64,000 bases of DNA from Cyanidioschyzon merolae (taxonomy: Eukaryota), in the NCBI GenBank assembly GCA_000091205.1, contig AP006484.2. The stretch is one strand, 5' to 3'. This document shows, piece after piece, positions 1 to 64,000 of this stretch. Made by a program: the position numbers and the translations under genes. The notes below the pieces were generated by a model, which was not told the DNA's origin, made no database searches, and worked only from the letters and a program-made list of their open reading frames with translations. The first letter of the stretch is position 1. Every line of letters begins with the position of its first letter.

Positions 1-959
1 CCCCATTCCCCCCATTCCCTCCTTTTCCACCATACCCTCTTTTCCCCTCGTTGCCCCCAAATTTTTACGCATTTCCCCATTAATGCGATGATCCCAGCGC
101 GAAAGCATCTGTGATTAAGACGTCTATCAATTTATACTCGTTAGGGTTTTTTCTTCGGTGGTACCATCTGGGCGCCTACGCATCTGTCATATCTTCCTCT
201 CGCCTACCAGAGCCATTAGGGAAATAGCTTCAGAGCTATGCTTGTTTTGGTTTTGACAGAACCTTTCCGATGTCGAGATCGCCGAAATTGCCGGATTGAT
301 ATTGGTTTCGGGAAATCATCCGTCCCGCTGAACTGTTTCTTTATCTTCCGTCGCATTTACTTAATCCCGGCTGTATTGATCATATCTGACTTTCTATCTT
401 GCGCCGTGTACCTGCCGTTAGCACCCCCCGTAGCCTCTCTATCCCCGTTTCCGGTATACTCTTGCAGCAGAGCAGCTCTGGCATACCACTAAGCGCGTAT
501 GTAGAGGCTTCGTTCATGCAACATTTGATCGGGGAGATTTATTTTCTTGGGAGACTCCAAGCCGTTCTTGCAGACCTTTTGCCTGCGGTAGCGTGAAGCG
601 TGCACTATTAGTCCACCGCGAGGAAGCCTACGCGCAGACGCAGCATGCCCGCTTGTAGTCACGAAATCAATTGCTATGCCGATGAGATGCTAAGGTGCGT
701 CACATCACTCTCAACTGAAATTCAGACGGATGCCAGGCGGGTAGAGTCTCCCGGCTCGCAGACCTCCTACCTAAATAGAATTGTTTGACCATACGCGCAA
801 ATTTCTTCCTCTTAAACTTTACAGTAGTTTGCGATGATAGTTGCTGTCCTTTTTGGTACTTATTTTTTTCTATGTCGTGCGCTTTGGTAATGCATTGCGA
901 AATCTGGCCGTCACGTCACTCCACGTGCGTCTCGCCCATCACGAGAAACATGTTAATAT

Positions 960-3350
960 CCTCTTCTGGAGCGACTGCTCTATATGGGCCACTTGCATGT
1001 GCTATGCAATCGTAGCAAAGTACAGTTTTTGCTTCAATGGCGTTTCGGTCTTCAAGTAAGAGTATTCAACTGGTTCTCGCCGTTCGAAACAGAAGCGTCC
1101 AATGAGTTTTTCTCAAAAAAAAAAGTTAGAGTTATGTAATTGTTGATAGTAGGTTTTGGTTGGTCTTTGTTGCCGGATGAAGGAAACGAAACGAGACATA
1201 GTGCCTAGCGAAGACGATCAGGAATGAAGAAGAAGCAAAAGGGGAGACCTTTTGTCGATAGCTGCAATAGTGCCGTCTAGACGACGAGATGGATGTAGAA
1301 TCCTGTCGTTTCCAACATATCAATGACCGGTTTGGCTGAATTTTGCGAGACGCTATCAGAAACAATATCGATTCGTACGCCAGGTATCTTTGTAACTTTT
1401 CTCCCTAAGTCTGAAGCATTTGGAGAGCGACCTGCTTTGCGACGTAACGCACATCGCAAAAGTGATGTTTCCGGAAGTATTTTTTCAAAAGACTTTCATA
1501 ACCCACCTGAATTGTTCTACTGGGGATACATAGAGGAGAAATGAGCGTGTGCATCCCTTCTTCCAAAATTACGCCAAGTACCTCGTCAGCGGTGCTGGAC
1601 ACAAGGGTGACGCAGAATTTTAGGAATACAGGGCAACGATATGCCCCACGAATATGAGGAACCATAAGATCGTAAACATCGATTCTTTAATGATACGCGT
1701 CGTCATTGCGCTGGATCCGGGCCTGTTTCGCGAAGGGATGCGGGCAATCATCGATGGTACCAAGAACAATCGCTTGCATAAACCGGAAATCATATTCGTC
1801 GACAAGAGGTCATCACGGAGGAGAAAGAATGGGGTTTGTGTTATCCGCGCCTCTGTTCTAAACCATCGTTCGATCTTGGGGCTTGTCAACCCAAGAGGAA
1901 AGCTCTCAGATGTAATCAAAAAAGACGAAGTGAGATGTTACTCACTCATTCTGCCCTACTTCATGGTTTTGGACAGAGTACTCGAACGCGAGGCCGAAAT
2001 GGAGCCAACTGTGGAAAAAATGACGGATGGGAGAATCGACATTGATGTGCTTCTCCAGATGCGCTTCATTGTCGTCCAGTTATTCGAGTTCGAGTCACAT
2101 TTTCTGTATATCGACGTTAGAGTCCTTTACGCCTTTATGACAAAGATTTGTCCAGAGCTCGATATTAGCAACGAAGAGGTCACCGGCAAGACCGGACACA
2201 TACTGGAAAAATGTTTTCTATTTCAAGCGTAAGAAACCGGCCAAAAAAAGGTACCACGGGTGCGATCGATAACGATGGGTTATACATACATTGACAATAT
2301 CAGCGGTTGCAGGCACTTCGTCCTATCCCGTCTTCGTTATCGCCATTGCCGAACCACGAAAACAAGAAGAAAGGACACGGGACGTATATCCCCCACGAAA
2401 ACGGCTTTCTCGTCGGCCTTAACCCCTGGAAGAAGGATATCATTACCATCGCTGTACCCAAGCGTGCGGATGATAGTACTGGAGGAAACTTACGTCAGAA
2501 AGAGATGCGTCTGTTTAGGTTTTCGAGGGTGAGATACTACCGATAGTCGGGTATAATGAATGAGAGGAAGGATTTTGAGGCGTGGAACGCAGAAGTGCAA
2601 GAGAACCTTGAGGCTATTAGCTAGGTAACGAGCCGAGGAGCGGACTTACAAGCTTCTTGGGAGTTCCTGGAAGTTCGTGTTGCTCATTGCGTGGCGCTGT
2701 AGGCGGAGTATCCAAATGCCCGGTGGGTTCGTCTACGTATGAATCTATACTGTGAGCATCAGCGTGCGCTAGCGAACTTTTTCAATCAGTTGAGAGCCTT
2801 GAAAAAGGCCGAAAGTCATAGGTGCGTAGTAGCATACGGAACAAGGCGCTGGAAGAACCAAAAAGGAATTACGCCGGCTCCAACGACAAGAACATACAAG
2901 GAGTGCGCAAGGCGTTTCGTCACGATACATGTAGATGAGTTCCGAACCTCGTAGACACACCATGAACTGGGGTGTACATTTCAAAGGGTCGAGATGGAAA
3001 AGTGCCAGCGGAGGCCTGAGGATAGAAAAAAGAACGGACCGCTGACAGACGAGCAAATGGAAAGGAGGTCAAAAGTTCGTGGATTGCGTGCGTTAGTAAG
3101 TACAACCAGTGACGGCAAGAGACGGATGGAGTTCGTGAATCGTGATTTTAACGCCGCTATCAATATAAGCAGATGAGCGGTGCTGGAGAAGAGACCTCCA
3201 GCGTTGACACGAGAGAACTTTGTTGGACAACCTCTCAAAGTCGAACTATATCAGAAGAAGTTGGAAGCAGTAGTGGGTGGCCGCTCCAAAAAGACGGGGA
3301 CGTCTGCACATTGGTTAATGACGTCTAGTCTAGGGCGGGCTTCTCGCCAC
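960..3350 (+). mobile_element. Degraded copy of a ~2.4 kb TnpB/Fanzor-like (OMEGA-family) transposable element, copy 1
   Basis: Nucleotide and protein homology to a second copy at 58270-60770 in the same orientation. Shared blocks include tcaagtaaGAGtattc, aacagaagcgt, caaaaaaaaaa, ttgcgagacgctatcagaaac and the 3' block gtgctggagaa...tctcaaagtNgaactatat...gtctgcac...tctcgcca. The internal ORF fragments carry TnpB-like motifs. Confidence 0.6.
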
Positions 3351-3380
3351 TACTGTACACGGTCCGCATCATCCGTGTGA
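1323..3380 (+). pseudogene. TnpB/Fanzor-like RuvC nuclease gene disrupted by stops and frameshifts; ORF fragments 1323-1544, 1654-2232, 2307-2546, 2739-2954, 2994-3176, 3180-3380
   Basis: Translation gives [21 protein letters not shown], where the RuvC-I Asp is replaced by Asn relative to [15 protein letters not shown] in copy 2. VTIHVDEFRTS is followed by an in-frame TAG at the codon where copy 2 has TAC. RDFNAAINISR carries the RuvC-III D-NAA-NI signature and is followed by TGA where copy 2 reads through. Confidence 0.55.
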
Positions 3381-3436
3381 GTCCACTCGCGCTTCTATTT
3401 CGCTACACTGATTGCTTGCATCTGGAACGATTACCC

Positions 3437-6301
3437 TTACAGAGTTGCGGCCGGCCACTCCGGTCCTTTAAGTCCAAACAAACAACTGGAGACGCCACTC
3501 CAGCCGCCAAAATACTCCATCTGCCATCGCTGCACCGTCCAATACAGTTTGCGCACAGCTTGCGCCGGGTGGAATAGCCCTTGCGTCAGGTAGGCATTCA
3601 GCACTCCTGCGCCCAGCGCTATTCCCAATGCTTGCACCGAAAACGCTACCGCATGTTCTAGGTGCGTGTCTTCCGGCGAAGATACCTGGGCTACGTACGC
3701 CGGCCAGACGTGGTTCAGCAGATGGAGCATCGCCTCCTCGTAGCCGTGCCCCACCAGCGCCAGAGCAAAGTGTCCCGTCGCCTCGCAAGCCAACTGTCGG
3801 TGCGTATCGTAGCGTTCAATCAGCGCCGATTCCAACAAACGCGTCACCGCATACACCTGGAGAGCATTCCACGACCGATTCGCATCACCGGAAAATGCGC
3901 AGTAGAACCCGACGGATTTCAGGATCCCAGTTTGAACATTCTTGTCCTGCTCGCCGATGTAAGCATCCAGCAGCTGCGCTAGCATCCGGTCGGGGCTCTG
4001 TAAGGTCGCTATGGCGAGCGCAACGGATGCAGCGACACGCATCGAGCGATCGGTTTGTCGAAGTGCAGCAAGCAAGGTTTGCCCTAGCGAGTCAATTTGG
4101 CCAAGCACGCGAGCGACGGCACCGTATGCATCAACCGCCCGGTAGCGCACTTGGCGCCGCTGGGCACCGAGCGCTCTTCGAAGCTCCTGGGCAACACGCA
4201 GCCATTCCGAGTCTGGAATACTGGAGCCAGCATGACGAGCAAGCACCATCACAACCAGAGCCGCCGCAGCTTGTACCTCTTCGGCCGGATTTCGTAAGAC
4301 AGGAACCAATCGGGAGAGAATCTCAGCGAATGGAACCTCCGACGGCGGCAGGTAGGCAGTCAAATGGTCCAAAATGGCACCCAGTGCTTCTAACATGGCC
4401 GCCAACGCCTCCGGATACACTTCATTGTAGCACTCTGCGAGGACGATACCCAGACGAGCGAGTGCATCCGCATCTCCGAGTTGCACCCACATGGGCACCA
4501 GTCTGCAGACGAGTCGTGCAGCCTCTGCACGAGTCGCAGCCGCTGCACTCTGTAAACGAGCCACTAGCAAATGCACCAGCGTCTCGGACCACGGTACGAC
4601 GCGGGCACCCAACATCCACAGAATCGAGCTCACGTGGCGGTAGGGAGTCGGCGCAGAACGCCGCAAGCACTGAAGTAGACCCTGGATCAGACGGCGCTCA
4701 GAAGCCGGCTTCAGATCAAGCTGGCCACGCCCGCTCCGCAGCACCTGCCGCACCGTTTCCAGTAACAATAGGACAATCACGGGATCAGCATCCGCCGCGT
4801 CCAAGCAACAAACAACATCATCCGTCAACACAGCAGATACACCAACCCGCTCAGACATAAGTGCCGCCACTCGAGCAAGCCGCCTTCGAACAGCGCTGCG
4901 TGCTGCCGCCCGACAGACGCTTCGCTCCGGTCGCAGGAAACACATCTCCAAAAACTCTCCTAAAACGTTCGATGCTAAGGTGTCTTCGGGTATACTGCCG
5001 TGAACAAGCAGCTGTTCAAGGACACCAACAGCGCAGTGTGTGCGCATCGCACGCATCGTTGGCGCCAAAAGCGCCGCTGCATGAAAGGCGCGTTCCTCCA
5101 ATGGCATGCAGCGAATCAGCGCAGCTGCCGCTGAGAGAAACGCCACCAACGTTCGATCATAATAGGCACGCACGCCGTCCCAAATGGGTGCACGCAGCGC
5201 CTCCAGGGAGGCGGAATCTTGCGCAGACACCACCGTAGCTAGCGCCGCCACAGCACGTGCACCAGCAAGTTTCACGAGCGGATCCGGATCTGAAACAAGG
5301 CGCAGCACGAACTGCACAAAACTTGGTAGATGTGGGTGCAGATCCCCACTCCATCGCGTGGCCAGGAGGCGTAGTGAAAGCGCAGCGGTTTCCCGCGGTA
5401 GCGATCCGTACCGCCGCGAGCTCAGCATCGCTTCGAGAAGCGGTTGTATCGTAGCGAATCCTGCACTGGACGCCAGAAACGCAATGACATGAGCGGCGCA
5501 GAGCCGAATCAGGTACTCTGGTGATTCGAACCAGGGCCGTATAGCTTGGATGATCGGTGCAACGCCGACCAGGCGGAGAAGTGACCTCAGTAGGGAGGTA
5601 TTCTCCGGCGCGTCTGGGTTCATTGCGCGATCCAGGTCGATATATGACGTTGGCGCTTCGTGCTCTCGTCTCGCCTGACGTTCGACGGACTTGTCTTCGA
5701 AGTTTGAGGTTCGGTTTGGATCGAGTTCGGGCAGCCTGCCCAGCATCGTCAGATGAAGGAGCTCGCTAACGTACAACCTGACATGTTCTCCAGCGGCGTC
5801 GGCGAAGCGGGGTAGCGCACGCATCAAAGCCAGCGTCGCCGTGGCGTCCCATTCGCCAGCGCGCCAGAACGCGAAAAGTGTTCGGAAGACACCGCCGGCA
5901 TCGCCTCTGTTCGTGATAGCATAGGTTAGAGCGCGTTGTGCAGCTTTCCGCTCAGCCAGAACACTGGCGTTTTTCAGCTCCAACACGTGCTGCACGATAA
6001 CCTCAGAGGCGTGGTTTTCCCGAACCAGAGCGCCAGCTACCGCCTCGTCCACGGCAGTGCGACACGAACGTAGCGTTGCCACCGACAGCAAACCTTGGGC
6101 TCGAGTCTGTTCAGGCTCAGGTCCATCAGTAGACTTTGATGACTCGGAAACCGTTCCTGATTGCACACTCTCACTACTAGTCCCTGGCACGACACCGTCA
6201 ACAACCACAGTCCAGCGGGTCCGTTTCCGTGCCTTCTGTGGAGCGCTCTGCATCACGACTGGTCCATGGAGTCGTTCAAGCGAGCTTTCCAACGCTTCCA
6301 T
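3437..6301 (-). CDS. SF3B1: Splicing factor 3B subunit 1 (SF3B1/Hsh155)-like HEAT-repeat protein, 954 aa, lacking the canonical N-terminal ~350 aa
   Basis: The C-terminal blocks TGILKSVGFYCAFSG, YAVTRLLESALIERYDTHRQ and QGLFHPAQAVRKLYW align to SF3B1 [35 protein letters not shown] and QGLFHPARKVRDVYW. The protein is HEAT-like LxxAL repeats throughout. The ATG at 6301 is genuine. Confidence 0.8.
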   Translation of the reverse strand: MEALESSLERLHGPVVMQSAPQKARKRTRWTVVVDGVVPGTSSESVQSGTVSESSKSTDGPEPEQTRAQGLLSVATLRSCRTAVDEAVAGALVRENHASEVIVQHVLELKNASVLAERKAAQRALTYAITNRGDAGGVFRTLFAFWRAGEWDATATLALMRALPRFADAAGEHVRLYVSELLHLTMLGRLPELDPNRTSNFEDKSVERQARREHEAPTSYIDLDRAMNPDAPENTSLLRSLLRLVGVAPIIQAIRPWFESPEYLIRLCAAHVIAFLASSAGFATIQPLLEAMLSSRRYGSLPRETAALSLRLLATRWSGDLHPHLPSFVQFVLRLVSDPDPLVKLAGARAVAALATVVSAQDSASLEALRAPIWDGVRAYYDRTLVAFLSAAAALIRCMPLEERAFHAAALLAPTMRAMRTHCAVGVLEQLLVHGSIPEDTLASNVLGEFLEMCFLRPERSVCRAAARSAVRRRLARVAALMSERVGVSAVLTDDVVCCLDAADADPVIVLLLLETVRQVLRSGRGQLDLKPASERRLIQGLLQCLRRSAPTPYRHVSSILWMLGARVVPWSETLVHLLVARLQSAAAATRAEAARLVCRLVPMWVQLGDADALARLGIVLAECYNEVYPEALAAMLEALGAILDHLTAYLPPSEVPFAEILSRLVPVLRNPAEEVQAAAALVVMVLARHAGSSIPDSEWLRVAQELRRALGAQRRQVRYRAVDAYGAVARVLGQIDSLGQTLLAALRQTDRSMRVAASVALAIATLQSPDRMLAQLLDAYIGEQDKNVQTGILKSVGFYCAFSGDANRSWNALQVYAVTRLLESALIERYDTHRQLACEATGHFALALVGHGYEEAMLHLLNHVWPAYVAQVSSPEDTHLEHAVAFSVQALGIALGAGVLNAYLTQGLFHPAQAVRKLYWTVQRWQMEYFGGWSGVSSCLFGLKGPEWPAATL

Positions 6302-6601
6302 ACCCGGTTACGCGGAACCCGACCATAACACAAGGGTCAAAAGAAGCGCAAGCCTGACACAAAACGGTTTGTAGGGTCAACCGGCAGAAACCTGGCGTCA
6401 CGTACGTCCAGCTCGCGCTACCTCGAATGGGCGGGCAACGCGGAACGCTACTTTAGCGAATCGCTGGGTATTCAGGAACCCCTTGGTGACCTCAACTAGC
6501 CGTTAGATAACCAGTTGTTGGCAGTTCGTTGTGAACGAACCTATCGGAGTCACGTCGTCCATTGCGAGCCGACCTGAATCTTGACGTTTTCATGGATCTC
6601 C
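6302..6601. promoter_or_regulatory. Putative 300-bp bidirectional promoter between the SF3B1-like (-) and Der GTPase (+) genes
   Basis: The two ATGs sit head to head at 6301 and 6602 with no ORF between them. No specific promoter motif was identified. Confidence 0.3.
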
Positions 6602-8563
6602 ATGGGTCTTTCACACGTGCGAGCTGCGGTGGTGCTTGCCGGCCGACCTAACGTGGGCAAGTCGGTGCTGTTCAACCGACTCGTTGGCAAGGCCTCGAGC
6701 CTGGTGGACCCTCGAGCGGGCTGTACCCGCGATGTTCGCAGTGCCTATGGTCGGCTTGTGGACCTGCGTTTCCGTTTATTCGATACACCCGGTCTTGAAT
6801 GGCTGCCAGAGCGTGTGCAACGTGGTCGCTTGCCGGCGGCAAACAGCTTGCCTAACAGCAAAGCAGCCTTTGGCGACTCTGGACCAAACCTTATGCAACA
6901 GTTCGCCCACAGCTTGGAGTATTCTGTCGCGTATGAGAGCCTTTACGCCCGAGTGCTTCAGCTGACTGAACGGTTTCTTCGGACCCTGAGCTCTCGAGCT
7001 AAGGACAGGACGCTCGCGCTCTTCCTAGTGGACGCTTCCCAGGGAGTCGTCGCTGCAGATCACCAGATCGCGAGCCTACTTCGCAGACTAGCACTACCCA
7101 CCGTTCTAGTGCTGAATAAGTGCGACATGCGCGCCGCAGACTCTGGCACAGTGGCTTCGTTCGCGGAGTTGGGCTTTCCCTCTAGTGTACCAATCAGTGC
7201 CTTGCAAGGCGAAGGCTTCTCCGATCTATATCACGCAATGCAGCCTTTGGTTGATCACATGAACAGTGACGAGACCGTAGAGGCTTGCCGTGCAAACGCT
7301 CACATATGCGATATTCCGCGCAAACGTGATGCAGAGTGCGCTGCCAACACACACCCTGTTCAACCTGAGCGCGAATTTGCATGCGGTCATGCAGCCTCGA
7401 CGTTGTCACACGACGGCACAACATCGCATGCGGGGCTAGTGTGGAATACCAATGGAGCGGCGCTGATTGCATCCCAAGACACCAGGCTGGCCCCGTCCGC
7501 ACAGCGTCTGGCACTCGAGTCGTCACCGTCCAGCATCGATGAGACTACGACGTGCGCTGCTGACGCGCGTAGCGTGCACCAGACATCGCCGCACGACCCC
7601 CAAGGGACGTTACCTGCGCGGTATCTGACCAGCACTGATACGGCACCGGTATCCGGTGATCCCATGATGGACGAAATAGACAGTCCAGCGGTAGCCGCAA
7701 ACAGTCATCAGATTCGCCTAACCATTGTTGGTCGACCGAATGTCGGCAAGTCGACGCTGGCGAATGCGCTTCTTGGGTACGAGCGTTTCCTGACCGCGCC
7801 GTTTCCGGGCGTAACCCGCGATGCCGTCACAGTGGCCAGCTCACGCTACGGAGGCTTTCTGGTTACGGATACCGCTGGAGCGCGGCGTCGAACTGCGGTG
7901 GCCGGGAGTCGTGCAGCAGACGCAGCACCTGACCCGCTCGAAACGGGTGCCTATGCGCAGATGCTTACGAGTATCGCCACGGCCACTGCTTGTGGCCTAG
8001 TACTCGATGCAGCGGAGATTGCTCTAGCCTTGCAGCAGTCGAAGGACCCTCGCCGTTTGCTGACTAGTATGGAGCACAGTTTGATCCAGGAGGCCACGGA
8101 GTTACAAGGAAAGCCGCTTCTACTCGTGCTCAACAAGACAGACCTTCTCGAAAACAAGGAGCAGCAGAGAAACGTTGAGCGAGCTATTCGTACGAGACTA
8201 CAGAGTAGCGCTCCGGAGGCGCGCCATGCACCGATCATCGGCCTGAGTGCGGCGTGTCTTTCTGAAGATGATGCTGGGAGCCTCTTTTGCACCGTGCGTG
8301 AGCTTGTGCATTTGTGGAGTGGCTCCTGGTCTAGAGGCGAGCTCTCTCAGTGGTTATTTCAGGCGACGAGGCGCTATTCGCCACCAGTGCATGCCAAATT
8401 TGCCTATATGATACAAACTGGCAGGCGGCCTCCGGTCTTCACTATATTTGGGGTAGCGGAGCATTACCTGTCGCCGGTCTATCGAAGAACGCTTTTGAAT
8501 GCGCTCAAGCTCGATTTCGGGCTGCAGAAAGTCCCCGTCAAACTTTGCTTTCGAAGTCACTAA
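6602..8563 (+). CDS. der: Der/EngA-type double-GTPase (bacterial-type ribosome-assembly GTPase, presumably organellar) with a ~170-aa low-complexity linker
   Basis: Two G domains are present: AVVLAGRPNVGKSVLFNRLVG...TRD...DTPG and IRLTIVGRPNVGKSTLANALLG...VTRD...DTAGARRR. There is a C-terminal KH-like tail (PPVFTIFG...YRRTLLNALKLDFGLQKVPVKL). The ORF-track start at 6581 is TTG and the first ATG is 6602. Confidence 0.8.
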   Translation: MGLSHVRAAVVLAGRPNVGKSVLFNRLVGKASSLVDPRAGCTRDVRSAYGRLVDLRFRLFDTPGLEWLPERVQRGRLPAANSLPNSKAAFGDSGPNLMQQFAHSLEYSVAYESLYARVLQLTERFLRTLSSRAKDRTLALFLVDASQGVVAADHQIASLLRRLALPTVLVLNKCDMRAADSGTVASFAELGFPSSVPISALQGEGFSDLYHAMQPLVDHMNSDETVEACRANAHICDIPRKRDAECAANTHPVQPEREFACGHAASTLSHDGTTSHAGLVWNTNGAALIASQDTRLAPSAQRLALESSPSSIDETTTCAADARSVHQTSPHDPQGTLPARYLTSTDTAPVSGDPMMDEIDSPAVAANSHQIRLTIVGRPNVGKSTLANALLGYERFLTAPFPGVTRDAVTVASSRYGGFLVTDTAGARRRTAVAGSRAADAAPDPLETGAYAQMLTSIATATACGLVLDAAEIALALQQSKDPRRLLTSMEHSLIQEATELQGKPLLLVLNKTDLLENKEQQRNVERAIRTRLQSSAPEARHAPIIGLSAACLSEDDAGSLFCTVRELVHLWSGSWSRGELSQWLFQATRRYSPPVHAKFAYMIQTGRRPPVFTIFGVAEHYLSPVYRRTLLNALKLDFGLQKVPVKLCFRSH

Positions 8564-10549
8564 GCACTTTGCGTAGAACGGGAACATACGCCAAGCGCAT
8601 AGCTGTTGTGATCGACCCCAGTGAACGAATGCGCATTTGCGACCTTGGCTTCTATGAGCTCGTTGCGCTCGAATCGCTCGCTGGCATTGTAGTATGGCGG
8701 AATACATGTCGCACACTCTGGTTCGATATTTGTAAAGCGCTTTCGACGTAGATCAGAGACCGTGAATCATATGAAATATTGAGTTAAGATCAGAACAGAA
8801 TCTAGGAGGCTCATCCAAAGAGGCGACGACTTTCACAGCAAAAGCGCATGCGTCGCCACTTGCCCTCTCTAAGCAGAGACATACGAGTTTCTAGCTGCTT
8901 GTTCGTATTGATATCGATGGCTGCCATGAAGGCCACAAGAAAGGAAGATATTTCGACAACATTGCTCGATTGTTGTTCAAATACACCATTCGAGATTCTG
9001 GGGTTTCCGATCGTTTCTCCAGCTTCTTGATAAGCATGCTAGATTCCAAGCTCGCCTACGCTTTACTGGATCCTTCGGAATGCAGGCGAGATCTCTGCCC
9101 CGGGGTCGGATCCGCTTGCAATCCCACGACCCGACGTCATGGGTGACAATCTTGTCGATCGACGCAAGCTCCGCATACGAGCACCATGGCGTATTGGGCA
9201 ATATTCCCGTTGCGACTTGCGCAAACCGCCGCATCGAATCCTTCTGCGATGACTCGCGGGCTGCTCTCGAATCAGTAGAGAACTTAACGAGCTGAGAACA
9301 GCATGATCGTGGACAAGCCGACGACGGCTGCAGGCTGCTCATCTTGCATCGCTTAACGCGATACCATCGAAACATACGCATCGCCATCTCCAACATTGCA
9401 ACAAGTCATCGGCCATTCGCATCCGGTAGTGCAGCAAAAGCGGTGCGCTCTGCGGAACTGCCGCATAAATGAATGCGCAACCGATAGCTCGAAATCCGTG
9501 TGTGCATATTGAAGATAACGCATCTACGAGGTATGCAGTATTCTTGAGTTGCTTGCATGGTCATTCCGCGACAGCAGGTCTTCATGCGTTGTCATTCCCT
9601 TCGATACAACGACTCTGCCCACACAGGAGCATCCTACACACCCCCTAGTGTGAATGGAGCACACGAGTCGAGGGCTAGCGCGCTCTATTCCTGTACATTG
9701 TTACCAAAAAGATAAGCTTTTCACTGGCATGTGGGGTAAATGGATAGCCCAATCTTACAGCTGCCTCCCAGCCTTTATCGACTGGCCGCCTGCTACCGCT
9801 CTGGGTTTCTCGTTCCATACTTCGAGCCGGAAGCGTATCCCCAGAAACCTGGTTCGTGTCAGTTCCTCGAATCTCGTTTTCTACATCGTACATTGTCCGA
9901 CATTGGTGACGGTGTCAAAGTTTCGGTTTCCGAACTCCTCTCGTTTACTGCCTCTGGTAGAGGTGATCAATGCAAGGATCATTCGAACTCGCGCCCTGTG
10001 TGCCAATACACTCCCGCCACCATCCCGAATCGCAAGCACCTTTTCCCGCCTATCTGCCCTGTTCTGTGCTCGCCCGTCGGCGAGAACAGAATTTTTTGCT
10101 TTTCTTCCCGGCAACCGGGGATGACGGCCTTCAAAAATCCCCGACTTTCTTGTCAATACCTTTCGCTTAGACTATTAAATTCTCCGAGTGAACGCGCTTT
10201 GAATGTATCAGCTTAAAGTCGCGTCAAGCATTGGGCTACACGCACCTGAAGATGGAACGTACTTCAATTGAATGCCAATAGTAAGCATTTTATGAACAAA
10301 ATGGACTTGCGGATGCAGCGATCGCCAACGCATGTGGACTACCCCGGATGCGCGCTCTGCTACGTAAAGTGTGGTGTGCTATTTTGTCTCTTCTGGAAAA
10401 AAATACAATTATATCCATTTAGCGCCCATATCTGGCGCAAGACCGATGCGGGTTACGCGTCGTGCCGCGTCGCGCGGCGACGCTTTCTCCGGCAGTCGCC
10501 TCGTGCGACGAAGCGTGGATAGCTGTTTGTGCGTTTCTCAGCGACACCC

Positions 10550-11014
10550 ATGGCGATCGTCTTGAACGAGGGAGAGTTTAGGTATATTCTCCGCATACTC
10601 AACACGAATATTGATGGAAAACAAAAAGTGGCGTACGCTCTAACGGCGATCAAAGGCATTGGCAGACGGTTTGCGGACTTGGTCTGCAAGAAAGCGGAAG
10701 TGGACCTTGGTAAACGCGCCGGGCAGCTCACTGACGAGGAAGTGGATCGCATCGTGACGATTATTCAGAACCCGCGGCAGTTTAAGATTCCGGACTGGTT
10801 TTTGAACCGGAGGAAGGACATCCGGGACGGCAAGTACCAACAGCTTGTGTCGAACAACTTGGACTTCAAGCTGCGCGAGGATCTCGATCGTATGCGAAAG
10901 GTCCGGCTTCATCGAGGCTTGAGGCACTTTTGGGGAATTCGTGTGCGAGGTCAGAAGACCAAGACAACCGGCAGACATGGCAAGACCGTAGGTGTATCCA
11001 AGACTCGAGCGTAG
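10550..11014 (+). CDS. RPS18: 40S ribosomal protein S18 (eS18/uS13)
   Basis: [30 protein letters not shown]...[25 protein letters not shown]...[22 protein letters not shown] matches eukaryotic S18 almost residue for residue. The ORF-track start at 10529 is GTG and the first ATG is 10550. Confidence 0.9.
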
Positions 11015-14000
11015 AAGCTTAACCGCGCGCCATTAGCTTGCGAGCCAGGCAGCTAATCAGCGAACGACACTTTGCTGGTATGGCGAGATCCGCGCTCGCA
11101 CTACTCATCGTCAGCGTTGACCTGGCTTGTGCGCCAAGTATGGTTACATGAACACTTGCATGATAGAAAGCCGCGAGAAGCTGGTTATCGCCCGTGTCTC
11201 TGTCCGTCATGGTCGCCTGCATGCCTCGTGAGCATTCGACCTCGGCCGACACTTCACACCGAAGGGCTTACTGGTTCAGTGTAATGTTCGTCGAGCTCTG
11301 CAAGGGTCCCCCGCCCAAAGGGTCCTCGACGAGCCTTACTTTTTCCTGCAGTTTGATGGGTGAGCACTTTCATAGCGTTGATGATAGATGTTTTTGCAGA
11401 ACAATGGCGCAGGTGCCTTCCACCATACTCAAGTTGGAGACGCATACCCACACATGGTAATCGGAGCGAGAACCGTTCAGATTTGAGAACTTTGTGCCTG
11501 GAAATTTTTCGCGTTCCTCGCAGCTCGGTTGTCTGCATCTCAAAAGTCTACGACGCAGATACCCGAGGCTGCCAAAGACCCTCGCTAACGCGACGCGTCC
11601 AACAAGATCGGACCGAGCTCTGGGCGTATTGCACTGTAAAAGGCGCATCGATGACAGGCGGACGAAGGCACTCTGCAGCAGATGGAGTTCGTGGCTGCGC
11701 CACTTGGTCTAACGGGTACTTGATATGTATCCTAGTCTCGAGTGCGTTTCGATTGTCTCAGCGTTCCGTGGTACCCGAATCTAAAGTTTTCATCTGTTGC
11801 TCTTGCCAGTCGTCGCGCTAGAATCAGAACGCAAAGTTCTGCAGCATGTATATCCGCAAGCACTTTCTGTACTTGTTTGTTTTCTCGCAGGTATCCTACG
11901 AACGGAATGTATCCTGCAGATTGGCCAGAGGTCCCAGAAACTGCTGATGCTGTCGCTTCTAGCTTGCGAGAGATGCGCACGCGTCTGCAAGCCAGTGATT
12001 CTGCGATGAGCAGGTGTATGGAGCACGCTCCCCGAAGTCGTAATGCTGGAAATCTTGCAAGTAAAGTACAAGTCATCCAAGCTGGTTTTTCACGACTGTC
12101 TCCTCGCCAATCCATCGTACTTCATAGGTTAAACGAGAAAGTCTACCAAACATGCCACCGGGGCTTGGGTTTCCGCACCACTGATACGAACGGCGATAAA
12201 GAGGCTCTGATGGACAAAGGAACATGCACGCTTCCACGAAAGACCATCATACGTTGAGCAAAACACAATCGATTTCGTACTGAAACGCGAATGCACCTTA
12301 ACGTAGGGACGGGTTCTCGTCCCACTCGATGATACTACATTTCGGGGAATTGGTAGACCTGAAAACTGGTACTTAAGGACAGGCGATCCGCTGTTCGGAA
12401 AGAAGAGACAAGAGAGCATTCCAAAGGTATCAGCCCGAGCGCCGATGCTATTATATGCCCGCCAACAAGTCGCCTGCAAGGCAGCTTCCTTCGAAACGTC
12501 ACCCTTTGCGCTCGCGTGCACTTCCGTGCTGGTGCTAGGTAACGTCAATGTGCATCTCTCAAATGCGTCTCATGAGTAGGCATCGGAGACTAGCGATGGG
12601 ATGCCCGGCGTGGTTGCGTTTTCTCTCTGCTCCAGTGTGGTCGAAAGCGTCTTCTCCGTTGTCATACAACCATCATGTCCCTTACGGATGCATACAAAGA
12701 TAGTTCGCATCCGTGATGCCAACGTCCTTCGACAATAAATTCTCTACCTTTATCAGCCCTGGACTGCTATCCTGGCAGTCCACTCATACGCGGGATGCAG
12801 CGGATAAGCTCGCTTGGATCCGTGGGCGTGCTCGCAACGGAACAATTGATCAAAGCGCACTTGAGGAATCGTTCATACATGCCGAAGAAAGGCGAGTTCT
12901 AAAGCAGACGTCCCCCTAGTGCTTCGGAATCATGAGCCAAAATCGAGTATGGACGATTTCGAGCACAACAATGCAACCGCGTTTAAGAAAAGAGAATTCG
13001 AGGAAATCACACGCCTATGAAGAGCAAGGGAATTCGAAGAACCTTACGAGGAATGACCGGATGGAAGCACTGTCCATGCAGAAAGCTCCGTCTGAAACTG
13101 TTGTCAAGGCCTCACAACTGATTCACGTCAACGGGGAGAATCTTCCACGAAATGAGATTCGGGACTGCATTGAAGATTGCACAAATTCCCAGACGAGGAT
13201 TGTTCGCCTTGCCACAACTCGTTGGGCAACTGTAATTAGGACTCACGGACACAGCTCTGCCAACGGTCCACAAACTTCATGAATCTATCCACCAAACCTT
13301 TGAGCGTAACGAAATCTGATGCTCGAGTCCTATCATTGAGCATCTCCTGATCCGAGGATCATAGACATATACGCAAGCTTCCACGAATACTTCGATGCAT
13401 CGCAGCGCCGCGTAGGCGCCCGAGAGAAATCTCCAGCACCGGTGCCACAAAGTATAACAGCAAGCGAGAAAACAAAAACATAAGCAGCTCAATATATCGA
13501 GCGATTCATGTGGCACAAACTATCGGCTTTGTAGCGGAGGAAAAACGAGTTGATGGAATGGTTTCCTGGGGTATCGATGGAGGCAAATGACAAGCTGGTA
13601 ATGGCGGAAGCGCCCGAGCTGGTAGCGAGTACGGATCAGGTGACTCTACAAGAGAGGGTGTGTGCATGGGCCTCGTCAGATCTTCCAGGATCGACGTGTT
13701 GTTCTCGACCCCGGGCCATTGGACGTCGAATCAGCAGCATGATTGAAACGTAACGTCTGACTTGCTCCCATTTTGCGGTCCTACGTTTTCCTGAACAGTG
13801 CGATCCGGGCGAATCAGAATCGCTCTCAGAGTGAGAGCGCCCCTGGCTCGCCAACCTCTTATTCAATGCTAATCCGAACATCAGAACAAAACACATGACA
13901 TTGCTGTAGACTCTACTGTATGGTACTCATTTGTTCTGGTTTGACTTTCAGAACGCCATCGCTGGCACCCGCAAGCAAGTATGAAGCATTCGAACACGTT

Positions 14001-16827
14001 CTCCAAGTGCATTTTAGGAGATTGTCCAAGGCCTGTCTCTCACACGCAGGGAATGGACAGCAGTTCACAGCACCGATAGAGGCCGACGGAATATCCATCT
14101 GGATACACTAGGTGAAACCTCCACATCGTATGACAAGAGTGGACACATTTTCCGTCATCTAACAGCATTAACGAGAAGGACCCGGTGGTTGACATGGTTC
14201 CTCGGCTGCCGGGCTCCGAGGCCGTCTTCGTCCATGTAAAGCCAGAACACGGAACCAAAGTCTTGAACGGCGAGCCGATGAACCTGCTCAACTTTTCCAG
14301 CGCTCGGTATCGTCAGGAGTCGGGCACGACGAATGCCACGAAACATACAAAACCAGAGGAAAGACGGCGCATGGACCCAGTTCGACACGCTGAGCACCGA
14401 ATCGAGCACAGGAGGGATTCGTTGTACGCTTCATTCAGAGCGTACATGAGCGTCCGAATGGCTTATGTGGGCGATCTTGAGCAGGAGCATATGCGACCGT
14501 GCAGCGTTCGCCGGCGATTTCGCTTGCGCGGAGCCAAGAAGCTCGTATTCGCCATCTTGTTTCATGAATCAAGCAACAAAATGACTCATACGTCGCATCG
14601 TTTCATGGTGGTATCCAGTGGCACTGGACACGCTGTGGCGCGCAGAGGCTGCACGCCGGCTACTTCGACGAGAACGTGTATCGAGTGCAGGAGGCGGTTC
14701 CGAGCGATTCCCGTAGGAGCGTTCAAGAAGCCATCCATGCATCACGAGCACGCGTGCCCACTGGAACGTATAGCAACGAGGTGCTTGAAACAGGGATGGA
14801 TGCACGAGCTGGTGTCCGATAAACTGGCTGGTATGTCCGATGGCGGGAAGATCGAATACTGAAGGCCTGCGGTGGTGTGCGTCGACCAACAACCATGCGC
14901 ACAAGCACTCTCTGAACCGAGACTCGAAGTTTCCGATCAACATGCAGGAATGCCTCATGTTGACGGAGCGTCCAGCGGGGTGGTATCGAGTGAGCTATCG
15001 GCGGCAGTGTTGAGTACACGGTATGCGCATTGCGCTGGGACGCTGAACACTTCACTGGACAATCCCTATGTCGCTAGGAGCCAGAGGCGACTGGATTCTC
15101 ATTCCAAGCAAGGTAGAGGTGCAGATACACGCGGCAATTTCGCAAGGCTGGAGCTCTCTATCTCTGCACTGGGAACGGTCTCCTCGGGTGTCTGATAGAT
15201 GATAACGGTATTCCGGCATTCAATAGGAATGCGTATAAGTGTAAAAAGGTTTATATAGTTTTACCACTGAAACAACTGCAAAAGACGCTTTGAGTCCATT
15301 TTCTATACGTTTGCTCACCGGCCTTGGACCCCCGATACACCCGTACCAGAATGAAATGGGGCGATTCCACTCATCGAACTCGGCCTTGCACGCTAATCTT
15401 TGAGTCCCTGCTCACTGTCATCAAGAACTGCCTTTGCAGACGCTTCCAGCATCTGCTTCCCGTCCCCTTCTCTTACCTATGGCTTTAAATGCGCTTCTCC
15501 CTACTTTACCACCATCTCCGTTGTCAGTAGTCTAAGGATGTCGCTGGTAGGACCAAAGCCGCGAATGCACCGCTACCGGCTGACGTCAACGCATGGTACG
15601 CTGAGGCAAATTTGCGATCCACGCCTCCTTTGCAATGTTCATTCTCTTGGTAAACAGATCCAGTACGACCCTCATAGCATTGACACATGATTGTGGTCAG
15701 CTATTCGCATACGTCGACCGCACCTCCGCCGACTTCTCTGAGCGCCGCTCTATACCATTCGAATGTTTGTTTTATCGCTCGGCACACGCCCTTGCCAGGC
15801 AAAAAAAGTCTCGCCTCGATGCCGCAGCCTACGATTGCGGCTCTCTTCTGAGCAATCGCTTTGGCGAGTACGCATTCCAATACATGCGAAAATACATAAA
15901 GTTCCATTTGATAGAGGATTTGTAGAACGCGACGTTGCTCATGGTGAAACAAGTTCTGATGAGAGAATCGAGGCTGGAGCTCACGTCGAGAACGTCGACC
16001 CGTCGACGCTCCCTTCGTGTCCGGCGGTGACGCATTCGCCTCTTGATACGATCGCTGTGCTACCTGAACTCCGAGTCCGGGTCTGTTTTCCGTGGAAGCA
16101 GAAGAAACGGGAGCTTCTGGTACCATATCCAAAGAGAAGCGTCACGCTGCTGTCGTGAAAAGCAGAATCATCGGGTACCACAAAGATAGGCGGATTTATG
16201 ATCCAAATGAAATCGAGTATTTGAGGCACCGTATTCGGTGAACGTTCGCCATGAATTTGCGAATATTTCCTCTGGGGACGATCCTCGAGAATCACTCTTC
16301 ATTGATCCCGTGGGCGCGCACTGCTATGCCGTCCAGGTGCCCTAAAAGAGAAGAATCAAAAAACTCAATGAATGCGCGACTTGAGCATGCTACACGTAGG
16401 GAAAGGAGAACAAATAAGGATTGTACTCATGAGTTGCATGATGGTTTCGGTTACTTTACGAACTCGTGTTCGAATCCGTCGAGATTCGTTTTGAATCGTG
16501 TGACGTGACGAGCACCAGCGGCAAAATGTCGAAACCATCCTTCTAAGAAGCCTATCGAGAATCCCATTACGAATTATGAAAGCGTAGGCCCGTCACAAAA
16601 GCGCTTGAAGTGTCGAGGCTACACACCTTGACCCATACTTGAAACAAAACGCAAGGCCGTATCAGACTGGCCAGTTCAGCGTCGCATGCCCGTCGGACTC
16701 GCGTGTCGCTAGTCGCAGTACCGGTCGCACGCCTCGTGCCAGGTTTCTGCGATACTAAGGCTCCAAGTCAGCAACAAAACAACCGGATTGTCGCGTTTAG
16801 CGTCCAACTGGAGAAAGCAACCGATCT

Positions 16828-17943
16828 ATGAGTGATGAAAACACGGTTTCCGAGCTCGCTGACTTTATTCTTCGGTATCTGCAAGAGCAGACTGCCGGTG
16901 CACCAACGGCAGCCGCTGTGCCACAGTCAGTCCTGCTGAACGCTGCTCGTCTCCAGTGGAGCAGCCATTTTCGAGGACCTGGAGGGTCAGACGCAACTGT
17001 CGTTGGACGTCAGTCAGCGTCTGCGCTTGAAGAGCAAATCGCAACCGCTCTAAACGCGCTGCTCAGGGCGGGCGAAGTGCAGCTGGTACGCAGGCAACGC
17101 GGCTCTGGGGAGCTCATGGTGCAACTCGCCCGAGCGCAACGGAAGCGGCTGGCGGGCCTCACAAACACCGAACGTGCCGTCTATGAACAGATCCGAGCGG
17201 CTGGCGAACACGGCATCTGGGTTCGACACATCCGGGGACGTCTCGGCTTGCCACTAGCGGATGTGAATCGAACCCTCAAAGAGCTCCAGCGACGTGAGCT
17301 GGTGAAGCAGGTACAAAGTATTCGTAATAAGACGCGTAAGCTGTACATGTTGGCTGAGCTTGAACCCTCTCGCGAGGTCACCGGCGGGCCCTTCTATGAT
17401 GAGGAAGGCACCTTTGACCACGAGTTCATTCACCGGCTGCGGGAGCTCGTATGGCGACGGCTTCTGCATACACCCTGGACAAGCGCGCTTGAGCTGACGC
17501 AATTTCTGAACCAGAGCAATGTGTTGCGCTTCAGTCTCGAAGTTGCTGATCTGGAACAAGTCCTCCAAACCATGTGCTGGGATCTGATGCTCTGTCGAGC
17601 AACCGAGGCGAGTGCGATGGTCCGTCAAGTCCGCAGCGCTCGCGGCGATGTGACGCAGCATCAGCAGCAGTTGCAGTCCAGAAGCGTGCAAAAGCCATCC
17701 AGAGAACGATGTAGTACTTTGGCTAAGCGCACCTTCTTTTACGCGTGCCTGCATGGACGTGACGGGCTCGCATCTGTGCCCGATGCCTACGTGCCGCCGG
17801 AGAGGCTCGGCTTTGGCAATGTGCTCAGTCAAGTGCCGTGTTCCAAGTGCCCAGTGCGAGATAAGTGCTCGCAACAAAATCCCCAGGTCAATGCGCGTCT
17901 ATGCCCGTACATGGAAGCATGGTCGCGATCCATGTGTACCTGA
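16828..17943 (+). CDS. RPC34: DNA-directed RNA polymerase III subunit RPC34 (RPC6/POLR3F-like) with a C-terminal Cys cluster
   Basis: GIWVRHIRGRLGL...LKELQRRELVKQVQSIRNKTRKLYMLAELEPSREVTGGPFYDEEGTFDHEFI matches the RPC34 winged-helix and KKVYML...P...TGG.WY motifs. The C-terminus is CSKCPVRDKCSQQ...LCPYMEAW. Confidence 0.75.
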   Translation: MSDENTVSELADFILRYLQEQTAGAPTAAAVPQSVLLNAARLQWSSHFRGPGGSDATVVGRQSASALEEQIATALNALLRAGEVQLVRRQRGSGELMVQLARAQRKRLAGLTNTERAVYEQIRAAGEHGIWVRHIRGRLGLPLADVNRTLKELQRRELVKQVQSIRNKTRKLYMLAELEPSREVTGGPFYDEEGTFDHEFIHRLRELVWRRLLHTPWTSALELTQFLNQSNVLRFSLEVADLEQVLQTMCWDLMLCRATEASAMVRQVRSARGDVTQHQQQLQSRSVQKPSRERCSTLAKRTFFYACLHGRDGLASVPDAYVPPERLGFGNVLSQVPCSKCPVRDKCSQQNPQVNARLCPYMEAWSRSMCT

Positions 17944-18265
17944 CCTGGTCTCGTGAAAACGCGCTCTCAAAACGGAGCGCGTAGCTGTAGGCAGGAAGAC
18001 GCAGGCCCCTGCAAGACATCTACACCAGATTTGTCTCGCGTTCGGCACTGTTCAGTCGGGAGAGTTCTCCACGTGCTAAGCGTCTCTGGAGTAAGCGCAC
18101 ATGATACCATCGTACTGCCTTGGCTGTCGCGAACCTGTCCAGGCTGGGAGCACCGAAGAGTGCAGTGCGGCACCTGCCCCGAAAACACCATCGAACGCGT
18201 CTGCGTTTTGCGTCTATGGTGTCCGTGCCCGTTTGGAACGTATTGTTGATGTTTTTGATGGTTGA

Positions 18266-18320
<55 letters not shown>

Positions 18321-18323
18321 CTG
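18266..18323. repeat. Compound microsatellite (CTG)7(ATG)12
   Basis: A direct gctgctgctgctgctgctg atgatgatg... run lies about 320 bp 3' of the RPC34 stop. It generates a spurious polyH/polyQ antisense ORF. Confidence 0.9.
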
Positions 18324-19603
18324 TGAAATGCTCTTCCGTGTACAGCGCATTCGATGGACGAAGGAGCCGTTCTACGTTTCAGGGCTTACCCAAGCGACAT
18401 GTACCCTCTAGAGCCAAGGAGACGTGTCACCGTCGCAAATACGTAATATAGATTCATGGCTACTTGGCGATGCGCATAGCACAAGGACTGTGCACCCCGA
18501 TGGCATTGCCACGGGATGCGGTGCGGCATCATGCGAACGATACCTCCGCCACAGCACACGAGTTGGCCGCACCAGTGATTCCCCAACGGCCTCGAGCATG
18601 TCGAGCCGCATCGCACTCGCCCGGGCCGATAGGCATCCCGTGCACGTGACGAAAGCGGATGTGCATTCGCCGAGACCCGTACCCAGTGTAGTGACTCGAA
18701 TGCGAGCTACTGTTCCGATGATAACAGCAGACGTCTTGCTTCTTCGGAACGCTTCTCTTCTACCGGCTGACAGGCTAGTCGCCTTGCTCCGCACGTTTGC
18801 AACCAACTGAAAACACACCGTCATGATTCTACGGCATGCGCTATAGGCATCAGCGGATCGAACCCGCCAGATGCAGGCAAACGTAGGCGCGCACAGACGA
18901 AAAGCGCATTAGGGATGGAACACCAACCGTCATCGTCGACCCGAAGACGCCCGTTTGTGAAGGTTGCAAAGCGGTCTTGTTCATGTCTGGGGCTCGCTGG
19001 TAGCCAATCGCGCTGTCCAGTACTCTTCTGTTGAGGCATGGCGCAAGGCTCTTTGGCTCTTTCGCGGAGTTTAGGCGCGGTGACGCAGAGGCTCTTGGAC
19101 GGCGTTCCAGTGATGATGCGAGCCTGCTCGCTCTGCATACGCGATTGCTGCCGGAAACCAGGGAAGTGATCCCGAATCCTCCTGAAACGCTTGCATGACC
19201 CATAAACCCAGGAGCATGCACACGATACCTTGCTGGTGGAGCAGACCCTCTGTCCTGTCTTTGTCGCGACATGAACCCCAGCAGGATCGCTTCCTATCTC
19301 CAACGGACACAGAGGCAGCATACCCATCCGTCCTTCGCCGCATGCGTTGATTCCCCAGTCCACGGGTGCTGTCGCCGGACACCTATCGCTATACTGGCGA
19401 GCAGGATGTATCCAGCGCCCTGTCGAGCGCAGCAAGTTGCTTACACGCCCGGCCAAGCTCGACTGTCGATCCAGTGCAACGAGTGTACACCAGCTGCACC
19501 GTCCACAACCGCAACACACATCGAATATGCTCAGTGGTCTATGTAGCCGGGGTCCGCTAAGTTCCATTGTAGTGGACGATAGTATCCAGATACCTGTGGC
19601 AAG

Positions 19604-20293
19604 CTACTCCGTTCCGCAGCTGGTCTCGAATGCGGAACGCCGAAATGCCTCGAGACGATCCATCACAAGCGAAAAGCGACCCGGATTCGTATCCATCAGG
19701 GTGACCAAAAAGCCCTGAATTCGTCGAGTGTTCATGCCTTCCGACGAGTCTACCACGAGGCCGCGATAGGTCATTGCAAACTCAGAAAAAGGCATATCCA
19801 CTGCTGTGCACGACGTCGACGACGGACCTGGTTCCAAGCGAAACGGCCGGTAAAAGATAGAGCGCTCGCGGATCGGGCTATCGGTTGCAACACCAAACAA
19901 CCACAGGCGCCCTCGCTCTGACTCATCCCGACAATATAAACGGAAACAGTCATAGTCCGAGAGGTCTACTCGAAGCGGGTAGTATGCGGACACAAAGCCG
20001 GATAAACGCTCTTTGTGCTGTGTTGTTCTCTGCGCTTGCGTCTCTGCCGCTATGCTCGCATAACGGCCGGCGGGAACACTCAGACACCCTTGAAACGCCC
20101 TACCGTCAGTCCAGTAGGCCTCGCTTTCACCACCTGCACTTGCATCCGTGGAGATCACGACTCCAGCTCGCTGTCTCGGGTCGGCGCTCAGCGGGAACTG
20201 AAGCACCACCGTCGAGGACGCCGGCGGCTCCAGAGCGCGTAGTTGCCAGCGCGTTTTCCACTGCCGCACCAGCACGTCCAAAAACTTGTGCAT
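19604..20293 (-). CDS. Hypothetical protein (about 229 aa), no recognisable domain
   Basis: The ORF is long and non-repetitive (MHKFLDVLVRQWKTRW...FAMTYRGLVVDSSEGMNTRRIQGFLVTLMD). Its first ATG is at 20293 and the track start is GTG. It lies in a gap between RPC34 and Cdc123. Confidence 0.3.
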   Translation of the reverse strand: MHKFLDVLVRQWKTRWQLRALEPPASSTVVLQFPLSADPRQRAGVVISTDASAGGESEAYWTDGRAFQGCLSVPAGRYASIAAETQAQRTTQHKERLSGFVSAYYPLRVDLSDYDCFRLYCRDESERGRLWLFGVATDSPIRERSIFYRPFRLEPGPSSTSCTAVDMPFSEFAMTYRGLVVDSSEGMNTRRIQGFLVTLMDTNPGRFSLVMDRLEAFRRSAFETSCGTE

Positions 20294-20996
20294 CACACAC
20301 ACACACACATACGATCAGTGAGCTGCTTTAGAACAGCATCCCCAGGCCGATGCGACTCTTGAACGTGTCGAGCGCTCCTGCCTAGGTGCACCGCCCAACA
20401 AGGCCGCTGTTTCGAGTCAACAGCACAGCTCGTGCAGCGGCTGCTATCCGCTTCGGAGCGATAGCCAGTTGCGGGTGTTTGCAACAACGGCACCAGCGCA
20501 TACCGCCGGCCTTGTTTCGGGACGTTCTGTTGAACGTGCAGCATAGCCCGTGTTGTGTGCGTATGGCCTCCTGGTGTACCTACACCCGACAGTGGTGCTT
20601 TTTTACGCGGGCTCGTCGAACAGGAGCGCGACCAAAGTACACAGCGCTCGTGGGTTGTACCAGCTGAGAGCTGGGACGTCGTGTCCGCTCGGACTTGACT
20701 CACGGTACCGGGGTAAGCGGCGCTTCTCGAGCTGGTTCTTTGTGCTGCAATAGACCTGCCTAGCGTAACGTGGTAAACTGCGGTTGGCATAGTGCGTAAC
20801 GGTAGAAGCGCTCAGCAGAACCTGTGTGTGTGTGTGCATCAAGGGCGAGCGCTAGTCACTCCAGCACCCCGGGTGAACGGTGTCGAACGAACCGTCTGGC
20901 GAGCTCGTTGGCCCTGGAAACACCGCAGAACCGACAACGTGCAACGAAAACGGGATCATCGGACGTCACCAGGCTCCGGGGTAATCGAACCTGCTC

Positions 20997-21917
20997 ATGA
21001 AGCTTGTACCTGATGCGTTTCATCCAGGCTACTGGGGGCCACTGCTCAGCGCCCACATGCCTCGCACTGCGTACCTGCCGGTATCCGAGTCGTTTATTTC
21101 TGCCCTTCAAAGAGACTCTCTGAACGAGGCTGATGCGGAGCGGTTACAAAGCGACTTTTCTGAGCTCATTCAGGGACTCTCGCACGCCATGGACTACCTC
21201 AGAACAGATCACAGCACATCTGAGGGATTTTGTCCCAAACTAAACGGTAAACTGCCCTACGACGCTGCCTGGATACTGGGGCGGCATGCGCCCTGCTGCT
21301 ATACCTGGAACGAGGCCATGATGGTGCTGCGCGCCTCCAGTCGCATTCATGAGCCAACGAGGACGAGCTGGCAGGGGTCATTCTGTCTAGTGGTGCAACG
21401 CTGGGAGCAGATCCACCCGGCGAATGAGTTTCGCTGCTTTATCTCGAGCTGTCGTGTCATTGCCATTTGCCAGCGCCATCCCGACACACCGTATCCCTTT
21501 CTGGCGAGGGAGCGCGATCGACTCGTGAATGCGATGGTATCTTTCTACGAGACACACGTTCGACCATTGCACCCGGCGTATGCCGAGTGCATCTTGGACT
21601 GTTACTTGGACGATTCTCAGAGTGTGCGCACGCTCGGTATCGATGCCTGGAGCGATGATGCGCTGCTGCTCTTTGAGGTATCGGAAATGGAGGCCTTGCG
21701 TGCGCAGGCTGCAGCGGCGTTTCCTGGTCAGCACTCCGACCCGGATGGCCACCGCCAAAGCGAAGCACCCGGAGAGGATGCCACCGGTGCAACGGTTTCG
21801 TTTCGCAGCGTTGCCCAGGGTTTCGCTGCGGTACCCTGGGGATGGTCAGAGAAGCTGCCGCTTGAGCTCGGGGACGATTTCTTGCGAGCGCGCATACAGC
21901 GCAATGCTTCAGACTAG
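20997..21917 (+). CDS. CDC123: Cell division cycle protein 123 (Cdc123/D123 family, eIF2 assembly factor)
   Basis: FCPKLNGKLPYDAAWIL matches D123 FPKLNWSAPRDAYWI, EFRCFISSCRVIAICQR matches EFRCFVKENKLIGISQR, and ILDCYLDDSQSVRTLGIDAW matches FVFDIYRDSRGKVWLIDFNPF. Confidence 0.75.
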   Translation: MKLVPDAFHPGYWGPLLSAHMPRTAYLPVSESFISALQRDSLNEADAERLQSDFSELIQGLSHAMDYLRTDHSTSEGFCPKLNGKLPYDAAWILGRHAPCCYTWNEAMMVLRASSRIHEPTRTSWQGSFCLVVQRWEQIHPANEFRCFISSCRVIAICQRHPDTPYPFLARERDRLVNAMVSFYETHVRPLHPAYAECILDCYLDDSQSVRTLGIDAWSDDALLLFEVSEMEALRAQAAAAFPGQHSDPDGHRQSEAPGEDATGATVSFRSVAQGFAAVPWGWSEKLPLELGDDFLRARIQRNASD

Positions 21918-22541
21918 TTGTTTAGGGGAGAGTCGTGCGAGACGGCGCGGTCTTGCGGCGCGACGTGAAAACAACGGGCGTGGCTCTGAACCCAAACAGA
22001 TGCCCATAGAGTCGCTCTGTCAGTGGGTGCGACACCATGCCCAGCAAATCGTTCCAGCCTCTTTGGCGGGGAACACGCTCTCCAGGGGTCGCTCTGGGTC
22101 AGCACGTACGGCCTTGGAAACGGTTGCAAAATATAATGTTGCCATACAGTGCTGCAATACGAAGCTCTGTACCGCATCGAGGCGCTGGTTGACCCATTCA
22201 CCGGCATCGTTGGTACAGTTTGCTGTCGCAGATTCGCGACGCTGTGCACTGCAAGCGTCCTTCGTCAGGTGCGGTATCCGACCTTGATCATGCAGCAGCA
22301 TGATGGGGAACGCCATGACGGGCGTGCCGCTCCAGCGATACGCATTGGATCGATGTCTAGCGGAGGCTGCCACATCTGCAGGCTCTGGACCAAAAGCGGA
22401 GGCTGAGGGCGATGCGCATGCCTCCCCACGAGGAACGCTTCCATTAGATGTCCAGCGAGCGCCATTTGGATTCGTGTGCATGGAGCTAGGTAAAGCGACT
22501 GCTTGTGTCAACGCTCAATACCGTGCCGTCCATCGCTCTCT

Positions 22542-22626
22542 CTATTTTTTTAAATTCTCAAGGCGGAGCTCAAGCTCGTCCGGCTCAGTGGCTGCGGCCG
22601 CGCTCGCCCTTGGGTGGACAAGCATA

Positions 22627-22661
<35 letters not shown>

Positions 22662-23507
22662 ACCACCACTTCCTCCAATGCCGCCACGATCATCTCGAAA
22701 GCCGTTTCCGTGCCGAATGCCCGAGTTTCCGCCGTTCAGCGCACCATTGTTGTCATCGGATGGCGCGGAAAAGTTGTCAGGACCCCAGCCACTTCCAGAC
22801 TGCGGCGGCGGCCGTCGCGTATTCTTCTCATTCGCAAAGGGGGCAGTGCCCCCGATGGCCAGCTCTTCGGCATCCGGTGCCGACATTGTCGCAGCACCCA
22901 GCTGGCGCGACGCAAGCGGTGCTCGCATGGCGCGCTCCGCCGGCGACTGGGGCGCCTCCTCCAGGCGACTTGCACGCTCCAAGCCCAGCTCGTCGAGGAC
23001 CTGGTTCACGACCTGCTCCGTTTCTTCGTTCTCGTCCTCATCGGCGATCGCATTCTCCATTGCATCATCGATCACCTCCTGTTTCAGTGACAGGACTTCA
23101 CTTTCGCGTTCAAAGTCTTGCAGTATCTGTCCAATGCGCGGCAGATTCACTTGCCGATTCATGAGGTGCATCGACCGCACAATGCCCTGCATCGCATGCG
23201 TCATGGCTTCGCTGGAGCGCATCGTACTGAGCTGCATCTGCACACTTTGCATCTGTGACCGCAGCTCATACATTTTCGCAACGCAGTTACGAACGCGGAC
23301 TAGATCGCGTGCGGCTATCCGCACGGACTTCATCTGGCCCTCTCGCGCGAGCCGCCTGATCTCGTTCTTGCGCTGCAGCTCCAGACGCTGCATTTTCATC
23401 CGTTCCCGATCGACCTCGCGCACTGCTCGGTCGATGGTGCGCTTGTAGCGACGGAGCTTTTGCGCCGGTGTCTCACCGATACCGAAGATTTTCTTCAGCG
23501 CTTCCAT
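22542..23507 (-). CDS. CHMP2: ESCRT-III subunit CHMP2/Vps2 (Snf7 family) with an internal poly-Gly tract and a C-terminal MIM-like helix
   Basis: MEALKKIFG..ETPAQKLRRYKRTIDRAVREVDRERMKMQ...LAREGQMKSVRIAARDLVRVRN...VVNQVLDELGLE is collinear with CHMP2A. The start was moved to the MEALKK ATG at 23507. The C-terminus is ELELRLENLKK. Confidence 0.85.
22628..22670. repeat. (CCG)n(CCA)n microsatellite inside the CHMP2 CDS, encoding G14 on the minus strand
   Basis: The sequence is ccgccgccgccgccgccgccgccgccaccaccaccaccac. Confidence 0.85.
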
Positions 23508-24633
23508 GGCGTCGAATACGAGATACGATACGTAGGTTTCGAGTTTCAAGCTTTGTAGATGATTGTTTTCGATAAGGTTGTTGGAGTGAGTCCGTCCAAC
23601 CTTGATTTCGATGGAGTGTCAACGACCAGAGGTACGTGTGCTCAGCGAGCACGCCGCTTGGCGCTGTGCGTGTCTCTGAGTCGAGACGCCCCGTAGCAGT
23701 GCGCGGGTGTAACCGCTCACCGTGAAACGCGCCGCAACGCACCCACACCAGACCCCTAAAGTCCAGTTCACGAAAACCCCCCAGACTTGTAATAAGAGTC
23801 AGGAACACCACCAAGCGCACTGCAACCTAGTAGGAACACGGCAGTGCAGGATACCGTACCCGTCCGGGCGTTGCGTCCGTGCGTGCATCTCAGCGGCAAC
23901 GGTACACGGAGACAGCGCCGGATGATGCGTGTCCCGCCGTCGCCATCATCGATGTGCTGTCCGGGTGCACGCATGCGATTTTCGAAACCGCCGAAACGTG
24001 TACATAGGGGGGCGTTCTCCAAGTGGGCGCTCTTGGATTTCTTCGTTTTCCGGAGCGTCCAACGAATCTCCTATGTCCAAGTTCCATTACCCTCACTTGT
24101 CCTCAGCAATAGTGGTTGTTTCACAGGTTCTAACGTTCGCCGAGTGCATGGTTTGCTGCAGCGGTTGTAGTGTCTCTAGAGCCGGGTGCTGCCGAACTAC
24201 GATTCCGCGGTGCTTCTAGGGCTTCATCGGTTCAGGATACGTCAGGGACGTGCGCGCAGTGCAGCGGGCCCTTCAGGTAGTCGTCTGTCGAAGGGCGCCA
24301 GCGCGGCCCATAGACGTGCGTATACCGAGTCCGCCGAACTGCATTGTCGGACCGCGTGTACAGCATACTGCAGGTGCTACCATCCAGGAACCATCAACCC
24401 TGCGTATCGTGTATTCGGGTGAACGCGGGCACTTGCGGTTCCTCCCGGAACGCTGCTAGGGCTTTCGCCCAGAAACTAGGGGTGCAGCTTTGTCGCAGTA
24501 TAGGATGCATCGGGCAGATTCATCCGCCTTCTACGATCCTGTTGCTCACTTCGTACTTGTCCATGGAGCATGCGCTGCATCGACGCTATCAAGCATAAAC
24601 TGAGCACCGGTAACACTTTTGGTTACCGATTTT

Positions 24634-26895
24634 ATGTGTGGCATCTCGGTGCTGGTCAGCTGGTCGTCCAGTGATCGGTTGCTCTGTCGCTATGAACAAC
24701 TGGCAGGTGACAAGCTGGCAGCGCGCTCGGCAAGCGTACGCGCTTGGTGGCGCCAAGTCACCCGTCAGGGTACCAGTTCATGTGCTGGATCCGAAGGATA
24801 TTATCCTGAAAAAAACTCAAACACCGAGACGTGCAGCAACAGATTAGGTGACGACTTGAAAACCCTGTGGACCAAGTGTTGTGAGCGGATCCGCAATCGC
24901 GGACCCGACGCGTACGCTGCGTATACCGAGTCACTCAGCGGCCGGTCGCAGGGAGAAACTGCGCGAAAACTCAGAATAGCAGCGAGTACGCTAGCGATTC
25001 GGTCGCCGACGCCCGCATCGAAGCAACCGGTCTTGTCACCGAGTGGCCGCTTCGTGGTAGCGTACAACGGCGAGCTCTACGCACGCGCCTTCAAGGCAAG
25101 CACTGACGCCCAGCCTTCCACGACAGAAACCCGGGAGGAAGTTATCCAGGGAAATGATCTGGAGTGGCTCGCACGCGAGCTCGACTGCAGCGCCTCCGAA
25201 GAGACTGATGCTCCTTGGCACCCGGGTGTCGCCCTGGCGGGGTGCATCGGTCCGTTCGCTCTCGTCATATGGGATCGGAAACAGAGACAACTCTATTTTG
25301 CTCGGGATCCACTGGGCAGGCGCTCCCTGGTCATGGCCATCCATCCATCAGTGGGCTTGGTGCTGTGTTCGGTGGCGGCAAGTCTGCCTGCTAGTGAGGT
25401 CGCCGCGAAGCATGGCTCCGAATGGAGATTCGTCGAGGTTCCTCCTCTGGGCGGTCAATGGTTCGTCATTGACGCCCTGAAACTAGAACTGGGGCTCGCC
25501 GCCGACCAAGTCGTATGTACGCCCCATACTGGCTGCGCATATCGACCACGAGGTATGCCCGTGTGGCTGGAGGAGGTGCCGGCCTGGATTTGGGTTCCGC
25601 TCCACGCACGAGAGTCGCATGGCCTCGCAGCCGGTACGCACGACTCACTCCCGAAAGATGCAGGTTGCGAGCATGAGACCGATACCCGGTGGCGACTCGA
25701 GCTCGCCACAGAGCTCACCCACCTCCTCTGTCGTATTGTGAAGCGCCAGGCAAGCGCTAGGCGGCAGGATGCGCTGCGACCTGCGCTGGGCGTCCTTTTT
25801 TCGGGCGGTATCGACAGTTTGGTGATCGCTCGGGCGCTGGACGTGGTGCTCCCGCTCGATGAATGCATCCATCTGGTGCATGTTTCGTTCCACAGCGCAG
25901 ATGATACAGTGGCATGTGCCGGTGCTGCTGTTGCGTTGAACAGTGTCGATGGCGCTGAGCGACCAACCTGCACAGCGCACTGGTTGGATCCAGGTCGTCA
26001 TGGACTCTACCCGGCAAGCGAGTCGCATTCGGCGAGTCAGAGCGCTTTACCCACATCGTCTGGGAGCTGCCTGATGACAGCCGCAGCATCCTCTCAAGAC
26101 GAGCACGTTTTGGTGAACGATCCTGCACCGGATACGCTCCAAGCGCAGAGAGCGCTCGCTTTTCTGAAGACACAGAGCGTACGCCCCGAAAGATACCGCT
26201 TCCATCACGTCCGAGTGCCAGCAGCTGCTGTTGAGCGCGACCGGGTGAGGCTCGTCTCGGCCGTGGCACCCGCCGAAACGACCCCCATGGATATTGCCCT
26301 GGGCGCCTGCATCTGGTACGCTGCTGCGGGAGCGGCGGGAGCGCACCTAGACTCCGGGCCTTCTGGGCCGGTTCGCATCCTGTTTAGCGGTCTAGGAGCG
26401 GACGAGCTCTTTGCTGGATACAAAGGCCGTCATCGGTCTCGTTTTCGCCAGGGTGGATCGGACGCGCTCTTCCGCGAACTCGAAACGGATGTGAATCAGC
26501 TGTGGTGGCGGAACCTCGGCCGCGACGACCGCTGTGCCGCGGATCACGGCTGCGAGCTCCGCCATCCCTTCCTGGACGAGGCACTCATCGAGTGGGTGCG
26601 ACGAGTCCTCGGACGCCGCAACAACCCTGCCGATGAAGCGTCCTCGTGTCTCGCTATGGAGAGAATCTGCGATCTGAGCCTGCCGGACGGCGTCGGCGAC
26701 AAACGCATTCTTCGTCTGGCGGCTACAATGCCTCCGCTGAGCATTCCGGAGGCGCTTGCCCAGACACCGAAACGAGCCATGCAATTCGGATCACGTGCAT
26801 CGGCTGTACTGGAACGGCAACAGCGCACTGGACGAACGAAGCCAACAGCGAAGACAAACGCACCGCAACGAAAAACGCATCCCTTGGAATCGTGA
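24634..26895 (+). CDS. Asparagine synthetase domain-containing protein (ASNSD1-like class II glutamine amidotransferase)
   Basis: The ATG at 24634 is followed by CGI, the N-terminal nucleophile Cys of Ntn amidotransferases. The PP-loop LFSGGIDSLVIARAL is present. Only the ASNS B-type domain is recognisable in the 754-aa protein. The ORF-track start is TTG. Confidence 0.7.
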   Translation: MCGISVLVSWSSSDRLLCRYEQLAGDKLAARSASVRAWWRQVTRQGTSSCAGSEGYYPEKNSNTETCSNRLGDDLKTLWTKCCERIRNRGPDAYAAYTESLSGRSQGETARKLRIAASTLAIRSPTPASKQPVLSPSGRFVVAYNGELYARAFKASTDAQPSTTETREEVIQGNDLEWLARELDCSASEETDAPWHPGVALAGCIGPFALVIWDRKQRQLYFARDPLGRRSLVMAIHPSVGLVLCSVAASLPASEVAAKHGSEWRFVEVPPLGGQWFVIDALKLELGLAADQVVCTPHTGCAYRPRGMPVWLEEVPAWIWVPLHARESHGLAAGTHDSLPKDAGCEHETDTRWRLELATELTHLLCRIVKRQASARRQDALRPALGVLFSGGIDSLVIARALDVVLPLDECIHLVHVSFHSADDTVACAGAAVALNSVDGAERPTCTAHWLDPGRHGLYPASESHSASQSALPTSSGSCLMTAAASSQDEHVLVNDPAPDTLQAQRALAFLKTQSVRPERYRFHHVRVPAAAVERDRVRLVSAVAPAETTPMDIALGACIWYAAAGAAGAHLDSGPSGPVRILFSGLGADELFAGYKGRHRSRFRQGGSDALFRELETDVNQLWWRNLGRDDRCAADHGCELRHPFLDEALIEWVRRVLGRRNNPADEASSCLAMERICDLSLPDGVGDKRILRLAATMPPLSIPEALAQTPKRAMQFGSRASAVLERQQRTGRTKPTAKTNAPQRKTHPLES

Positions 26896-27146
26896 TCCGA
26901 TGCTAATAATAATGATGATGCCGCTTTGCATCTGGTATCGTATCGTGCACGCGTTGGATACCGCGGGAGACCTTGGGAACACGCGCTGCACGCCGCGTTT
27001 TTACCACTGCTGGCCAGCATCCTTGAAACCTCTGTCCAGTTCTGGACAGGCACACATTCATACACACGACTGCGGCGATTGCCCGTCTTGCACCATTACA
27101 GCGCTGCCTTGAGCGTCGATTGTCAACGTGTGCGCTTGGAGCACGG

Positions 27147-27175
27147 TGCCTGCCTGCCTGCCTGCCTGCCTGCTT
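27147..27175. repeat. (GCCT)7 microsatellite
   Basis: The sequence ggtgcctgcctgcctgcctgcctgcctgc has an identical 29-mer at 38977. Confidence 0.85.
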
Positions 27176-28230
27176 GTGACGACGCAGCTCAGAGCATGTC
27201 GTATAAGCAGTCATCTAACTAGCTGGCAGACGTGGCGTACTTGCTCAAACGCGCTTCGCACGACATTCTTCCGATACCCTGGTGCATGCTAAAGCGCCAT
27301 GCAAAGCAATCAAGCTGCGTTTATGCTTGACTTGTGCTTGCGCCCTCTGAAACAACACCGCACCGCTTGCATTGCCAATATGCGTTCTTCAGCGCTCGGC
27401 CAGTGCCCGGGCAGAATCCTCAACGCAGAGTCATCACGTACACCGCACAGGTGCACCTGTTGCCGACACCCGTTGCGTGACTGTAAGCGTGTCATTGAAT
27501 CTGAGTAAACGCCGAGCGCATTTCGAAGCCTGGGACATGGCCGCTTCAAGCGCACGACGTGTGCAAAATACGACTAGGTCGTGTCCAAAGTATCCTGCAC
27601 CTGGAACATCATCATCGTCCAATGCTCAGAAGCAGGCTGCCAGTGAGGCGTCAGTTTTCGGGTCCCGGTTCCCGGGGGCAGTGCCGGACGCATACGCCCG
27701 CTAGCAGCAGCGTCCAGTACATTGCCGGGCAAACGCATAAACGCAGGCATCTACGCAAGGACGTCTGGGTGTGCTCAGACCTGCGTATGACCGCTGCATT
27801 GAAGCGACGGTAACGCTCGAGCGTCCACATTTTTCAGTATGCAGCGCTTGCAGACGCACACGCCTCTGGGACAAGTGCGAGCCGGTTCAGAAGGTGCCCT
27901 TCAGCATCCAGCACGGCACTCCGCATGCAGAGCAAAATCGCAACGCTAGGAGCGTCATCGACCTCGGTACCTGTTCGCAGAGTGCCGTGCTCGACCTGCA
28001 TACAGAACGCCGGTCTCCAGTGGAGCCTGCGACACATCGCCGGTACCGTGGCATCGGTAAACGACCGAATAGCAACAACCCAGGAGAGGCCCGGCACCAA
28101 AAGTGCGCGAATGCTTGCTCGGAACGTCTCTCGTTACCCGGGTGCATCGGGCATCCGTTTCCCGTGGTATACACGCCGGACGACGCACCGATTCAGTCTT
28201 CGATGCGTCTCGAAATGAGACGGTGCTTGC

Positions 28231-29997
28231 TCAGTCCGCAGGATCTTCCCTTGCCATCGCAGACGATACCGACGGCTTTGCCACACTCGTCGTAGATGAT
28301 GTTGCTCGTTCCTGGATCTCTATACCAAGCCCGAATACGCGGTGCTGGTCCGAGGGCAAGGCGAAGCCCATGGCCTCCTTGGCCGCTCGCAGCGTTTCGC
28401 TGGCGACTGCATTGGCCGCTTGCTGGCCTTGCGCCAAGATCTGCTCCAGATACAAAGCGTCCTGTCGTACTTCGTGGTAACGCTGCTGGATCGGGCTCAG
28501 AAAGGATACCAGTGCCTCTGCGAGGCGCTCTTTGAAGCCAGCCCAACCAGAGGGATTCAATTCGGCAAGTTCTCGTTCGATATCCGCCTTGGGTCGATTC
28601 CCGGTGATCGCGCGGTATATATGGAGAAGATTATTGCACTCGGGTCTGGCGGGATCGTCGAAACGCAGTTCACGCTCTGCATCGGTCTTACAACGCCTAA
28701 TTTTGTTACGAATCGTATCCGCATCATCCAGCAAATTGATGCGAGACACATCCGAAGCTGCGCTCTTGCTCATCTTACTGGTGCCGTCCGTCAGCGACAT
28801 GACTCGCGAAACACCAGCTCCTTCGGGTAGGATGAGTGCTTCGGGTTCACGAAAGACGCTAGGCAACTTGTGCGGTTTGCGTTTTCGGCAGAATGTGTAA
28901 TTGAAGCTGCGGGCAATGTCTCGGGCGAGCTCCAGATGCTGCCGCTGATCCTCGCCAACAGGGACACATTCCGCCCGGTACAATAAAATATCCGCCGCCA
29001 TCAGTACCGGATACGCGAAGAGCCCCAGGTACACCGGTGCGTCATCGCCCAGTCGCTGCTTCTTATCCTTATACTGAGTCATCTTTTCAAGCCAACCCAT
29101 CGGGGTAATGCAGTTCAGCATCCATGCGAGTTCCGCATGTGCTGGCACCTGCGACTGCACGAAGATGTGACAGTGCGAGGGATCGATACCACACGCCAAG
29201 TACATTGCTGCCGTACTCAGCGTTTCGTCCGCTAAATGACGCGGGTCATGAGGCACAGTAATCGCGTGCATATCGACGACACAGAACCAGCAGTCAAAGT
29301 CGTACTGGTATCGGGCCCACTGCTGGATAGCGCCCAGATAGTTTCCCAGGTGCAGGCGCCCGGTTGGCTGCACACCAGACAATACCCGCCGTTTCCGTTC
29401 GTTGCCCGACGCACTGTCATTGTGTTTTGTCAGGTGCAGGTCGCGACTCATGCGCCACGACGACCAGCGACTGCGCAAAGCACCCGAGAGCGTACCGCGA
29501 GCGCCCGCGTGCCCTGCACCACCGCGTGTTGTGTTACCGTGCCAAGCTGGTAAAGACAACCAGTCCGTTTTCCTGTTTCGTAGTTGATCGGTGAAGCTGA
29601 AAGGTACCCTGGTTGGTGGTAGTGAGCGTAACCGACTTGTTCGGGGTGCGCTGTGGAGGCGACGGCCGCTGCACCAGCAGCGCAACGGCACCCAGGCTGG
29701 ACACCAAGTGAACGCGCTCAACGACGAAACGCTTCCTATTCTTCTCGTGGTTAGCGTAAAAGTCATGGTGAACGTTGGAAAACGAGTAGCTTGCCAAGCA
29801 ATGTCAGTCGAAGCGTGATACAAAGGTAAACGCAAACACACACACAGAGCGAGAGCAAGCGGAACAAACGAACGCTCTGTTCCAAGGAGCGAATCCTGGC
29901 ATGCCCAACGCCCGCGTCCTGAACTTGTCATCCGAAGCGCCGTCGGCGGCATGAAAACGCACGAAACAGACGACTGGTAGACGCTGACAAAGTTCAT
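28231..29997 (-). CDS. Bacterial-type (organellar) tryptophanyl-tRNA synthetase with a ~200-aa N-terminal extension
   Basis: The class-I HIGH region reads VLSGVQPTGRLHLGNYLGAI and the KMSKS motif is present. The catalytic domain is collinear with bacterial/mitochondrial TrpS. The ATG at 29997 is genuine, and the extension is Arg/Ser-rich. Confidence 0.85.
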   Translation of the reverse strand: MNFVSVYQSSVSCVFMPPTALRMTSSGRGRWACQDSLLGTERSFVPLALALCVCLRLPLYHASTDIAWQATRFPTFTMTFTLTTRRIGSVSSLSAFTWCPAWVPLRCWCSGRRLHSAPRTSRLRSLPPTRVPFSFTDQLRNRKTDWLSLPAWHGNTTRGGAGHAGARGTLSGALRSRWSSWRMSRDLHLTKHNDSASGNERKRRVLSGVQPTGRLHLGNYLGAIQQWARYQYDFDCWFCVVDMHAITVPHDPRHLADETLSTAAMYLACGIDPSHCHIFVQSQVPAHAELAWMLNCITPMGWLEKMTQYKDKKQRLGDDAPVYLGLFAYPVLMAADILLYRAECVPVGEDQRQHLELARDIARSFNYTFCRKRKPHKLPSVFREPEALILPEGAGVSRVMSLTDGTSKMSKSAASDVSRINLLDDADTIRNKIRRCKTDAERELRFDDPARPECNNLLHIYRAITGNRPKADIERELAELNPSGWAGFKERLAEALVSFLSPIQQRYHEVRQDALYLEQILAQGQQAANAVASETLRAAKEAMGFALPSDQHRVFGLGIEIQERATSSTTSVAKPSVSSAMAREDPAD

Positions 29998-30542
29998 GGT
30001 TATGTCAAAACGCTTTCCCTATGATAATGGTGCAAGCAGTCGAGTCGTTGCATGTGGGTGTCTCAGCTGATGCGCTTCGATGAACCTGGGTAGAGCGCTG
30101 CAGGACCCGTTGCTTTGCGCGCCGTGTGCTCGTACGAACGAGTTTCTGCGGTGTGGTATACTCGGGTGGTGTCAGATAAACGAGCGGGTGCTGTGGTACG
30201 CAATGAACGCATTGGAATAGGAATTAGGTGCGGGGGGTGCTCATCTGAAGCGACAGCGGTTTACCGGCTGACCGAGTACCAGGAGCGGGTTGTCGCGGAA
30301 CACCAGTGCGGGGCAGCGGCTCACGAGTCGAGCACGCTATGGACAGTACAAAACGATCGCTGGGCTCGTATCGTGGCAAACAAATACCAAAAATAAACAT
30401 GAAAATGAGAATGTATTTTGGGTGAGGCACAGGTGCAAACGCGTTCTGCACCAGATTCTAGATACTAGAGTGCGAGTCTTGCATAGAGCGCTCGAGGCAG
30501 AGGCGACGTGTCAACGAACGGGCAGCTGGACCGCGAGACGGC

Positions 30543-32045
30543 TCAGGGGTCCAAGCCGGCCCTGTCGCAAGCTTTGGGCCACTTTTGCATCACCTCGAAT
30601 AGTCGCTGGTGATACGTTTGGACTGCCTGCTCTAACTCGGTGTACTGCTCGCGCAACAGGCACATACGTTCCTGGTGACCTCTCTTCAGGTCCTGCATTT
30701 GTTCGTGAATTTGCTGGACCAACAACTGGTTCCGCTGTGCGACTTGGTCTGCTTCGTGGCGCTCGCGAACAGCCGCTTCGAGTTCTTCCTGGAACGATGC
30801 ATATTCTTGCTCGGTGTCCGTGAGACGACTCTGCAGCTGTGACCGTACACGCTGGATGCGCTCCTCTGCAGCAACAATTTGACGATTGAGTCGCAGCTCT
30901 TCCTGGTTCAGCGCTTCGAGATTCTGCTCGTTTTCGTGCAATTCAGATCGTTGCTTCTGTACGAGGTCGCGCGACTGTTTGCATTTTGAAACCTGGACAT
31001 CTGCATCCTCGAATGCTTTGAGAAGTTCTTGCAGTTTTCCGAACACCTCCTGCAGGGCCTCCAATTCCATCTGCACTTGTCGATGCTCATGCTCGATTCG
31101 CTCGACATGTCGCTTCTCGCGCTCGAGACTTTCCTCCATATCCGCGAGCTGTTGCTGCACCCGCTCAGGCGATGAAACAATCATCGCTTGCAGCTTCGCA
31201 ATCTCTTGTTTTGTCTGCAATAGTTCGAATTTGTGATTCGCGATCTGATCGGCATATTCGTTGACTTTGGTTTTGAGTTCCTTGATCTGAGCCTGCAACT
31301 GCAACTGTTGTTTGTTCAAGGAAGTGATCTCCGCGGCCAACTCGCCAGTTTCAGACTCGAGTGCCGTAACTTTCTGCTGCTCCGCAGCCGCCCGATCGCT
31401 CCACTTGCGCTGTCGCATCTCAAGATCATTGCATTTCGCCTCAAGTTCGCGCTGGTGCTGCAGAGCCTCCTCCGAACGGCCGGCTATTTTCTGGAATTGA
31501 ACGAGCCGCTCCTCTCGAAACTTGGCAAAGTTAATGACCCCGCTCAGGATACGACGCAACCGTGGATATTCTGGCTTCAGGTAATCGTTCAAAGAGAAAT
31601 CGTGGATGCCGGATGCTCGCATCAATCGTTGCGCCGCTCGATGGAACACAACCACCGGCGCTGACTCCTCGTGCAGCTCCGGGAATCCTAACGCTTCGAG
31701 CGCCTCGGGTACCGGATTGGCCAAGTCCTCACGTCGAGTCGGCGTCAGTAGCTCTATGAGCTGTTCCAGCATCAGTCGCACATGTTCTGGGGTCGGCTGG
31801 TGCAGCTGCTGTTCGGAAAAGGGGATCCGCAGTTCCTGCATGCAGGCCATAATCTCACTCGGCGGCAGCAGCGGGAACGAGTACTGCCGACCAGAATGTA
31901 CCGACGCAGGCGTTCGGGCCCGTGAACGCTTCCCAGTCGAGTCAGCTGGCGCTGAACCGTGCCCTCCCGCTGCTGTCGGTCGTGGTGTTGCGTAAATAGA
32001 GCGCATGTTTCCCGCGCGCTGTGTGCTGGGCGGTGCCGCTAACAT
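30543..32045 (-). CDS. NUF2: Kinetochore protein NUF2 (NDC80 complex) with an N-terminal CH domain and a C-terminal coiled coil
   Basis: YSFPLLPPSEIMACMQELRIPF matches NUF2 LSFPRYNVAEIV, and RRILSGVINFAKFREERL matches RFLSGIINFIHFREA. About 300 aa of heptad-rich Q/E/L sequence follows. Confidence 0.75.
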   Translation of the reverse strand: MLAAPPSTQRAGNMRSIYATPRPTAAGGHGSAPADSTGKRSRARTPASVHSGRQYSFPLLPPSEIMACMQELRIPFSEQQLHQPTPEHVRLMLEQLIELLTPTRREDLANPVPEALEALGFPELHEESAPVVVFHRAAQRLMRASGIHDFSLNDYLKPEYPRLRRILSGVINFAKFREERLVQFQKIAGRSEEALQHQRELEAKCNDLEMRQRKWSDRAAAEQQKVTALESETGELAAEITSLNKQQLQLQAQIKELKTKVNEYADQIANHKFELLQTKQEIAKLQAMIVSSPERVQQQLADMEESLEREKRHVERIEHEHRQVQMELEALQEVFGKLQELLKAFEDADVQVSKCKQSRDLVQKQRSELHENEQNLEALNQEELRLNRQIVAAEERIQRVRSQLQSRLTDTEQEYASFQEELEAAVRERHEADQVAQRNQLLVQQIHEQMQDLKRGHQERMCLLREQYTELEQAVQTYHQRLFEVMQKWPKACDRAGLDP

Positions 32046-32774
32046 TGCCCCTGCCGAGTCCAGTGCGAAACTAGTCTAAACGATATGTCGTCGGTAACCA
32101 GTTTCAGACCCGTACGAGAGCTCCTGTTGACACTGGCACAATGACTGCGAATTGCGACGTACAAGTGCCTGTTGAATCACACGAGTCCCGCTCACGACGT
32201 CGCACTCCAACACCTTCACTGAATATCAATAGCAAAAACTCGAGGTCCCAGCGAGTTTCCCAAACAGAATCCACAAACACCGTTCACTCGGTACGCAAAG
32301 AAAACCGTCTGACTGGTGCTGGTCCACGCTGCTAGCCCTCGTTGGGCTATCAAACGTACCTACTTCCAAAAACAAGCTGAAGCCGTACCAGCGGTTACCA
32401 GACACCCTACGAAGGATATGCCAAGCGCAACGCGACCGCTGCGACGTGAGAATCGAGCTCGCCACACACAAACACACACAGAGGTATATATGCTTGTAGG
32501 AAAAAGCGCTTCAAAGTCGTCGACAACGAAGCACACCGCTCTACCCAAACGTAGACACCAAAAGCGAAACACCGCAACGCATCGCAGCGCGTATGGCCGC
32601 CTTTGCGATGCGGCGTTTTGAAAATCGATGCCTGTCGCTGGCACATCAGCCGTTTCAAGTGCGTCTGGGGCGCTGCGAGCCTCGCTCCCAGACACTGCAA
32701 CGTCATTTGAACGGCAGCAACTGGTATCGTAACTGCCTGTTCCCTCAATCTCTCTATAGAGCTCTCTGTCTGAC

Positions 32775-32821
32775 TGTGTGTTCGTGTGTGTGTGTGTGTT
32801 TGTTTGTTTGTTTGTTTGTTG
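32775..32821. repeat. (GT)n(GTTT)n compound microsatellite in the NUF2/TOP2 divergent intergenic region
   Basis: The sequence gtgtgttcgtgtgtgtgtgtgtgtttgtttgtttgtttgtttgtt lies about 210 bp upstream of the TOP2 ATG. A (CA)n run lies at 32468-32480. Confidence 0.85.
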
Positions 32822-33031
32822 GTCGATTGGTTCCGTCATAGACAGTCAGGGTAGACGGTGCTGTTTTTCGGTGTTCGCTTTGTCTGAACGCTGAAGGAAA
32901 CCTCCAGACTGGGTGCGTGAACGTCCGGTCGGGCAAGAAACGCAACCTGTAACCAACCGGTGTACTTGTCAACGTAGCTGGTGCGATACGCTGTTGACAC
33001 TGGTGTTTCGAGGTGCGAGCAATCCGAAAGC

Positions 33032-36000
33032 ATGAACACAAGCTCGGCGAGTTCGGCGCTATCCTCGACGGCTTCGAGGCCCAAGTCCATAGAAGAAACG
33101 TATCAGAAGCTGTCTCAGTTGGAGCACGTGCTCTTGCGTCCAGATACGTATATAGGGTCGACCCAGCGGACGAGTGAGAAGCTGTGGGTGCTCGACGATA
33201 CCATAGCGGAGGAGGGTGCATCCCAGGGAAGCTCGCGTCGTGTTGTATTTCGCGATGTGTCGTACGTTCCAGGCCTGTACAAGATATTCGACGAGATTCT
33301 TGTCAACGCCGCGGATCATAAACAGCGTGACCCAACGCTCGACGAGATTCGCGTTGACGTAGATGCTGAAAACAATCGCATCACGGTCTATAACAACGGC
33401 TCGGGGATTCCGGTTGAGATTCACAGCAAGGAAGGGTGCTACGTTCCGGAACTCATTTTCGGCCACCTGCTTACGTCGAGTAACTACGATGATGAGGAAC
33501 GGAAGGTCACAGGCGGCCGGAATGGTTTCGGGGCGAAGCTTGCAAACATCTTTAGCACAGAGTTTATCGTAGAGACTGCGGATGGTCGTCACTGCTTTCG
33601 TCAGGTGTTCCGCTCGAACATGCAGCGGTGCGAGGAGCCTCAGATAAGGCCGTGCTCCGCGAAAGACAATTACACAAGAGTATCATTCGTGCCGGATCTA
33701 CAGCGGTTTGGCATGAATGCGCTCGATGCGGATACGCTGGCGCTCATGGAGAAACGCGTCCACGATATTGCCGGATGCAATCCTGGCGTGAAGGTGTACT
33801 GGAACGGTTCTCGCCTGCCCATCCGCTCATTCCGCGACTACATCAAACTCTATCTGGCCGAACGCGAGGACACCAGCTTTGTTTACGAACGCGGGCATGA
33901 ACGCTGGGAGCTGGCAGTTGCGCCTAGCGATGGCCAGTTTCAGCAAGTCAGCTTCGTGAATTCTATTTGGACAATCAAAGGAGGCACGCATGTCAATCAT
34001 ATTGCAGACCAGATCGTGAATGCGGTCCTGGAGCATCTCAGTCGGAAGCACAAAAACCTCAAAGTGAAACCTTTCCAGGTGCGTAACCACCTATGGTTGT
34101 TCGTGCGTTGCTTGATCGAGAATCCCGCCTTTGATAGCCAAACGAAGGAGACGTTGACATCGCGGCCTCAGTCGTTCGGATCTCGCTGCGAACTAAGCGC
34201 AGAATTCACGCGCAAACTGCTCCGGAGCGATATCATCGGGAACGTGCTCGAGTTTGCTCGTTTTCGACAGGATGCTGAGCTCAAAAAAACCGACGGGGGT
34301 AAGCGCCAACGCGTGCTCGGTATTCCAAAGCTCGATGACGCCAACAAGGCCGGAACCCGTGAGTCCGCCAAGTGTACCCTCATTCTCACCGAGGGCGATT
34401 CGGCCAAGGCGCTCGCTATTTCGGGGCTCTCCGTTGTTGGTCGCGACTACTACGGCGTCTTTCCACTGCGAGGCAAACTCCTGAACGTCCGAGAGGCCAC
34501 ACACAAACAAATCATGGAAAATACTGAAATCAATCTCCTCAAAAAGATCCTGGGGCTCCAACACGGCAAGGAGTACGATCAGGATAGCGTTCGGCAACTC
34601 CGATACGGCCACGTGATGATCATGACTGATCAGGATCACGATGGATCTCATATCAAGGGCCTGTTGGTGAATTTTTTTCACCACTTTTGGCCTTCGTTGC
34701 TCCGCATCCCAGGATTTCTACTGGAGTTCATCACACCGATTGTGAAGGCGACTGCAAAGCGCGGAGAACGCCTTGAAGAGGTGGTGTTCTTCACGATTCC
34801 CGAATACCAGCAGTGGCGACAGTCCCAGAGCAGCCTCCGAGGATGGACCATCAAGTACTACAAAGGTCTGGGTACATCGACCGCTGCTGAGGCACGAACC
34901 TATTTCAGTAACCTGTCCCGTCACCAGATTCCTTTTGTCTGGCAAAATCACGCTGACTACGAGTCGATCGAACTTGCATTTAGCAAGCACAAAGTCCAGG
35001 AGCGGAAGGACTGGCTTGCTGCCCACAAACTCGGCACATACTTCGACCACGCCGCCGATACGCTCACCTATGCGAACTTTGTGCACAAAGAGTTGGTGCT
35101 GTTCTCTCTCGCCGATAACGCCCGTTCTATCCCGTGCCTCATCGACGGTCTGAAACCCTCCCAGAGAAAAGTGCTCTTTGCTTGTTTCAAGCGCAAACTC
35201 TATCAGGAGATCAAGGTTGCCCAGTTGGCCGGTTATGTAAGCGAGCACGCTGCGTATCATCATGGTGAGGCGAGTCTTATGGCCACGATCATAGGACTCG
35301 CCCAAAACTTTGTGGGCTCGAACAACCTGAACCTTCTGGTTCCTGCGGGCCAGTTCGGTACGCGGCTATCTGGTGGTAAGGATGCAGCCTCACCTCGTTA
35401 CATCTTCACATGTCTCGCTCCGGTTGCACGTGCGCTCTTTCCCGAGGCCGATGATGTGCTTCTCGAGTACCTCGAGGAGGACGGCCTCTCCATTGAGCCC
35501 AAATGGTACTGCCCCGTCATTCCGCTCGTGTTGGTGAACGGCGCTGAAGGTATTGGAACTGGGTGGAGCACCAACATTCCGTGTCATAATCCCCGGGATC
35601 TCGTGCGTATACTCCGAAGCATGCTACTGGAGTCGCACGGCGCTCTGGATGCAGATAACGAAAGCGCGACGCTGGTGCCGTGGTATCGCGGCTTTCGCGG
35701 TTCCATTGTCGCTGTACCGCATCATCCGACGAACTATGAGGTGTTTGGTTGCATGGCTCGATCGTCGGACGGGCGTGTTCGCATACGCGAACTGCCACTG
35801 CGCACCTGGACGCAGCCGTACAAGGAATGGCTGGAAACGCTCGTCGTTGGCAACAGCAGCACGAGTAGCAGTAGTAGTGGTAGTGGTAGTAGCGCGTCGT
35901 CTGCTGCGCAGCAGACGAGCCGACCCTTCCTCAAAGAGGTCGCCGACAACAGCACCGAGACGCTGGTGGACTTTACGCTCCACTGGGCGAATGGCGCAGA

Positions 36001-37762
36001 ACTGGAACAAGCAGATGCAGCAGCGCTTTTCAAGAAGCTGCATCTCAGCGGTTCGCTTTCTACCGCCAACATGGTGCTCTTCGACTCCAACGGACGCATA
36101 CGTCGTTACGATACCATCCAACAGATACTGGTTGAATTCTACCAGATGCGACTCGAGCTTTATCGAAAACGCCAAGCGTGGATAGTTCGCGCTCTGGAAC
36201 GTGAGCTCATCCGTCTCGATAACAAAGTGCGCTTCATTATGGCGGTGATCGAGAACCAGATCATCATTGCGAATCGGAAGCGCAGCGAACTACTCGACGA
36301 ACTGCATCAACGCAACTTTGCCCGTTTGCCTACCGGCAACAATGCAGACCGTGAGCAACGCGTTTCCGAGGCAGCGTCTGGTGACGGAACTCCAGACGGC
36401 ACGTCTAGCGATCAGGTTGGTGGTAATGGTGTCCATGCTGATCACCCGAAGGATGCAACCGGATACGATTACCTGCTGAGCATGCCGCTGTGGAGCTTGA
36501 CCAGAGAGCGCGTGCAGGAACTGCAGCGCCAGCACCAGGAGAAAGCGGCAGAGCTGGCGCGCATGCAAGCCACTCGGCCGTCGGAGTTATGGCTCGACGA
36601 TCTGACACGTCTGGAGCAAATCCTCGACCGCATCGATAGCGAACTCGCACAGGATGCCCAAGACGCCAAGCGAACGCGTCGTGCGCCCAGGGCTGGTCGC
36701 GGACGTGCACGCCATGCCGCTGCCGCTGCCGCTACCAGCAACCGTACCAGCGTCGATGACGACGATGACAGCAATGACGACGACGACGACAAAGATGCGA
36801 CGTTCGTGCCCGTACCGACCCCGGTGCCGGGCGCAACGGCAGTGCGACGCGGAAGACGCCAGAGCACACGCTGCACGACCGCCGTGGCAGACACGCGCAG
36901 CCAGGCGGACGATGCGTCAAGCACGTGCACAAGTTCGAGTCTCGTGGGCATCGATGATCGCGAAAGCGGCGAGACAGAGGTCAACGTTCGCGAGCATGTG
37001 CAGCGCGTACGCCAGGAAGCAGGCACCGCTGGTGCCGCGGACGCGAGTGCACTGGCGACGATGCGTATCGCCTCTGCTTCTGATCGTGCAACCACGACAA
37101 GGCTCGCGCGTCAAGGCCAACGCAAGAACAGGGATACAGGGGCTGTAGCGCCCCGACGGCACCCAGTGCCGCCGCCCTTGAACACGTTCGCAGGCGCCGC
37201 TGCCCTGAACTCGAGTGATACGCAACGCGACACAGACGCCACGCCCGCTCATTCAGCGAGTCTGAGTACCAGGGCGGAGCGCTCGCTCAGTGAACGACTC
37301 GCAGCGCGTCTGCGTATTGCGAGCGACACGAGCGGGAGCGCTATGCCCAGCGTTGCGCACGCCACTGGCGGTTCGGTCACATCTCGCAAAGATGCGGACG
37401 CCGTTTCCGAGACCGCTGCGAGCTACGAAGCGCACTGGCAGCCTCGCTCATCGGAGGAGCGTTCCAGAGAGACGGCAAAGCAGGCGGCATGCTCGGCACT
37501 CGGCGGTGCAGGTCGTGGAGCAGGGCGCGCACGGCGTCCTGCGCCGCGTGTCCTGCCCTCTGACGACGACGACGACGACGACGAGTCGAGTGACGGAGCG
37601 GTACGCACACGGCGCTCGCGTGCCGGAGCAGGAGCACGACTCGCAAACGAGCATGATGATGATGATGATGACAACGACGACAGTGAACATAGCGTCATTG
37701 ATGTCGACGATGACGATGACGATGAATTCATTCCCTCCGAAGACGATAACGACGATGAGTAG
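33032..37762 (+). CDS. TOP2: DNA topoisomerase II with a long acidic poly-Asp C-terminal tail
   Basis: The GHKL ATPase segment reads LEHVLLRPDTYIGS...EILVNAADHKQRDP...GRNGFGAKLANIFS. The TOPRIM segment reads ILTEGDSAKALAISG...MIMTDQDHDGSHIKGL. The active-site Tyr region is present. The tail is DDDDDDESSDG...DDDDDDNDDSEH...DDDDDDEF. The ORF-track start at 32981 is GTG and the first ATG is 33032. Confidence 0.9.
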   Translation: MNTSSASSALSSTASRPKSIEETYQKLSQLEHVLLRPDTYIGSTQRTSEKLWVLDDTIAEEGASQGSSRRVVFRDVSYVPGLYKIFDEILVNAADHKQRDPTLDEIRVDVDAENNRITVYNNGSGIPVEIHSKEGCYVPELIFGHLLTSSNYDDEERKVTGGRNGFGAKLANIFSTEFIVETADGRHCFRQVFRSNMQRCEEPQIRPCSAKDNYTRVSFVPDLQRFGMNALDADTLALMEKRVHDIAGCNPGVKVYWNGSRLPIRSFRDYIKLYLAEREDTSFVYERGHERWELAVAPSDGQFQQVSFVNSIWTIKGGTHVNHIADQIVNAVLEHLSRKHKNLKVKPFQVRNHLWLFVRCLIENPAFDSQTKETLTSRPQSFGSRCELSAEFTRKLLRSDIIGNVLEFARFRQDAELKKTDGGKRQRVLGIPKLDDANKAGTRESAKCTLILTEGDSAKALAISGLSVVGRDYYGVFPLRGKLLNVREATHKQIMENTEINLLKKILGLQHGKEYDQDSVRQLRYGHVMIMTDQDHDGSHIKGLLVNFFHHFWPSLLRIPGFLLEFITPIVKATAKRGERLEEVVFFTIPEYQQWRQSQSSLRGWTIKYYKGLGTSTAAEARTYFSNLSRHQIPFVWQNHADYESIELAFSKHKVQERKDWLAAHKLGTYFDHAADTLTYANFVHKELVLFSLADNARSIPCLIDGLKPSQRKVLFACFKRKLYQEIKVAQLAGYVSEHAAYHHGEASLMATIIGLAQNFVGSNNLNLLVPAGQFGTRLSGGKDAASPRYIFTCLAPVARALFPEADDVLLEYLEEDGLSIEPKWYCPVIPLVLVNGAEGIGTGWSTNIPCHNPRDLVRILRSMLLESHGALDADNESATLVPWYRGFRGSIVAVPHHPTNYEVFGCMARSSDGRVRIRELPLRTWTQPYKEWLETLVVGNSSTSSSSSGSGSSASSAAQQTSRPFLKEVADNSTETLVDFTLHWANGAELEQADAAALFKKLHLSGSLSTANMVLFDSNGRIRRYDTIQQILVEFYQMRLELYRKRQAWIVRALERELIRLDNKVRFIMAVIENQIIIANRKRSELLDELHQRNFARLPTGNNADREQRVSEAASGDGTPDGTSSDQVGGNGVHADHPKDATGYDYLLSMPLWSLTRERVQELQRQHQEKAAELARMQATRPSELWLDDLTRLEQILDRIDSELAQDAQDAKRTRRAPRAGRGRARHAAAAAATSNRTSVDDDDDSNDDDDDKDATFVPVPTPVPGATAVRRGRRQSTRCTTAVADTRSQADDASSTCTSSSLVGIDDRESGETEVNVREHVQRVRQEAGTAGAADASALATMRIASASDRATTTRLARQGQRKNRDTGAVAPRRHPVPPPLNTFAGAAALNSSDTQRDTDATPAHSASLSTRAERSLSERLAARLRIASDTSGSAMPSVAHATGGSVTSRKDADAVSETAASYEAHWQPRSSEERSRETAKQAACSALGGAGRGAGRARRPAPRVLPSDDDDDDDESSDGAVRTRRSRAGAGARLANEHDDDDDDNDDSEHSVIDVDDDDDDEFIPSEDDNDDE

Positions 37763-38153
37763 GGCGCCTAGGCTCGCATCATGCGGCTGTCGCTGCGACC
37801 GGGGCAGCGCAACCCGCACTTGCGCCCGCTTGTCCGACGCTCCTACCGATACGCTTGTTTTCCCGAATGACGGCATTGGATGCAGTGCACACACCTGTAT
37901 AAACAAGTCGGAAACGCTTCCATCGAGCAGCATCGCGAGCGTCTGGTGACCCCACCCCCCGAGTCCATCGTAAACGCGGGAGCGCGTGCCGGGTCGGTGC
38001 ACCGTACCCAACCGGCAGCAGTTGCACCACTACCAGTTCGAGTGCTTCTCGCCGACGGCGTGCGGGGTACCACCGCCTGGTTCATGCGTCCGAGAACACA
38101 GTCTCGCTGCTCCGATACGCGGCGCTGTCAAGACGAACGCCAGCCCGGATCAA

Positions 38154-38630
38154 CTACGGCTGTTGTTGAGCATGCTGGAGTGTCCACTCGCGTGCTGTCC
38201 GGTCGAAGGCTGCGCGATTTGTCCGAAACACGCGTGCAACATCAGCTTCGAGTGCATCATGGGGGTTCGGTTCAACCAGTAGTTGCTGCAGTGCCGCGAG
38301 GACGGCGATAAGGTTCGCGCTGGGTCGCCAGCTCCCCTGCGGCGGCATCTGCAGCAAGTCGAGACAAACTCTCCCAGCGCTATCGATGTTCGGATGATAG
38401 ACCCGAGTCTGGAATCGAACGATGGGTGGTTCAAAGGGGTACCGCTCTGGTACGGTGACCTCGACACGAAAGCGCCCGCCTGCGTACGGCGTGTCGGGGG
38501 CGCCCTCTATCAGCGCCTCGAAGACTTCGAGCGAGTCCGGCGAGCGCGGCCAAGCGTGAACATACGGGGGCGGTTGTCGTTGCAGGATGTCCCATTCACG
38601 TTGTAAACGTTTCTCCCGAACCAGAGACAT
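38154..38630 (-). CDS. UBE2T: Ubiquitin-conjugating enzyme E2, UBE2T-like
   Basis: [67 protein letters not shown] is near-identical in layout to human UBE2T [67 protein letters not shown]. The catalytic Cys is present. Confidence 0.85.
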   Translation of the reverse strand: [158 protein letters not shown]

Positions 38631-38978
38631 AAACGCGTTCGGACGTTGTGGCGCTCTGCACGGTACAGCAGCAGAGCGGCAAAGTGCGCGCCAAACGCGC
38701 AGCGTATCGACGTCGTGGAACTGCCCGCTCGGACTCGCGTACGGACGACGAGCGTTCTTGGTTCGGTACTAGACGCTGCACGGTACGCGCTGTGTATACC
38801 ACAGAGCAGTAAAGTGTTCCATTGCGTACGTTCCAGTTGCAGATAATGATGGTAATGCTTCCGATACCATCGTGCAAGGTGTGTATGGATGCGCGTACAC
38901 TCCATGCGTGATACCGCGCAGCGTGCAACTGCGAGACGGACAGACTGCACGTATGCGGGCACGGTGAAGAGCTCTGGT

Positions 38979-39006
38979 GCCTGCCTGCCTGCCTGCCTGC
39001 CTGCCC
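38979..39006. repeat. (CTGC)7 microsatellite between the divergent E2 genes
   Basis: The sequence ggtgcctgcctgcctgcctgcctgcctgcc has the same strand and phase as the copy at 27147. Confidence 0.85.
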
Positions 39007-39421
39007 AAGAAACATCCTAGAGCGATGTGATGACGGTGTTGTATCCGCATTGGCGCGTGGAGGACGCTCGCGGATGCAGCAAGCAGACATCGACATCGGC
39101 ACCGGATGGAAAACACGAAACGCTACGTACATCCAAAGGCAAGTACGGGGCATGGACGTCTCATGAAGCAAGTCCGACGCTCTCCCTATCACCGATACCC
39201 CTTGCAAAGTTTAGCATCTCTGGTTCAAGGACACGATCTGTCTGACAAAAAGCAAAGTGTCACTCTACGGGATCATCAACATCATTATCGACATCACTAC
39301 CAGTATCAGTGAGATGATTGGTAGCGTGCTAGGGCAGCGCGGCAAAACGCTGCTGCGCTCGTTCAAATGCGCGCGCGCTCACCATGCGTGCAGCGCTGCT
39401 GCTGAACGAGCGCAAACGCAC

Positions 39422-39545
39422 CTGCTGCTCCTACAGTTGCTACTTTTGTTCCTACAGTTGCTACTTCTATTCTTACAGATACTACTGCTGCTATTCTTAC
39501 AGTTACTCTTGTTGCTCCTGTAGTTGCTGCTGTTGCTCCTGTTTT
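39422..39545. repeat. Degenerate minisatellite, about 6 units of about 21 bp (cctacagttgctacttttgtt)
   Basis: The array reads ctgctgctcctacagttgctacttttgttcctacagttgctacttctattcttacagatactactgctgctattcttacagttactcttgttgctcctgtagttgctgctgttgctcctg. It lies about 130 bp upstream of the UBE2E-like ATG. Confidence 0.75.
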
Positions 39546-39638
39546 GTAAACAGGTGTGCAAGCGACTGCTCCTGGAAGCGTCGTTGCAATACGTTTGGGT
39601 CACGTCGGGGCTAGTCGTGTCGCGTTTCGTTTTCGTGA

Positions 39639-40208
<570 letters not shown>

Positions 40209-41585
40209 TGGGCACCATCAGCCGAGAAACGCCCCCCGCAGACGACATGCCGCTGCACCGCAGCCGCGGCGTATTCGTCGCGGACGCACAACATGGCGGT
40301 GTGCATGGATAACGGGGTGTTTTAGGGCAAGTGTGTATGTGTGTGCCTATGGGTTTGTGGATGTGGTGCACAGCACGCGCGCGCTTACGGAACCTGTTAT
40401 CCCTAGTTCAGAGGTGAACGCGGCGGCGGCGAGTGTGTTCACAAGGCGCCCTCGTAAGCTCACGTCTGATGAATATGGAGCACTAAACTACTCGCTGTGT
40501 TCATGTGCTGCGATTCTTTTCTGATCACGCTTAGATGTACAGCCTCGACATTCGACGTACAGGCAAGCGGGTTTCAGGATGCTTACATGGTTTTCGGACC
40601 GTTGGTCATCTGTTCGGAGTGGCACGCTCGACGCTTTGTCTGTGGAGTTCGTGACGTCACTGAAATCAAGTTGATTCGTACCGCCATCAAAAGTCGGTAC
40701 GTAAAGTAACCGAAATCATCCTTCAGTCTATATGTACGAGGCTCCACGCTGCTCCATTCCTTACGGATAGCGTGCTCAGACTACGAACGCTTCAAGCCTT
40801 CGATCATTCTGCACCAAGGCAGTAGGCGAGCGCATCCATTCGCGCTGCTTGGCCGTCTAGGAAACGAAAACGCGACAAGCTCTCTTGAAGAGAGCATCAG
40901 AGGCCCACGCCGAGCGTTCACTGAACTACCCATCTCAAATGATCGATTTCATTCGAAAAGCAAATGCTTATTGTTTCATTGCGGTCGACGACAACCCGTT
41001 CGACAGCTGCCGCACGACATCTCCTATAGGATGTGTTCCCAGAGGGCCCGCCTATTCCGTTGTGCTTGGAAAGGGTCTTGGGCACGGGCGCGCGTCTTTG
41101 TATCGAGCGATGCTTCCAAGCGGGGCGTTCGTCATCGCCTTGGTCGAATAGAGCCTAGTAAACGGACCGGTGTTACTCCGTTTGGCCTTCAGCCAGGATG
41201 CTCCGTCCGGTACAAGGAAGATCTTGGGTAAAAACAGGTACTGTGCATGAAATCCATCAGAGAACAGAGGATGGATGAGCCAGCCTATGCGGTCGGCTTC
41301 ATCTCCATGGCTCAACCTGCCTGGGAATGTTTCCGGGGCTGTGCAGCATGGATTCCGGGAGCCTATGCAAGTTTCGGTACCTTGGCTCATCCTTGGTACA
41401 AAATGAGGCTGGATGCTTCAGGCGAAGCGACTCGATCGAGCGGGCTTATTGGAACTAGTTTACGCAATTCGTTGTTGTTCGGAAATCGCGGATTTCCGAA
41501 GCGGCATCAATAAAAAAGTTGAACAATGAGCAAAGAATGAATATAGACTGCATGTTTATCAACAAAGGCGTACAACCCAAGCACA

Positions 41586-42551
41586 TCAGATATCCCAGTG
41601 AAGTAACTGTGTACGAGTAATAGAGAAATCCAAGAGTGTTCTGAAGACACGAGCGTACCGCGCCCAGAGACTGTCGCCAGTGCAGGACGGGAGGTCGTCC
41701 CGCACAAAGCGCATCGCTTGAGCGCGCTGTCGGACGAGGTGCTGCTGGTGCGGCTCCGCTACGACACTACGAGTGTAAAGCGAGACTGCGAATCGTAGAC
41801 GGTCGTGCCGGACCACATCGTCCGCGTAGAAGAATATGTACAGTTTTTTGGCAGCAAGCTCCAGCAGCGTGCTTACCCGGTTCACATGCCAGCGCATTTC
41901 CGCTGCAGCGAGGAATCCGTAAAAGCGGACAAGTTCGTCGAGGCGCTGTTGACACGGACGGATTTTCATGCCCTCATGCCTGCCCGAGCACACATCGGAT
42001 GCTCCTCATGTCCGCCGCCTGCACTTCTCGATGCCGAACGCGCTTTGTTTCCCAGGTTGAGCGAATTTGTGGTTGTCGAGCGCCTCGTTCGCTCGGTGAC
42101 GCAATGCGGCCTGGGGAACCCAAACAAGTACTTTGGGAAATAAATACGCACGACGAACCTGAAGCAGATCAGGGTTCATCTTCGCAGGCACTCCATGGAT
42201 TCGATGACGTGGAAGCGAACGCATGACGAGTCGGTCATCCGCCTGGATAGCATGCACGAGCTCGTGGGGACCAGCGCTCCTCCAAAGTCCATAAAGGGGA
42301 GGATGCGGAGCGCTCGATGACGCCCTGTCGAGTCCTGCGCAAAGTCGGAGACGCCGAGCAGAGGATGGTGATGTCGCCTGCGAGAAAGCCGCCGAGGCAA
42401 GCCATCCTGCTTCGGCATCGAGCGTGCTGTTTAACAACCACTGAAAGGAGCAGATTTGCGCCTTTTTTGGAATGCATCTCGCCGTCGATGGTACCGGCCT
42501 CGCGATTCGCACAGTTCTCACTTCGTCGTGGAGCGTGCGCCTGCGCAACAA
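41586..42551 (-). CDS. Hypothetical gene, two same-frame ORFs (42551-42006 and 41993-41586) separated by a single TAA stop; function unknown
   Basis: Both minus-strand ORFs end at coordinates congruent to 0 mod 3, so one stop codon interrupts a ~320-codon frame. There is no domain match. Confidence 0.2.
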
Positions 42552-44225
42552 CGAGGCAGAAACGTCCGATGGAGAATAGGATCGTCGAAGAAGAAGAGGC
42601 GCTTATCGAGCACATGGATTTCATGAAGCGAACTGCGGATAATTCGCCCGAGGCTTTAAGGGAATTTGTGATCCGCCAAATAGATGAAAAGCGCCAGAAG
42701 CTCAAAAAACTTCGAACAAGAAGTAAAACGGGATGATCCAGAAGCTAGCTTTCTAGCGAGCAGACGTGGTGTCCTCTTTCGAGAGGGATGCTGTGGCGGT
42801 GTCCGTCGTCGTCGATGGTAAACGCGGTTCTTGCTTCCCGGTGCGCGCAGAGCTCTGACGCATCCCTGCACACGAGAGGGCATTCAAGGAGAAGCAACGA
42901 CCAGAACAGAGGTATGACCTCGAGAATGTACGCCCATTTGAGGTTGGGCCCGGCCTGCACCCAGGGATCGCGTACCTCTGCGTCTGCGTTTCCCTCAAAT
43001 CAGGAAAACCGTCGGGTTCCTGTGTCGAAGCTGATGAGGGTCTGGAGGCGGGCGTCACGGACTCTGCAACTTGAACGTCCAGTCGCCAGTTCGATTCGCA
43101 CGCCTCGTCTTTACGTCACAGAAGAGGGGAACGAATGAAAGACTGGTACAAGGAGCGAGCGAAATACGTGTCCACGGAAAGCTCCGCTCGCATCGTTGCA
43201 AGTGAACCGCACATGTGGACACCATACCCCCGCGAGTGTACAAGGGACCTCGATGTTCGCCACGCTCATCGGCATGTTCTGCTACGAAGGATACGCAGAA
43301 AATCGAATAGCCTGCAAGGAAGCGGACGATGCGTTCTCGCGTGGAACCGCATGCGCTTGTGCGTTCAGCGGACAGCGTACTCGCCGACGGTATCGCGCAA
43401 CAGGCGCCTGTGAGCCGCGGGTTGCGGCAGCGGTGTCGGGAATCGGAGAACGACGTCAGCGGCAGGCTCTCGTACCCGTCAAAGGCATGTCATAAGTGAT
43501 GGACACAGCGTCCATGTGAAACAGGGCAGTATCCAGTAGAAAAGCAGGCGCGTTGCTGGGTTTACGCAAACCCCTGACCCATCCGATTGTCATCGGTTTG
43601 GCGGGCGCACCACAGCGCTCCTAGAAACAACATGAAAACGGCAAGAAATGCGTAGATGGCATATTCGGACGTTGCGAGAAGGGCGTCGACGTTGGCACCA
43701 AGCGAGTGCAGTCGACACTTGAGCACCGCTACCAGCAGCCACCGGCTATGAAGCGTACAGCAAGAGCGCAAGGTATTACCGGCGTTTTTAAAGGCGGAAA
43801 TAAGCGAATGGAAAAGAGAGCGGCCACAGAAACCCCCAGCGAAATCCCGGTTTCGATGTCAGTGGAAAACGTTGCTATGTACACGAGTCAGCTAGGTGGA
43901 CGCGTTCTATGCGCTACGAACATCGGCATCGATCGCACGAGTCTGCCGCCGCGTCAACGTCGGGCGTTCGGCGCTGGGCGCCGCGCGTGCGCGAACCAGA
44001 GCCCCGCTCATCAGGCGGCACACGGATCGCAGATGGCCGGCGCTGGTGTCGCGGCAGGGCGCGGCGCACCCAGCCCTGGGCGATTGATTCATCAGGTTCC
44101 GTAACATCCATAAATATTCACGTATGATCTATGAAATGCAAAGTTGTTCAGGTTTTGATCGGGGCCTAGACGGCGCCATCCCGGCCCAATGCGTCGTCCG
44201 TACGAGTCGCATTGCCATTCCTCCT

Positions 44226-44247
44226 TGTGTGTGTGTGTGTGTGTTGT
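44226..44247. repeat. (TG)n microsatellite about 45 bp upstream of the RPL18 ATG
   Basis: The sequence is tgtgtgtgtgtgtgtgttgtg. Confidence 0.8.
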
Positions 44248-44289
44248 GCGCCTGCTTCACCAGGCAGAAGAAAACGACCAGGTTACAAC

Positions 44290-44859
44290 ATGGGTATCGA
44301 TCTGCGCGCTGGCGGCCGAAGTAAGAGAAAACAGCGGGATGCGCCGCGCTCTCAGGATCCCTACCTGCAACTCTTGGTGCGTCTGTACGCGTTCCTTGCA
44401 CGGCGCACTGGGGCACCCTTCAACGCCGTCGTGTGGAAGCGGCTGTGCATGTCGCGGACGAACCGTCCGCCCATTTCGCTTTCTCGTCTCCTTCGGTATT
44501 ACGATGATTCAAAGCGTAAAGAGGGACGGATCGCTGTTGTCATTGGCAAGGTGCTTGACGACGAGCGAAAGCTACGTGTGCCGCCAAACATTCGACTCTG
44601 TGCGTTGCAGATCAGCGATACCGCACGGGCGCGCATTGAAGCGGCAGGAGGCCAGGTCATGACACTGGATCAGTTAGCGCTTGTAGCGCCTCGCGGAGAG
44701 AATACGATACTGATTCGAGGGCGTCTGCACCAGCGGCGCTGCTACAAACACTTTGTCGGCGTCACGGGCCGGGAGCACGTCCGGCCGTACACGCTCTCCA
44801 AGGGACGCAAGTTTGAACGCGCACGCGGACGCCGCAAGAGCCGCGGCTTCAAAGTATAA
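44290..44859 (+). CDS. RPL18: 60S ribosomal protein L18 (eL18)
   Basis: MGIDLRAGGRSKRK...SQDPYLQLLVRLYAFLARRTGAPFNAVVWKRLCMSRTNRPPISLSRL...KGRKFERARGRRKSRGFKV is collinear with eukaryotic L18e. The true ATG is at 44290; the track ORF begins upstream at 44212. Confidence 0.9.
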   Translation: MGIDLRAGGRSKRKQRDAPRSQDPYLQLLVRLYAFLARRTGAPFNAVVWKRLCMSRTNRPPISLSRLLRYYDDSKRKEGRIAVVIGKVLDDERKLRVPPNIRLCALQISDTARARIEAAGGQVMTLDQLALVAPRGENTILIRGRLHQRRCYKHFVGVTGREHVRPYTLSKGRKFERARGRRKSRGFKV

Positions 44860-44974
44860 ACCGCAGGCATCGACGCGCCGTCTCCAACGAAGCTGAACAC
44901 TGTGACGTGTGTTGCGAGCCACCAGCGCAGCGCGTAGGTCATGCGCCGGGCGGCTGCAGTACACAGCACTCTGT

Positions 44975-45992
44975 TTACAAAGACGATGTCTTTTGGCGTT
45001 GAATCTCGCGATCTAATTGGCGACGAAGCTGTAGGTAGAGTGTCGCGGAGCCGCTGCCGCCACCTGCTTGTACGCGGTCGTCACCAGGCTCTAGACGCCG
45101 AGTGCGCCGCGCCCCGCCACATTGGATGCTGGACGTGTGCGCTGGGTCAGTGCTGCCGCGAGCTGGCTGCTCAGCGACATGCTCGGCTTTTCGAATGCGA
45201 ATACCGGCGTATTGACCGCGACTGACGTGTGCGCGAGCTTGGGCATCGGCCTGGGCTTGTGCCTGTTGTACCACCCGCAGCGCTTGCTCGTAAACGACCT
45301 GCTGATCACGATCCGTCTCTCCCGCGATACGCGACTCATGCCGAGAACGGCCGCGCGACTTGGCCTCCCAGGCCGCAATCGAGTCCCGCAGGGCTGCCTC
45401 CTGGAGCCACTCGGTTGCACGCTGACGCTGCTCGGCTGTTTCACGCTTTCGACGCAGGCGACTGCGCACCAGTCGTTTAAGGCGATTTCGCCGCGTCCGA
45501 CGACTCGAACGCGACGCTTCCGTATCGCCCTGCTTGAGCCGTAGTGACGCATCGGTGTCGACACCAAGGCGCGAGGCCTGCTCACGGACTGGATCGCGAG
45601 CGACGCGCTGCTCCGCAAGCGCCGCCGCCTCCGCTCCCGGTACATCGCCACGACCCAAAACCATCCAAGGCGCTTCTCCGACAGCAACCGTTTGTGTCGC
45701 ATCGGATACCAGCTTTTGCGGTCGCAATGACCAGCCGTCCGCGACCGCGAATGACCTGGTTTCCAGTACTCGCTCTGCCACCTCAGTCTGTGTCGCGATT
45801 GCGGAAGCCAGCTCCCCGAACAACGCATCCACCTGTTGCTCTAGCGGATTCCGGGGCGATTTCGGCGTCTGCGTCGAGGCGCCACGCACGATGCCCTGCG
45901 CCCCGGCTGTGGCAGCGTCGCGGCCGGCGTAGAGTTCAGCGAGGCCCTGCGCTGAGCGCTCCTGCGATAGCTCGAATGCGCCAGCATCAGGC

Positions 45993-46023
<31 letters not shown>

Positions 46024-47836
46024 CCGCCGCCGAAGGCCGCACGCGCCGCTGCACATCATCGAACGCCTGATCAAGGACACGTTGCAGGACACGTCGTCGG
46101 ATGCTCGCCTCCGTGAGCACATGCGTGTCCGTGTCCTGTGACGTGTCCGTGTCTGAATCTGCAGCGCGATCCGAGATCGCCGCTTCATCGACGTGGTTGC
46201 CTGCGAGCGCTGCCTCGTAGGCGTGCGTGCGAATGCGCGGTCGACGCGCCACCGACAGATCAAAGTCTAGCTCGGCATCGAGGACGGAGTCTACGGGGCG
46301 CTCATGACCGGTAACTTCACCGCGAAGCTGCCAGGGCTTCTCCTCTAGGTTAAATTTCTCTAGTGAACGGGCTCGGGTTCGCAACAGCGCCTCGCACCGT
46401 TCAAACGCGGATGTTTGGGCGGGTTCAGGTGTTGTCACTGGTGTGCACGTGGACGTGTTATCCAGAGTTGGCGCCGCTGTTGAAAGCTTGTGTGCGTTGT
46501 GCTTGCTGTCGTGTCTATTCTCCGCCGGTTGCGACTTGGTATCCATTGTAGCGTTTGTATATTGGTTGCGCTTTCTGTGTGGAAATGATTGCTCGCGTGG
46601 CGATGCATCGGAGCGCAACGAGTCGGATGCCTCTGAGCCGAAAAACTGCTCGTAATAGACATCATCTTCCGGAGAAGCTGAGGATTCCAGTGTGCCTGAG
46701 TCATCATCTGTCCCGAACGAATCTAACGAGGCATCGTCTATGTTGTCGATACTTGCTGTTGGTGATTCCGCGCTTGACCATGACGCATCTGGTGTCTGCT
46801 CGATCCAGGGGTCCAACTGGGCCACATGCGACGGCAACGCTTCACTGCGATTGTTTGCGTTGGAGTGCTGCGGCAGGGACTGGGCCTCGGAACCGGAGGC
46901 AGATGCACCGGCGGTGTTCGCTTCAGGCGCTGCAACATTGTGCGCCGATTCAATGGCGTTATCGCAGGTATCGCTATGACCTGGGCCTTTTTCATTCGAT
47001 TCGTCAGAGAGCAGGCAGTCTGGTGCCGATTCATCCGCTACGGACGCCGCGTTCGTACTCAGGGCGCGTCTCTTCACCGACGCAGCAGCATCTGACGCAA
47101 GCGAGTTTAACTCCATATCCGCACTCGTATGGCCAAACTTGCGTAGCGCTTCGTGGCCGACGTTCGCACCAAAGTCGCCACACGCTGCTTCATCCATTTC
47201 GTCCCGCTCACTGGAGTCTGAGGTCGACGAACCAGCATCATACATGGTATCGCACGCCTCCAGCATCGCATGCCCGATGATAAATTCATCATTGTCATTT
47301 TCATCGTCATCGTCATCGAAGAAAAAGTTTGGCGACATGCAGCCAACCTCCTCGTCTTGGTCCCGAACAAATTCCCGCGTTTCATTGCGCTCGTCATCGA
47401 AGCGTACCCGCTTCAGTGTCCCGTTATCCTGGCTCGGCGCTGTGTCCGCGGTAGAAGCAACCTCTATACATTGAGCGCTTCCGCCGCCCGTTGCAAACTC
47501 ACTTTCTATTCGCTCAAGCGTTTTCCTCGCAGCTGCACATAACGATCGGTTTCGTGTTTCGAGTTCGGCCCAAACTTGCTCGAGATCGAAACCGGCGATG
47601 CTCAATCGCTTGAGTTCGCCGAGCGTTGATCGCAAAGCCGCTGCGCGCCTTCCCAGGCATCGCCGCTTCGTTTGCCACTCAAGCGTCTTCGCAGCCGAGT
47701 CAAACAGCAGCTTACACAAGATACGGAGTTCCGAGGCCCCGCTCGGTTCCGCAACTCGTCCGGGGTCCGTTTGCGCTGCCTCCCAGGACAGCAGGCGAGC
47801 GTGCCACTCGCGCAGTGCGGCTGCTGTTTCGTGCAT
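44975..47836 (-). CDS. Large acidic low-complexity protein (953 aa; poly-Ala, poly-Asp and Ser/Asp-rich), possibly nuclear or nucleolar, function unknown
   Basis: The ATG at 47836 is genuine. The ORF is long, with a non-repetitive N-terminal 130 aa (…ELRILCKLLFDSAAKTLEWQ…DLEQVWAELETRN…) and a basic C-terminus (RRTRRNRLKRLVRSRLRRKR). It contains FFFDDDDDENDNDEF and A11 tracts. Confidence 0.5.
45993..46022. repeat. (CAG)10 microsatellite, coding poly-Ala on the minus strand
   Basis: The sequence is gcagcagcagcagcagcagcagcagcagcag. Confidence 0.85.
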
Positions 47837-48533
47837 GCCAGTACGACACTTGGAACGCTCCTTGCTTTCGCCAAAATCGCCCGCAGTTCACGCCAAAATC
47901 AGTTCTGAAAACGAAGTTGATAACCTTGGCTTCCACCACTACAACTACAAAGACCACCGGTACCAGTACCGAGTTTGAGGCAGCTCGTCGTCAAGCGTCC
48001 TGTGTCAGCGCAAACAGGTTCATGAATGAACGCAGGGCGGACGCGTGCCGACGTCGACGCCTGCGCTTCCGCCGGTCAACGAGAGCTGTGCAAGCAGACC
48101 GGCCACAGGCGGCTCGGAAGCTGTCCATGCGACGCTGTGCTCGTATCGTTACGCGTTATTCAAGGTATCCAGGGAGCTCCGAGTCCGAGTTGTACATTGC
48201 CGTCAGGAAAAGCATACATCAATGAGCACCAGATCCTCGGGGTTTCAGCAGTCGGCACGACCCGGGCTTCGCTCGGGGCATGTACGTCCGTTCCGACAAG
48301 CCTCGGGGTGCCGAGTGCCTGTCGCGAATGCTTCCAACGATGCCTGTATCGTCGCTGCGGACACAGCGTCGAGACGAAACGACATTGTCGTACGCTTTGG
48401 GACGCATGGAACCTGAGCCTCTCGCTACGAGGTGCCGCTCAACGCATGACCAGAACTGAGGCAGCTGGAGCATATTCCCTCCGCATGGCAATGATGGTAT
48501 GGACCCTGGAATGAAGACTGCCGCAGAACCTCT

Positions 48534-48572
48534 GGTGTGTGTGTGGGTGTGTGTGTGTCTGTGTTTGTGTCT
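48534..48572. repeat. Imperfect (TG)n microsatellite
   Basis: The sequence is tggtgtgtgtgtgggtgtgtgtgtgtctgtgtttgtgtc. Confidence 0.75.
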
Positions 48573-51500
48573 ATGGAGAGCCTGCATCAACGGCGTGCCG
48601 GATACGAAAGCGCTATAGGCGTGGAAGCTACCGCGCATGCTTACAGACCGTGCCTCGTAGAGAGGGTATGTTGTTGCGGCCTCTTTGGTTGCAGAGGGGC
48701 TCGTTCGTCGGCCTCGCAGGTTGATATCCGTACATCAGCATACGTTTCAAAGTTTACGTCGGAAACGGCACTGCTAGAAAGGTTTCTCTCTCGTGAAGAG
48801 CCGCAGGACTAGTACCGACACTGCAGCCTCTTCCCAGACTCCGGGGCCGCTGCGTACTCGAGCGGGTCCAGGAACTGTGCGCCGTTTTTGGAGACAACTG
48901 CGTCAGTGACTGGACACCAACTGGGAGCTGCTGAGAACATGCACTGAGTTGCAGCGTGCGCTGCTCAGCCTGCGCTGGACAGGCAGGCGACCTTGCTTCG
49001 ACGCTGCCGGCGCCTTCTCGAGGCCGCCTTCCAGGACATCTAGTGGACCGGCCTGCAGCATTAGCGTTGCTTTGAGGACACGTGTGTATGCAAGTATGCA
49101 CCAGCCAGTTGGAGCGCTGGTTCGCTGCTGATGGACGAAGGCTGCGCACTAGTCGCAGTTGTCACGCGGAAAGCTTTCATGAGCTTTCTCGCACGGCGCG
49201 CTCCGAAAGCCGCGTCATCATAGGCATCCATTCCGCGGATGCACCTGCCGAGGACACGATTCGGAAGCCAGCGTCGCCTTTGCGCTTGCTGATGCTGCTA
49301 ACTCTGCCGAGCAGTGTGCGATGTGGCATCGCTGCTTTCTGCAAACGAACCTAGAACGCATTCTACGCTGCATCGACGCCCGAGATGCATACTCGGAACC
49401 GCGCGCTCGCGAATACTTGATCTCTCTTGGTAGGTTCGTTACGAGACGCGAGGTCTTGTCTCTGGAGCAGGTCCATCTTGTGTTGCGCTCACGAGGCTAC
49501 CGAGCGGAAACTTCTGCGGATCGAGCGATTCCGCGGTGCTCGGTACCGTTTCCAGGCCTGTGCACCTCGGCCGCCACGCGCGGCAACTGGGACCTCTCGG
49601 ATGAGCGAATGCTAGCCCGGGGTATCGCTCTGGTTGCCGAGTTTCTCCAGCGTGTCGCTTTGCATCGCTGTCGGGTCGCTTACGTGAGCTACCTGTCGTT
49701 ACCCAGACCGATATCGAGCCCCGAGCCCGCGTCGAGTACGCTGCACCTCGAATGGATGCGCGTAAAGGTGCTGCGAAGTCGTCGTATCGCCAGGGCAGTG
49801 ACAGCAGCGATGCAGATAGGATTGCGCTATGCACGAAACCCGTGGATGCATACCTCGTCCGGTCTTGTATTCCCTAGCAGAGTGCTGTTCTGAAAGTGAT
49901 GCAACCTGGGTGTTAACGTGTCAGCGCTGAAGTACATAGCCTCATCGATGGCGCCTGATTTGCCGCATCGATCCCTGACCACCTGGGTCGCGGGCGTGCA
50001 GCGCCTCGTTCGACCAGATGCATATGCACCTTGAGACACAACAATATCGACAAACATGTACCGTGCGATTCACGAGCGGGACTTTGACATATTGCAGCGT
50101 CCCCGGTGCGCGGTCTGCGACAGCGGCATGCGGCATGTGAGCGCTACCGCTGGCGTCGCAAACGTGCCCGCCGAGAACCCGAAGCACAACTAGAGCCGCG
50201 TTGGATTAAAGTGGGACAGTGAACTGCTTGTTCTGTTCCTGTTATTCGATTCATTCACGGATTTTGTAGACGTACAGCCTCGACGCTCAAGCCAAGTCCC
50301 GCTGTAACGGCCTACGGATTCGAAAGCAATGCTGAAGACTCTCAGTCGTTTATTCGGAGTTGCTCCTTTGACGCCTCGCTGCTGGAGTTCCTTGCCCTAA
50401 TGGTATCAAAATGAACCGCGACGCTCTGGGACTAAAGTTCGTGAACCAATGGATACCATCATCGGTGCCGTGCGTTACGCATTCCCAAATGACGCATTCT
50501 GCATGTTTTCGATCCTTACGTTTCAAGGCAACTTGTGGGCACAGTCATTGGCCTCGCTAAATTGTCGCGGAGAAACGACTTGATGTCATTCGTTGGGAAA
50601 CTCTATGCGAGATCATCTCGCAAGTCCATTGAACTTGTTACGTCAAATCATCGATTCCGTTCCCAAGACACATCCTGTTTCGCACATCGCCATCGACGAC
50701 ACAATATTCAGCATCTGCATATTACATCGCATCGGAAACACCCCGAGAGGCTCATGTCTCTGCTATTTGCATGGAAACGGGTCCTGGACTCGGACTTGAG
50801 TCGTCCCAGCGATCGGTTCGGGTGGAGCATGCGTCACCGCCTTGCACGAAGGCAACGTGTGCTGATCGGGATATTTCGATGAGCTCTGTATCCTCGATTT
50901 ACCTACCGGTGCTTGTTTCATCATGGATAACATTGCGTTCAACAAAGTCTCTCTTGAATGGAGCGGCGTGCGCTTGCGACTGCAGCGGACTGCGTACTCG
51001 CCAAGAGCGTTGCACAGCAGAAGCGCATGATCATAGGGCAAGGCACCGCGCGCGCGAAATCGGAGGACGACATCCCAGTGAGCAGTTTTTCACATGTCTG
51101 GGGCATGCACCAATCCACGAAGCAAGCCGTGGAGCGCCAGAGGGCTGCACTCGGCGGGCAAAATGGGGTGTCCATAGAGGAGCACCTCAGCCCAGTCCGG
51201 TGTCACCGCTGGGATGAGCGCATCGATGCCATGCACATTGAAGATGAATACAGGAAGCGAAGCGTCGATCACGAATTCCGCCTGTCCATGACTTGCATTG
51301 ACTAGAACTTGAAGAGGCGAAATCAGTACATGAACGCTGCCACCAATATCCCAAGACGGCAGAAAATGGAGCCCGAGGGAAGCTGGACAACCATCGTACA
51401 CGCACCCAGAGGCCAGAATGAGGAATGGAAAGCAGTCGCAGCAGAACAAACCAGCAAGGTCTGGTGTTCATGTCAATCGGAAGAGACCCATTTTCTAGTC

Positions 51501-51841
51501 TGTACGCCGGAGTTTGCATAGTTGATCCGTTCCATTTCTTTCTGACATTAGTGCAGCGCTTTCGCGATACCGATGTGTACCAGCGGGAACGCGACGTTGA
51601 AGCCGAACGGAACGACATTGGAGAGCGTTCCCCAGGGACCAGTTTCCGAAAGCACATATCTGGCTCTAACCATGCGAGCATTCACCGACTAACCAATCTC
51701 CGTGTTTACCTTCGTTATACGGTGAAGAGACACTGCCTGCGAATGTTCAATTGACGCCGTCATGGATACCGTGAGAAATGATTCAAATCATGATACGGGG
51801 AATCACCATGGTTCGGTCAGACGTTGTGCTTGGACGCCCAT

Positions 51842-53626
51842 CTAGTAGTAGGATTCTCCTGGAATATCGTCCATGCCATCGTCGGCGCCTTTCTTGTCGT
51901 CCTTCTTTTCGGGAATCTCTACAACCAGCGCCTCGGTTGTAAGCACAAGGCCCGCCACACTTATCGCGTTTTCGATCGCACTGTTTGTCACTTTCACGGG
52001 ATCGAGGATACCCATTTCGATCATGTCGCCGTACTCTCCGGTAGCTGCATTGTATCCGTATCCAAAGGGTTTCCCGGCCACGTTTCCGAGCACGACCTCT
52101 CCCTCAAGACCGCAGTTCTCCGCGATCTGGACAAGTGGTGACTTGAGAGACCGCCGCAGCAGCTCCACTCCCAGTTGTGTGTCCTCGTCGCCGCCGACCT
52201 TGGCCTTGATCTCATCCATCTTCTGCATCATATAGACGAGCGTTGCCCCGCCGCCTGGAACAATACCCTCCTCGATCGCTGCTCGGCAGCTATTAATCGC
52301 ATCCTCGTACCGCAGCTTTTTGTCTTTGAGCTCGCTCTCGGTAGCGGCACCCACTCGAATTCGAGCGACACCTCCGCTGAGACGGGCAATGCGCTCATCG
52401 CACTTTTCGCGGTCGAACTGGGTGTCAGCGTCTTCTCGCTCCTTACGAATCTGCTTGATGCGCTCTCTTACCTCTGCCTCATGGGATCCATCCGAGATAA
52501 TTGTCGTCGTCTCCTTGCCGACGACGATACGCTCAGCGCGGCCAAAGTCCTTCTCAGTGACACCCTCTAGCGTCATACCAAGCTCACCGGCAACCACTGT
52601 GGCTCCAGTCACGATAGCGATGTCCTGCAGGTACGCCTTGCGCCGGTCACCAAACCCGGGCGCTTTGATCGCACAGACATCAAGAACGCCGCGCATCTTA
52701 TTGACCACCAGCGTTGAGAGCGCCTCGCCCGTTACATCGTCGGCGATAATGAGCAGGGGCTCTTTGTCTTTGACGCATTGCTCAAGAATTGGAATGATTT
52801 CGTTCACGTTCGAAATTTTCATATCAGTGATCAGGATTCGCGGCCTCTCTAGCGTGCAAGTCTGGCGATCCTGCTCCTTCACGAAATATGGCGACAGGTA
52901 ACCACGATCGATCTCCATGCCCTCGGAGAACTCGACATCGTCCGTGATCGTTTGCGACTCCTCCACAATCGTGCTGCCGTTCTCTCCAACTCGCTCAAAA
53001 GCCTGCGCAATGATACGCCCAAACTCCTCGCTATTGCCTGATGCAATCGTCGCGATTGCTTCAATGTCCTTGGGGCTCTTGATCGGCACTGCTAGTTTGC
53101 GGATCTCCGCGCGCAACAGCTGGCCTGCCTTGTCCAGACCGCGCTTCAGTGCAATGGGGTTCGCGCCAGACTCAACCAGCTTCAGACCCTGGTTAATGAT
53201 AGACTGAGCGAGCACTGTAGAGGTTGTGGTTCCGTCCCCGGCCCGCTGATCCGTCTTCGACGCCACCTCCTGAAGGAGGCGCGCACCCACGTTCTCCGTG
53301 GGATCCTCAAGAGAAATATCTCGCGCGATCGTCACCCCGTCGTTCACGACTTCAGGTGCACCGTACGAGCGCTCCAGAACGACATTACGCCCCTTTGGAC
53401 CCAACGTGATGCGTACCGCATCTGCAACTGCATTGATACCGCGAACAAGCCGACGACGAGACTCCTCGTGGAACACCACCTGCTTGGCAGCCATACTCAC
53501 AGACAGCACCGAAGAGCGCCCCGGCGTCGTCCTCCTTGACAGTTTCTGCCCCATCTGCAGACGACCTGACGCATCAAACCTTCCAACGAAGCCATTAGCG
53601 ACGAACATGCACTGCATTGGAACCAT
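51842..53626 (-). CDS. CPN60: Chaperonin 60 (Cpn60/GroEL), plastid-type, with a ~45-aa N-terminal presequence
   Basis: AAKQVVFHEE...PEVVNDGVTIARDISLEDPTENVGARLLQEVASKTDQRAGDGTTTSTVLAQSII matches the chloroplast Cpn60 VNDGVTIAR signature rather than the mitochondrial KDGVTVAK. The ORF-track start at 53692 is GTG and the first ATG is 53626. The presequence is R/S/G-rich. Confidence 0.88.
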   Translation of the reverse strand: MVPMQCMFVANGFVGRFDASGRLQMGQKLSRRTTPGRSSVLSVSMAAKQVVFHEESRRRLVRGINAVADAVRITLGPKGRNVVLERSYGAPEVVNDGVTIARDISLEDPTENVGARLLQEVASKTDQRAGDGTTTSTVLAQSIINQGLKLVESGANPIALKRGLDKAGQLLRAEIRKLAVPIKSPKDIEAIATIASGNSEEFGRIIAQAFERVGENGSTIVEESQTITDDVEFSEGMEIDRGYLSPYFVKEQDRQTCTLERPRILITDMKISNVNEIIPILEQCVKDKEPLLIIADDVTGEALSTLVVNKMRGVLDVCAIKAPGFGDRRKAYLQDIAIVTGATVVAGELGMTLEGVTEKDFGRAERIVVGKETTTIISDGSHEAEVRERIKQIRKEREDADTQFDREKCDERIARLSGGVARIRVGAATESELKDKKLRYEDAINSCRAAIEEGIVPGGGATLVYMMQKMDEIKAKVGGDEDTQLGVELLRRSLKSPLVQIAENCGLEGEVVLGNVAGKPFGYGYNAATGEYGDMIEMGILDPVKVTNSAIENAISVAGLVLTTEALVVEIPEKKDDKKGADDGMDDIPGESYY

Positions 53627-53744
53627 GAAAACTGGTAAAGCGCACTGGAAAAGAGCTCGCTTCGACGCTATCCCAATGCCTCGGACGCACACTCAGGAAT
53701 CACCAGATGCTATTGATGATGACGAAGTTGATCGAAGACGCCGT

Positions 53745-53781
<37 letters not shown>

Positions 53782-53782
53782 C
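53745..53782. repeat. (GGC)12 microsatellite in the Cpn60 5' region
   Basis: The sequence cggcggcggcggcggcggcggcggcggcggcggcggc lies about 120-155 bp upstream of the Cpn60 ATG on the coding strand. Confidence 0.9.
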
Positions 53783-54096
53783 ACGCGCCATTGAGGCGCG
53801 CGCGCGATGTGCATCACGGATCGAGAAAGAAGCGGGTCGACGCCCGCTGTGGTACGGCAACGCCGCTCTGTTTCCGTGCAGCATCCGCACCGGCGCCTGA
53901 GGCGCCATGGCGGTCAATCAGGACAGGCACCCGGCACACGATAGAACGTATGAAACGACCAGAATATCCGAGAAGAAGTAAAGGTAATGGAATTTGGAAT
54001 CAGGGCGTGGATCGACGGATGCTTCACCGTGCACTGAAGAATACAAACAAAAGAAAAAGAGAGAAAAGTGCTCGATTAGAGAACGCTGGCCTATTT

Positions 54097-54665
54097 TTCA
54101 GATGACAAATCGTTTACATTGACCATGGATCGCAGCATTCGGAATGGAGAATGGCTTTCGGGAAAGCGTCCATCATGAAGCACCTCCCTTCAAGTTCCAT
54201 TACCAGTACTTCTTCTTATCAGATATACAGGTCGTTTCGTATGTTGTGTCGTGCGCCGAGCCTGCCGAAAGCGACAGCAATAGCGCATATACCGCTGAAG
54301 CAGGTGCGACACGGAGACAGAACGGCTTTGCCATTACCAATGAAAGCGTCGACTCGAGGCGTGGTTCCTCCGACATAGGGTCGGAGCACATAGTAATTCT
54401 GGGAGCCTGCAAGCTGCCCAGACGGACGTGCAACCTGCGACAGCGCGAAGCGATATACTAGGAGTCCGCTGCGACCAGGGCGACGCCCGGGCGCAGCATA
54501 ACTGCGCTTATTCCCGGAAGGAACTGTGTTGAGGACGAGCTGTTCATGTCTCGCCACAGCACCCGCCACTGGGGGAGCACGAAGCACGAGCCCGGGACAC
54601 TCGTCCGGCTCGCGGGGCCTTCTACCTAGAAGGTAAACTTTCGAAGATACGGGAACTTTTCACCG
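54097..54665. repeat. Left arm of a large near-perfect inverted repeat (about 569 bp)
   Basis: The reverse complement of 55435-56005 matches 54097-54665 with 1-2 mismatches, for example ttcagatgacaaaTcgtttacattgaccatggatcgcagcattcgg. ORF pairs 54144-54461(+)/55641-55958(-) and 54219-54587(-)/55515-55883(+) are identical mirror images apart from one H/Y change. Confidence 0.95.
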
Positions 54666-55434
54666 TTCCAACGCTCATTATCAAGGTCAAAAGAAACTGT
54701 TATCTAGTTGCTGGTCAGTGTTTAGTTTCTGTTCTTTCTTCCCTAGGAGAATGCTCTCTGCTCGCGGCCTGGCACAACTGGAGGGCCCACCAGTCCGAGG
54801 ACTAGCCTTTGTTGCCGCTGTTTCTATGCAAAGCTCTGCCGCGCGCGCTCCTTCTCTCTTTCTCTCTCTACATTCTCCTGTCCGCGCCCTTGGCCAAAAC
54901 TCTGAAAAGATATCGCTCGCGTCACTCGTGTTCCTATGTAGGGTATATAGATACGCACTCACAGACGCCTCCGGGCCTTTCCTTGACGGGCCGCGTGCTA
55001 CCGGATTCAGCTTCTCCTCGTACACTACGAGCCTGTCATCGTTTTCTGCTGCTGCCTCCGGCCCTCCGTTCGTTGCGGCCAAGGTCCCTGTCATGGGCTT
55101 CCTTCCCCGTCGCTCGAACACCCCGAGTGAACCCACTTTCAGAGCTTCGCCGAAACAACTAGACCTCTCAGACGGGGGTGGTGTGTGTGGGGCTTTAAGA
55201 TACTTGCTCTTTAGTACACAGTCTGTGGCTAGTTTGTTTTGTTGTTTTTTTCTTTTGTGTTTGGGCAGGTGTCTCCGTCTTGATTGGCTGCGTATCGATG
55301 AATATCACGCGTCGTGTCTCATGCCTGCCTGATCTCCCAGGCGCGCTCACCAAGCGAACTATAGAATCACGTACAGAGACTCATGACTAACGCGCAACGA
55401 TATGAAAATTTCCCCCTCTGAGCTAAACGTTAAA

Positions 55435-56005
55435 AAGAGGAAAAGCTTCCCGTATTTCAGAAAGTTTACCTTCTAGGTAGAAGGCCCCGCGAGCCGGACG
55501 AGTGTCCCGGGCTCGTGCTTCGTGCTCCCCCAGTGGCGGGTGCTGTGGCGAGACATGAACAGCTCGTCCTCAACACAGTTCCTTCCGGGAATAAGCGCAG
55601 TTATGCTGCGCCCGGGCGTCGCCCTGGTCGCAGTGGACTCCTAGTATATCGCTTCGCGCTGTCGCAGGTTGCACGTCCGTCTGGGCAGCTTGCAGGCTCC
55701 CAGAATTACTATGTACTCCGACCCTATGTCGGAGGAACCACGCCTCGAGTCGACGCTTTCATTGGTAATGGCAAAGCCGTTCTGTCTCCGTGTCGCACCT
55801 GCTTCAGCGGTATATGCGCTATTGCTGTCGCTTTCGGCAGGCTCGGCGCACGACACAACATACGAAACGACCTGTATATCTGATAAGAAGAAGTACTGGT
55901 AATGGAACTTGAAGGGAGGTGCTTCATGATGGACGCTTTCCCGAAAGCCATTCTCCATTCCGAATGCTGCGATCCATGGTCAATGTAAACGTTTTGTCAT
56001 CTGAA
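55435..56005. repeat. Right arm of the large inverted repeat (about 571 bp)
   Basis: See the left arm. The outer boundary falls at gtcatctgaa, after which the flank diverges to ataatcagg. The inner boundary falls near gaagcttttcc. Confidence 0.95.
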
Positions 56006-56210
56006 TAATCAGGTGCGCATCGGACACGTGCCTGTCACCTGTCCGCGCGCCGCAACGCCGGATCCGGATGCAGCGATACACGTCGCATAACCCGAGATGC
56101 GGGCGCTTATGCATCACTGCATACACGCATGACGGGCGTCCATGTAACACCGAACGCGCCTTTTTGTTCATTGTCTAGACGAGTTAAAAGGTTGATTATC
56201 CTGTGAATTG

Positions 56211-56888
56211 ATGACGTCGCAGACACTTGAGAACAGCGAGGACACCGAGAGCCGGCGGGTGGGAACGCTAGCCGACCGCGAGCTCGTTGCCGAGCTCATG
56301 TACCCGACCTCCGAAGAAAGCGCGTTCAGTTGTTTCCGGTGCGAAAACTGCGCAAGAACGGTGTGGGTGTGCCTTTGCGGCGCCGAAATAGTGCCCGGAA
56401 CGACACGGACGGAAGATCTTGTACCCTTACGTCGGGAAGGAGGGCGTTTGTCCCTGGTATCCTCGGGGTGGTCGGCTGCGAGTCAGTGTTCCACAGTCGG
56501 GTCGCCGTCGCTAAAAGCGCCTCCAACTCCAACAGCTGGCCATCGGGTGCCATCATGCGATCCTGTGCTGGATGTGAAGTACGCGGCAAGCAATGGACCG
56601 GTGCTCGGCGATGATGGAAAGACGGTGTTTTGCAGCATGGACTGTTATTGGAGTGCGTCGTTGGACCCAAATTGTCAGCGGATTCGCCTGGTTTACGAGA
56701 GAAAGGGCGCGCGCCCTAAGATTCTGGAACGTCGATGCGGTAAACCCGGCGGCACATTGGAGGCGGGAGCGCCTTGTCGTCCGACACGCGGGCGTCCGCC
56801 AACCGATGAGCGAGGAGCACCCGCCGCGTTGCTGCATCGCCGCCCCGATGCCATCGAGTGCAACGCGGGGGCGTCGTCACCGCAGCTG

Positions 56889-56920
<32 letters not shown>

Positions 56921-57158
56921 CCGCGTCGATGTATCCAAGAGGCTGCTCCAGAAACAAGCACAGCTACTGCGAATTCCGCAGTCGACGCGCACTGCAGAAG
57001 AAAACGATGCCTCGCTCTGGGACCGTCTGCGGTGTGGGAACCAGTGCCATCAGTCGGGTGATGTACAGCATGCGATGTACGAGCACCATGCCTACTTTGG
57101 AGGAACCTTCCGCCGAACGGTTGGTGTTGAAGTGCTTCGACGATACACCTGGTGCTGA
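56211..57158 (+). CDS. Hypothetical Cys-rich, Ser-tract protein (possible zinc-binding; FCSMDCYWS motif)
   Basis: The first ATG is at 56211 (the track start is TTG). Motifs include SCFRCENCARTVWVCLCG, FCSMDCYWSASLDPNC and CGNQCHQSGDVQHAMYEHH. An S9 tract is encoded by (GTC)n at 56889-56917. Confidence 0.35.
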
Positions 57159-58269
57159 TGTCTACCAGGAATGACTGCGAACGGATCTGCCCTTTCCTGT
57201 ACAGGTATACTAGCGTCACGATTCAGACATCCGGATCGGTACTGTTGGGTTTTTTGTGTACGATTTTTGTCTAACCATTCCCCAGTCCATTACTCTGTGT
57301 ACGTGCTCATCATCTATAAAAGATCGCGTAGCGATGATTCAAACACAATCGGATAGGGCGAGCAGCCACAGCTCGGACCTGAACTCGGGGAGCGTTTTCA
57401 TGACGTATCGCGTACAGGCAGTCGCAGGTTTCGGGTCGACGATGAGATCGCAGCGCCGCAGCACCAGCGTCGGCACACCATTACGAAAACGGTGCTCGCA
57501 TCCACCGAAGCTTTCATGAAGGAACAGTGCGTCGCGGACGTCGTCGTTGCATGGCCTTTGGTGGAGTGCGTGCGCTTCAAGGTGTCAACGCGGCTGCCTT
57601 GTAAGCAACAAGCGCGCCCTATGCAGACGTTTGTGGGTACCTCAACTGCATCATGAGGTACACACAGCGACAGCCCTACTCCTGGGCGTTCGAACAGCCC
57701 ATACGACGTCGCCCGGTGGTGAACAGTAGTATATGCTTATCTTGGGTGTCCAGATTTGGCAGCGCACGTACCCGAATTCACTACAATTGCGAATGGATGC
57801 CCACGAGATATCGAGCCTAACGTAAGCATTTGGTCTTCATCATGCGAGAGTGATGCGTGGGACGAGAAGCTCCAGCTCGCATAGATGATGCTGATGCCGC
57901 ATTTTTCGTGCATAGAGCTCCTGTCCTGAGCGGATTCCTGCGAATACCGCAGCCCCCAGTTCAGTGTTTCCCCTCGGACCAGAGCTTTATTGGATCTAGC
58001 GATCCGCCCAGTGGCTCGTCCGCTGCGCACGACTCGAGGAGGCGGGGCGCTGTTTTGCTTTATACGGTTTTGCAATGATAAACCTAACGACGGATCCCTC
58101 TGATGCACCACAATTACCGGAATGAGGACGTATTTGCCTGCAGAGTGTCGGACACGTGTCCATCATCGATCGGAGTAGCGTCTCGCGCGGTGCACGCATT
58201 GCGCACCGTAAGCGCGCCTGGGAGATCGGGCAGTCAACTGACGCGACGCGCGTGCCGTTGTTGAAGGGA

Positions 58270-60770
58270 AATGGGATCCTGATCAGGAGCGTGTAGCTCT
58301 CTTTTAAAAGTTGTATTTCCGTTAACTTGCTAGGCAAGTGTAGTTTTTCAGCTCACTCGTGTTTCAAACCTCAAGTAAAAATATTCGATTGGGGTTTACC
58401 GGTTTATAACAGAAGCGTTCAAAAGCGTTTTTTTTCCAAAAAAAAAACTAAAAAAGGAAAGCTATGAAAAAAGTTGACGATCTTGGAGGCCCAGTGTCGC
58501 TGGCTGCCAGAAAAAAAAACAAAAACCAGTGCCGAGTACAGAAGAAAAGGAAGAGGAAAAGAAGCAAACAATTTAGAGGGCCTACGTCGTAGGCAGCAAG
58601 AAAGACGCCTGTACGACGAGACGGTGGTGAAAGTCTGTTTTCTTGAACATGACTAGGATCCGTACGATGAAAAGTTGCGAGACGCTATCAGAAACCATGT
58701 CGACTCGTTCGCCAAGAGTATTGTCAAGGCGTCGTCAGGATTGGTGCATTTGGCGAGGGAGATGCATTGCAACGTGACGCACATGGAAACGGTCGAGATT
58801 CCGAATGAGTTCTTCGATAAGACCTTTACTCGTCACCTGATGCTTGGTACAGAGGAAACGCGGAAGGAAAATGAGCTGGTGCAAATCCTCCACGAAAAAC
58901 ATCCCCTTTACAGCTTCAATGGTACTCGATACTAGGCTTACCGGGATATTTATCCATATGGGCCCATGAAGTACCCCACGAATCTGAAGGACCATTTGAC
59001 GGTGAACCTCGAACGTTTCATGATACGTGCCGTGGTTACACTCTACCTGGGCCTATCTCGCAATGGAAAATGGGCGATTATCAATGGCGTCACGAACGAC
59101 CGCAAGCGTGAAGATGAGGTCGAATTTGTCGACAAGAAGACATCACGCAGGAGCACGAATGAAGCTTCTGGAATCCGTGCGGTTACAGAAGAGCACCGTG
59201 CGGTACTGGGGTTGGTTCATCCAACAGACAAGATATCAGAGTTGAAAAAAGACAAGGAAAGATACTATCGCCTCGTCCTGCGATATTTCGTGTTTTTGGA
59301 CCGAGAACTCGAACACAAGGTGGAGATGAAGCTGAATGGCGAAAAATGAAGAGTGGGAGAGACCGAAGGCTTTCCTAAAGGGGAAGCGCTTAAACGTGGT
59401 TCCAATGTGCAACATCAGGTCACATTTCGTGACTATCGACTCCAGAATCCTTTACGGCATCATGAAAGGGATCAGTACCGTGTTCAATGTTAGCAGGGAA
59501 TACTTCACCGGCGAAAACCGGGAGACGTACTGGAAGAATATCTTCGATTTCAAACGCCTGAGAGTGAGCAAGCAGAAATTGTTCACTGGGATGATCGAAA
59601 GCGATGGAGTAGCCTTGTGTGTACACGATCGGCGGTTGAAGACAAATCGTCCAGTTCCGCCCTCGGTCTCGCCCGTGCCGAAGCGTGAAGAAAAGGAGGC
59701 GGATCCTGTGACGCAGGAGGTGGAGGATAACGACCTTGTCGTTGATGCGGTGAAGCATGAAGAAAACAAGCAGGCGGATCCTGAGACGCAGAAAGTGCAT
59801 AACAACGACTTTGTCGTTGGCGCGGACCCCGGAAACACAAATATCATAACCATCGCAGTACCCAAACGTGCGGAGGATTGTACTGACGGTAACTTACGTC
59901 AGAAAGACATACGTATTTTTAAGTTCTAAAGATAGAGGCATTACCGAGAATCCGGTATAATAAATGCGAAGAAGAAAATCGGGACATGGAATGCAGGAGT
60001 CAAAGAGCACCTTGAAGCTTTGAGCGAGGTGACGAGCCGCGGAATAGACTTTCAAACTTTTCGGGAGTTCATGAAAGTTCTCGTTCCTCATTGGTAGGCG
60101 CTGTGGGAGGCGTATACAAAGCCCCGGTGGGCTCGTCTGCGTATGAACGTTTACTGCGGGAAACAGCGTGCATTCGCGAACTTTTTCAATGAGTTGAGTG
60201 CCTTCACAGATGATGAAAGTCACAGGCTCGTAGTAGCGTACGGAGCAGGGCGCTGGGCGTCGAGAACAGGTACTACGCCAGTTCCGTCAACAAGAACGTA
60301 CAAGGAGTGCGCGAGGCATTTTGCCGCAATGCCTGTACATGTGTTCCGAACATCGTATACACACCACGACTTGGAGTGCACACTTCTGAAAGTCGAGGTG
60401 GAAAAGTGCCAGCGGAGCCCGGAGGATATCAAATTGTACGGACCGCTGAAGGAAGAGCAAATGGAAAGCAGGGCAAAACTTCGAGAGCTACTTGCGCTTG
60501 TGTGCACAACCAATGATGGCAAGAAACGTATAAAATTCCTGTATCGCGACTTTAAGGCCGCTATCAATATGAGGACATGTGCAGTGCTGGAGAACAGAGC
60601 TCCGGAATGGACAGGAGGGAATTTGTGGGGCAACATCTCAAAGTGGAACTATATGAGAAACAATTGGAACCATTCGTACGTGACCGGTCGAGGATAACTG
60701 GGAAGCGTCTGCACCTCAGTGGATGACCTCGTGTCTGGGGCGCGTCACTCGCCAATATTCTACTCCGCTG
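58270..60770 (+). mobile_element. TnpB/Fanzor-like (OMEGA-family) transposable element, copy 2 (about 2.5 kb)
   Basis: Homologous to the element at 960-3350 from the 5' block (tcaagtaaaaatattcgattgg...aacagaagcgttcaaaagcgttttttttccaaaaaaaaaac) through to the 3' block ending ...gtctgcacctcagtggatgacctcgtgtctggggcgcgtcactcgcca. Estimated nucleotide identity between copies is about 65-75 %. Confidence 0.65.
58675..60697 (+). CDS. TnpB/Fanzor-like RuvC-family nuclease, coding capacity spread over 4 ORFs in different frames (58675-58935, 58966-59349, 59336-59929, 60143-60697). The gaps may be short introns or frameshifts
   Basis: RuvC-I reads [22 protein letters not shown]. The canonical RuvC-II region [12 protein letters not shown] lacks a Glu. 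The TS-zinc-finger region reads [14 protein letters not shown]...EKCQRSPED. RuvC-III reads RDFKAAINM, followed by a 45-aa C-terminal tail. There is paralogy to the copy-1 fragments, for example [36 protein letters not shown] versus LGLVNPRGKLSDVIKKDEVRCYSLILPYFMVLDRVLE. Confidence 0.55.
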
Positions 60771-60815
60771 GCGGCAGCGTTTTTCTTCTGAAAGGCGTTT
60801 GTTGTTGCTGGCGAT

Positions 60816-62543
60816 ATGCTCAGGTGGTCCGGATCTCAACAGGTAACCGACCGGAACCGAGCCGAACAGCATGGCCTGGTCGTGGCGTTCGCTTTTCCTG
60901 CTCGAGCACCGCGCCACAGCGAAGCAACACACGAGCGCTGGACTGGGCTGGCGCAGCGCGAACGCGGCTTGTGTGTACCGTTGAAAGCGACCAAGTGGAA
61001 ACGAGACTTGTGGCACTCGCGAAAGCTTCAAATGCAGGAGCCTGCACAGCGGAACAGAGAGCAGGTGCAAGCGCTAGTAGTAGGCTCTGGAGTGACTGGC
61101 TCTTCGTTCGCGTTCCTGCTGCAGCACGCTGGAATAAGCGATGTGATTTGCACCGAGGCACGAGGTGAAGTTGGTGGAAACCTTATTTCGCGTTCCAAAG
61201 ACGGCTACCTTTGGGAAGAAGGGCCCAACACCTTCCAACCAACACCGGTGATTCTGAAACTCGCGCGAGACGCGGGTCTCGAGTCCGAGCTTGTCTTCGC
61301 CGACGCCAAACTCCCTCGATACGTATACTGGGAGGGGGTTTTGCACGCGCTCCCGAGTTCGCCTGCAGACCTGATCACCGGCCGTTTCCGCCTGTTATCG
61401 AATGCGGGGAAGGCTCGGGCAGCGCTCGGAGCGCTCGGGTTCGTAGGCGCACCCAAACGCGTCGCACGGCAAGCTGGACCCGAGCCCAGCGAGGATGCTG
61501 ACCTAGCAGACGAGTCTGTAGAGGAATTCGTGACTCGCCATCTAGGCCGCGAAGTTTTCCTGAAGATTATAGACCCCTTCGTGAGCGGTGTGTATGCAGG
61601 CGATCCCAGCAAACTCTCCATGGCTGCAGCTTTCAAGCGCGTGTACGCACTCGAGCAGCTTGGCGGAACACGCGGGATTCTCGAAGGGGCGCTCATCCGT
61701 CTGCAACAACGTCGACGGGAACGTCAACGCTGGGCGGCAGAGAATCTCCCCAAGGTGAAAGCGGGTGCACTGGGCTCCTTCCGCGAGGGCCTGCAGCAGT
61801 TGCCGCTCACAGTGGCGACTCGGCTGGGCCCTGAGCGAATGCGAACTCGGTATGCACTGCGCCAAATTGAATACAATGGAGCAAAACGTGGAAAACGTCG
61901 CTATACTGCCCGCTTCGAAACCCCAGATGGCGAACGAGTTATCGAAACAGATGCCCTCATTCTTACGATCCCCGCACATGCGGCGTCACCGCTCTTGCAA
62001 GGTCTGGGTGTCTCTGGGAGTGAGCTGCTCCAGGAAATCGACTTTCCGCCGGTATACTCGGTAACTTTGGCATACCCAAAGTTTGCAGCGCGGTTTCCCC
62101 TAAACGGTTTCGGGAACCTGATACCGCGCTCTGCCGGTATTCGCACCCTCGGGATGGTCTGGTCGTCGAGTTTGTTTCCGGAACGAGCGCCTCCCGATAT
62201 GAATATGGTGCTCTCATACATCGGCGGTGCGCGTGATCCTGGTATCCGCGAATGCACCCCGGATGAAGTCGCTGCCCTCGTAGACGCGGACATGCGTCGC
62301 GTCCTCCTACGTGCCGATGCACCTTCGCCGCAAGTTCTTGGTGTGAGACTTTGGCCGCGGGCGATTCCACAATACAACCGGGGTCACTTGCGGCGCTTGG
62401 AAGCCTGCAACCAGGGTCTACAAGGCTTTCCTGGTCTCTTTTTAGGCGGAAACTATCTGAGTGGCGTTTCCTTCGGTGACTGCGTACAGTGGGCGTACGA
62501 TAATGTGCCTCGAGTGCTGACGTTTCTGCAGGAGACGGCTTGA
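60816..62543 (+). CDS. PPOX: Protoporphyrinogen IX oxidase (PPOX/HemY), FAD-dependent, with an N-terminal extension
   Basis: The FAD dinucleotide-binding fold reads VVGSGVTGSSFAFLLQHAG...VICTEARGEVGGNLISRSKDGYLWEEGPNTFQP. The C-terminus reads ...LFLGGNYLSGVSFGDCVQ. The ATG at 60816 is genuine, but the conserved domain starts about 75 aa later; an alternative ATG at 61032 gives MQEPAQ... Confidence 0.8.
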   Translation: MLRWSGSQQVTDRNRAEQHGLVVAFAFPARAPRHSEATHERWTGLAQRERGLCVPLKATKWKRDLWHSRKLQMQEPAQRNREQVQALVVGSGVTGSSFAFLLQHAGISDVICTEARGEVGGNLISRSKDGYLWEEGPNTFQPTPVILKLARDAGLESELVFADAKLPRYVYWEGVLHALPSSPADLITGRFRLLSNAGKARAALGALGFVGAPKRVARQAGPEPSEDADLADESVEEFVTRHLGREVFLKIIDPFVSGVYAGDPSKLSMAAAFKRVYALEQLGGTRGILEGALIRLQQRRRERQRWAAENLPKVKAGALGSFREGLQQLPLTVATRLGPERMRTRYALRQIEYNGAKRGKRRYTARFETPDGERVIETDALILTIPAHAASPLLQGLGVSGSELLQEIDFPPVYSVTLAYPKFAARFPLNGFGNLIPRSAGIRTLGMVWSSSLFPERAPPDMNMVLSYIGGARDPGIRECTPDEVAALVDADMRRVLLRADAPSPQVLGVRLWPRAIPQYNRGHLRRLEACNQGLQGFPGLFLGGNYLSGVSFGDCVQWAYDNVPRVLTFLQETA

Positions 62544-63414
62544 TGCAGCCTCATGAAGACGCTCACACGTGAATCACTGACGCAGCGATGCATGAACGCA
62601 CGGAATCTGGATACACCCCAGAACCGAGCAACGTCCCCAGTGTCGTAACCGTTGGTGTTGTCGCACACACGAACGCTGCAGATATAGAACTGAGAATCGA
62701 ACAGCATCCCTAGGATTGAAACCGTTATTGTTACGGTAAACAACAACAATGCGTTTATGCGTGTAAAGCACCCGGTTGCTGTCCGAAGTTGCCAACTTGG
62801 TGTCCGGTTCAACGCATGAGCCGCACGGAAAGCCGCAGATTGCATGCCGTAGCGGATGCGATGACGTGCAACGGTACTCAGTGTTGCTTCCGTGCCGACG
62901 TACGCCCCCAGATACCCCGAACAGCACCCAAACATGAGGCTGTGAGCGTTCCCTCGCGATATCGGCAACAGTGTCAGCGGGCTGAGCGCTATCGCGCCGT
63001 ACGCATCCTGAACGTGCGTTGGTCAATGCGCGCCCCACACTTGAACCGAGCTTTGATTGGATGCCAGGATCAGTGGAGGCGGCCTTTCATGCCCAGGGGC
63101 CAAGCATTCGATTCTAAAACGATTCCGTGAGGCGCCTCCGCTCATCCGTCCGGGAAACGGTTTCCAGTGCTTTCCAATGATCAGCGAGAATCGAGCGCAC
63201 AGGTCCATTGTGCAACCTGAAACCCGTAAGCCAACCTGCAAGACGTCATGCAAATGTGTGAGGAAATCCTGCAAGTTGACGTTCCTGATCATGCATTGCT
63301 ACCCGTGTTTGCGATGATGATCACCATCGAAATAAACTAGCTTCGGTCGCGGGCGTGATACACATCACTTCAGGGCAATAATCGAGAGCGCCGCGAGCCA
63401 ACGCAGTCGACTAT

Positions 63415-63978
63415 TCAGGAAACGTCGGCATCCTGCGGACCCTTGCGCTCTTCATGTTGATGTTGAGCGGCGGTTGGCGGCCGCCACCGCAGCACCAGCG
63501 CCTGTGCTTGCGGCATCCATCGTCGAGGATAGTAGTTGTCGATGACTTCGTCGTCGGATTCGAAACCACAGCTGCGATAAAACGCAACCAACTCTGTAGC
63601 TTGCAAAGGTGTGTGCAGGAAGACCTCGCGCACCTCCAGTCCATCAGGCAAGCATGGCGTCAGTACGCGTAGCAGCAGACGACTCCCGATACCTTGACCT
63701 TGAAAGACGGCATCAACCGCTACCGCATCAATGTACACCTGGGCACAACACGTGCGACGAGTCGCCACCCGGGCCAGGAGCACACCGACAACCTTCTCTG
63801 CATTGCCGGCCAGTCGACAGAGCGCCACCTGAGCAAGTCCAAGCCGAGCATCCCGTTCATAGGCTTCCTCGAGCCGCTGATGAAGACGTGGCAATGGCAC
63901 CAGGAGCGTGCCTCTGAGCAGCGCTAGCACTTGGCTCCCGTGTTGGCGCTCCAAGGGTGCAAACTCGACCCCGTGCAT
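63415..63978 (-). CDS. GNAT-family N-acetyltransferase
   Basis: The acetyl-CoA binding motif reads VAVDAVFQGQGIGSRLL (Q/RxxGxG/A). The protein is about 187 aa. The ATG at 63978 lies 22 bp from the window end, so the true start could be upstream. Confidence 0.55.
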   Translation of the reverse strand: MHGVEFAPLERQHGSQVLALLRGTLLVPLPRLHQRLEEAYERDARLGLAQVALCRLAGNAEKVVGVLLARVATRRTCCAQVYIDAVAVDAVFQGQGIGSRLLLRVLTPCLPDGLEVREVFLHTPLQATELVAFYRSCGFESDDEVIDNYYPRRWMPQAQALVLRWRPPTAAQHQHEERKGPQDADVS

Positions 63979-64000
63979 GACGCTGAAGCCGAGGTTGTGC

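Follow-up and report, generated by a model that had tools for sequence, protein, structure and literature searches.

The stretch of DNA analysed here, called the window throughout, comprises 64,000 nucleotides of contig AP006484.2 (GenBank assembly GCA_000091205.1) from the red alga Cyanidioschyzon merolae. Near its two ends lie two decayed copies of one repeat family, CMe-1A, each with the remains of a gene for a Fanzor1 protein, and each is followed by a gene whose product exactly matches a C. merolae 10D protein over its full length. Solo elements and fragments related to the same family lie between them. The annotated features are as follows.

287-3360, plus strand: copy 1, a nearly full-length, heavily decayed CMe-1A element (blastn to the consensus).
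287-1124, plus strand: non-coding 5' leader of copy 1 (consensus 37-894, 66.5% identity, blastn).
1134-3333, plus strand: Fanzor1 pseudogene of copy 1, the remnant of the 734-codon CMe-1 ORF (76.4% identity to the consensus CDS).
3437-6301, minus strand: SF3b subunit 1 (BAM78830.1), exact full-length match to the C. merolae 10D protein.
24070-24150: further fragment matching the CMe-1A consensus (blastn).
53838-53998, minus strand: TE-N2_CMe-like fragment (consensus 90-248, 81.4%, blastn).
54101-54741, plus strand: solo TE-N2_CMe-like element, of the same family as the CMe-1A 5' module (consensus 2-640, 81.7%, blastn).
55308-56001, minus strand: another solo TE-N2_CMe-like element, in the opposite orientation to that at 54101-54741 (consensus 2-697, 81.1%, blastn).
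58129-60797, plus strand: copy 2, a CMe-1 family element without the TE-N2 module and with an alternative 5' leader (blastn and nhmmer).
58464-60738, plus strand: Fanzor1 pseudogene of copy 2 (84.1% identity to the consensus CDS).
60776-60799, plus strand: 3'-terminal stem-loop of copy 2, AGCGTTTTTC / TTCT / GAAAGGCGTT (a 10-bp hairpin in the MFE fold).
60816-62543, plus strand: protoporphyrinogen oxidase (BAM78848.1), exact full-length match to the C. merolae 10D protein.

The homology between copy 1 and copy 2 is far above chance. In a blastn comparison of window positions 1-5000 with the whole window, 2400-3358 aligned with 59804-60763 at 75.7% identity over 961 nt (E=0) and 1343-2369 with 58675-59698 at 65.1% identity over 1036 nt (E=1.7e-54), in both cases with the two partners on the plus strand. 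An earlier sequence-only reading of the window had described two homologous regions in the same orientation with 25-35% nucleotide divergence, and the measured identities of 65-76%, with a divergence of 24% for the 3' half and 35% for the 5' half, bear this out. The same reading placed the regions at 960-3350 and 58270-60770; the homology stands, but the elements are longer (287-3360 for copy 1 and approximately 58129-60797 for copy 2). The motif peptides quoted there were all located at exact coordinates by three-frame translation. The two exact protein matches, both on a contig of 457,013 bp, identify the host as C. merolae 10D, which agrees with the intron-poor protist with plastids that the reading had supposed.

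Both regions align to the published 3169-bp consensus of CMe-1A. Copy 1 does so in a single blastn HSP that pairs window 287-3360 with consensus 37-3137 at 73.8% identity over 3122 nt (E=0), and copy 2 pairs window 58209-60797 with consensus 657-3169 at 82.7-84% identity. CMe-1A is the one Fanzor1 family listed for C. merolae by Bao & Jurka (2013, Mob DNA 4:12, PMC3627910), who describe approximately 150 copies, each about 80% identical to a consensus of about 3 kb that encodes a single protein, lacks terminal inverted repeats (TIRs) and has no assigned target-site duplications (TSDs); its 5' 635 bp are identified with the repeat TE-N2_CMe, and the supplementary files hold the CMe-1 protein and the 3169-bp consensus (the latter in Additional file 2). 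The window copies come from the same species and agree with the published copy number, divergence and absence of TIRs; they align to the consensus at nucleotide identities of 74-84%, their decayed ORFs run colinear with the 734-aa CMe-1, and their peptide strings recur in the published protein. They are individual decayed copies of the element, not the consensus itself. Given these alignments, the two regions are two copies of a known family, in the genome in which that family was first described. The family, its host and its affinity to TnpB and Fanzor have all been known since 2013, so novelty is not supported. We estimate at about 95% the probability that the two regions are decayed, independently inserted and long-dead copies of CMe-1A, the single Fanzor1-encoding repeat family of C. 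merolae, published in 2013.

Copy 1 retains most of the element. The first ~600 nt of its leader (287 to ~900) form a TE-N2_CMe-like module, and its pseudogene, aligned to the consensus CDS, has 7 indels that shift the frame and 12 or more stops when read in the consensus register. At RuvC-I, copy 1 reads VGLNPWKKDI (2412-2441), with the catalytic Asp replaced by Asn (codon 2421-2423, in NPW at 2421-2429). The alternative Glu of RuvC-II is retained at 2937-2939 within VDEFRTS, which is followed immediately by TAG at 2952-2954 (block 2931-2954). At RuvC-III, RDFNAAINISR runs into a TGA (3141-3176; RDFNAAINI at 3141-3167, the retained Asp at 3144-3146, the TGA at 3174-3176). The Asn substitution, the TAG and TGA codons and the frameshifts uphold the earlier verdict that this copy is dead. 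Two metagenome contigs (L002 and L003) carry this insertion as well, at the orthologous site and with 98.8-99.2% identity.

The alternative leader of copy 2 (58129-58350) matches the leader profile with E=9e-62 (nhmmer) and contains a 12-bp palindrome, GGACACGTGTCC, at 58150-58161. In the alignment to the consensus CDS, 4 indels shift the reading frame and about 6 stops fall in register; a 72-bp insertion at ~59700 adds one unit of a 24-residue repeat, and the stop codon is mutated to TGG (60736-60738). The RuvC-I Asp is retained at 59825-59827 inside GADPGN (59822-59836, in the motif block 59813-59842), as is the RuvC-III Asp at 60548-60550 within RDFKAAINM (60545-60571). At 60332-60352, copy 2 reads PVHVFRT; VDEF has thus become VHVF (DE to HV, codon 60341-60343), and the alternative Glu is lost, as the sequence-only reading had it. 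The four frames over which that reading distributed the ORF are in fact four pieces in two reading frames, followed by a frameshifted tail.

The two regions have the same orientation and are separated by about 57 kb of one chromosome, as would be expected had one chromosomal locus been segmentally duplicated. Such an origin is nevertheless very improbable: similarity ceases at the borders of the elements, whose flanks are unrelated; either copy resembles the consensus (74% for copy 1, 83% for copy 2) more than it resembles the other (65-76%); the 5' leader of copy 1 differs from that of copy 2; and dozens more copies sit in unrelated flanks, with 71 further related loci, nearly all fragmented, recovered from metagenomes that contain close relatives of C. 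merolae. On the strength of the consensus identities, the leaders and these further loci, the sequence comparisons support the earlier proposal of old, independent insertions of one repeat family. The flanks of the copies diverge gradually, and because of this the element ends given here are approximate and the exact termini and target-site duplications are not fixed.

The leaders also bear on the structure of the family. Copy 2 and most metagenome copies lack the TE-N2_CMe 5' module and start at approximately consensus position 650, and copy 2 shares its alternative leader with about a dozen other copies. Since most copies are without the module, the published consensus may be composite; the leader difference suggests subfamilies, or a composite origin of CMe-1A, neither of which is described in the 2013 paper, and the most fitting label for copy 2 is that of a CMe-1 family member from a different subfamily. 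TE-N2_CMe is itself a non-autonomous C. merolae repeat of about 70 copies (PMC3627910) and, unlike CMe-1A, has no coding capacity. Consensus 2-640/697, the region equated with TE-N2_CMe in that paper, is matched by copy 1 in its 5' module and by the solo elements of the window. The second solo element (55308-56001) pairs with 54093-54660 in a 568-nt inverted repeat at 98% identity.

Both window loci are pseudogenes. Their ORFs are broken by frameshifts and stops and each lacks one catalytic residue, so that neither copy is functional. For copy 2, short GT-AG introns had been suggested as what might join the ORF pieces; the stretches between the pieces, however, align base for base with the single-exon consensus ORF and contain in-register TAG and TAA codons and indels of 1-2 nt. 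Homology of these stretches to consensus coding sequence leaves the introns without support. It is accordingly hardly credible that copy 2, or both copies, constitute a functional gene whose segments are joined by short introns or programmed frameshifts into an active Fanzor nuclease. The pieces of the ORF do follow one another colinearly in the correct order, and copy 2 preserves the RuvC-I DPG and the RuvC-III RD, but the gaps are decayed coding sequence with stops and indels, not intron-like insertions, and the host is extremely intron-poor. In addition, the essential alternative Glu is replaced in copy 2, and cleavage by the characterised Fanzor ApmFNuc requires this residue, the E467A substitution abolishing activity (PMC10530073).

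A conceptual, repaired copy-2 protein of 690 aa was used as a query for relatives and retrieved 49 metagenome proteins, the best of which, P0001, is 752 aa long and 66% identical; no NCBI gene model was among the homologues. P0001 comes from environmental relatives of C. merolae and has an intact catalytic core. The sequence-only reading had called for a search for intact copies elsewhere; none was found among the 74 related loci (0/74). The locus of P0001 (L001) is the best preserved of these, with a long ORF and the complete catalytic triad; its ORF is without an in-frame ATG and ends at a premature TAA 35 codons ahead of the consensus stop. The remaining loci are fragmented.

Fanzors were established as RNA-guided nucleases in 2023. 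The two window copies had been called TnpB/Fanzor-like from their motifs, and profile searches place them more precisely in Fanzor1. A small-profile search of 1.84 billion representatives yielded 2081 homologues at E<=1e-3, and 40 diverse full-length sequences (P0001 and 39 homologues) were assembled into a profile, A3. Against the PDB, A3 matched only Fanzor1 proteins, namely PpFz1 of Parasitella (E=1.8e-20), SpuFz1 of Spizellomyces (9.8e-14) and GtFz1 of Guillardia (5.4e-11), with the DPG, DEFRT and RD-NAA-N blocks in register. A single-sequence PDB search with P0001 gave no match, and a profile of 5 sequences (A2) recovered only SpuFz1, at a non-significant E=2.6; significance was reached only with the 40 sequences of A3.

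The structure check that had been proposed points the same way. It was run on P0001 as a close relative in place of the decayed copies themselves. From the A3 alignment, AlphaFold2 gave a model of P0001 (mean pLDDT 80.8, pTM 0.78) that was compared with the PDB by Foldseek, and the top 7 matches were all Fanzor1 structures (E 2.5e-17 to 1e-13; TM 0.72 normalised to SpuFz), with Cas12 and Fanzor2 ranking after them. The CMe-1 clade is thus predicted to have a fold in common with the solved Fanzor1 nucleases SpuFz1 (8GKH, 9CEU-9CEZ), PpFz1 (9CF0-9CF3) and GtFz1 (9CER-9CET), to which it shows significant profile homology and with which it shares the DPG, the alternative Glu immediately N-terminal to [TS][TS] and the RuvC-III RD, although sequence identity to these proteins is merely ~14% and the window copies are pseudogenes.

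The catalytic residues are well conserved across the clade. In P0001 numbering, D484 and E656 are invariant in A3 and D725 is conserved in at least 90% of the 40 homologues. The first is the RuvC-I Asp of GADPGN, a motif found in the consensus, P0001 and copy 2, and the second the Glu of VDEFRTS; in the RuvC-III motif RD-x-NAA-x-N, the R, N, A and N are invariant. The canonical RuvC-II position lies in VVAYGAGRW and is occupied by Gly. In Fanzors, this position is Gly or Pro, and a DPG at RuvC-I together with a Glu just before [TS][TS] separates them from typical TnpB (PMC10530073, PMC10711439). As these are Fanzor signatures, the sequence-only reading was right to interpret RuvC-II as rearranged, with VVAYGAGRW at the canonical site and the alternative Glu in VDEFRTS, in the way described in these two studies.

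The Pfam search that had been suggested found no direct match to OrfB_IS605 or the Zn_ribbon: against Pfam-A (OrfB_IS605, Cas12f1-like_TNB), none of the four ORF fragments, the repaired 690-aa protein or P0001 had a significant match, the best score being PF07282 at E=0.23 on P0001. For the precomputed label PF26935 (DUF8286), we found no paper that mentions it. The negative Pfam and single-sequence PDB searches and the missing zinc finger are what could be cited for deriving the motifs from another family, either prokaryotic TnpB of the IS605-IS607 kind or an unrelated protein, with the likeness to Fanzor due to coincidence or contamination; the chance of this is negligible, as profile and fold searches choose Fanzor1 ahead of Fanzor2, Cas12 and TnpB, the DPG and alternative Glu are Fanzor signatures, where typical TnpB has D-hydrophobic-G and the canonical Glu, and the elements are flanked by bona fide C. 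merolae nuclear genes.

Prokaryotic TnpB (IS200/IS605, IS607) and Cas12f belong to the same superfamily of RuvC-fold RNA-guided nucleases, and the Foldseek matches to Cas12 and Fanzor2 were weaker than those to Fanzor1. In typical TnpB, RuvC-I takes the D-hydrophobic-G form, the canonical RuvC-II Glu precedes the zinc finger by about 50 residues, and TnpA lies alongside (PMC10711439), whereas CMe-1A has DPG, the alternative Glu, no recognisable second ORF and no OrfB_IS605 match. Assignment to the prokaryotic TnpB class was rejected on the DPG in place of D-hydrophobic-G, the Gly at the canonical position and the lack of an OrfB_IS605 match. Membership of CMe-1 in Fanzor1 rests on sequence homology, on the predicted fold and on its original inclusion in the group as a founding member (PMC3627910).

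The one departure from the group is the C4 zinc finger (OrfB_Zn_ribbon / TNB), whose place is between RuvC-II and RuvC-III. PpFz1 and SpuFz1 carry the CxxC...CxxC finger, and CMe-1 and the 40 sampled clade members do not: the C4 ligand positions of CMe-1 read H, L, C and S, and both CxxC pairs are absent in 40/40 clade members, which keep the single Cys of RGLLWC. Bao & Jurka call the finger strictly conserved and nonetheless include CMe-1 (PMC3627910), and Yoon et al. 2023 report it in "many" Fanzors only. In view of that wording and of the inclusion of CMe-1, we take the finger to be a common, not a defining, feature, and its absence is treated as a clade-level variant and not as evidence against Fanzor1 membership.

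The intact element carried a single gene of 734 codons, free of introns, for a Fanzor1 protein, a eukaryotic homologue of TnpB, with a RuvC triad of the Asp in DPG (RuvC-I), the relocated Glu in VDEFRTS (alternative RuvC-II) and the Asp in RD-NAA-N (RuvC-III). By analogy with characterised Fanzors, this protein would have bound a guide RNA (fRNA) transcribed from the element's 3' end and, directed by it, would have made TAM-dependent double-strand cuts in matching DNA beside a short target-adjacent motif. Family identity, homology, fold, the conserved triad and the pseudogene state follow from the analyses above, whereas guide-RNA-dependent cleavage by the ancestral protein and the mode of mobility are what we infer.

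No transposase gene is recognisable in CMe-1A, for which a single protein is published, and the element lacks terminal inverted repeats. Its 3' end in most copies is a hairpin of 10-12 bp followed by TT, recognised by eye and by single-sequence folding and occurring in two sequence variants, CGTTTTTC/GAAAGGCG and CGTTCGA/TCGAACG. This terminal hairpin and the palindrome in the leader are compatible with hairpin-dependent mobilisation, as a candidate mechanism suggested by the sequences. An Rfam search of the whole window gave no match. RNAalifold found zero pairs and no consensus structure in the last ~315 nt or the last ~120 nt of 42-43 copies, and we therefore make no guide-RNA claim.

As a discovery, the two loci carry little weight, the family having been published in 2013 and both copies being dead. 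Their precise annotation helps masking and keeps the ORF pieces from being taken as genes. The descriptive gain is a Fanzor1 clade devoid of the finger, which the 2013 paper describes as strictly conserved. It is possible, though we consider it unlikely, that CMe-1 belongs to a large Fanzor1 clade (2081 representatives) that lost the C4 finger while keeping the DPG/alternative-Glu/RD triad, and that acts as a zinc-independent, active RNA-guided nuclease whose elements move by way of hairpin ends, much as Helitron2 or IS605 do. Such a zinc-independent, active clade, if real, would add a form not yet described to Fanzor1 and would settle how CMe-1A is to be classified.

Most of the CMe-1A-related metagenomic loci compared with positions 1-690 of the published 3169-bp Fanzor1 element consensus, CMe-1A (L004-L074), begin at about consensus position 648-690 and are devoid of the TE-N2 module, that is, of the C. 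merolae repeat TE-N2_CMe that equals the 5' 635 bp of the consensus. Three kinds of upstream sequence recur among these loci.

Recurrent upstream sequences among L004-L074
Type 1: TE-N2, direct orientation
Type 2: TE-N2 fragment, inverted, consensus 84-255
Type 3: unrelated leader with GGACACGTGTCC

In its published form, the CMe-1A consensus may thus join two separate units, TE-N2 and a Fanzor core, into one composite. The window itself contains two TE-N2_CMe-like elements (54093-54660 and 55442-56009) that form a 568-nt inverted repeat with a 781-nt spacer. The arms are 98% complementary, yet either arm shares just ~81% identity with the 5' consensus of CMe-1A, and on these figures the pair appears to have arisen recently, by inverted duplication or gene conversion. 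Another inverted pair, unrelated to CMe-1A, consists of 275-nt segments with 68% identity (15844-16118 and 50746-51021) and may represent a further old repeat family.

A palindromic rearranged copy is found in several samples: in metagenome contigs L045, L046, L058, L060 and L062, a minus-strand piece (consensus ~2140-2794) adjoins a plus-strand one (consensus 2093-3169) in a recurrent head-to-head arrangement. Copy 1, the CMe-1A copy at window 287-3360, also occupies the corresponding locus in two JGI metagenome contigs (3300050360 and 3300050361), where 12602-15494 of L002 and 12602-13912 of L003, matched against window 809-3700, show 98.8-99.2% identity. Both assemblies end at or within the element, as expected of a repeat.

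Immediately upstream of RuvC-I lies a tandem repeat of 72-75 bp (24 residues), located at window 59680-59825 and at residues ~374-470 of P0001, a 752-aa metagenomic relative of repaired copy 2, with units such as KHEENKxADPxTQxVxDNDxVV. The number of units differs by copy, from one in the consensus to two in copy 2 (58129-60797) and at least four in P0001, and this repeat is the sole segment of the P0001 AlphaFold2 model with pLDDT below 50. At the 3' end of copy 2 (window 60797-60830), the annotated start codon of the protoporphyrinogen oxidase gene (ATG, 60816) is 19 bp past the end of the CMe-1A consensus. Several copies are loosely alike over the first 15-25 nt beyond the consensus end (GTTTGTTGTYGCTG), so that the element may extend as far as the annotated ATG; the N-terminus of this gene model may be worth checking.

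The Fanzor1 clade as sampled in A3, an alignment of 40 diverse full-length representatives of 2081 homologues used as a profile, has neither CxxC pair of the zinc finger but retains the DPG motif, the alternative Glu and RD-NAA-N. As far as the aligned sequences indicate, this CxxC-less clade contradicts the 2013 description of the C4 zinc finger as "strictly conserved" (PMC3627910).

Follow-up and report, generated by a model that had tools for sequence, protein, structure and literature searches.

The DNA analysed here, a window of 64,000 nt from Cyanidioschyzon merolae 10D, a thermo-acidophilic model alga with a 16.5-Mb genome, contains two mobile elements and two related relics, and no tRNAs. 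Both elements belong, as decayed copies, to the Fanzor1 transposon family CMe-1A; the Fanzor1 gene sits in a eukaryotic nuclear genome, inside a multicopy mobile element with a single ORF (Table 1). Four proteins encoded in the window are identical to nuclear proteins of C. merolae 10D. CMe-1A was described in C. merolae as a family of ~150 copies, ~80% identical to their consensus and ~3 kb long, with neither terminal inverted repeats, detectable target-site duplications nor a transposase gene, and with its 5′ 635 bp identical to TE-N2_CMe; it was left unclassified (Bao & Jurka 2013, Mob DNA 4:12; PMC3627910). The window elements come from the same genome, fall in the size class of 2.4-3.4 kb, occur in many copies ~65-85% alike and likewise lack terminal inverted repeats; their 5′ part of ~635-700 bp corresponds to TE-N2_CMe, an upstream unit that our analysis also recovered independently, and they encode a Fanzor1-like protein. 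Their identity with CMe-1A, drawn from the published description rather than from the Repbase consensus, is uncontradicted. The 2013 description predates omega RNAs, does not contain the 3′ hairpin module reported below and gives one 5′ region, as opposed to at least three in metagenomic relatives.

Table 1. Coordinates of the two CMe-1A copies and their 3′ features in the window
Feature	Position	Strand	Basis or remark
Copy 1, entire	960..3380	+	left limit approximate
Copy 1 RuvC-III codons (NRDFNAAINI)	3141..3167	+	translation; aligns with 'NRDxNAAxNI' in solved Fanzor1 proteins
Copy 1 TGA, nonsense mutation of ancestral TGT (Cys)	3174..3176	+	family consensus TGT
Copy 1 remaining 51 C-terminal codons of the decayed Fanzor1 ORF (AVLEKRPPALTRENFVGQPLKVELYQKKLEAVVGGRSKKTG...)	3177..3330	+	frame of the upstream ORF
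Copy 1 ancestral stop TAG (3331-3333) and hairpin 1 (UAGGGCGGG-CUU-CUCGCC.CUA)	3331..3352	+	consensus translation, fold
Copy 1 conserved unpaired motif CCACTACTGTACAC	3347..3360	+	columns 80-89% conserved, 48 copies
Copy 1 third version of the second hairpin (ACACGG-N10-CCGUGU)	3357..3380	+	alignment rows, folds
Copy 2, entire	58140..60813	+	~320 nt 5′ non-coding, decayed ORF, right-end module
Copy 2 RuvC-III codons (60545-60571) and C-terminal coding tail	60545..60735	+	alignment, translation
Copy 2 ancestral stop site (TAG to TGG) and hairpin 1 (GGCG-N7-CGCC)	60736..60753	+	
Copy 2 degenerate unpaired motif (CCAATATTCTACTCC)	60752..60766	+	family alignment
Copy 2 terminal stem-loop	60766..60813	+	fold

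The proteins of both copies are damaged beyond the 3′ lesions discussed below. Copy 1 has diverged much further in its N-terminal half and has lost the RuvC-I Asp (GLNPWKKD). Copy 2 opens with a non-coding part that begins with the palindrome GGACACGTGTCC at 58150-58161 and leads to the ORF start codon at 58464; its catalytic Glu is gone (VHVFRTS). Neither copy can be a working system, because both proteins are inactivated and copy 1 has in addition lost the terminal stem-loop of its right end. A full-length intact ORF was found in none of the 81 related loci, and metagenome contigs hold 439 related stretches.

The preliminary description had recognized a TnpB-type nuclease of the Fanzor kind, and the family profile bears this out. 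Searches of Pfam and the PDB with the repaired C-terminal protein as a single sequence or with its close family, as well as shallow profiles, gave no match; the Fanzor1 structures were reached only by a profile that takes in relatives at 30-45% identity. This profile of 56 relatives, the family included, matched PpFz1 (9cf0) with E = 3.3e-19, SpuFz1 (8gkh) with E = 3.2e-12 and GtFz1 (9cer) with E = 4.2e-6, in alignments that span the RuvC-I, RuvC-II and RuvC-III motifs and the RPxxLxR that follows. The split D...E...D triad of RuvC is present in the family consensus and aligns with the corresponding Fanzor1 motifs. Between RuvC-II and RuvC-III, the Cys pattern of the zinc-ribbon region is degenerate in CMe-1A, and PF07282 (Cas12f1-like TNB) matches two of ten distant relatives, below the Pfam cut-off. 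An AlphaFold2 model of P0004, computed with a 23-sequence family alignment, reached a pLDDT of 31 and is unusable.

The two copies share a conserved stretch at 3180-3350 and 60586-60757, confirmed here with an identity of 0.747 over 170 aligned bases and E = 2e-41 in a BLAST comparison of the tails, and all four shared blocks quoted in the preliminary description are present. There the stretch was placed downstream of the nuclease stop and its conservation ascribed to RNA constraint. The TGA of copy 1, however, is a nonsense mutation. TGT (Cys) stands at this position in 40 of 42 family copies, the equivalent codon of copy 2 (60578-60580) is TGT, and the family proteins read through it as 'IRRCAVLE'. 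The same frame continues in family members for 52 further codons up to a stop at 3331-3333, and the consensus of 28 copies yields a single restored ORF that ends at TAG; this ancestral stop is intact in copy 1, and its equivalent in copy 2 (60736-60738) is mutated to TGG.

The codon pattern agrees with this reading frame. Positions 1, 2 and 3 of the tail codons are identical between the copies at 0.83, 0.80 and 0.62, which is the signature of a protein and resembles the 0.79, 0.83 and 0.66 of the upstream ORF; overall, the tail is as similar between the copies as the 780 nt of ORF ahead of it (0.76 identity). Within the tail, entropy is in excess at third positions (p = 0.009); third-position entropy is somewhat lower in the tail (0.67) than upstream (0.80). 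The start of the tail (RPPxLTR) carries the motif RPxxLxR, common to the solved Fanzor1 structures, and aligns to PpFz1 and SpuFz1. Relatives keep a homologous C-terminal tail at 35-45% identity, and a relic at 10006-9758 in the window retains it with 42% amino-acid identity. Alignment folding found no consistent or consensus RNA structure inside 3180-3330.

To judge from frame, codon pattern and homology, ~150 of the 170 nt belong to the C-terminal coding part of a Fanzor1 pseudogene and are not non-coding DNA. In copy 1 the change of TGT to TGA severed the tail codons from their frame; in copy 2 a 1-nt deletion near 60620 did so by shifting the frame, and a tblastn search with the consensus tail finds copy 2 at 60613-60720 in the shifted frame with 67% identity; the pairwise alignment also shows a 2-nt deletion in the tail of copy 1 near 3300. 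The similarity of the copies probably reflects shared descent together with past selection on the protein in master copies. The apparent non-coding conservation arose from taking a premature pseudogene stop for the true one.

The true non-coding right end is the ~78 nt from the ancestral stop on, at 60736-60813 in copy 2. Its extent was estimated in an alignment of 48 copies and its structure in 42 non-redundant copies. The family remains alignable for ~85-95 nt past the stop, with an entropy of 0.755 in this post-stop region; beyond it, conservation collapses (entropy 1.83; 48 copies). In the 42 copies the module contains a short hairpin together with the motif CCACTACTGTACAC; it also has a terminal hairpin, which comes in two mutually exclusive versions. 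The short hairpin (hairpin 1) overlaps the stop codon, and its GGCG/CGCC stem is present in nearly all copies and invariant; next comes the unpaired motif CCACUACUGUACAC, then the terminal stem-loop, and after it a G/U-rich strand that is able to pair back.

In copy 2 the core of the terminal stem-loop, AGCGUUUUUC-UUCU-GAAAGGCGUU at 60776-60799, is lengthened where CGCUGGCGGCAG pairs with UUGUUGCUGGCG, the G/T-rich end at 60800-60813. Across 60750-60810 the similarity of copy 2 to the 81 loci falls off, and the consensus right end is an exact match to 60794-60811. The right end of copy 2 therefore lies near 60811-60813, and any guide would start near 60814. Copy 1 differs in this region: it shares a third version of the second hairpin with one other locus (L012), its similarity to the family ends at ~3380, and the usual terminal hairpin and the G/T-rich end are absent.

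The complete divergence of the flanks at 3350 and 60770, previously taken as the element end, consequently has another origin, namely that the two copies carry different right-end versions; copy 2 matches the family to ~60811-60813 and copy 1 to ~3380. Both that boundary and the guide positions predicted just outside 3350 and 60770 are in copy 2 off by ~45 nt, and they have no assignable counterpart in copy 1. What stands of the earlier proposal is that a structured, conserved non-coding right end exists where Fanzor1 omega RNAs are encoded, although only the last ~20 nt of the interval originally delimited, hairpin 1 at 3331-3352, belong to it.

The unpaired motif pairs better with the 24 nt after the terminal hairpin than with the far flank (p = 0.006), but it pairs with its own copy no better than with mismatched copies. 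This pairing is not copy-specific and hence a family feature; it indicates that the G/T-rich stretch belongs to the element and provides no evidence of covariation. In one composite element the right end persists without the ORF as a solo module, together with ~35 nt of the ORF end; on the basis of this one event, the last ~35 nt of the ORF may be part of the module. Of two loci from distant relatives that were inspected for a comparable 3′ module, one is on a contig that breaks off 32 nt past the gene, and the other shows nothing recognizable.

These data allow us to weigh the reading in which the whole ~170 nt after 3176 are a non-coding omega-RNA scaffold with a right end at 3350/60770. The omega RNAs of TnpB and GtFz1 do overlap the ORF 3′ end, in GtFz1 by 17 codons (Saito et al. 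2023, PMC10432273), and both the ORF remnant kept by the solo module and the lower third-position entropy in the tail would suit such an RNA. Yet the supposed stop arose by nonsense mutation, the tail is homologous at the protein level and has the codon-position pattern of a protein, consensus structure is lacking in 3180-3330, and the family alignment runs ~45-60 nt past 3350/60770, so that this reading is very improbable. We instead consider it likely that the two loci are jointly explained as the 3′ end of a dead CMe-1A Fanzor1 gene followed by a right end of ~78 nt, a putative omega-RNA scaffold.

Folding of the module was assessed on per-sequence folds and on a cleaner sub-alignment instead of the whole alignment. 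RNAalifold on all 351 columns returned only eight trivial pairs, because loop indels and the coexistence of two hairpin versions disrupt the alignment, and alifold on the first-version group failed for the same reason. At least 36 of the 42 copies are predicted to form the terminal hairpin, with a mean z of -1.5 against dinucleotide shuffles, in counts that are not independent because the copies are kin. The two versions of this hairpin, whose positions were paired by hand from two consensus sequences, differ at 8 of 25 positions and are shifted by 3 in pairing register. Each version forms 10 bp and chimeras of them do not; random derivatives with eight substitutions were as stable in 1.1% of trials. 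Alifold on the 16 copies that carry the second version, the one present in copy 2, gave z = -8.4 for these kin sequences. Folding favours the sense over the antisense strand in 39 of 42 copies, an asymmetry that the G+T-richness of the former could partly explain. Compensatory events within one hairpin version number only two, and hairpin 1, its stem being invariant, gives no covariation. Rfam returned no matches at gathering thresholds in the window and none at E <= 10 for 60300-60900.

The preliminary description had proposed to compare the tail with synonymous sites. In that comparison the non-coding part, at 0.755, shows no less entropy than third codon positions (0.67-0.80), contrary to the constraint it had assumed, and descent alone explains the sequence similarity of the module. 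The post-stop region could in principle be an mRNA 3′ UTR or neutral sequence, similar by descent, with hairpins that serve at most in mRNA 3′-end formation; besides the entropy, the thin covariation within hairpin versions, the near-empty whole-alignment RNAalifold result and the terminator-like succession of a hairpin and a U-rich stretch accord with this. It does not readily account for two mutually exclusive 10-bp hairpins at one place despite their 8/25 differences (~1% chance), for the third version in copy 1 and L012, for the alifold z-score or for a module that outlasts the ORF in one composite element. We regard this explanation as improbable.

A further possibility concerns the DNA itself. 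The right-end hairpins might be cis-acting transposition signals that a trans-acting transposase recognizes on the single-stranded top strand, as in a Helitron-type or other HUH rolling-circle 3′ hairpin or an IS200/IS605-type end, and not, or not only, an RNA scaffold. The absence from CMe-1A of terminal inverted repeats, detectable target-site duplications and a transposase gene of its own favours such an end, as does the contrast between a uniform 3′ end and 5′ ends that carry at least three extensions unrelated to one another. With a subterminal hairpin and 10-15 nt after it, the end is similar to those of HUH transposons, the TE-N2-like unit begins with TC directly after a T (..T/TC), and some right ends, in few copies only, read CTGG and then T. 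Rep transposons in general have hairpins at one end or both, and in Chlamydomonas Fanzors are carried by Helitrons (PMC10288648). Against this, the CTRR-like ending is confined to a minority of copies and thus not a consistent terminus, neither the element nor the loci examined showed a Rep/helicase or Y1 gene, and CMe-1A was left without a class by Bao & Jurka, who know Helitrons well. Moreover, the sense-only, G-U-rich pairing fits RNA at least as well as DNA. A DNA signal in place of, or besides, a scaffold therefore appears unlikely to us, and the two roles are not exclusive.

At the left ends, no counterpart of the right-end hairpin exists across the family, and the right-end HMM gave no left-end matches. 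A candidate terminal inverted repeat, a 12-nt match in copy 1 (1078-1089) to the reverse complement of a hairpin arm, is absent from the family left-end alignment and was discarded as chance. The left flank of TE-N2-type copies recurrently reads GCTGAT(T), which is suggestive only, the left ends being heterogeneous. Searches for empty sites with PPOX, the 954-aa ORF and a 90%-cluster relative of PPOX yielded none; the contigs with the flanking genes all carry the insertion or break inside it.

In IS200/IS605 elements the omega RNA overlaps the right-end DNA hairpin. Membership of CMe-1A in that group was rejected, as the element has a single ORF, no TnpA Y1 HUH transposase and no left-end hairpin. 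If the candidate holds, CMe-1A would resemble ISDra2 in that the 3′ part of the nuclease gene and the right end jointly supply the guide RNA and the flank provides the guide. It is set apart by its eukaryotic host, by the missing TnpA Y1 and left-end hairpin and by the position of the scaffold, which in ISDra2 overlaps a long 3′ coding stretch of tnpB whereas the CMe-1A candidate lies almost wholly after the stop.

A further parallel is with Fanzor1 systems of solved structure. In SpuFz1 and PpFz1 the omega RNA runs from stem-loop 1 through stem-loop 2 to the guide (Xu et al. 2024, PMC11423790), and CMe-1A is alike in layout: a putative scaffold of ~75 nt with two stem-loops and a variable flank directly after it. 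Differences exist in detail. The 30-nt inverted repeats of SpuFz1 elements have no equivalent in CMe-1A, and stem-loop 1 is 7 bp in the solved complexes, compared with an invariant 4-bp core in hairpin 1 of CMe-1A that is extendable to 6+3 bp with a bulge. On the sense strand, a conserved candidate scaffold lies downstream of the nuclease ORF and reaches up to the right end, with variable sequence beyond. The stop-to-end layout of two stem-loops, like that of the SpuFz1 and PpFz1 omega RNAs, makes it plausible that the right-end module is an omega-RNA scaffold.

By analogy with these systems, the module would, in active members, be cut from the sense transcript as the scaffold, which may take in the last ~35 nt of the ORF, and 14-20 nt of flanking DNA just past the module would guide the Fanzor1 nuclease. 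The fuller proposal, that the ~78-nt module, possibly extended by the final ~35 nt of the ORF, serves a red-algal Fanzor1 as omega RNA, with a hairpin remodelled at least twice while its shape was kept, we put forward tentatively, as a possibility just short of probable. A literature search found, among the papers covered, none describing an RNA for the C. merolae Fanzor.

The corrected 3′ map of CMe-1A, with its true stop, the two-hairpin module of ~78 nt and a copy 2 right end near 60813, locates where in small-RNA data a Fanzor1 guide RNA, and its guide of ~20 nt, would be. If such an RNA is found, a red-algal, heat- and acid-adapted member would join the few Fanzor1 systems with a defined omega RNA. 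If the proposal is true, C. merolae has a native and so far undescribed RNA-guided nuclease system.

The preliminary description took 3180-3350 of copy 1, one of two decayed Fanzor1 elements in the window, for a candidate omega RNA scaffold downstream of the nuclease stop codon. About 150 of these 170 nt are codons. The copy 1 frame runs through ...NRDFNAAINISR into a TGA and on in the same frame as AVLEKRPPALTRENFVGQPLKVELYQKKLEAVVGGRSKKTG...; copy 2 carries TGT (Cys) at the position of this TGA, loses its frame by a 1-nt deletion near 60620, and has 36 residues more that are readable in the shifted frame. With the repaired C-terminal half as query we retrieved 233 related proteins, among which the complete ones share a common C-terminal ending beyond the copy 1 TGA, and the majority consensus of 28 genomic copies is a single ORF of ~760 amino acids with that same ending. 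These two results place the ancestral stop at a TAG, mutated to TGG in copy 2; judging from the reading frames, the TGA is not the gene's own stop.

Between the two window copies, identity at codon positions 1, 2 and 3 is 0.83, 0.80 and 0.62 in the tail, and 0.79, 0.83 and 0.66 in the upstream RuvC half. Across 42 non-redundant copies, the corresponding column entropies are 0.52, 0.47 and 0.67 in the tail (permutation p = 0.009 for the third-position excess) and 0.36, 0.34 and 0.80 in the upstream ORF. The homologous C-terminus, NRDLNAAINIRRC....RP..L.R....L....G+.I+*, is kept in relatives at only 30-45% identity, and its RPxxLxR motif after RuvC-III coincides with the start of the supposed scaffold. 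By this substitution pattern the tail evolves as protein, and the finding as originally written was a misread pseudogene tail.

Conservation of the stretch between the copies was confirmed: identity is 0.747 over 170 bases (3180-3350 versus 60586-60757), the tail finds the second copy by BLAST at E = 2e-41, and the four sequence blocks quoted previously all occur in the alignment of both copies, which are 60-83% identical along its length. This conservation is real, yet not above that of the gene upstream (0.76 over the 780 nt of ORF preceding the tail). Several stops and frameshifts interrupt both copies, and the RuvC-I Asp is lost in copy 1 and the RuvC-II Glu in copy 2; both are dead and the system is non-functional in the window. 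None of the 81 related loci retrieved holds a full-length intact ORF, the longest being 564 amino acids.

Coordinates of the elements, stop codons and associated features
Feature	Position	Description
Copy 1	roughly 960-3380	~2.4-2.7 kb repeat
Copy 2	roughly 58140-60813	~2.4-2.7 kb repeat
In-frame TGA, copy 1	3174-3176	
Ancestral stop, copy 1	3331-3333	TAG
Its counterpart, copy 2	60736-60738	TGG
Annotated ATG of BAM78848.1	60816	3 nt from copy 2 right end (interval 60813-60818)
5' non-coding sequence, copy 2	about 58140-58463	~320 nt
Palindrome, copy 2	58150-58161	12 nt
Tandem repeats	59687-59825; also P0001-P0016 (family proteins)	75 nt (25 aa), EADPATQEVxDNDxVV, just upstream of RuvC-I; 1 to ~6 among family members
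Foldback	54093-56009	two inverted TE-N2_CMe-like units; arms 54093-54660 and 55442-56009
Foldback, inner part	55035-55243	matches 5' extension of another CMe-1A subfamily
Foldback, inner end of right arm	55308-55350	matches common left part of CMe-1A (58208-58250)
TE-N2-type left termini	54093, 56009; e.g. L039:1167, L056:1165, L005:182	
Fanzor1-like relic (+)	14152-14998	older; 35% amino-acid identity to family consensus
Fanzor1-like relic (-)	10006-9758	older; 42% amino-acid identity; RuvC-III and C-terminal tail; no recognisable right-end module after it
Solo modules	L031:1049-1122 (= L037:1048-1121), L072:1034-1110	last ~35 nt of ORF and post-stop part
Gene of P0123	L089:435-1343	brine metagenome

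Four window ORFs are identical to C. merolae 10D proteins (BAM78848.1, protoporphyrinogen oxidase; BAM78839.1; BAM78845.1; BAM78833.1). Pfam and PDB searches with the element family's sequences alone gave no match. Among 1.84 billion representatives, a profile search detected 1457 relatives, and a profile built from 56 of them matched solved Fanzor1 structures from three species: Parasitella parasitica (9cf0, E = 3.3e-19), Spizellomyces punctatus (8gkh, E = 3.2e-12) and Guillardia theta (9cer, E = 4.2e-6). All three RuvC motifs and RPxxLxR lie within the alignments. In the C. merolae genome, Bao & Jurka 2013 described the Fanzor1 family CMe-1A, with ~150 copies of ~3 kb that are ~80% identical to their consensus, lack both terminal inverted repeats and determinable target-site duplications, and have a 5' 635 bp identical to another element, TE-N2_CMe (PMC3627910). 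Independently of that work we found a 650-700-bp unit directly upstream of many family copies; in the window it also forms a foldback, whose 568-nt arms are 98% complementary and hence of recent arrangement. The window elements are identified as CMe-1A by genome, architecture and protein class. The gene of the closest relative outside the family, protein P0123 (43% identity), directly follows a DDE_3 transposase gene of the Tc1/mariner type, the classical Fanzor1 association, which is absent from CMe-1A.

The 5' non-coding sequence upstream of the ATG is conserved in the family and may be a promoter or leader; in copy 2 it starts with the perfect palindrome GGACACGTGTCC (CACGTG core) and has an A9-10 run within. 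Further upstream, family members carry one of at least three unrelated 5' extensions. GCTG or GCTGAT(T) is frequent at the end of the flanks preceding the TE-N2-type left terminus, TTTTTC(A)GATGACAAAACGTTTACATTGAC, and GCTG is seen again at the fading right ends (..TTGTTGCTG|G..), possibly as a target motif or as a short direct repeat.

Downstream of the ancestral stop lies a non-coding right-end module of ~78 nt. When 48 non-redundant 3' ends are aligned, they stay conserved for ~85-95 nt past the stop, after which conservation collapses (entropy 0.755 in the module versus 1.83 in the flank), the consensus being GGGCGGGTTTCTCGCCACTACTGTACACCGC(CGG)CGTCGTTCGACTTTCGAACGGCGTTTGTTGTTG(CTGGTG). 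The right end had been set at 3350 and 60770, where the two copies diverge completely. The family is alignable further, in copy 2 to 60811-60813, ~45 nt past 60770, and in copy 1 to near 3380: copy 1 tracks the family through the first hairpin and the CCACTACTGTACAC motif, its next hairpin is a rarer version common to locus L012, and the usual terminal hairpin is absent. What makes the copies part at 3350/60770 is a difference in right-end version and not the end of the element. Next to copy 2, either BAM78848.1 has been annotated with too long an N-terminus or the element abuts the start of the gene.

Single-sequence folding predicts two elements in nearly all copies: a hairpin overlapping the stop codon (UAGGGCGGG-UUU-CUCGCC.CUA), with a stem invariant across copies, and a 10-14-bp terminal hairpin, which is predicted in no fewer than 36 of the 42 copies. 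The terminal hairpin region has a mean z of -1.5 against dinucleotide shuffles (16/42 copies below -2), and 74 of its 404 pairs are G-U; in 39/42 copies folding is more stable on the sense than on the antisense strand (Wilcoxon p = 5e-8), although G+T-rich composition itself favours sense folding. Two versions of this hairpin, CGUCGUUCGA-CUU-UCGAACGGCG and AACGUUUUUC-UUUU-GAAAGACGUU, differ at 8 of 25 homologous positions with the pairing register offset by three, as compared by hand from consensus sequences. Both form 10 bp, at -13.2 and -9.8 kcal/mol, which chimeras of the two (-5.5 and -3.3 kcal/mol) do not; of random derivatives of the first version with 8 substitutions, only 1.1% equal the second in stability. 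In the 16 second-version copies, RNAalifold recovered both hairpins (z = -8.4 versus column shuffles) and no consistent structure in the coding tail. Compensatory events within one version number only two, in copies whose relation by descent makes such counts non-independent. Downstream of the hairpin, a G/T-rich stretch of ~15 nt can fold back and pair with the CUGUACACCGC region, better than the far flank does (p = 0.006) but not better than in mismatched copies; the pairing is therefore a family feature, and these ~15 nt are part of the element.

Conservation had also been read as a sign of RNA constraint, with synonymous sites of the ORF as the yardstick. The module is not conserved above third codon positions, and by that yardstick the level of conservation alone is no evidence of RNA constraint. 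A purely neutral 3' UTR would agree with that level but is at odds with the remodelled hairpins.

A function for the module suggests itself by analogy. Structures of the SpuFz1 and PpFz1 complexes show two stem-loops as the scaffold, with the guide immediately after them (PMC11423790), and in place, size and layout the CMe-1A module matches these omega RNAs; that of GtFz1 overlaps the last 17 codons (PMC10432273). We put the chances that the module is an omega RNA in active family members at about even. A composite element in loci L031/L037 and L072 contains the module without the gene; these solo modules are not preceded by Fanzor coding sequence, and a full copy follows ~740 nt downstream. 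There is a resemblance to the SpuFz1 'ghost loci', but the composite elements are 81% identical over 1.1 kb and so represent a single evolutionary event. The ORF end kept in the solo module may point to a functional unit that begins a little within the ORF, and only in that sense would 3180-3350 overlap a scaffold.

Alternatively, a trans-acting transposase may recognise the hairpin as a DNA signal, given a family without terminal inverted repeats, target-site duplications or a transposase, whose 3' end is uniform and 5' ends are heterogeneous; HUH transposon ends typically bear hairpins, and Fanzors ride Helitrons in Chlamydomonas. A CTRR-like terminus, however, occurs in only few copies and a Rep gene was not seen, and a DNA signal and an RNA role are not mutually exclusive. 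Rfam held no matching family, and our literature search found no paper linking a C. merolae Fanzor with an RNA. The family and the Fanzor1 protein that it encodes became known in 2013, and omega RNAs of Fanzor1 nucleases in 2023; the corrected right-end module would be at most one more case of a known type.

Follow-up and report, generated by a model that had tools for sequence, protein, structure and literature searches.

The window analyzed here, a 64,000-nt stretch of the Cyanidioschyzon merolae genome, carries near its left end a gene for the splicing factor SF3B1/Hsh155, arranged head-to-head with a gene for a double GTPase. The features are as follows:

3437..6301, minus strand: complete C. 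merolae SF3B1/Hsh155 coding sequence, 954 aa plus stop codon, with ATG start (ORF list and translation)
3479..6019, minus strand: HEAT-repeat superhelix, residues ~95-941, about 20 repeats (predicted model)
3539..3583, minus strand: C-terminal SF3B1 signature QGLFHPAQAVRKLYW, residues 907-921, aligned to human QGLFHPARKVRDVYW
5636..5734, minus strand: disordered insert in the anterior HEAT region, residues 190-222 (pLDDT below 50)
6020..6301, minus strand: short intrinsically disordered N-terminal region, residues 1-94 (AlphaFold pLDDT below 50)
6206..6235, minus strand: U2AF ligand motif (ULM) KARKRTRW30TV, residues 23-32 (a basic run followed by R-W)
6302..6601, no strand: divergent intergenic region between SF3B1 and EngA, 300 bp (sequence)
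6602..8563, plus strand: EngA/Der-type double GTPase gene, head-to-head with SF3B1 (Pfam)

The product of the minus-strand ORF is identical to XP_005535116.1/BAM78830.1, annotated in C. merolae 10D as "probable splicing factor 3b subunit 1". A telomere repeat is found at window position 1, and the gene is taken to lie ~3.4 kb inward of the telomere at the left end of chromosome 2. CmHsh155 is already annotated and published, and the finding is in this respect an ordinary one: validation of the C. merolae splicing proteins, including Hsh155, by affinity purification and mass spectrometry has been stated (PMC10158995), and the physical membership of the protein in the SF3b complex and U2 snRNP is taken from the same source. 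The original prediction, made from the DNA alone, had correctly pointed to a lineage with a minimal spliceosome, and C. merolae, intron-poor and devoid of the U1 snRNP, is the textbook case (PMC10158995, PMC4829280). p14/SF3B6 and Ysf3 are likewise absent, while Mud2 and Msl5 are present (PMC10158995, PMC4829280). Our analysis indicates that the ORF is very probably a single, intact and intronless SF3B1/Hsh155 gene whose architecture equals that of Saccharomyces cerevisiae Hsh155 and recurs in the cyanidiophyte orthologues examined. Elsewhere in the window, a 953-aa ORF (44975..47836) was compared as a candidate second SF3B1 copy and is unrelated, and Pfam returned no matches for the short pieces of Fanzor-like ORFs.

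The prediction described a protein reduced to its HEAT-repeat domain. This does not hold, as a disordered N-terminus of 94 residues with one ULM is encoded. By its sequence, KARKRTRW30 is a consensus ULM and is conserved in four cyanidiophyte orthologues, with the counterparts RKRTRWDE in Cyanidiococcus, RKRRRTRWDV in Cyanidium and IKRSRWDA in P0031, the fourth cyanidiophyte-like orthologue; ULM-like forms (RKRSRWT and RKSRWES) also occur in Porphyridium. Among environmental variants, 4.3% of sites differ in residues 1-94 versus 0.9% elsewhere in the protein, and the ULM is unchanged across all 14 variants. An alignment of Porphyridium residues 253-271 to residues 68-86 (E=3.9) was dismissed as chance and lies on the opposite side of the ULM.

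Other parts of the long N-terminal domain are missing. The p14-binding domain (PF08920) gave no match at E<=1 in the C. merolae protein, nor was it found in the other cyanidiophyte orthologues examined or in a yeast, and the same profile was found in the controls Porphyridium, Plasmodium and a further homologue (P0035). Its loss agrees with the published absence of p14/SF3B6 from both the alga and yeast. No TP dipeptide precedes the position equivalent to residue 233, compared with 10-20 in homologues with a long N-terminus, and residues 1-94 contain no SP dipeptide. The claim that the N-terminal region is not encoded is thus right for the p14-binding domain and the TP repeats and wrong for the U2AF-interacting part, given the conserved KARKRTRW30. 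Like yeast, from which CDK11 is absent (PMC13278848), the alga appears from these motif counts to do without CDK11-type phosphorylation of SF3B1.

Could this SF3B1 nevertheless have been pared down to the HEAT domain alone, the U2AF, p14 and TP regions all having been lost as an exceptional effect of the minimal spliceosome? The protein is indeed ~350 aa below human SF3B1, it has neither PF08920 nor TP repeats, and the spliceosome of the organism is truly reduced (PMC10158995). However, the N-terminal region of 94 residues with its conserved ULM exists, yeast Hsh155 (971 aa) has the same content (PMC6633205), and many family members have N-termini that are as short or shorter, which leaves this explanation improbable. 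Of 54 family representatives whose HEAT domain is complete, 20 have a shorter N-terminus than the C. merolae protein, and short members include those of Cyanidium (842 aa), Starmerella (781 aa) and Carpediemonas (943 aa). The predicted deficit of ~350 aa applies to the human protein (1304 aa) and not to Hsh155, and with the same architecture in S. cerevisiae (PMC6633205, PMC13278848) and 20 shorter representatives, the trimming is not exceptional. Instead of being a trimming unique to C. merolae, the short N-terminus recurs in the cyanidiophyte orthologues examined.

The closest named parallel is S. cerevisiae Hsh155, which combines a short disordered N-terminus, a single ULM and a HEAT superhelix (fold TM 0.78-0.83); both proteins lack the p14-binding domain and the TP/CDK11 system, and both organisms lack p14/SF3B6. 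In yeast the single ULM (R100-W101) binds Cus2 (PMC6633205), whereas the partner of the C. merolae ULM is proposed by analogy. By our estimate, ~95 residues precede the ULM in yeast versus ~22 in C. merolae, and the pre-HEAT region of the algal protein is about 60 residues shorter. The C. merolae protein also differs by its 33-residue insert (190-222), and its spliceosome by the lack of U1 snRNP and Ysf3 (PMC10158995). In contrast, the N-terminal part of human SF3B1 comprises ~460-490 aa (domain 1-~463) and contains several ULMs, including ULM1, 4 and 5 (PMC6633205), 28 TP motifs phosphorylated by CDK11 (PMC13278848) and a p14-binding domain, compared with one ULM, no TP and no detectable PF08920 within the 94 residues of C. 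merolae.

Within the red algae, the orthologues of Cyanidiococcus (955 aa) and Cyanidium caldarium (842 aa) share the short N-terminus, the same opening ULM and the lack of PF08920. They differ from C. merolae in that Cyanidiococcus has several subtelomeric paralogues, and in that the N-terminus of Cyanidium is shorter still. The 190-222 insert is common to Cyanidioschyzon and Cyanidiococcus and missing from Cyanidium and P0031; its sites 196 and 215 are among the few variable positions in the environmental variants. SF3B1 of the mesophilic red alga Porphyridium purpureum (1363 aa) belongs to the same family and has ULMs of the RKRSRW form, but its N-terminal domain has remained long and contains PF08920 at 289-417, indicating that the shortening took place inside the red algae, in the line leading to the cyanidiophytes.

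A truncated gene model, in which a 5′ exon or a separate polypeptide supplies the canonical long N-terminal domain, is even less probable. An in-frame TAA (6308-6310) lies 9 nt upstream of the SF3B1 ATG, and only 300 bp separate this ATG from that of the divergent EngA gene (6602, plus strand), whose product contains two MMR_HSR1 stretches and a KH_dom-like region according to Pfam. On the minus strand between 6100 and 9000, no 5′ splice site of the form GTAAGT/GTRAGT was found, i.e. none within 2.7 kb upstream on the gene's own strand, and CTAAC occurs just once. The view that the nearby opposite-strand gene makes a missing 5′ exon unlikely is thereby borne out. A tblastn search of the 64 kb with ten long SF3B1 N-terminal domains gave a sole match, to HEAT repeats 1-2 inside the ORF (Porphyridium 507-587, the start of repeat 1 with "LLLKIKN", matching window positions 5998-5756), so that within the window the search for a separately encoded N-terminal fragment, as proposed with the prediction, yielded none. 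Likewise, no open stretch resembling an SF3B1 N-terminus is present upstream of the ORF.

Comparative data point the same way. The Cyanidiococcus orthologue (53% identity) shares the short N-terminus and the close EngA neighbor, head-to-head across a 243-bp spacer, with EngA-S13 synteny kept, and the SF3B1-EngA neighborhood is also found in the same orientation on hot-spring metagenome contigs. All 14 environmental variants are 954 aa long, and the N-termini of the cyanidiophyte orthologues of 955, 842 and 849 aa are likewise short. Moreover, the genome is reported to lack p14, the would-be partner of a longer N-terminus (PMC10158995). Judged from these sequence comparisons, the short N-terminus of the intact gene appears genuine and no annotation artefact.

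The assignment to SF3B1 is secure by sequence and predicted fold. Phmmer searches against the PDB matched residues 233-924 to human SF3B1 592-1269 (E=4.8e-78) and 236-924 to yeast Hsh155 264-938 (E=1.1e-58), and an exhaustive HMMER search of the whole library yielded 428 matches to the SF3B1 family among representatives. A word-indexed protein search, with either the single sequence or a 12-sequence profile, returned only the protein's own cluster and Cyanidiococcus. The predicted model (pLDDT 79) has some 42 helices spanning residues 99-941. Its confidence is only moderate for HEAT repeats 1-3 (pLDDT 56-89), and its superposition on human and yeast SF3B1 covers 855-900 columns at a TM of 0.74-0.84 per target. 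In a Foldseek search with this model, all 30 best PDB matches were SF3B1/Hsh155 (TM per target 0.65-0.84), and the next fold family, CAND1 and importins, reached only ~0.35-0.41. The chance that the ORF belongs to another HEAT-repeat family, for example as a relative of PP2A-A, importin or CAND1 that resembles SF3B1 merely at its C-terminus, is practically negligible: Pfam alone does not name the family, giving only generic HEAT families below cut-offs, but the SF3B1 similarity spans ~690 residues (E=5e-78), the 30 best folds are all SF3B1/Hsh155 with other HEAT proteins at a TM of about 0.4 at most, and the source annotation itself says SF3b1. The homology and C-terminal signature called in the original prediction are confirmed by these E-values, by QGLFHPAQAVRKLYW at 907-921 and by the fold, and the better match to another HEAT family that it named as a refuter did not appear (CAND1/importins TM <=0.41).

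The HEAT domain is homologous to that of human SF3B1 throughout, with residues ~95-924 corresponding to human ~490-1269. Both share the C-terminal signature, in which the anchor motif QGLFHPA.KVR..YW is present and the columns of G908, H911, P912, R917 and W921 show no or next to no variation in the family alignment. The human residues K1071/R1074/R1075/V1078 of repeats 15-17, which represent one side of the branch-point adenosine pocket only, align with R716/R719/Y720/V723, three of the four being conserved or conservative and R1075 being replaced by Tyr, and the human hotspot K700 corresponds to L342 (phmmer alignment). The anterior repeats are as divergent as predicted: residues 95-182 score -2.9 bits against human ~490-575, and the low-confidence insert follows at 190-222.

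Based on homology and the predicted fold, the ~20 HEAT repeats would, together with the other SF3b subunits, clamp the duplex of U2 snRNA and branch site, and the superhelix would hold the branch-point adenosine. R29-W30 of the ULM may dock a UHM domain, either that of Mud2/U2AF65 or that of a Cus2/Tat-SF1-like factor; according to the literature Mud2/U2AF65 is retained by the alga, and Cus2/Tat-SF1 goes unmentioned in the review consulted. Such docking could hand the branch site over from Msl5-Mud2 to the U2 snRNP in a yeast-like manner.

Beyond bookkeeping the significance of these findings is small, since the gene is annotated, the protein already features in published accounts of the reduced spliceosome, and the architecture has long been known from budding yeast. 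The modest addition lies at the domain level: one conserved ULM, and neither a p14 site nor TP sites. This could make C. merolae a handy minimal model for studying how UHM-ULM contacts pass on the branch site. With somewhat less than an even chance, cyanidiophyte SF3B1 would display the irreducible N-terminal content of the family, with a single ULM ~35-65 residues before HEAT repeat 1 and no sites for p14 or proline-directed phosphorylation. If so, UHM docking would be the sole indispensable N-terminal function, and a spliceosome that lacks U1 and handles very few introns could dispense with activation by TP phosphorylation, for which an ancient origin has recently been argued.

The C. merolae SF3B1/Hsh155 homologue, CmHsh155, is encoded by an ORF with an ATG start and 954 codons (window 3437..6301, minus strand), exactly as originally described. 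Its translation equals XP_005535116.1 / BAM78830.1 ("probable splicing factor 3b subunit 1", C. merolae 10D) at all residues, and the SF3B1 signature claimed at the C-terminus, QGLFHPAQAVRKLYW, is present as residues 907-921. The gene is real, correctly delimited and previously annotated and studied. A telomere repeat of the C-rich strand opens the window (positions 1-60, ccccattcccccc...), so that the window represents a chromosome end, presumably the left one of C. merolae chromosome 2, and CmHsh155 is the first intact gene from this left end. Thus located, this essential gene lies just 3.4 kb from the chromosome end. A second long minus-strand ORF of near-equal length (953 aa, window 44975-47836) shows no relation to SF3B1.

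Searches with phmmer against all PDB chains matched residues 233-924 to human SF3B1 592-1269 (E=4.8e-78) and residues 236-924 to yeast Hsh155 264-938 (E=1.1e-58); a further weak stretch (residues 95-182, human ~490-575) matched the first HEAT repeats. Among 1.8 billion representatives searched exhaustively with HMMER, 428 were recovered as family members. In an AlphaFold model built from a 12-sequence alignment (pLDDT 79), residues ~95 to 941 are helical, with ~42 helices, and all of the best 30 Foldseek PDB matches are SF3B1 or Hsh155 (TM 0.65-0.84 per target). CAND1 and importins, the next HEAT proteins, reach TM values of just ~0.35-0.4. Together, these sequence and fold matches uphold the SF3B1 assignment and exclude a different HEAT family as the better match. 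As predicted, the anterior HEAT repeats are divergent and form the least conserved part of the protein. Residues 190-222 constitute a 33-residue low-confidence insert that only Cyanidiococcus shares.

Several observations indicate that the short N-terminus does not reflect a missing 5′ exon. The reading frame is closed by a TAA 9 nt before the ATG, and, as anticipated, the next gene starts on the opposite strand exactly 300 bp away (a divergent EngA/Der double GTPase gene, ATG at 6602). Between 6100 and 9000, the SF3B1 strand contains no GTAAGT/GTRAGT and only one copy of CTAAC. Moreover, when ten homologues with a long N-terminus supplied the queries (N-terminal domains, tblastn, 64-kb window), the matches were solely to HEAT repeats 1-2 inside the CmHsh155 ORF, revealing no separately encoded N-terminal fragment within the window. 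Relatives lend independent support: the Cyanidiococcus yangmingshanensis orthologue (53% identity, 955 aa) has an equally short N-terminus and, at its syntenic copy, an EngA gene that is likewise head-to-head and just 243 bp distant, those of Cyanidium caldarium (842 aa) and a fourth cyanidiophyte-like lineage (849 aa) are shorter than CmHsh155, and all 14 hot-spring metagenome variants of CmHsh155 are 954 aa long, with substitutions clustering in residues 1-94 and the 190-222 insert. On this genomic and comparative evidence, the short N-terminus is genuine.

The protein is, however, not reduced to its HEAT domain as originally proposed. Residues 1-94 are predicted by the AlphaFold model to be disordered and include K23-A-R-K-R-T-R29-W30, matching the consensus of a U2AF ligand motif (ULM), which binds UHM domains. 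This motif is invariant across the 14 variants, its aligned counterparts are RKRTRWDE (Cyanidiococcus), RKRRRTRWDV (Cyanidium) and IKRSRWDA (fourth orthologue), and both ULMs in the long-form protein of Porphyridium are identical to it in form. In contrast, the p14/SF3B6-binding domain PF08920 gave no match in CmHsh155 at E<=1, nor in other cyanidiophytes and the yeast Cyberlindnera at E<=0.01, whereas it was clearly detected in Porphyridium, Plasmodium and a further homologue, P0035. Thr-Pro (TP) motifs number zero in the N-terminal region, versus 10-20 in long-N-terminus homologues. The claim that the N-terminal region is not encoded therefore holds for the p14-binding domain and TP motifs, but not for the U2AF ligand motif.

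Likewise, "about 350 aa shorter than canonical SF3B1/Hsh155" is true relative to human SF3B1 (1304 aa), but not to Hsh155 (971 aa), which has only 17 residues more. Of 54 representatives whose HEAT domain is complete, 20 have an N-terminus even shorter than that of C. merolae, e.g., Cyanidium (842 aa), the yeast Starmerella (781 aa) and Carpediemonas (943 aa). Thus, while the view of a lineage with a minimal spliceosome stands, CmHsh155 is not a striking case of reduction beside Hsh155, and its N-terminal content follows the yeast pattern. Among the red algae, the long form is retained in Porphyridium (1363 aa, PF08920 present), which therefore places the shortening on the cyanidiophyte branch. 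Lack of the p14 site agrees with reports that both C. merolae and S. cerevisiae are devoid of p14/SF3B6 (PMC10158995, PMC7452928), and the missing TP sites parallel yeast, where CDK11 is lacking (PMC13278848). The reduced-spliceosome literature already deals with CmHsh155, which has been placed in models of the B and Bact complexes of C. merolae and is counted among the proteins validated through affinity purification and mass spectrometry (PMC10158995); we found no publication that explicitly describes which domains its N-terminus contains.

By analogy with findings in yeast and humans, a UHM domain would dock on the single ULM. Yeast Hsh155 has one ULM (R100-W101) that binds Cus2 (PMC6633205), and human U2AF2 is reported to be handed from SF1 to SF3B1 via ULM-type motifs (PMC9364107). 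Since C. merolae retains Mud2/U2AF65 and Msl5 (PMC10158995, PMC4829280), Mud2 would be the obvious candidate partner.

The gene order SF3B1 head-to-head with EngA/Der, followed by ribosomal protein S13, is kept in Cyanidioschyzon and Cyanidiococcus, where the spacer of the syntenic copy is 243 bp (L004 9758-10000). This conserved arrangement suggests a compact shared promoter region.

Window 6302-6601, no strand: SF3B1-EngA intergenic spacer, 300 bp in Cyanidioschyzon

On the other side of the gene, the plus strand carries a TnpB/Fanzor-like gene in frame-broken pieces (window ~1650-3240), including two that we presume to resemble RuvC-II and RuvC-III motifs:

Near 2930-2950, plus strand: Fanzor-like piece VDEFRTS
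Near 3135-3173, plus strand: Fanzor-like piece VNRDFNAAINISR

The short pieces had no Pfam match. They probably represent a decayed copy of CMe-1A, a Fanzor1 element reported to occur ~150 times in C. merolae (PMC3627910).

Each Cyanidiococcus assembly contains three or more intact SF3B1 paralogues of 955 aa, 14-27 residues apart, as well as fragments (219-377 aa) on other chromosomes; EngA-S13 synteny is retained solely by the copy on chromosome 19. A block common to two of the loci begins ~115 bp upstream of the SF3B1 start codon and extends away from the 5′ side of the gene:

L001 9886-22868 and L004 9886-22868: ~13-kb block, ~92% identity, at two Cyanidiococcus yangmingshanensis SF3B1 loci

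As both block-bearing genes are located ~13 kb from the end of a contig, the shared block looks like a subtelomeric duplication. In a genus so near to intron-poor C. merolae, a core splicing factor would not be expected in multiple intact copies.

By homology, the HEAT superhelix would serve as the scaffold of SF3b and clamp the duplex of U2 and the branch site. In the phmmer alignment, R716, R719 and V723 take the place of the human pocket residues K1071, R1074 and V1078, Tyr720 that of R1075, which adjoins the branch-adenosine and pladienolide pocket, and Leu342 that of the cancer hotspot K700. Leu342 and Tyr720 could affect the sensitivity of CmHsh155 to SF3B1 inhibitors.

What the first reader, a model, noticed from the sequence alone, without database searches (positions are those of the whole stretch)
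54097..56005. 1.9-kb near-perfect palindrome (570-bp arms, 770-bp spacer) in the divergent intergenic region between Cpn60 and a Cys-rich ORF
The arms 54097-54665 and 55435-56005 are reverse complements with only 1-2 mismatches over about 570 bp. This is far better conserved than the two Fanzor-like copies, so the repeat is either recent or actively homogenised. The spacer is CT/GT-rich low-complexity sequence. The unit carries no transposase. The immediate flanks (ctattt|ttcagatgac ... gtcatctgaa|taatca) show no clear target-site duplication. Candidate explanations are a foldback or long-TIR non-autonomous DNA transposon, a structural palindrome prone to cruciform formation, or a source of hairpin (inverted-repeat) RNA and siRNA if transcribed from either flanking promoter. 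It sits inside the shared 5' region of two divergently transcribed genes, so it could also act as a symmetric regulatory module.
Basis: seen in the sequence. Interest (0 to 1): 0.7.

Follow-up and report, generated by a model that had tools for sequence, protein, structure and literature searches.

The report
Inverted transposon pair homogenised by gene conversion
The 1.9-kb "palindrome" upstream of the red-alga Cpn60 gene is two old, oppositely oriented copies of an already catalogued repeat (the 5' module of the Fanzor element CMe-1A, also known as TE-N2_CMe); gene conversion has made their outer 546 bp nearly identical, so this is an ordinary genomic feature, not a new mobile element or RNA device.

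Summary
The inverted repeat is real. Core arms are 54097-54642 and 55460-56005, 546 nt with 3 substitutions; a degraded 18-nt extension gives 568 nt at 98%. Independent metagenome assemblies reproduce it.

The window is the left end of Cyanidioschyzon merolae 10D chromosome 2. The repeat sits between Cpn60 and CMB023C.

Each arm is the 5' end of the published CMe-1A Fanzor1 repeat, whose 5' 635 bp equals TE-N2_CMe (Bao & Jurka 2013):
- consensus 2-644 = window 54101-54745 (+)
- consensus 2-698 = window 56001-55307 (-)
- each is about 82% identical to the consensus

Over TE positions 1-545 the two copies are 99% identical and share almost all their differences from the consensus. Over 546-644 they are only 62% identical, have diverged independently, and end at different TE positions. 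So these are two old separate insertions, partly homogenised by gene conversion. They are not one foldback transposon.

The arm ORFs are not conserved in the family. The sister genus Cyanidiococcus lacks the structure. C. merolae is reported to lack RNAi, which argues against the siRNA idea.

Assemblies show the 0.78-kb spacer in both orientations (4 versus 12 contigs). This suggests recombinational flipping, but short-read assemblies cannot prove it.

Interest is low.

The parts
54097..54642 (+). Left arm, homogenised core. It corresponds to positions ~1-545 of the CMe-1A / TE-N2_CMe repeat, with the TE 5' end outward (towards Cpn60).
   Evidence: 3 substitutions against the right arm; part of the match of consensus 2-644 to 54101-54745 at 82% identity (nhmmer E 7e-131). 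Nearly all differences from the consensus are shared with the right arm.
54643..54745 (+). Unconverted 3' tail of the left TE copy (TE positions ~546-644, about the full TE-N2_CMe length).
   Evidence: 76-77% identical to the consensus but only 62% to the right copy; shares 16 of 24 derived sites with a paralogous TE-N2 copy on another chromosome.
54746..55306 (.). Spacer core with no CMe-1A homology. 54746-54960 is 82% identical to sequence that follows the paralogous TE-N2 copy on another chromosome. Short CT-rich (54839-54892) and GT-rich (55219-55278) tracts are present.
   Evidence: No Pfam hit for spacer ORFs. No credible Rfam hit.
55307..55459 (-). Unconverted inner tail of the right TE copy (TE positions ~698-546). 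It extends about 55 bp further into CMe-1A than the left copy does.
   Evidence: shares only 1 of 26 derived sites with the paralogue that resembles the left copy.
55460..56005 (-). Right arm, homogenised core. It corresponds to CMe-1A positions ~545-1, with the TE 5' end outward (towards CMB023C).
   Evidence: part of the match of consensus 2-698 to 56001-55307 at 81% identity (nhmmer E 4e-137).
53833..54030 (-). Third, older fragment of the same TE module (positions 59-253). It lies head-to-head with the left arm, upstream of Cpn60.
   Evidence: 81% identical to the consensus and ~71% to the arms.
51842..53626 (-). Flanking gene: chloroplast chaperonin Cpn60 precursor (BAM78846 / XP_005535132).
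56211..57158 (+). Flanking gene: CMB023C, a Cys-rich hypothetical protein (BAM78847).
58200..60797 (+). 5'-truncated CMe-1A (Fanzor1) copy, TE positions 648-3169, downstream of CMB023C. Its first ~50 bp overlap the TE interval at the inner end of the right copy; this is the 43-bp inverted match 55308-55350 / 58250-58208.

Best explanation
The 1.9-kb palindrome is not one element. It is two separate, old copies of the 5' module of the C. merolae repeat CMe-1A, lying in opposite orientation with their 5' ends outward. CMe-1A is a ~3.2-kb Fanzor1-carrying element, and its 5' 635 bp also exists as the short repeat TE-N2_CMe.

The two copies sit in the Cpn60-CMB023C intergenic region:
- The left copy is TE-N2-like, TE positions 1-644.
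- The right copy is a CMe-1A 5' fragment, TE positions 1-698.

Both are absent from the sister genus Cyanidiococcus. I infer that they inserted in the Cyanidioschyzon lineage.

Shown: non-allelic (arm-to-arm) gene conversion, probably several events in both directions, has since made TE positions 1-545 nearly identical in the two copies. It left their inner tails as diverged as any two family members.
- The conversion tract stops outward at the TE 5' end, because homology ends there.
- It stops inward at position ~545.

Inferred: the same homologous-recombination activity, when resolved as a crossover, would invert the 0.8-kb spacer. Both orientations are seen in assemblies.

No function of the structure is indicated. 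The arm ORFs are fortuitous.
For: Organism and flanking genes: exact protein look-ups give C. merolae 10D BAM78846 and BAM78847 on a 457-kb chromosome.

Family identity:
- The CMe-1A consensus came from Additional file 2 of Bao & Jurka 2013 (PMC3627910).
- It matches window 54101-54741/54745 (positions 2-640/644, 81.7%) and 56001-55307/55308 (positions 2-697/698, 81.1%), with nhmmer E 7e-131 and 4e-137.
- The paper states that the 5' 635 bp of CMe-1A is 95% identical to the whole of TE-N2_CMe.
- It also reports ~70 TE-N2_CMe and ~150 CMe-1A copies, each ~80% identical to the consensus, with no TIRs and undetermined TSDs.

Gene conversion, from the three-way alignment:
- TE 1-545: left-right 541/547 identical. 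Each copy is 82-83% identical to the consensus, and the ~97 differences from the consensus are shared.
- TE 546-640: left-consensus 77%, right-consensus 73%, left-right only 62%, which is independent divergence.
- The left copy's TE homology ends near position 644; the right copy's continues to 698.

Lineage test:
- In TE 546-644 the left copy shares 16 of 24 derived sites with a paralogous copy on another chromosome. The right copy shares 1 of 26.
- The homogenised arms share 38 of 97, in clustered runs (37 runs versus 46.6 expected, p = 0.025). This indicates a mosaic of both lineages.

Exchange in populations: arm haplotypes at 54491-54527 occur with both spacer ends, 116-152 nt away.

Other points:
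- The structure is absent from the syntenic 1.4-kb intergenic region of Cyanidiococcus.
- The arm ORFs have stops and frameshifts in the consensus and in another copy, and no Pfam or Rfam hits.
- Spacer orientation: 4 contigs match the reference and 12 are inverted.
- Efficient homologous recombination in C. merolae is established (gene targeting, PMC3764038, listed).
Against: - No read-level or long-read data were available, so the inversion polymorphism could come from how short-read assemblers traverse a 546-bp exact repeat. Many long contigs break inside the arms.
- At this shallow population divergence, arms within one genome are not closer to each other than to their orthologues. 'Ongoing' homogenisation therefore rests on haplotype sharing, which chimeric metagenome assembly could also create.
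- The mosaic signal is modest (p = 0.025).
- I could not search the whole 10D genome, so a second copy of the whole composite elsewhere is not formally excluded.
- The TE-N2_CMe consensus itself was not available. Identity with it is inferred from the paper's statement about CMe-1A positions 1-635.
Confidence: 0.85

Rival explanations
1. It is a single foldback or long-TIR non-autonomous DNA transposon that inserted as one unit between Cpn60 and CMB023C.
For: It has near-perfect 546-568-bp terminal inverted repeats with sharp outer ends. The arms are TE-derived. The structure is absent from Cyanidiococcus. A second, degenerate pair of 5'-module fragments with similar outer-to-outer spacing exists at 48165-49794.
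Against: - There is no target-site duplication.
- The source family is reported to have no TIRs.
- The two halves continue inward as independently diverged TE sequence and end at different TE positions.
- They belong to different sub-lineages (16/24 versus 1/26 shared derived sites).
- The spacer matched nothing at the 48-50 kb pair.
- The closest paralogue is a single copy, not a palindrome.
Confidence: 0.04
2. It is a functional device: an invertible promoter or regulatory segment, or a hairpin-RNA locus, maintained by selection in the shared upstream region of two divergent genes.
For: Both spacer orientations appear in assemblies from many samples. The structure and its boundaries are conserved across all sampled wild Cyanidioschyzon populations. 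The arm segment 54144-54461 has fewer polymorphic sites than the inner arm. The TE 5' module lies upstream of the Fanzor ORF (ATG near consensus position 906, read from the consensus) and so may contain a promoter, which in both arms would point inward; this is inference.
Against: - C. merolae is reported to lack RNAi machinery.
- There are no conserved ORFs and no RNA-family hit.
- The sampled populations are only 1-3% diverged, so conservation carries little information.
- Cyanidiococcus manages the same gene pair without the structure.
- Orientation calls from short-read assemblies are unreliable.
Confidence: 0.06
3. It is an assembly artefact, or a very recent one-off inverted duplication private to the reference strain.
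For: Palindromes with near-identical arms are a known failure mode of assemblers. Many metagenome contigs break in the arms.
Against: - The same arms, boundaries and both flank junctions are found in more than 15 independent contigs from more than 12 samples. These include two 17-kb contigs spanning the whole structure.
- The arms carry copy-specific SNPs.
- From memory: the reference is a finished clone-based Sanger assembly.
Confidence: 0.02

Closest known systems
TE-N2_CMe / 5' module of CMe-1A (Fanzor1-carrying repeat of C. merolae; Bao & Jurka 2013, Repbase)
   Same: Each arm, together with its inner tail, aligns to consensus positions 2-644 or 2-698 at ~82% identity. That is the typical divergence of family members. 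The arm's outer boundary is the element's 5' terminus. No TIR or TSD is seen, as described for the family.
   Different: Here two copies lie in inverted orientation 0.56 kb apart, and their first 545 bp have been homogenised to 99.5%. Ordinary family members are ~60-65% identical to each other; for example, arm versus the telomere-adjacent copy is 57%.
Arm-to-arm gene conversion in genomic palindromes (human and ape sex-chromosome palindromes, willow W; see PMC3403216, PMC8327919)
   Same: Inverted arms separated by a unique spacer are kept at very high identity by intrachromosomal gene conversion. Spacer inversions by arm-arm crossover are known in those systems.
   Different: This case is 100- to 1000-fold smaller, carries no genes in the arms, and has arms of independent TE origin, not one inverted duplication. 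It lies in a compact, mostly asexual unicellular alga.
Foldback transposons and long-TIR MITE-like elements
   Same: Long terminal inverted repeats, no coding capacity, TE-derived sequence.
   Different: No TSD, no subrepeat structure in the arms, no further copies of the composite found, and arms that continue as two independently diverged TE copies.
Flip-flop inversion between inverted repeats by recombination (plastid IR isomers, yeast 2-micron plasmid, bacterial invertons)
   Same: A unique segment bounded by inverted repeats appears in both orientations relative to its flanks.
   Different: No site-specific recombinase or recombination site is present, so any flipping would be by general homologous recombination. 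Coexistence of the two isomers has not been shown at read level.

Membership tests
CMe-1A / TE-N2_CMe repeat family (C. merolae) | Sequence homology to the family consensus over the whole 5' 635-bp module | tested here: met
   blastn gives 81.7% over consensus 2-640 (left) and 81.1% over 2-697 (right). nhmmer gives E 7e-131 and 4e-137. The consensus was taken from PMC3627910 Additional file 2.
CMe-1A / TE-N2_CMe repeat family (C. merolae) | Copy boundary coincides with the element's 5' terminus | tested here: met
   Consensus position 2 aligns to 54101 and to 56001, within 4-8 bp of the arm ends. A paralogous copy next to a different gene ends at the same TCAGATGAC terminus.
CMe-1A / TE-N2_CMe repeat family (C. 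merolae) | Dispersed multi-copy family, with copies ~80% identical to the consensus and no TIR or TSD | tested here: met
   Eleven further CMe-1A-related segments lie in this 64-kb window, and one copy lies on another chromosome. No TSD was found at the arms. Genome-wide copy numbers (~70 and ~150) come from the paper only.
CMe-1A / TE-N2_CMe repeat family (C. merolae) | Direct identity to the TE-N2_CMe consensus itself | not testable with these tools
   The TE-N2_CMe consensus is not in the held supplements. The link rests on the paper's statement that it is 95% identical to CMe-1A positions 1-635.
Foldback / long-TIR transposon | Target-site duplication flanking the whole unit | tested here: not met
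   The flanks are ...GGCCTATTT|TTCAG and CTGAA|TAATCAGG, with no direct repeat.
Foldback / long-TIR transposon | The two arms are one sequence duplicated as part of a single element, and the composite is itself repeated | tested here: not met
   The inner TE tails have diverged independently (62%), end at different positions (644 versus 698), and belong to different sub-lineages. No second composite was found in the window or at the paralogous locus. A whole-genome search was not possible.
Palindrome maintained by arm-to-arm gene conversion | Arm identity far above that expected from the age of the copies, with shared derived substitutions | tested here: met
   Arms are 99% identical over TE 1-545 with ~97 shared differences from the consensus, against 62% in the adjacent 546-640 segment.
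Palindrome maintained by arm-to-arm gene conversion | Evidence of continuing exchange between arms | tested here: inconclusive
   The same arm haplotypes are linked to both spacer ends, and the lineage signal is a mosaic (p = 0.025). However, arms within one genome are not closer than orthologous arms, and metagenome assemblies can be chimeric.
Recombinationally invertible (flip-flop) segment | Both orientations of the spacer exist relative to unique flanks | tested here: inconclusive
   Four metagenome contigs plus the reference show one orientation and 12 contigs show the other. All are short-read assemblies crossing a 546-bp exact repeat, and no long reads were available.
Hairpin-RNA / siRNA locus | Host has Dicer/Argonaute machinery, and small RNAs map to the arms | not testable with these tools
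   No expression data were available. The literature states that C. merolae lacks RNAi machinery (PMC11376382 abstract), which argues against this reading.

The most novel reading that the evidence does not exclude
The 0.8-kb spacer really flips in vivo by homologous recombination between the two TE arms. Both isomers would then coexist within populations, or even within clonal cultures. Because the segment lies in the shared upstream region of Cpn60 and CMB023C, its orientation would alter expression of one or both genes. That would be a recombinase-independent, TE-built invertible switch in a eukaryotic nucleus.
Probability: 0.06. Interest if true: 0.55.

Novelty: new member of a known kind. 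Interest (0 to 1): 0.2.

Why it matters
Mostly this is a clarification. A striking palindrome in a famously streamlined genome is explained by a catalogued repeat family plus gene conversion, so it should not be pursued as a new transposon class or RNA device.

It has modest value as a compact, datable example of non-allelic gene conversion between transposon copies in C. merolae. That organism has efficient homologous recombination and no RNAi.

It is also a candidate natural inversion polymorphism that a handful of long reads or a PCR assay could confirm.

Finally, it shows that the 5' module of the Fanzor1 element CMe-1A is scattered through the intergenic regions of the first 64 kb of chromosome 2. 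That may interest people studying Fanzor element biology.

Tried and rejected
- **Rfam and tRNA scans:** Rfam at gathering thresholds on the whole window and at E ≤ 1 on 53.6-56.3 kb gave nothing credible. The tRNA scan gave nothing.
- **Pfam on arm and spacer ORFs:** nothing.
- **Coding test of the arm ORFs:**
  - The 105-aa ORF is called as 'hypothetical protein' in metagenomes, in 11 variants of equal length.
  - Both substitutions inside the 122-aa ORF are synonymous, but that ORF has no ATG.
  - Both frames are broken in the family consensus and in another copy. I rejected them as genes.
- **An older nested palindrome centred at 54094:** this is explained instead as a third TE fragment lying head-to-head with the left arm.
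- **L031 as a diverged orthologue of the palindrome, with an 80% second arm:** rejected. It is a chimera between the chromosome-2 locus and a paralogous single TE-N2 copy upstream of the BAM80034 orthologue.
- **One full CMe-1A split by an inversion around CMB023C** (suggested by the TE 648-698 overlap between the right copy and the truncated copy at 58200):
  - Rejected because gene order and orientation match Cyanidiococcus.
  - The predicted junction geometry also does not fit.
- **Long contigs:** 72.7-kb and 58.9-kb contigs were fetched to settle spacer orientation, but they break in the arms.
- **Metagenome scan with the arm terminus:** it returned only six contigs, all already known.
- **10D locus of BAM80034:** the look-up failed because the protein is not on record.
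- **Concerted-evolution matrix:** uninformative at this shallow divergence.

Full report
**Observation**

The inverted repeat exists as described. The repeat finder reports one pair, 54093-54660 and 55442-56009 (568 nt, 98% complementary, 781 nt apart). It is the only long inverted repeat in the window.

Aligning the arms base by base gives a core of 546 nt (54097-54642 paired with 56005-55460) with three substitutions, at 54110, 54387 and 54468. The innermost ~18 nt are visibly degraded, with three mismatches and one indel. The arm terminus occurs nowhere else in the window and is not expected by chance.

The spacer is ordinary complex sequence: 52% GC and pyrimidine-biased on the + strand. 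It has only two short simple tracts, so 'low-complexity' is an overstatement.

**Source and context**

Exact protein look-ups identify the window as Cyanidioschyzon merolae 10D, on a 457-kb chromosome.
- The left flanking gene is the chloroplast Cpn60 precursor (BAM78846, 53626-51842, minus strand).
- The right flanking gene is CMB023C (BAM78847, 56211-57158, plus strand).

The window begins with CCCCATT-type repeats. I take these to be the telomere, from memory of the C. merolae repeat AATGGGGGG, so this would be the left end of chromosome 2. No Rfam family or tRNA lies in the region.

**The structure is real**

Close relatives of 10D (97-99% identical) are abundant in JGI and ENA hot-spring metagenomes.
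- Two 17-kb contigs from different samples carry Cpn60, both arms, the spacer and CMB023C.
- More than 15 further contigs from more than 12 samples reproduce the two flank-arm junctions and the two arm-spacer junctions.
- Many long contigs (35-73 kb) stop inside an arm, as expected for a true repeat.

In all contigs the arms stop matching at the same inner position, 54643.

**What the arms are**

Low-stringency searches showed the arm is not unique. There is a degenerate fragment just upstream of Cpn60 (53833-54030), another at ~24.1 kb, and a nearly full-length diverged copy at 254-929. The last lies directly in front of the telomere-adjacent Fanzor-like element.

Bao & Jurka (Mob DNA 2013, PMC3627910) describe the single Fanzor1 family of C. 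merolae, CMe-1A:
- The consensus is 3169 bp, with ~150 copies, each ~80% identical to the consensus.
- It has no TIRs, and its TSDs are undetermined.
- Its 5' 635 bp is 95% identical to the entire short repeat TE-N2_CMe (~70 copies).

I took the CMe-1A consensus from their Additional file 2 and aligned it to the window:

| Consensus positions | Window coordinates | Strand | Identity / score |
|---|---|---|---|
| 2-640/644 | 54101-54741/54745 | + | 81.7%, E 7e-131 |
| 2-697/698 | 56001-55307/55308 | - | 81.1%, E 4e-137 |

The arms are therefore the 5' module of a catalogued repeat, with the element's 5' end at the outer boundary of each arm. The same search maps eleven other CMe-1A-derived segments in the window:
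- the full copy at 254-3371
- the 5'-truncated copy at 58200-60797 (two adjoining matches)
- body fragments at 9754-10015, 10091-10283 and 13019-14998
- 5'-module fragments at 23992-24176, 39030-39242, 48165-48402, 49516-49794 and 53833-54030

**Why the arms are so similar**

A three-way alignment of the consensus, the left copy and the right copy is decisive.

| TE positions | Left vs right | Left vs consensus | Right vs consensus |
|---|---|---|---|
| 1-545 | 541/547 (99%) | 82% | 83% |
| 546-640 | 62% | 77% | 73% |

- Over positions 1-545, essentially all ~97 differences from the consensus are shared by both copies.
- Immediately inward, over 546-640, the differences are not shared. This is the pattern of two family members that diverged independently.
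- The left copy's TE homology ends near position 644, the length of TE-N2_CMe. The right copy's continues to 698.

So two old, separate copies of different length sit in inverted orientation. Their outer 545 bp have been overwritten to a common sequence, which is non-allelic gene conversion. The tract ends outward where homology ends, at the TE terminus, and inward at position ~545.

**An independent lineage marker**

A single TE-N2 copy upstream of the orthologue of BAM80034, on an 810-kb chromosome, is 82% identical to 54094-54960. That stretch covers the left copy plus ~215 bp beyond it.
- In TE 546-644 the left copy shares 16 of 24 derived sites with this paralogue.
- The right copy shares only 1 of 26.
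- The homogenised arms share 38 of 97, in clustered runs (37 runs versus 46.6 expected, p = 0.025).

This suggests the arms are a mosaic built from both lineages by several conversion events.

**Population evidence**

Arm haplotypes at 54491-54527 occur linked to both spacer ends, 116-152 nt away. That is consistent with continued exchange between the arms. Chimeric assembly of strain mixtures could mimic it, however. The pairwise difference matrix is too shallow to show concerted evolution.

**Not a gene, not an RNA**

The 105-aa ATG ORF in each arm is called as a hypothetical protein in metagenomes. A 122-aa ORF on the other strand is identical in both arms but has no ATG. Both frames are interrupted by stops and frameshifts in the family consensus and in the telomere-adjacent copy. 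Neither has a Pfam match. I treat them as fortuitous.

**Age and distribution**

Cyanidiococcus yangmingshanensis keeps the local gene order (PPO, Cys-rich gene, Cpn60, Mpp10). Its Cpn60/Cys-rich intergenic region is 1.4 kb, with no palindrome and no arm homology. The insertions are therefore specific to the Cyanidioschyzon lineage. The homogenised structure predates the split between 10D and the sampled wild populations.

**Spacer orientation**

Relative to the unique flanks, the spacer has the reference orientation in four metagenome contigs (L005, L022, L025, L032). It is inverted in twelve (L002, L003, L004, L006, L007, L020, L021, L023, L027, L028, L029, L035).

Crossover between 546-bp inverted repeats at 99.5% identity would produce exactly this. 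C. merolae also recombines homologous DNA efficiently (gene targeting, PMC3764038). But every one of these contigs is a short-read assembly that had to cross a ≥380-bp stretch where the arms are identical. Assembler behaviour, random or deterministic, cannot be excluded. I regard flipping as plausible but unproven.

- TE origin and homogenisation are right.
- A single foldback or long-TIR element is not supported. There is no TSD, the family has no TIRs, the halves are of independent origin, and no second composite was found.
- Hairpin siRNA is unlikely, because the alga is described as lacking RNA interference machinery (PMC11376382).
- A regulatory role is untested. The only hint is that the 5' module lies upstream of the Fanzor ORF (consensus ATG near position 906), so it may hold a promoter. 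In both arms that promoter would point inward.

**Verdict**

This is an ordinary, well-explained feature: an inverted pair of known repeat copies, partly homogenised by gene conversion. It is of minor interest as a clean small-scale example, and as a candidate inversion polymorphism that long reads or PCR could settle quickly.

Noticed in passing
window 1-3371: The window opens with CCCCATT/CCCCCCATT repeats, which look like the telomere. A full-length but degenerate CMe-1A Fanzor1 element follows at 254-3371, so the element abuts the chromosome end.
   Followed up: partly
window 48165-48402 (+) and 49516-49794 (-): This is a second, degenerate inverted pair of CMe-1A 5'-module fragments with 5' ends outward. 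Its projected outer-to-outer span is ~1.86 kb, close to the 1.9 kb of the palindrome. The spacers are unrelated. It could be coincidence, or a hint that this module tends to end up in inverted pairs.
   Followed up: partly
window 53833-54030 vs 54097: A third 5'-module fragment lies head-to-head with the left arm. Its projected 5' end (~54088) falls within ~12 bp of the left arm's 5' end. The flanks of the left, right and paralogous copies are all T-rich just outside TCAGATGAC, which may reflect an insertion-site preference.
   Followed up: partly
window 55307-55359 and 58199-58252: The right TE copy ends at consensus position 698. The 5'-truncated CMe-1A copy downstream of CMB023C starts at position 648. 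The two therefore share a ~50-bp interval in inverted orientation on either side of the gene. A simple inversion model does not fit the gene orientations. It may mark a module boundary within CMe-1A near the end of TE-N2_CMe.
   Followed up: partly
L027 (JGI 3300053675, Ga0556031_002700), 1356-2179: In this contig the CMB023C-side arm carries a 256-bp insertion. It reads arm positions 1-127, then the sequence of window 53964-54092 (the Cpn60-side flank), then a full arm. The junction lies at the short homology between the arm and the older TE fragment. It is either a structural variant or an assembly chimera.
   Followed up: no
L031 (JGI 3300050746, Ga0506610_01750): This contig joins the chromosome-2 right arm and spacer (about 100% identity as far as window ~54950) to a paralogous TE-N2 locus upstream of the BAM80034 orthologue on another chromosome. 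It is most likely an assembly chimera formed through the 82%-identical repeat. A real ectopic recombinant is not excluded.
   Followed up: yes
window 53745-53781: A perfect (CGG)12 microsatellite lies ~120 bp upstream of the Cpn60 start codon. Several short-read contigs end near it.
   Followed up: no
window 9754-10283, 13019-14998, 23992-24176, 39030-39242: Further CMe-1A body and 5'-module fragments sit in intergenic regions. Several of the 5'-module fragments retain only roughly the first 190-250 bp of the element.
   Followed up: no
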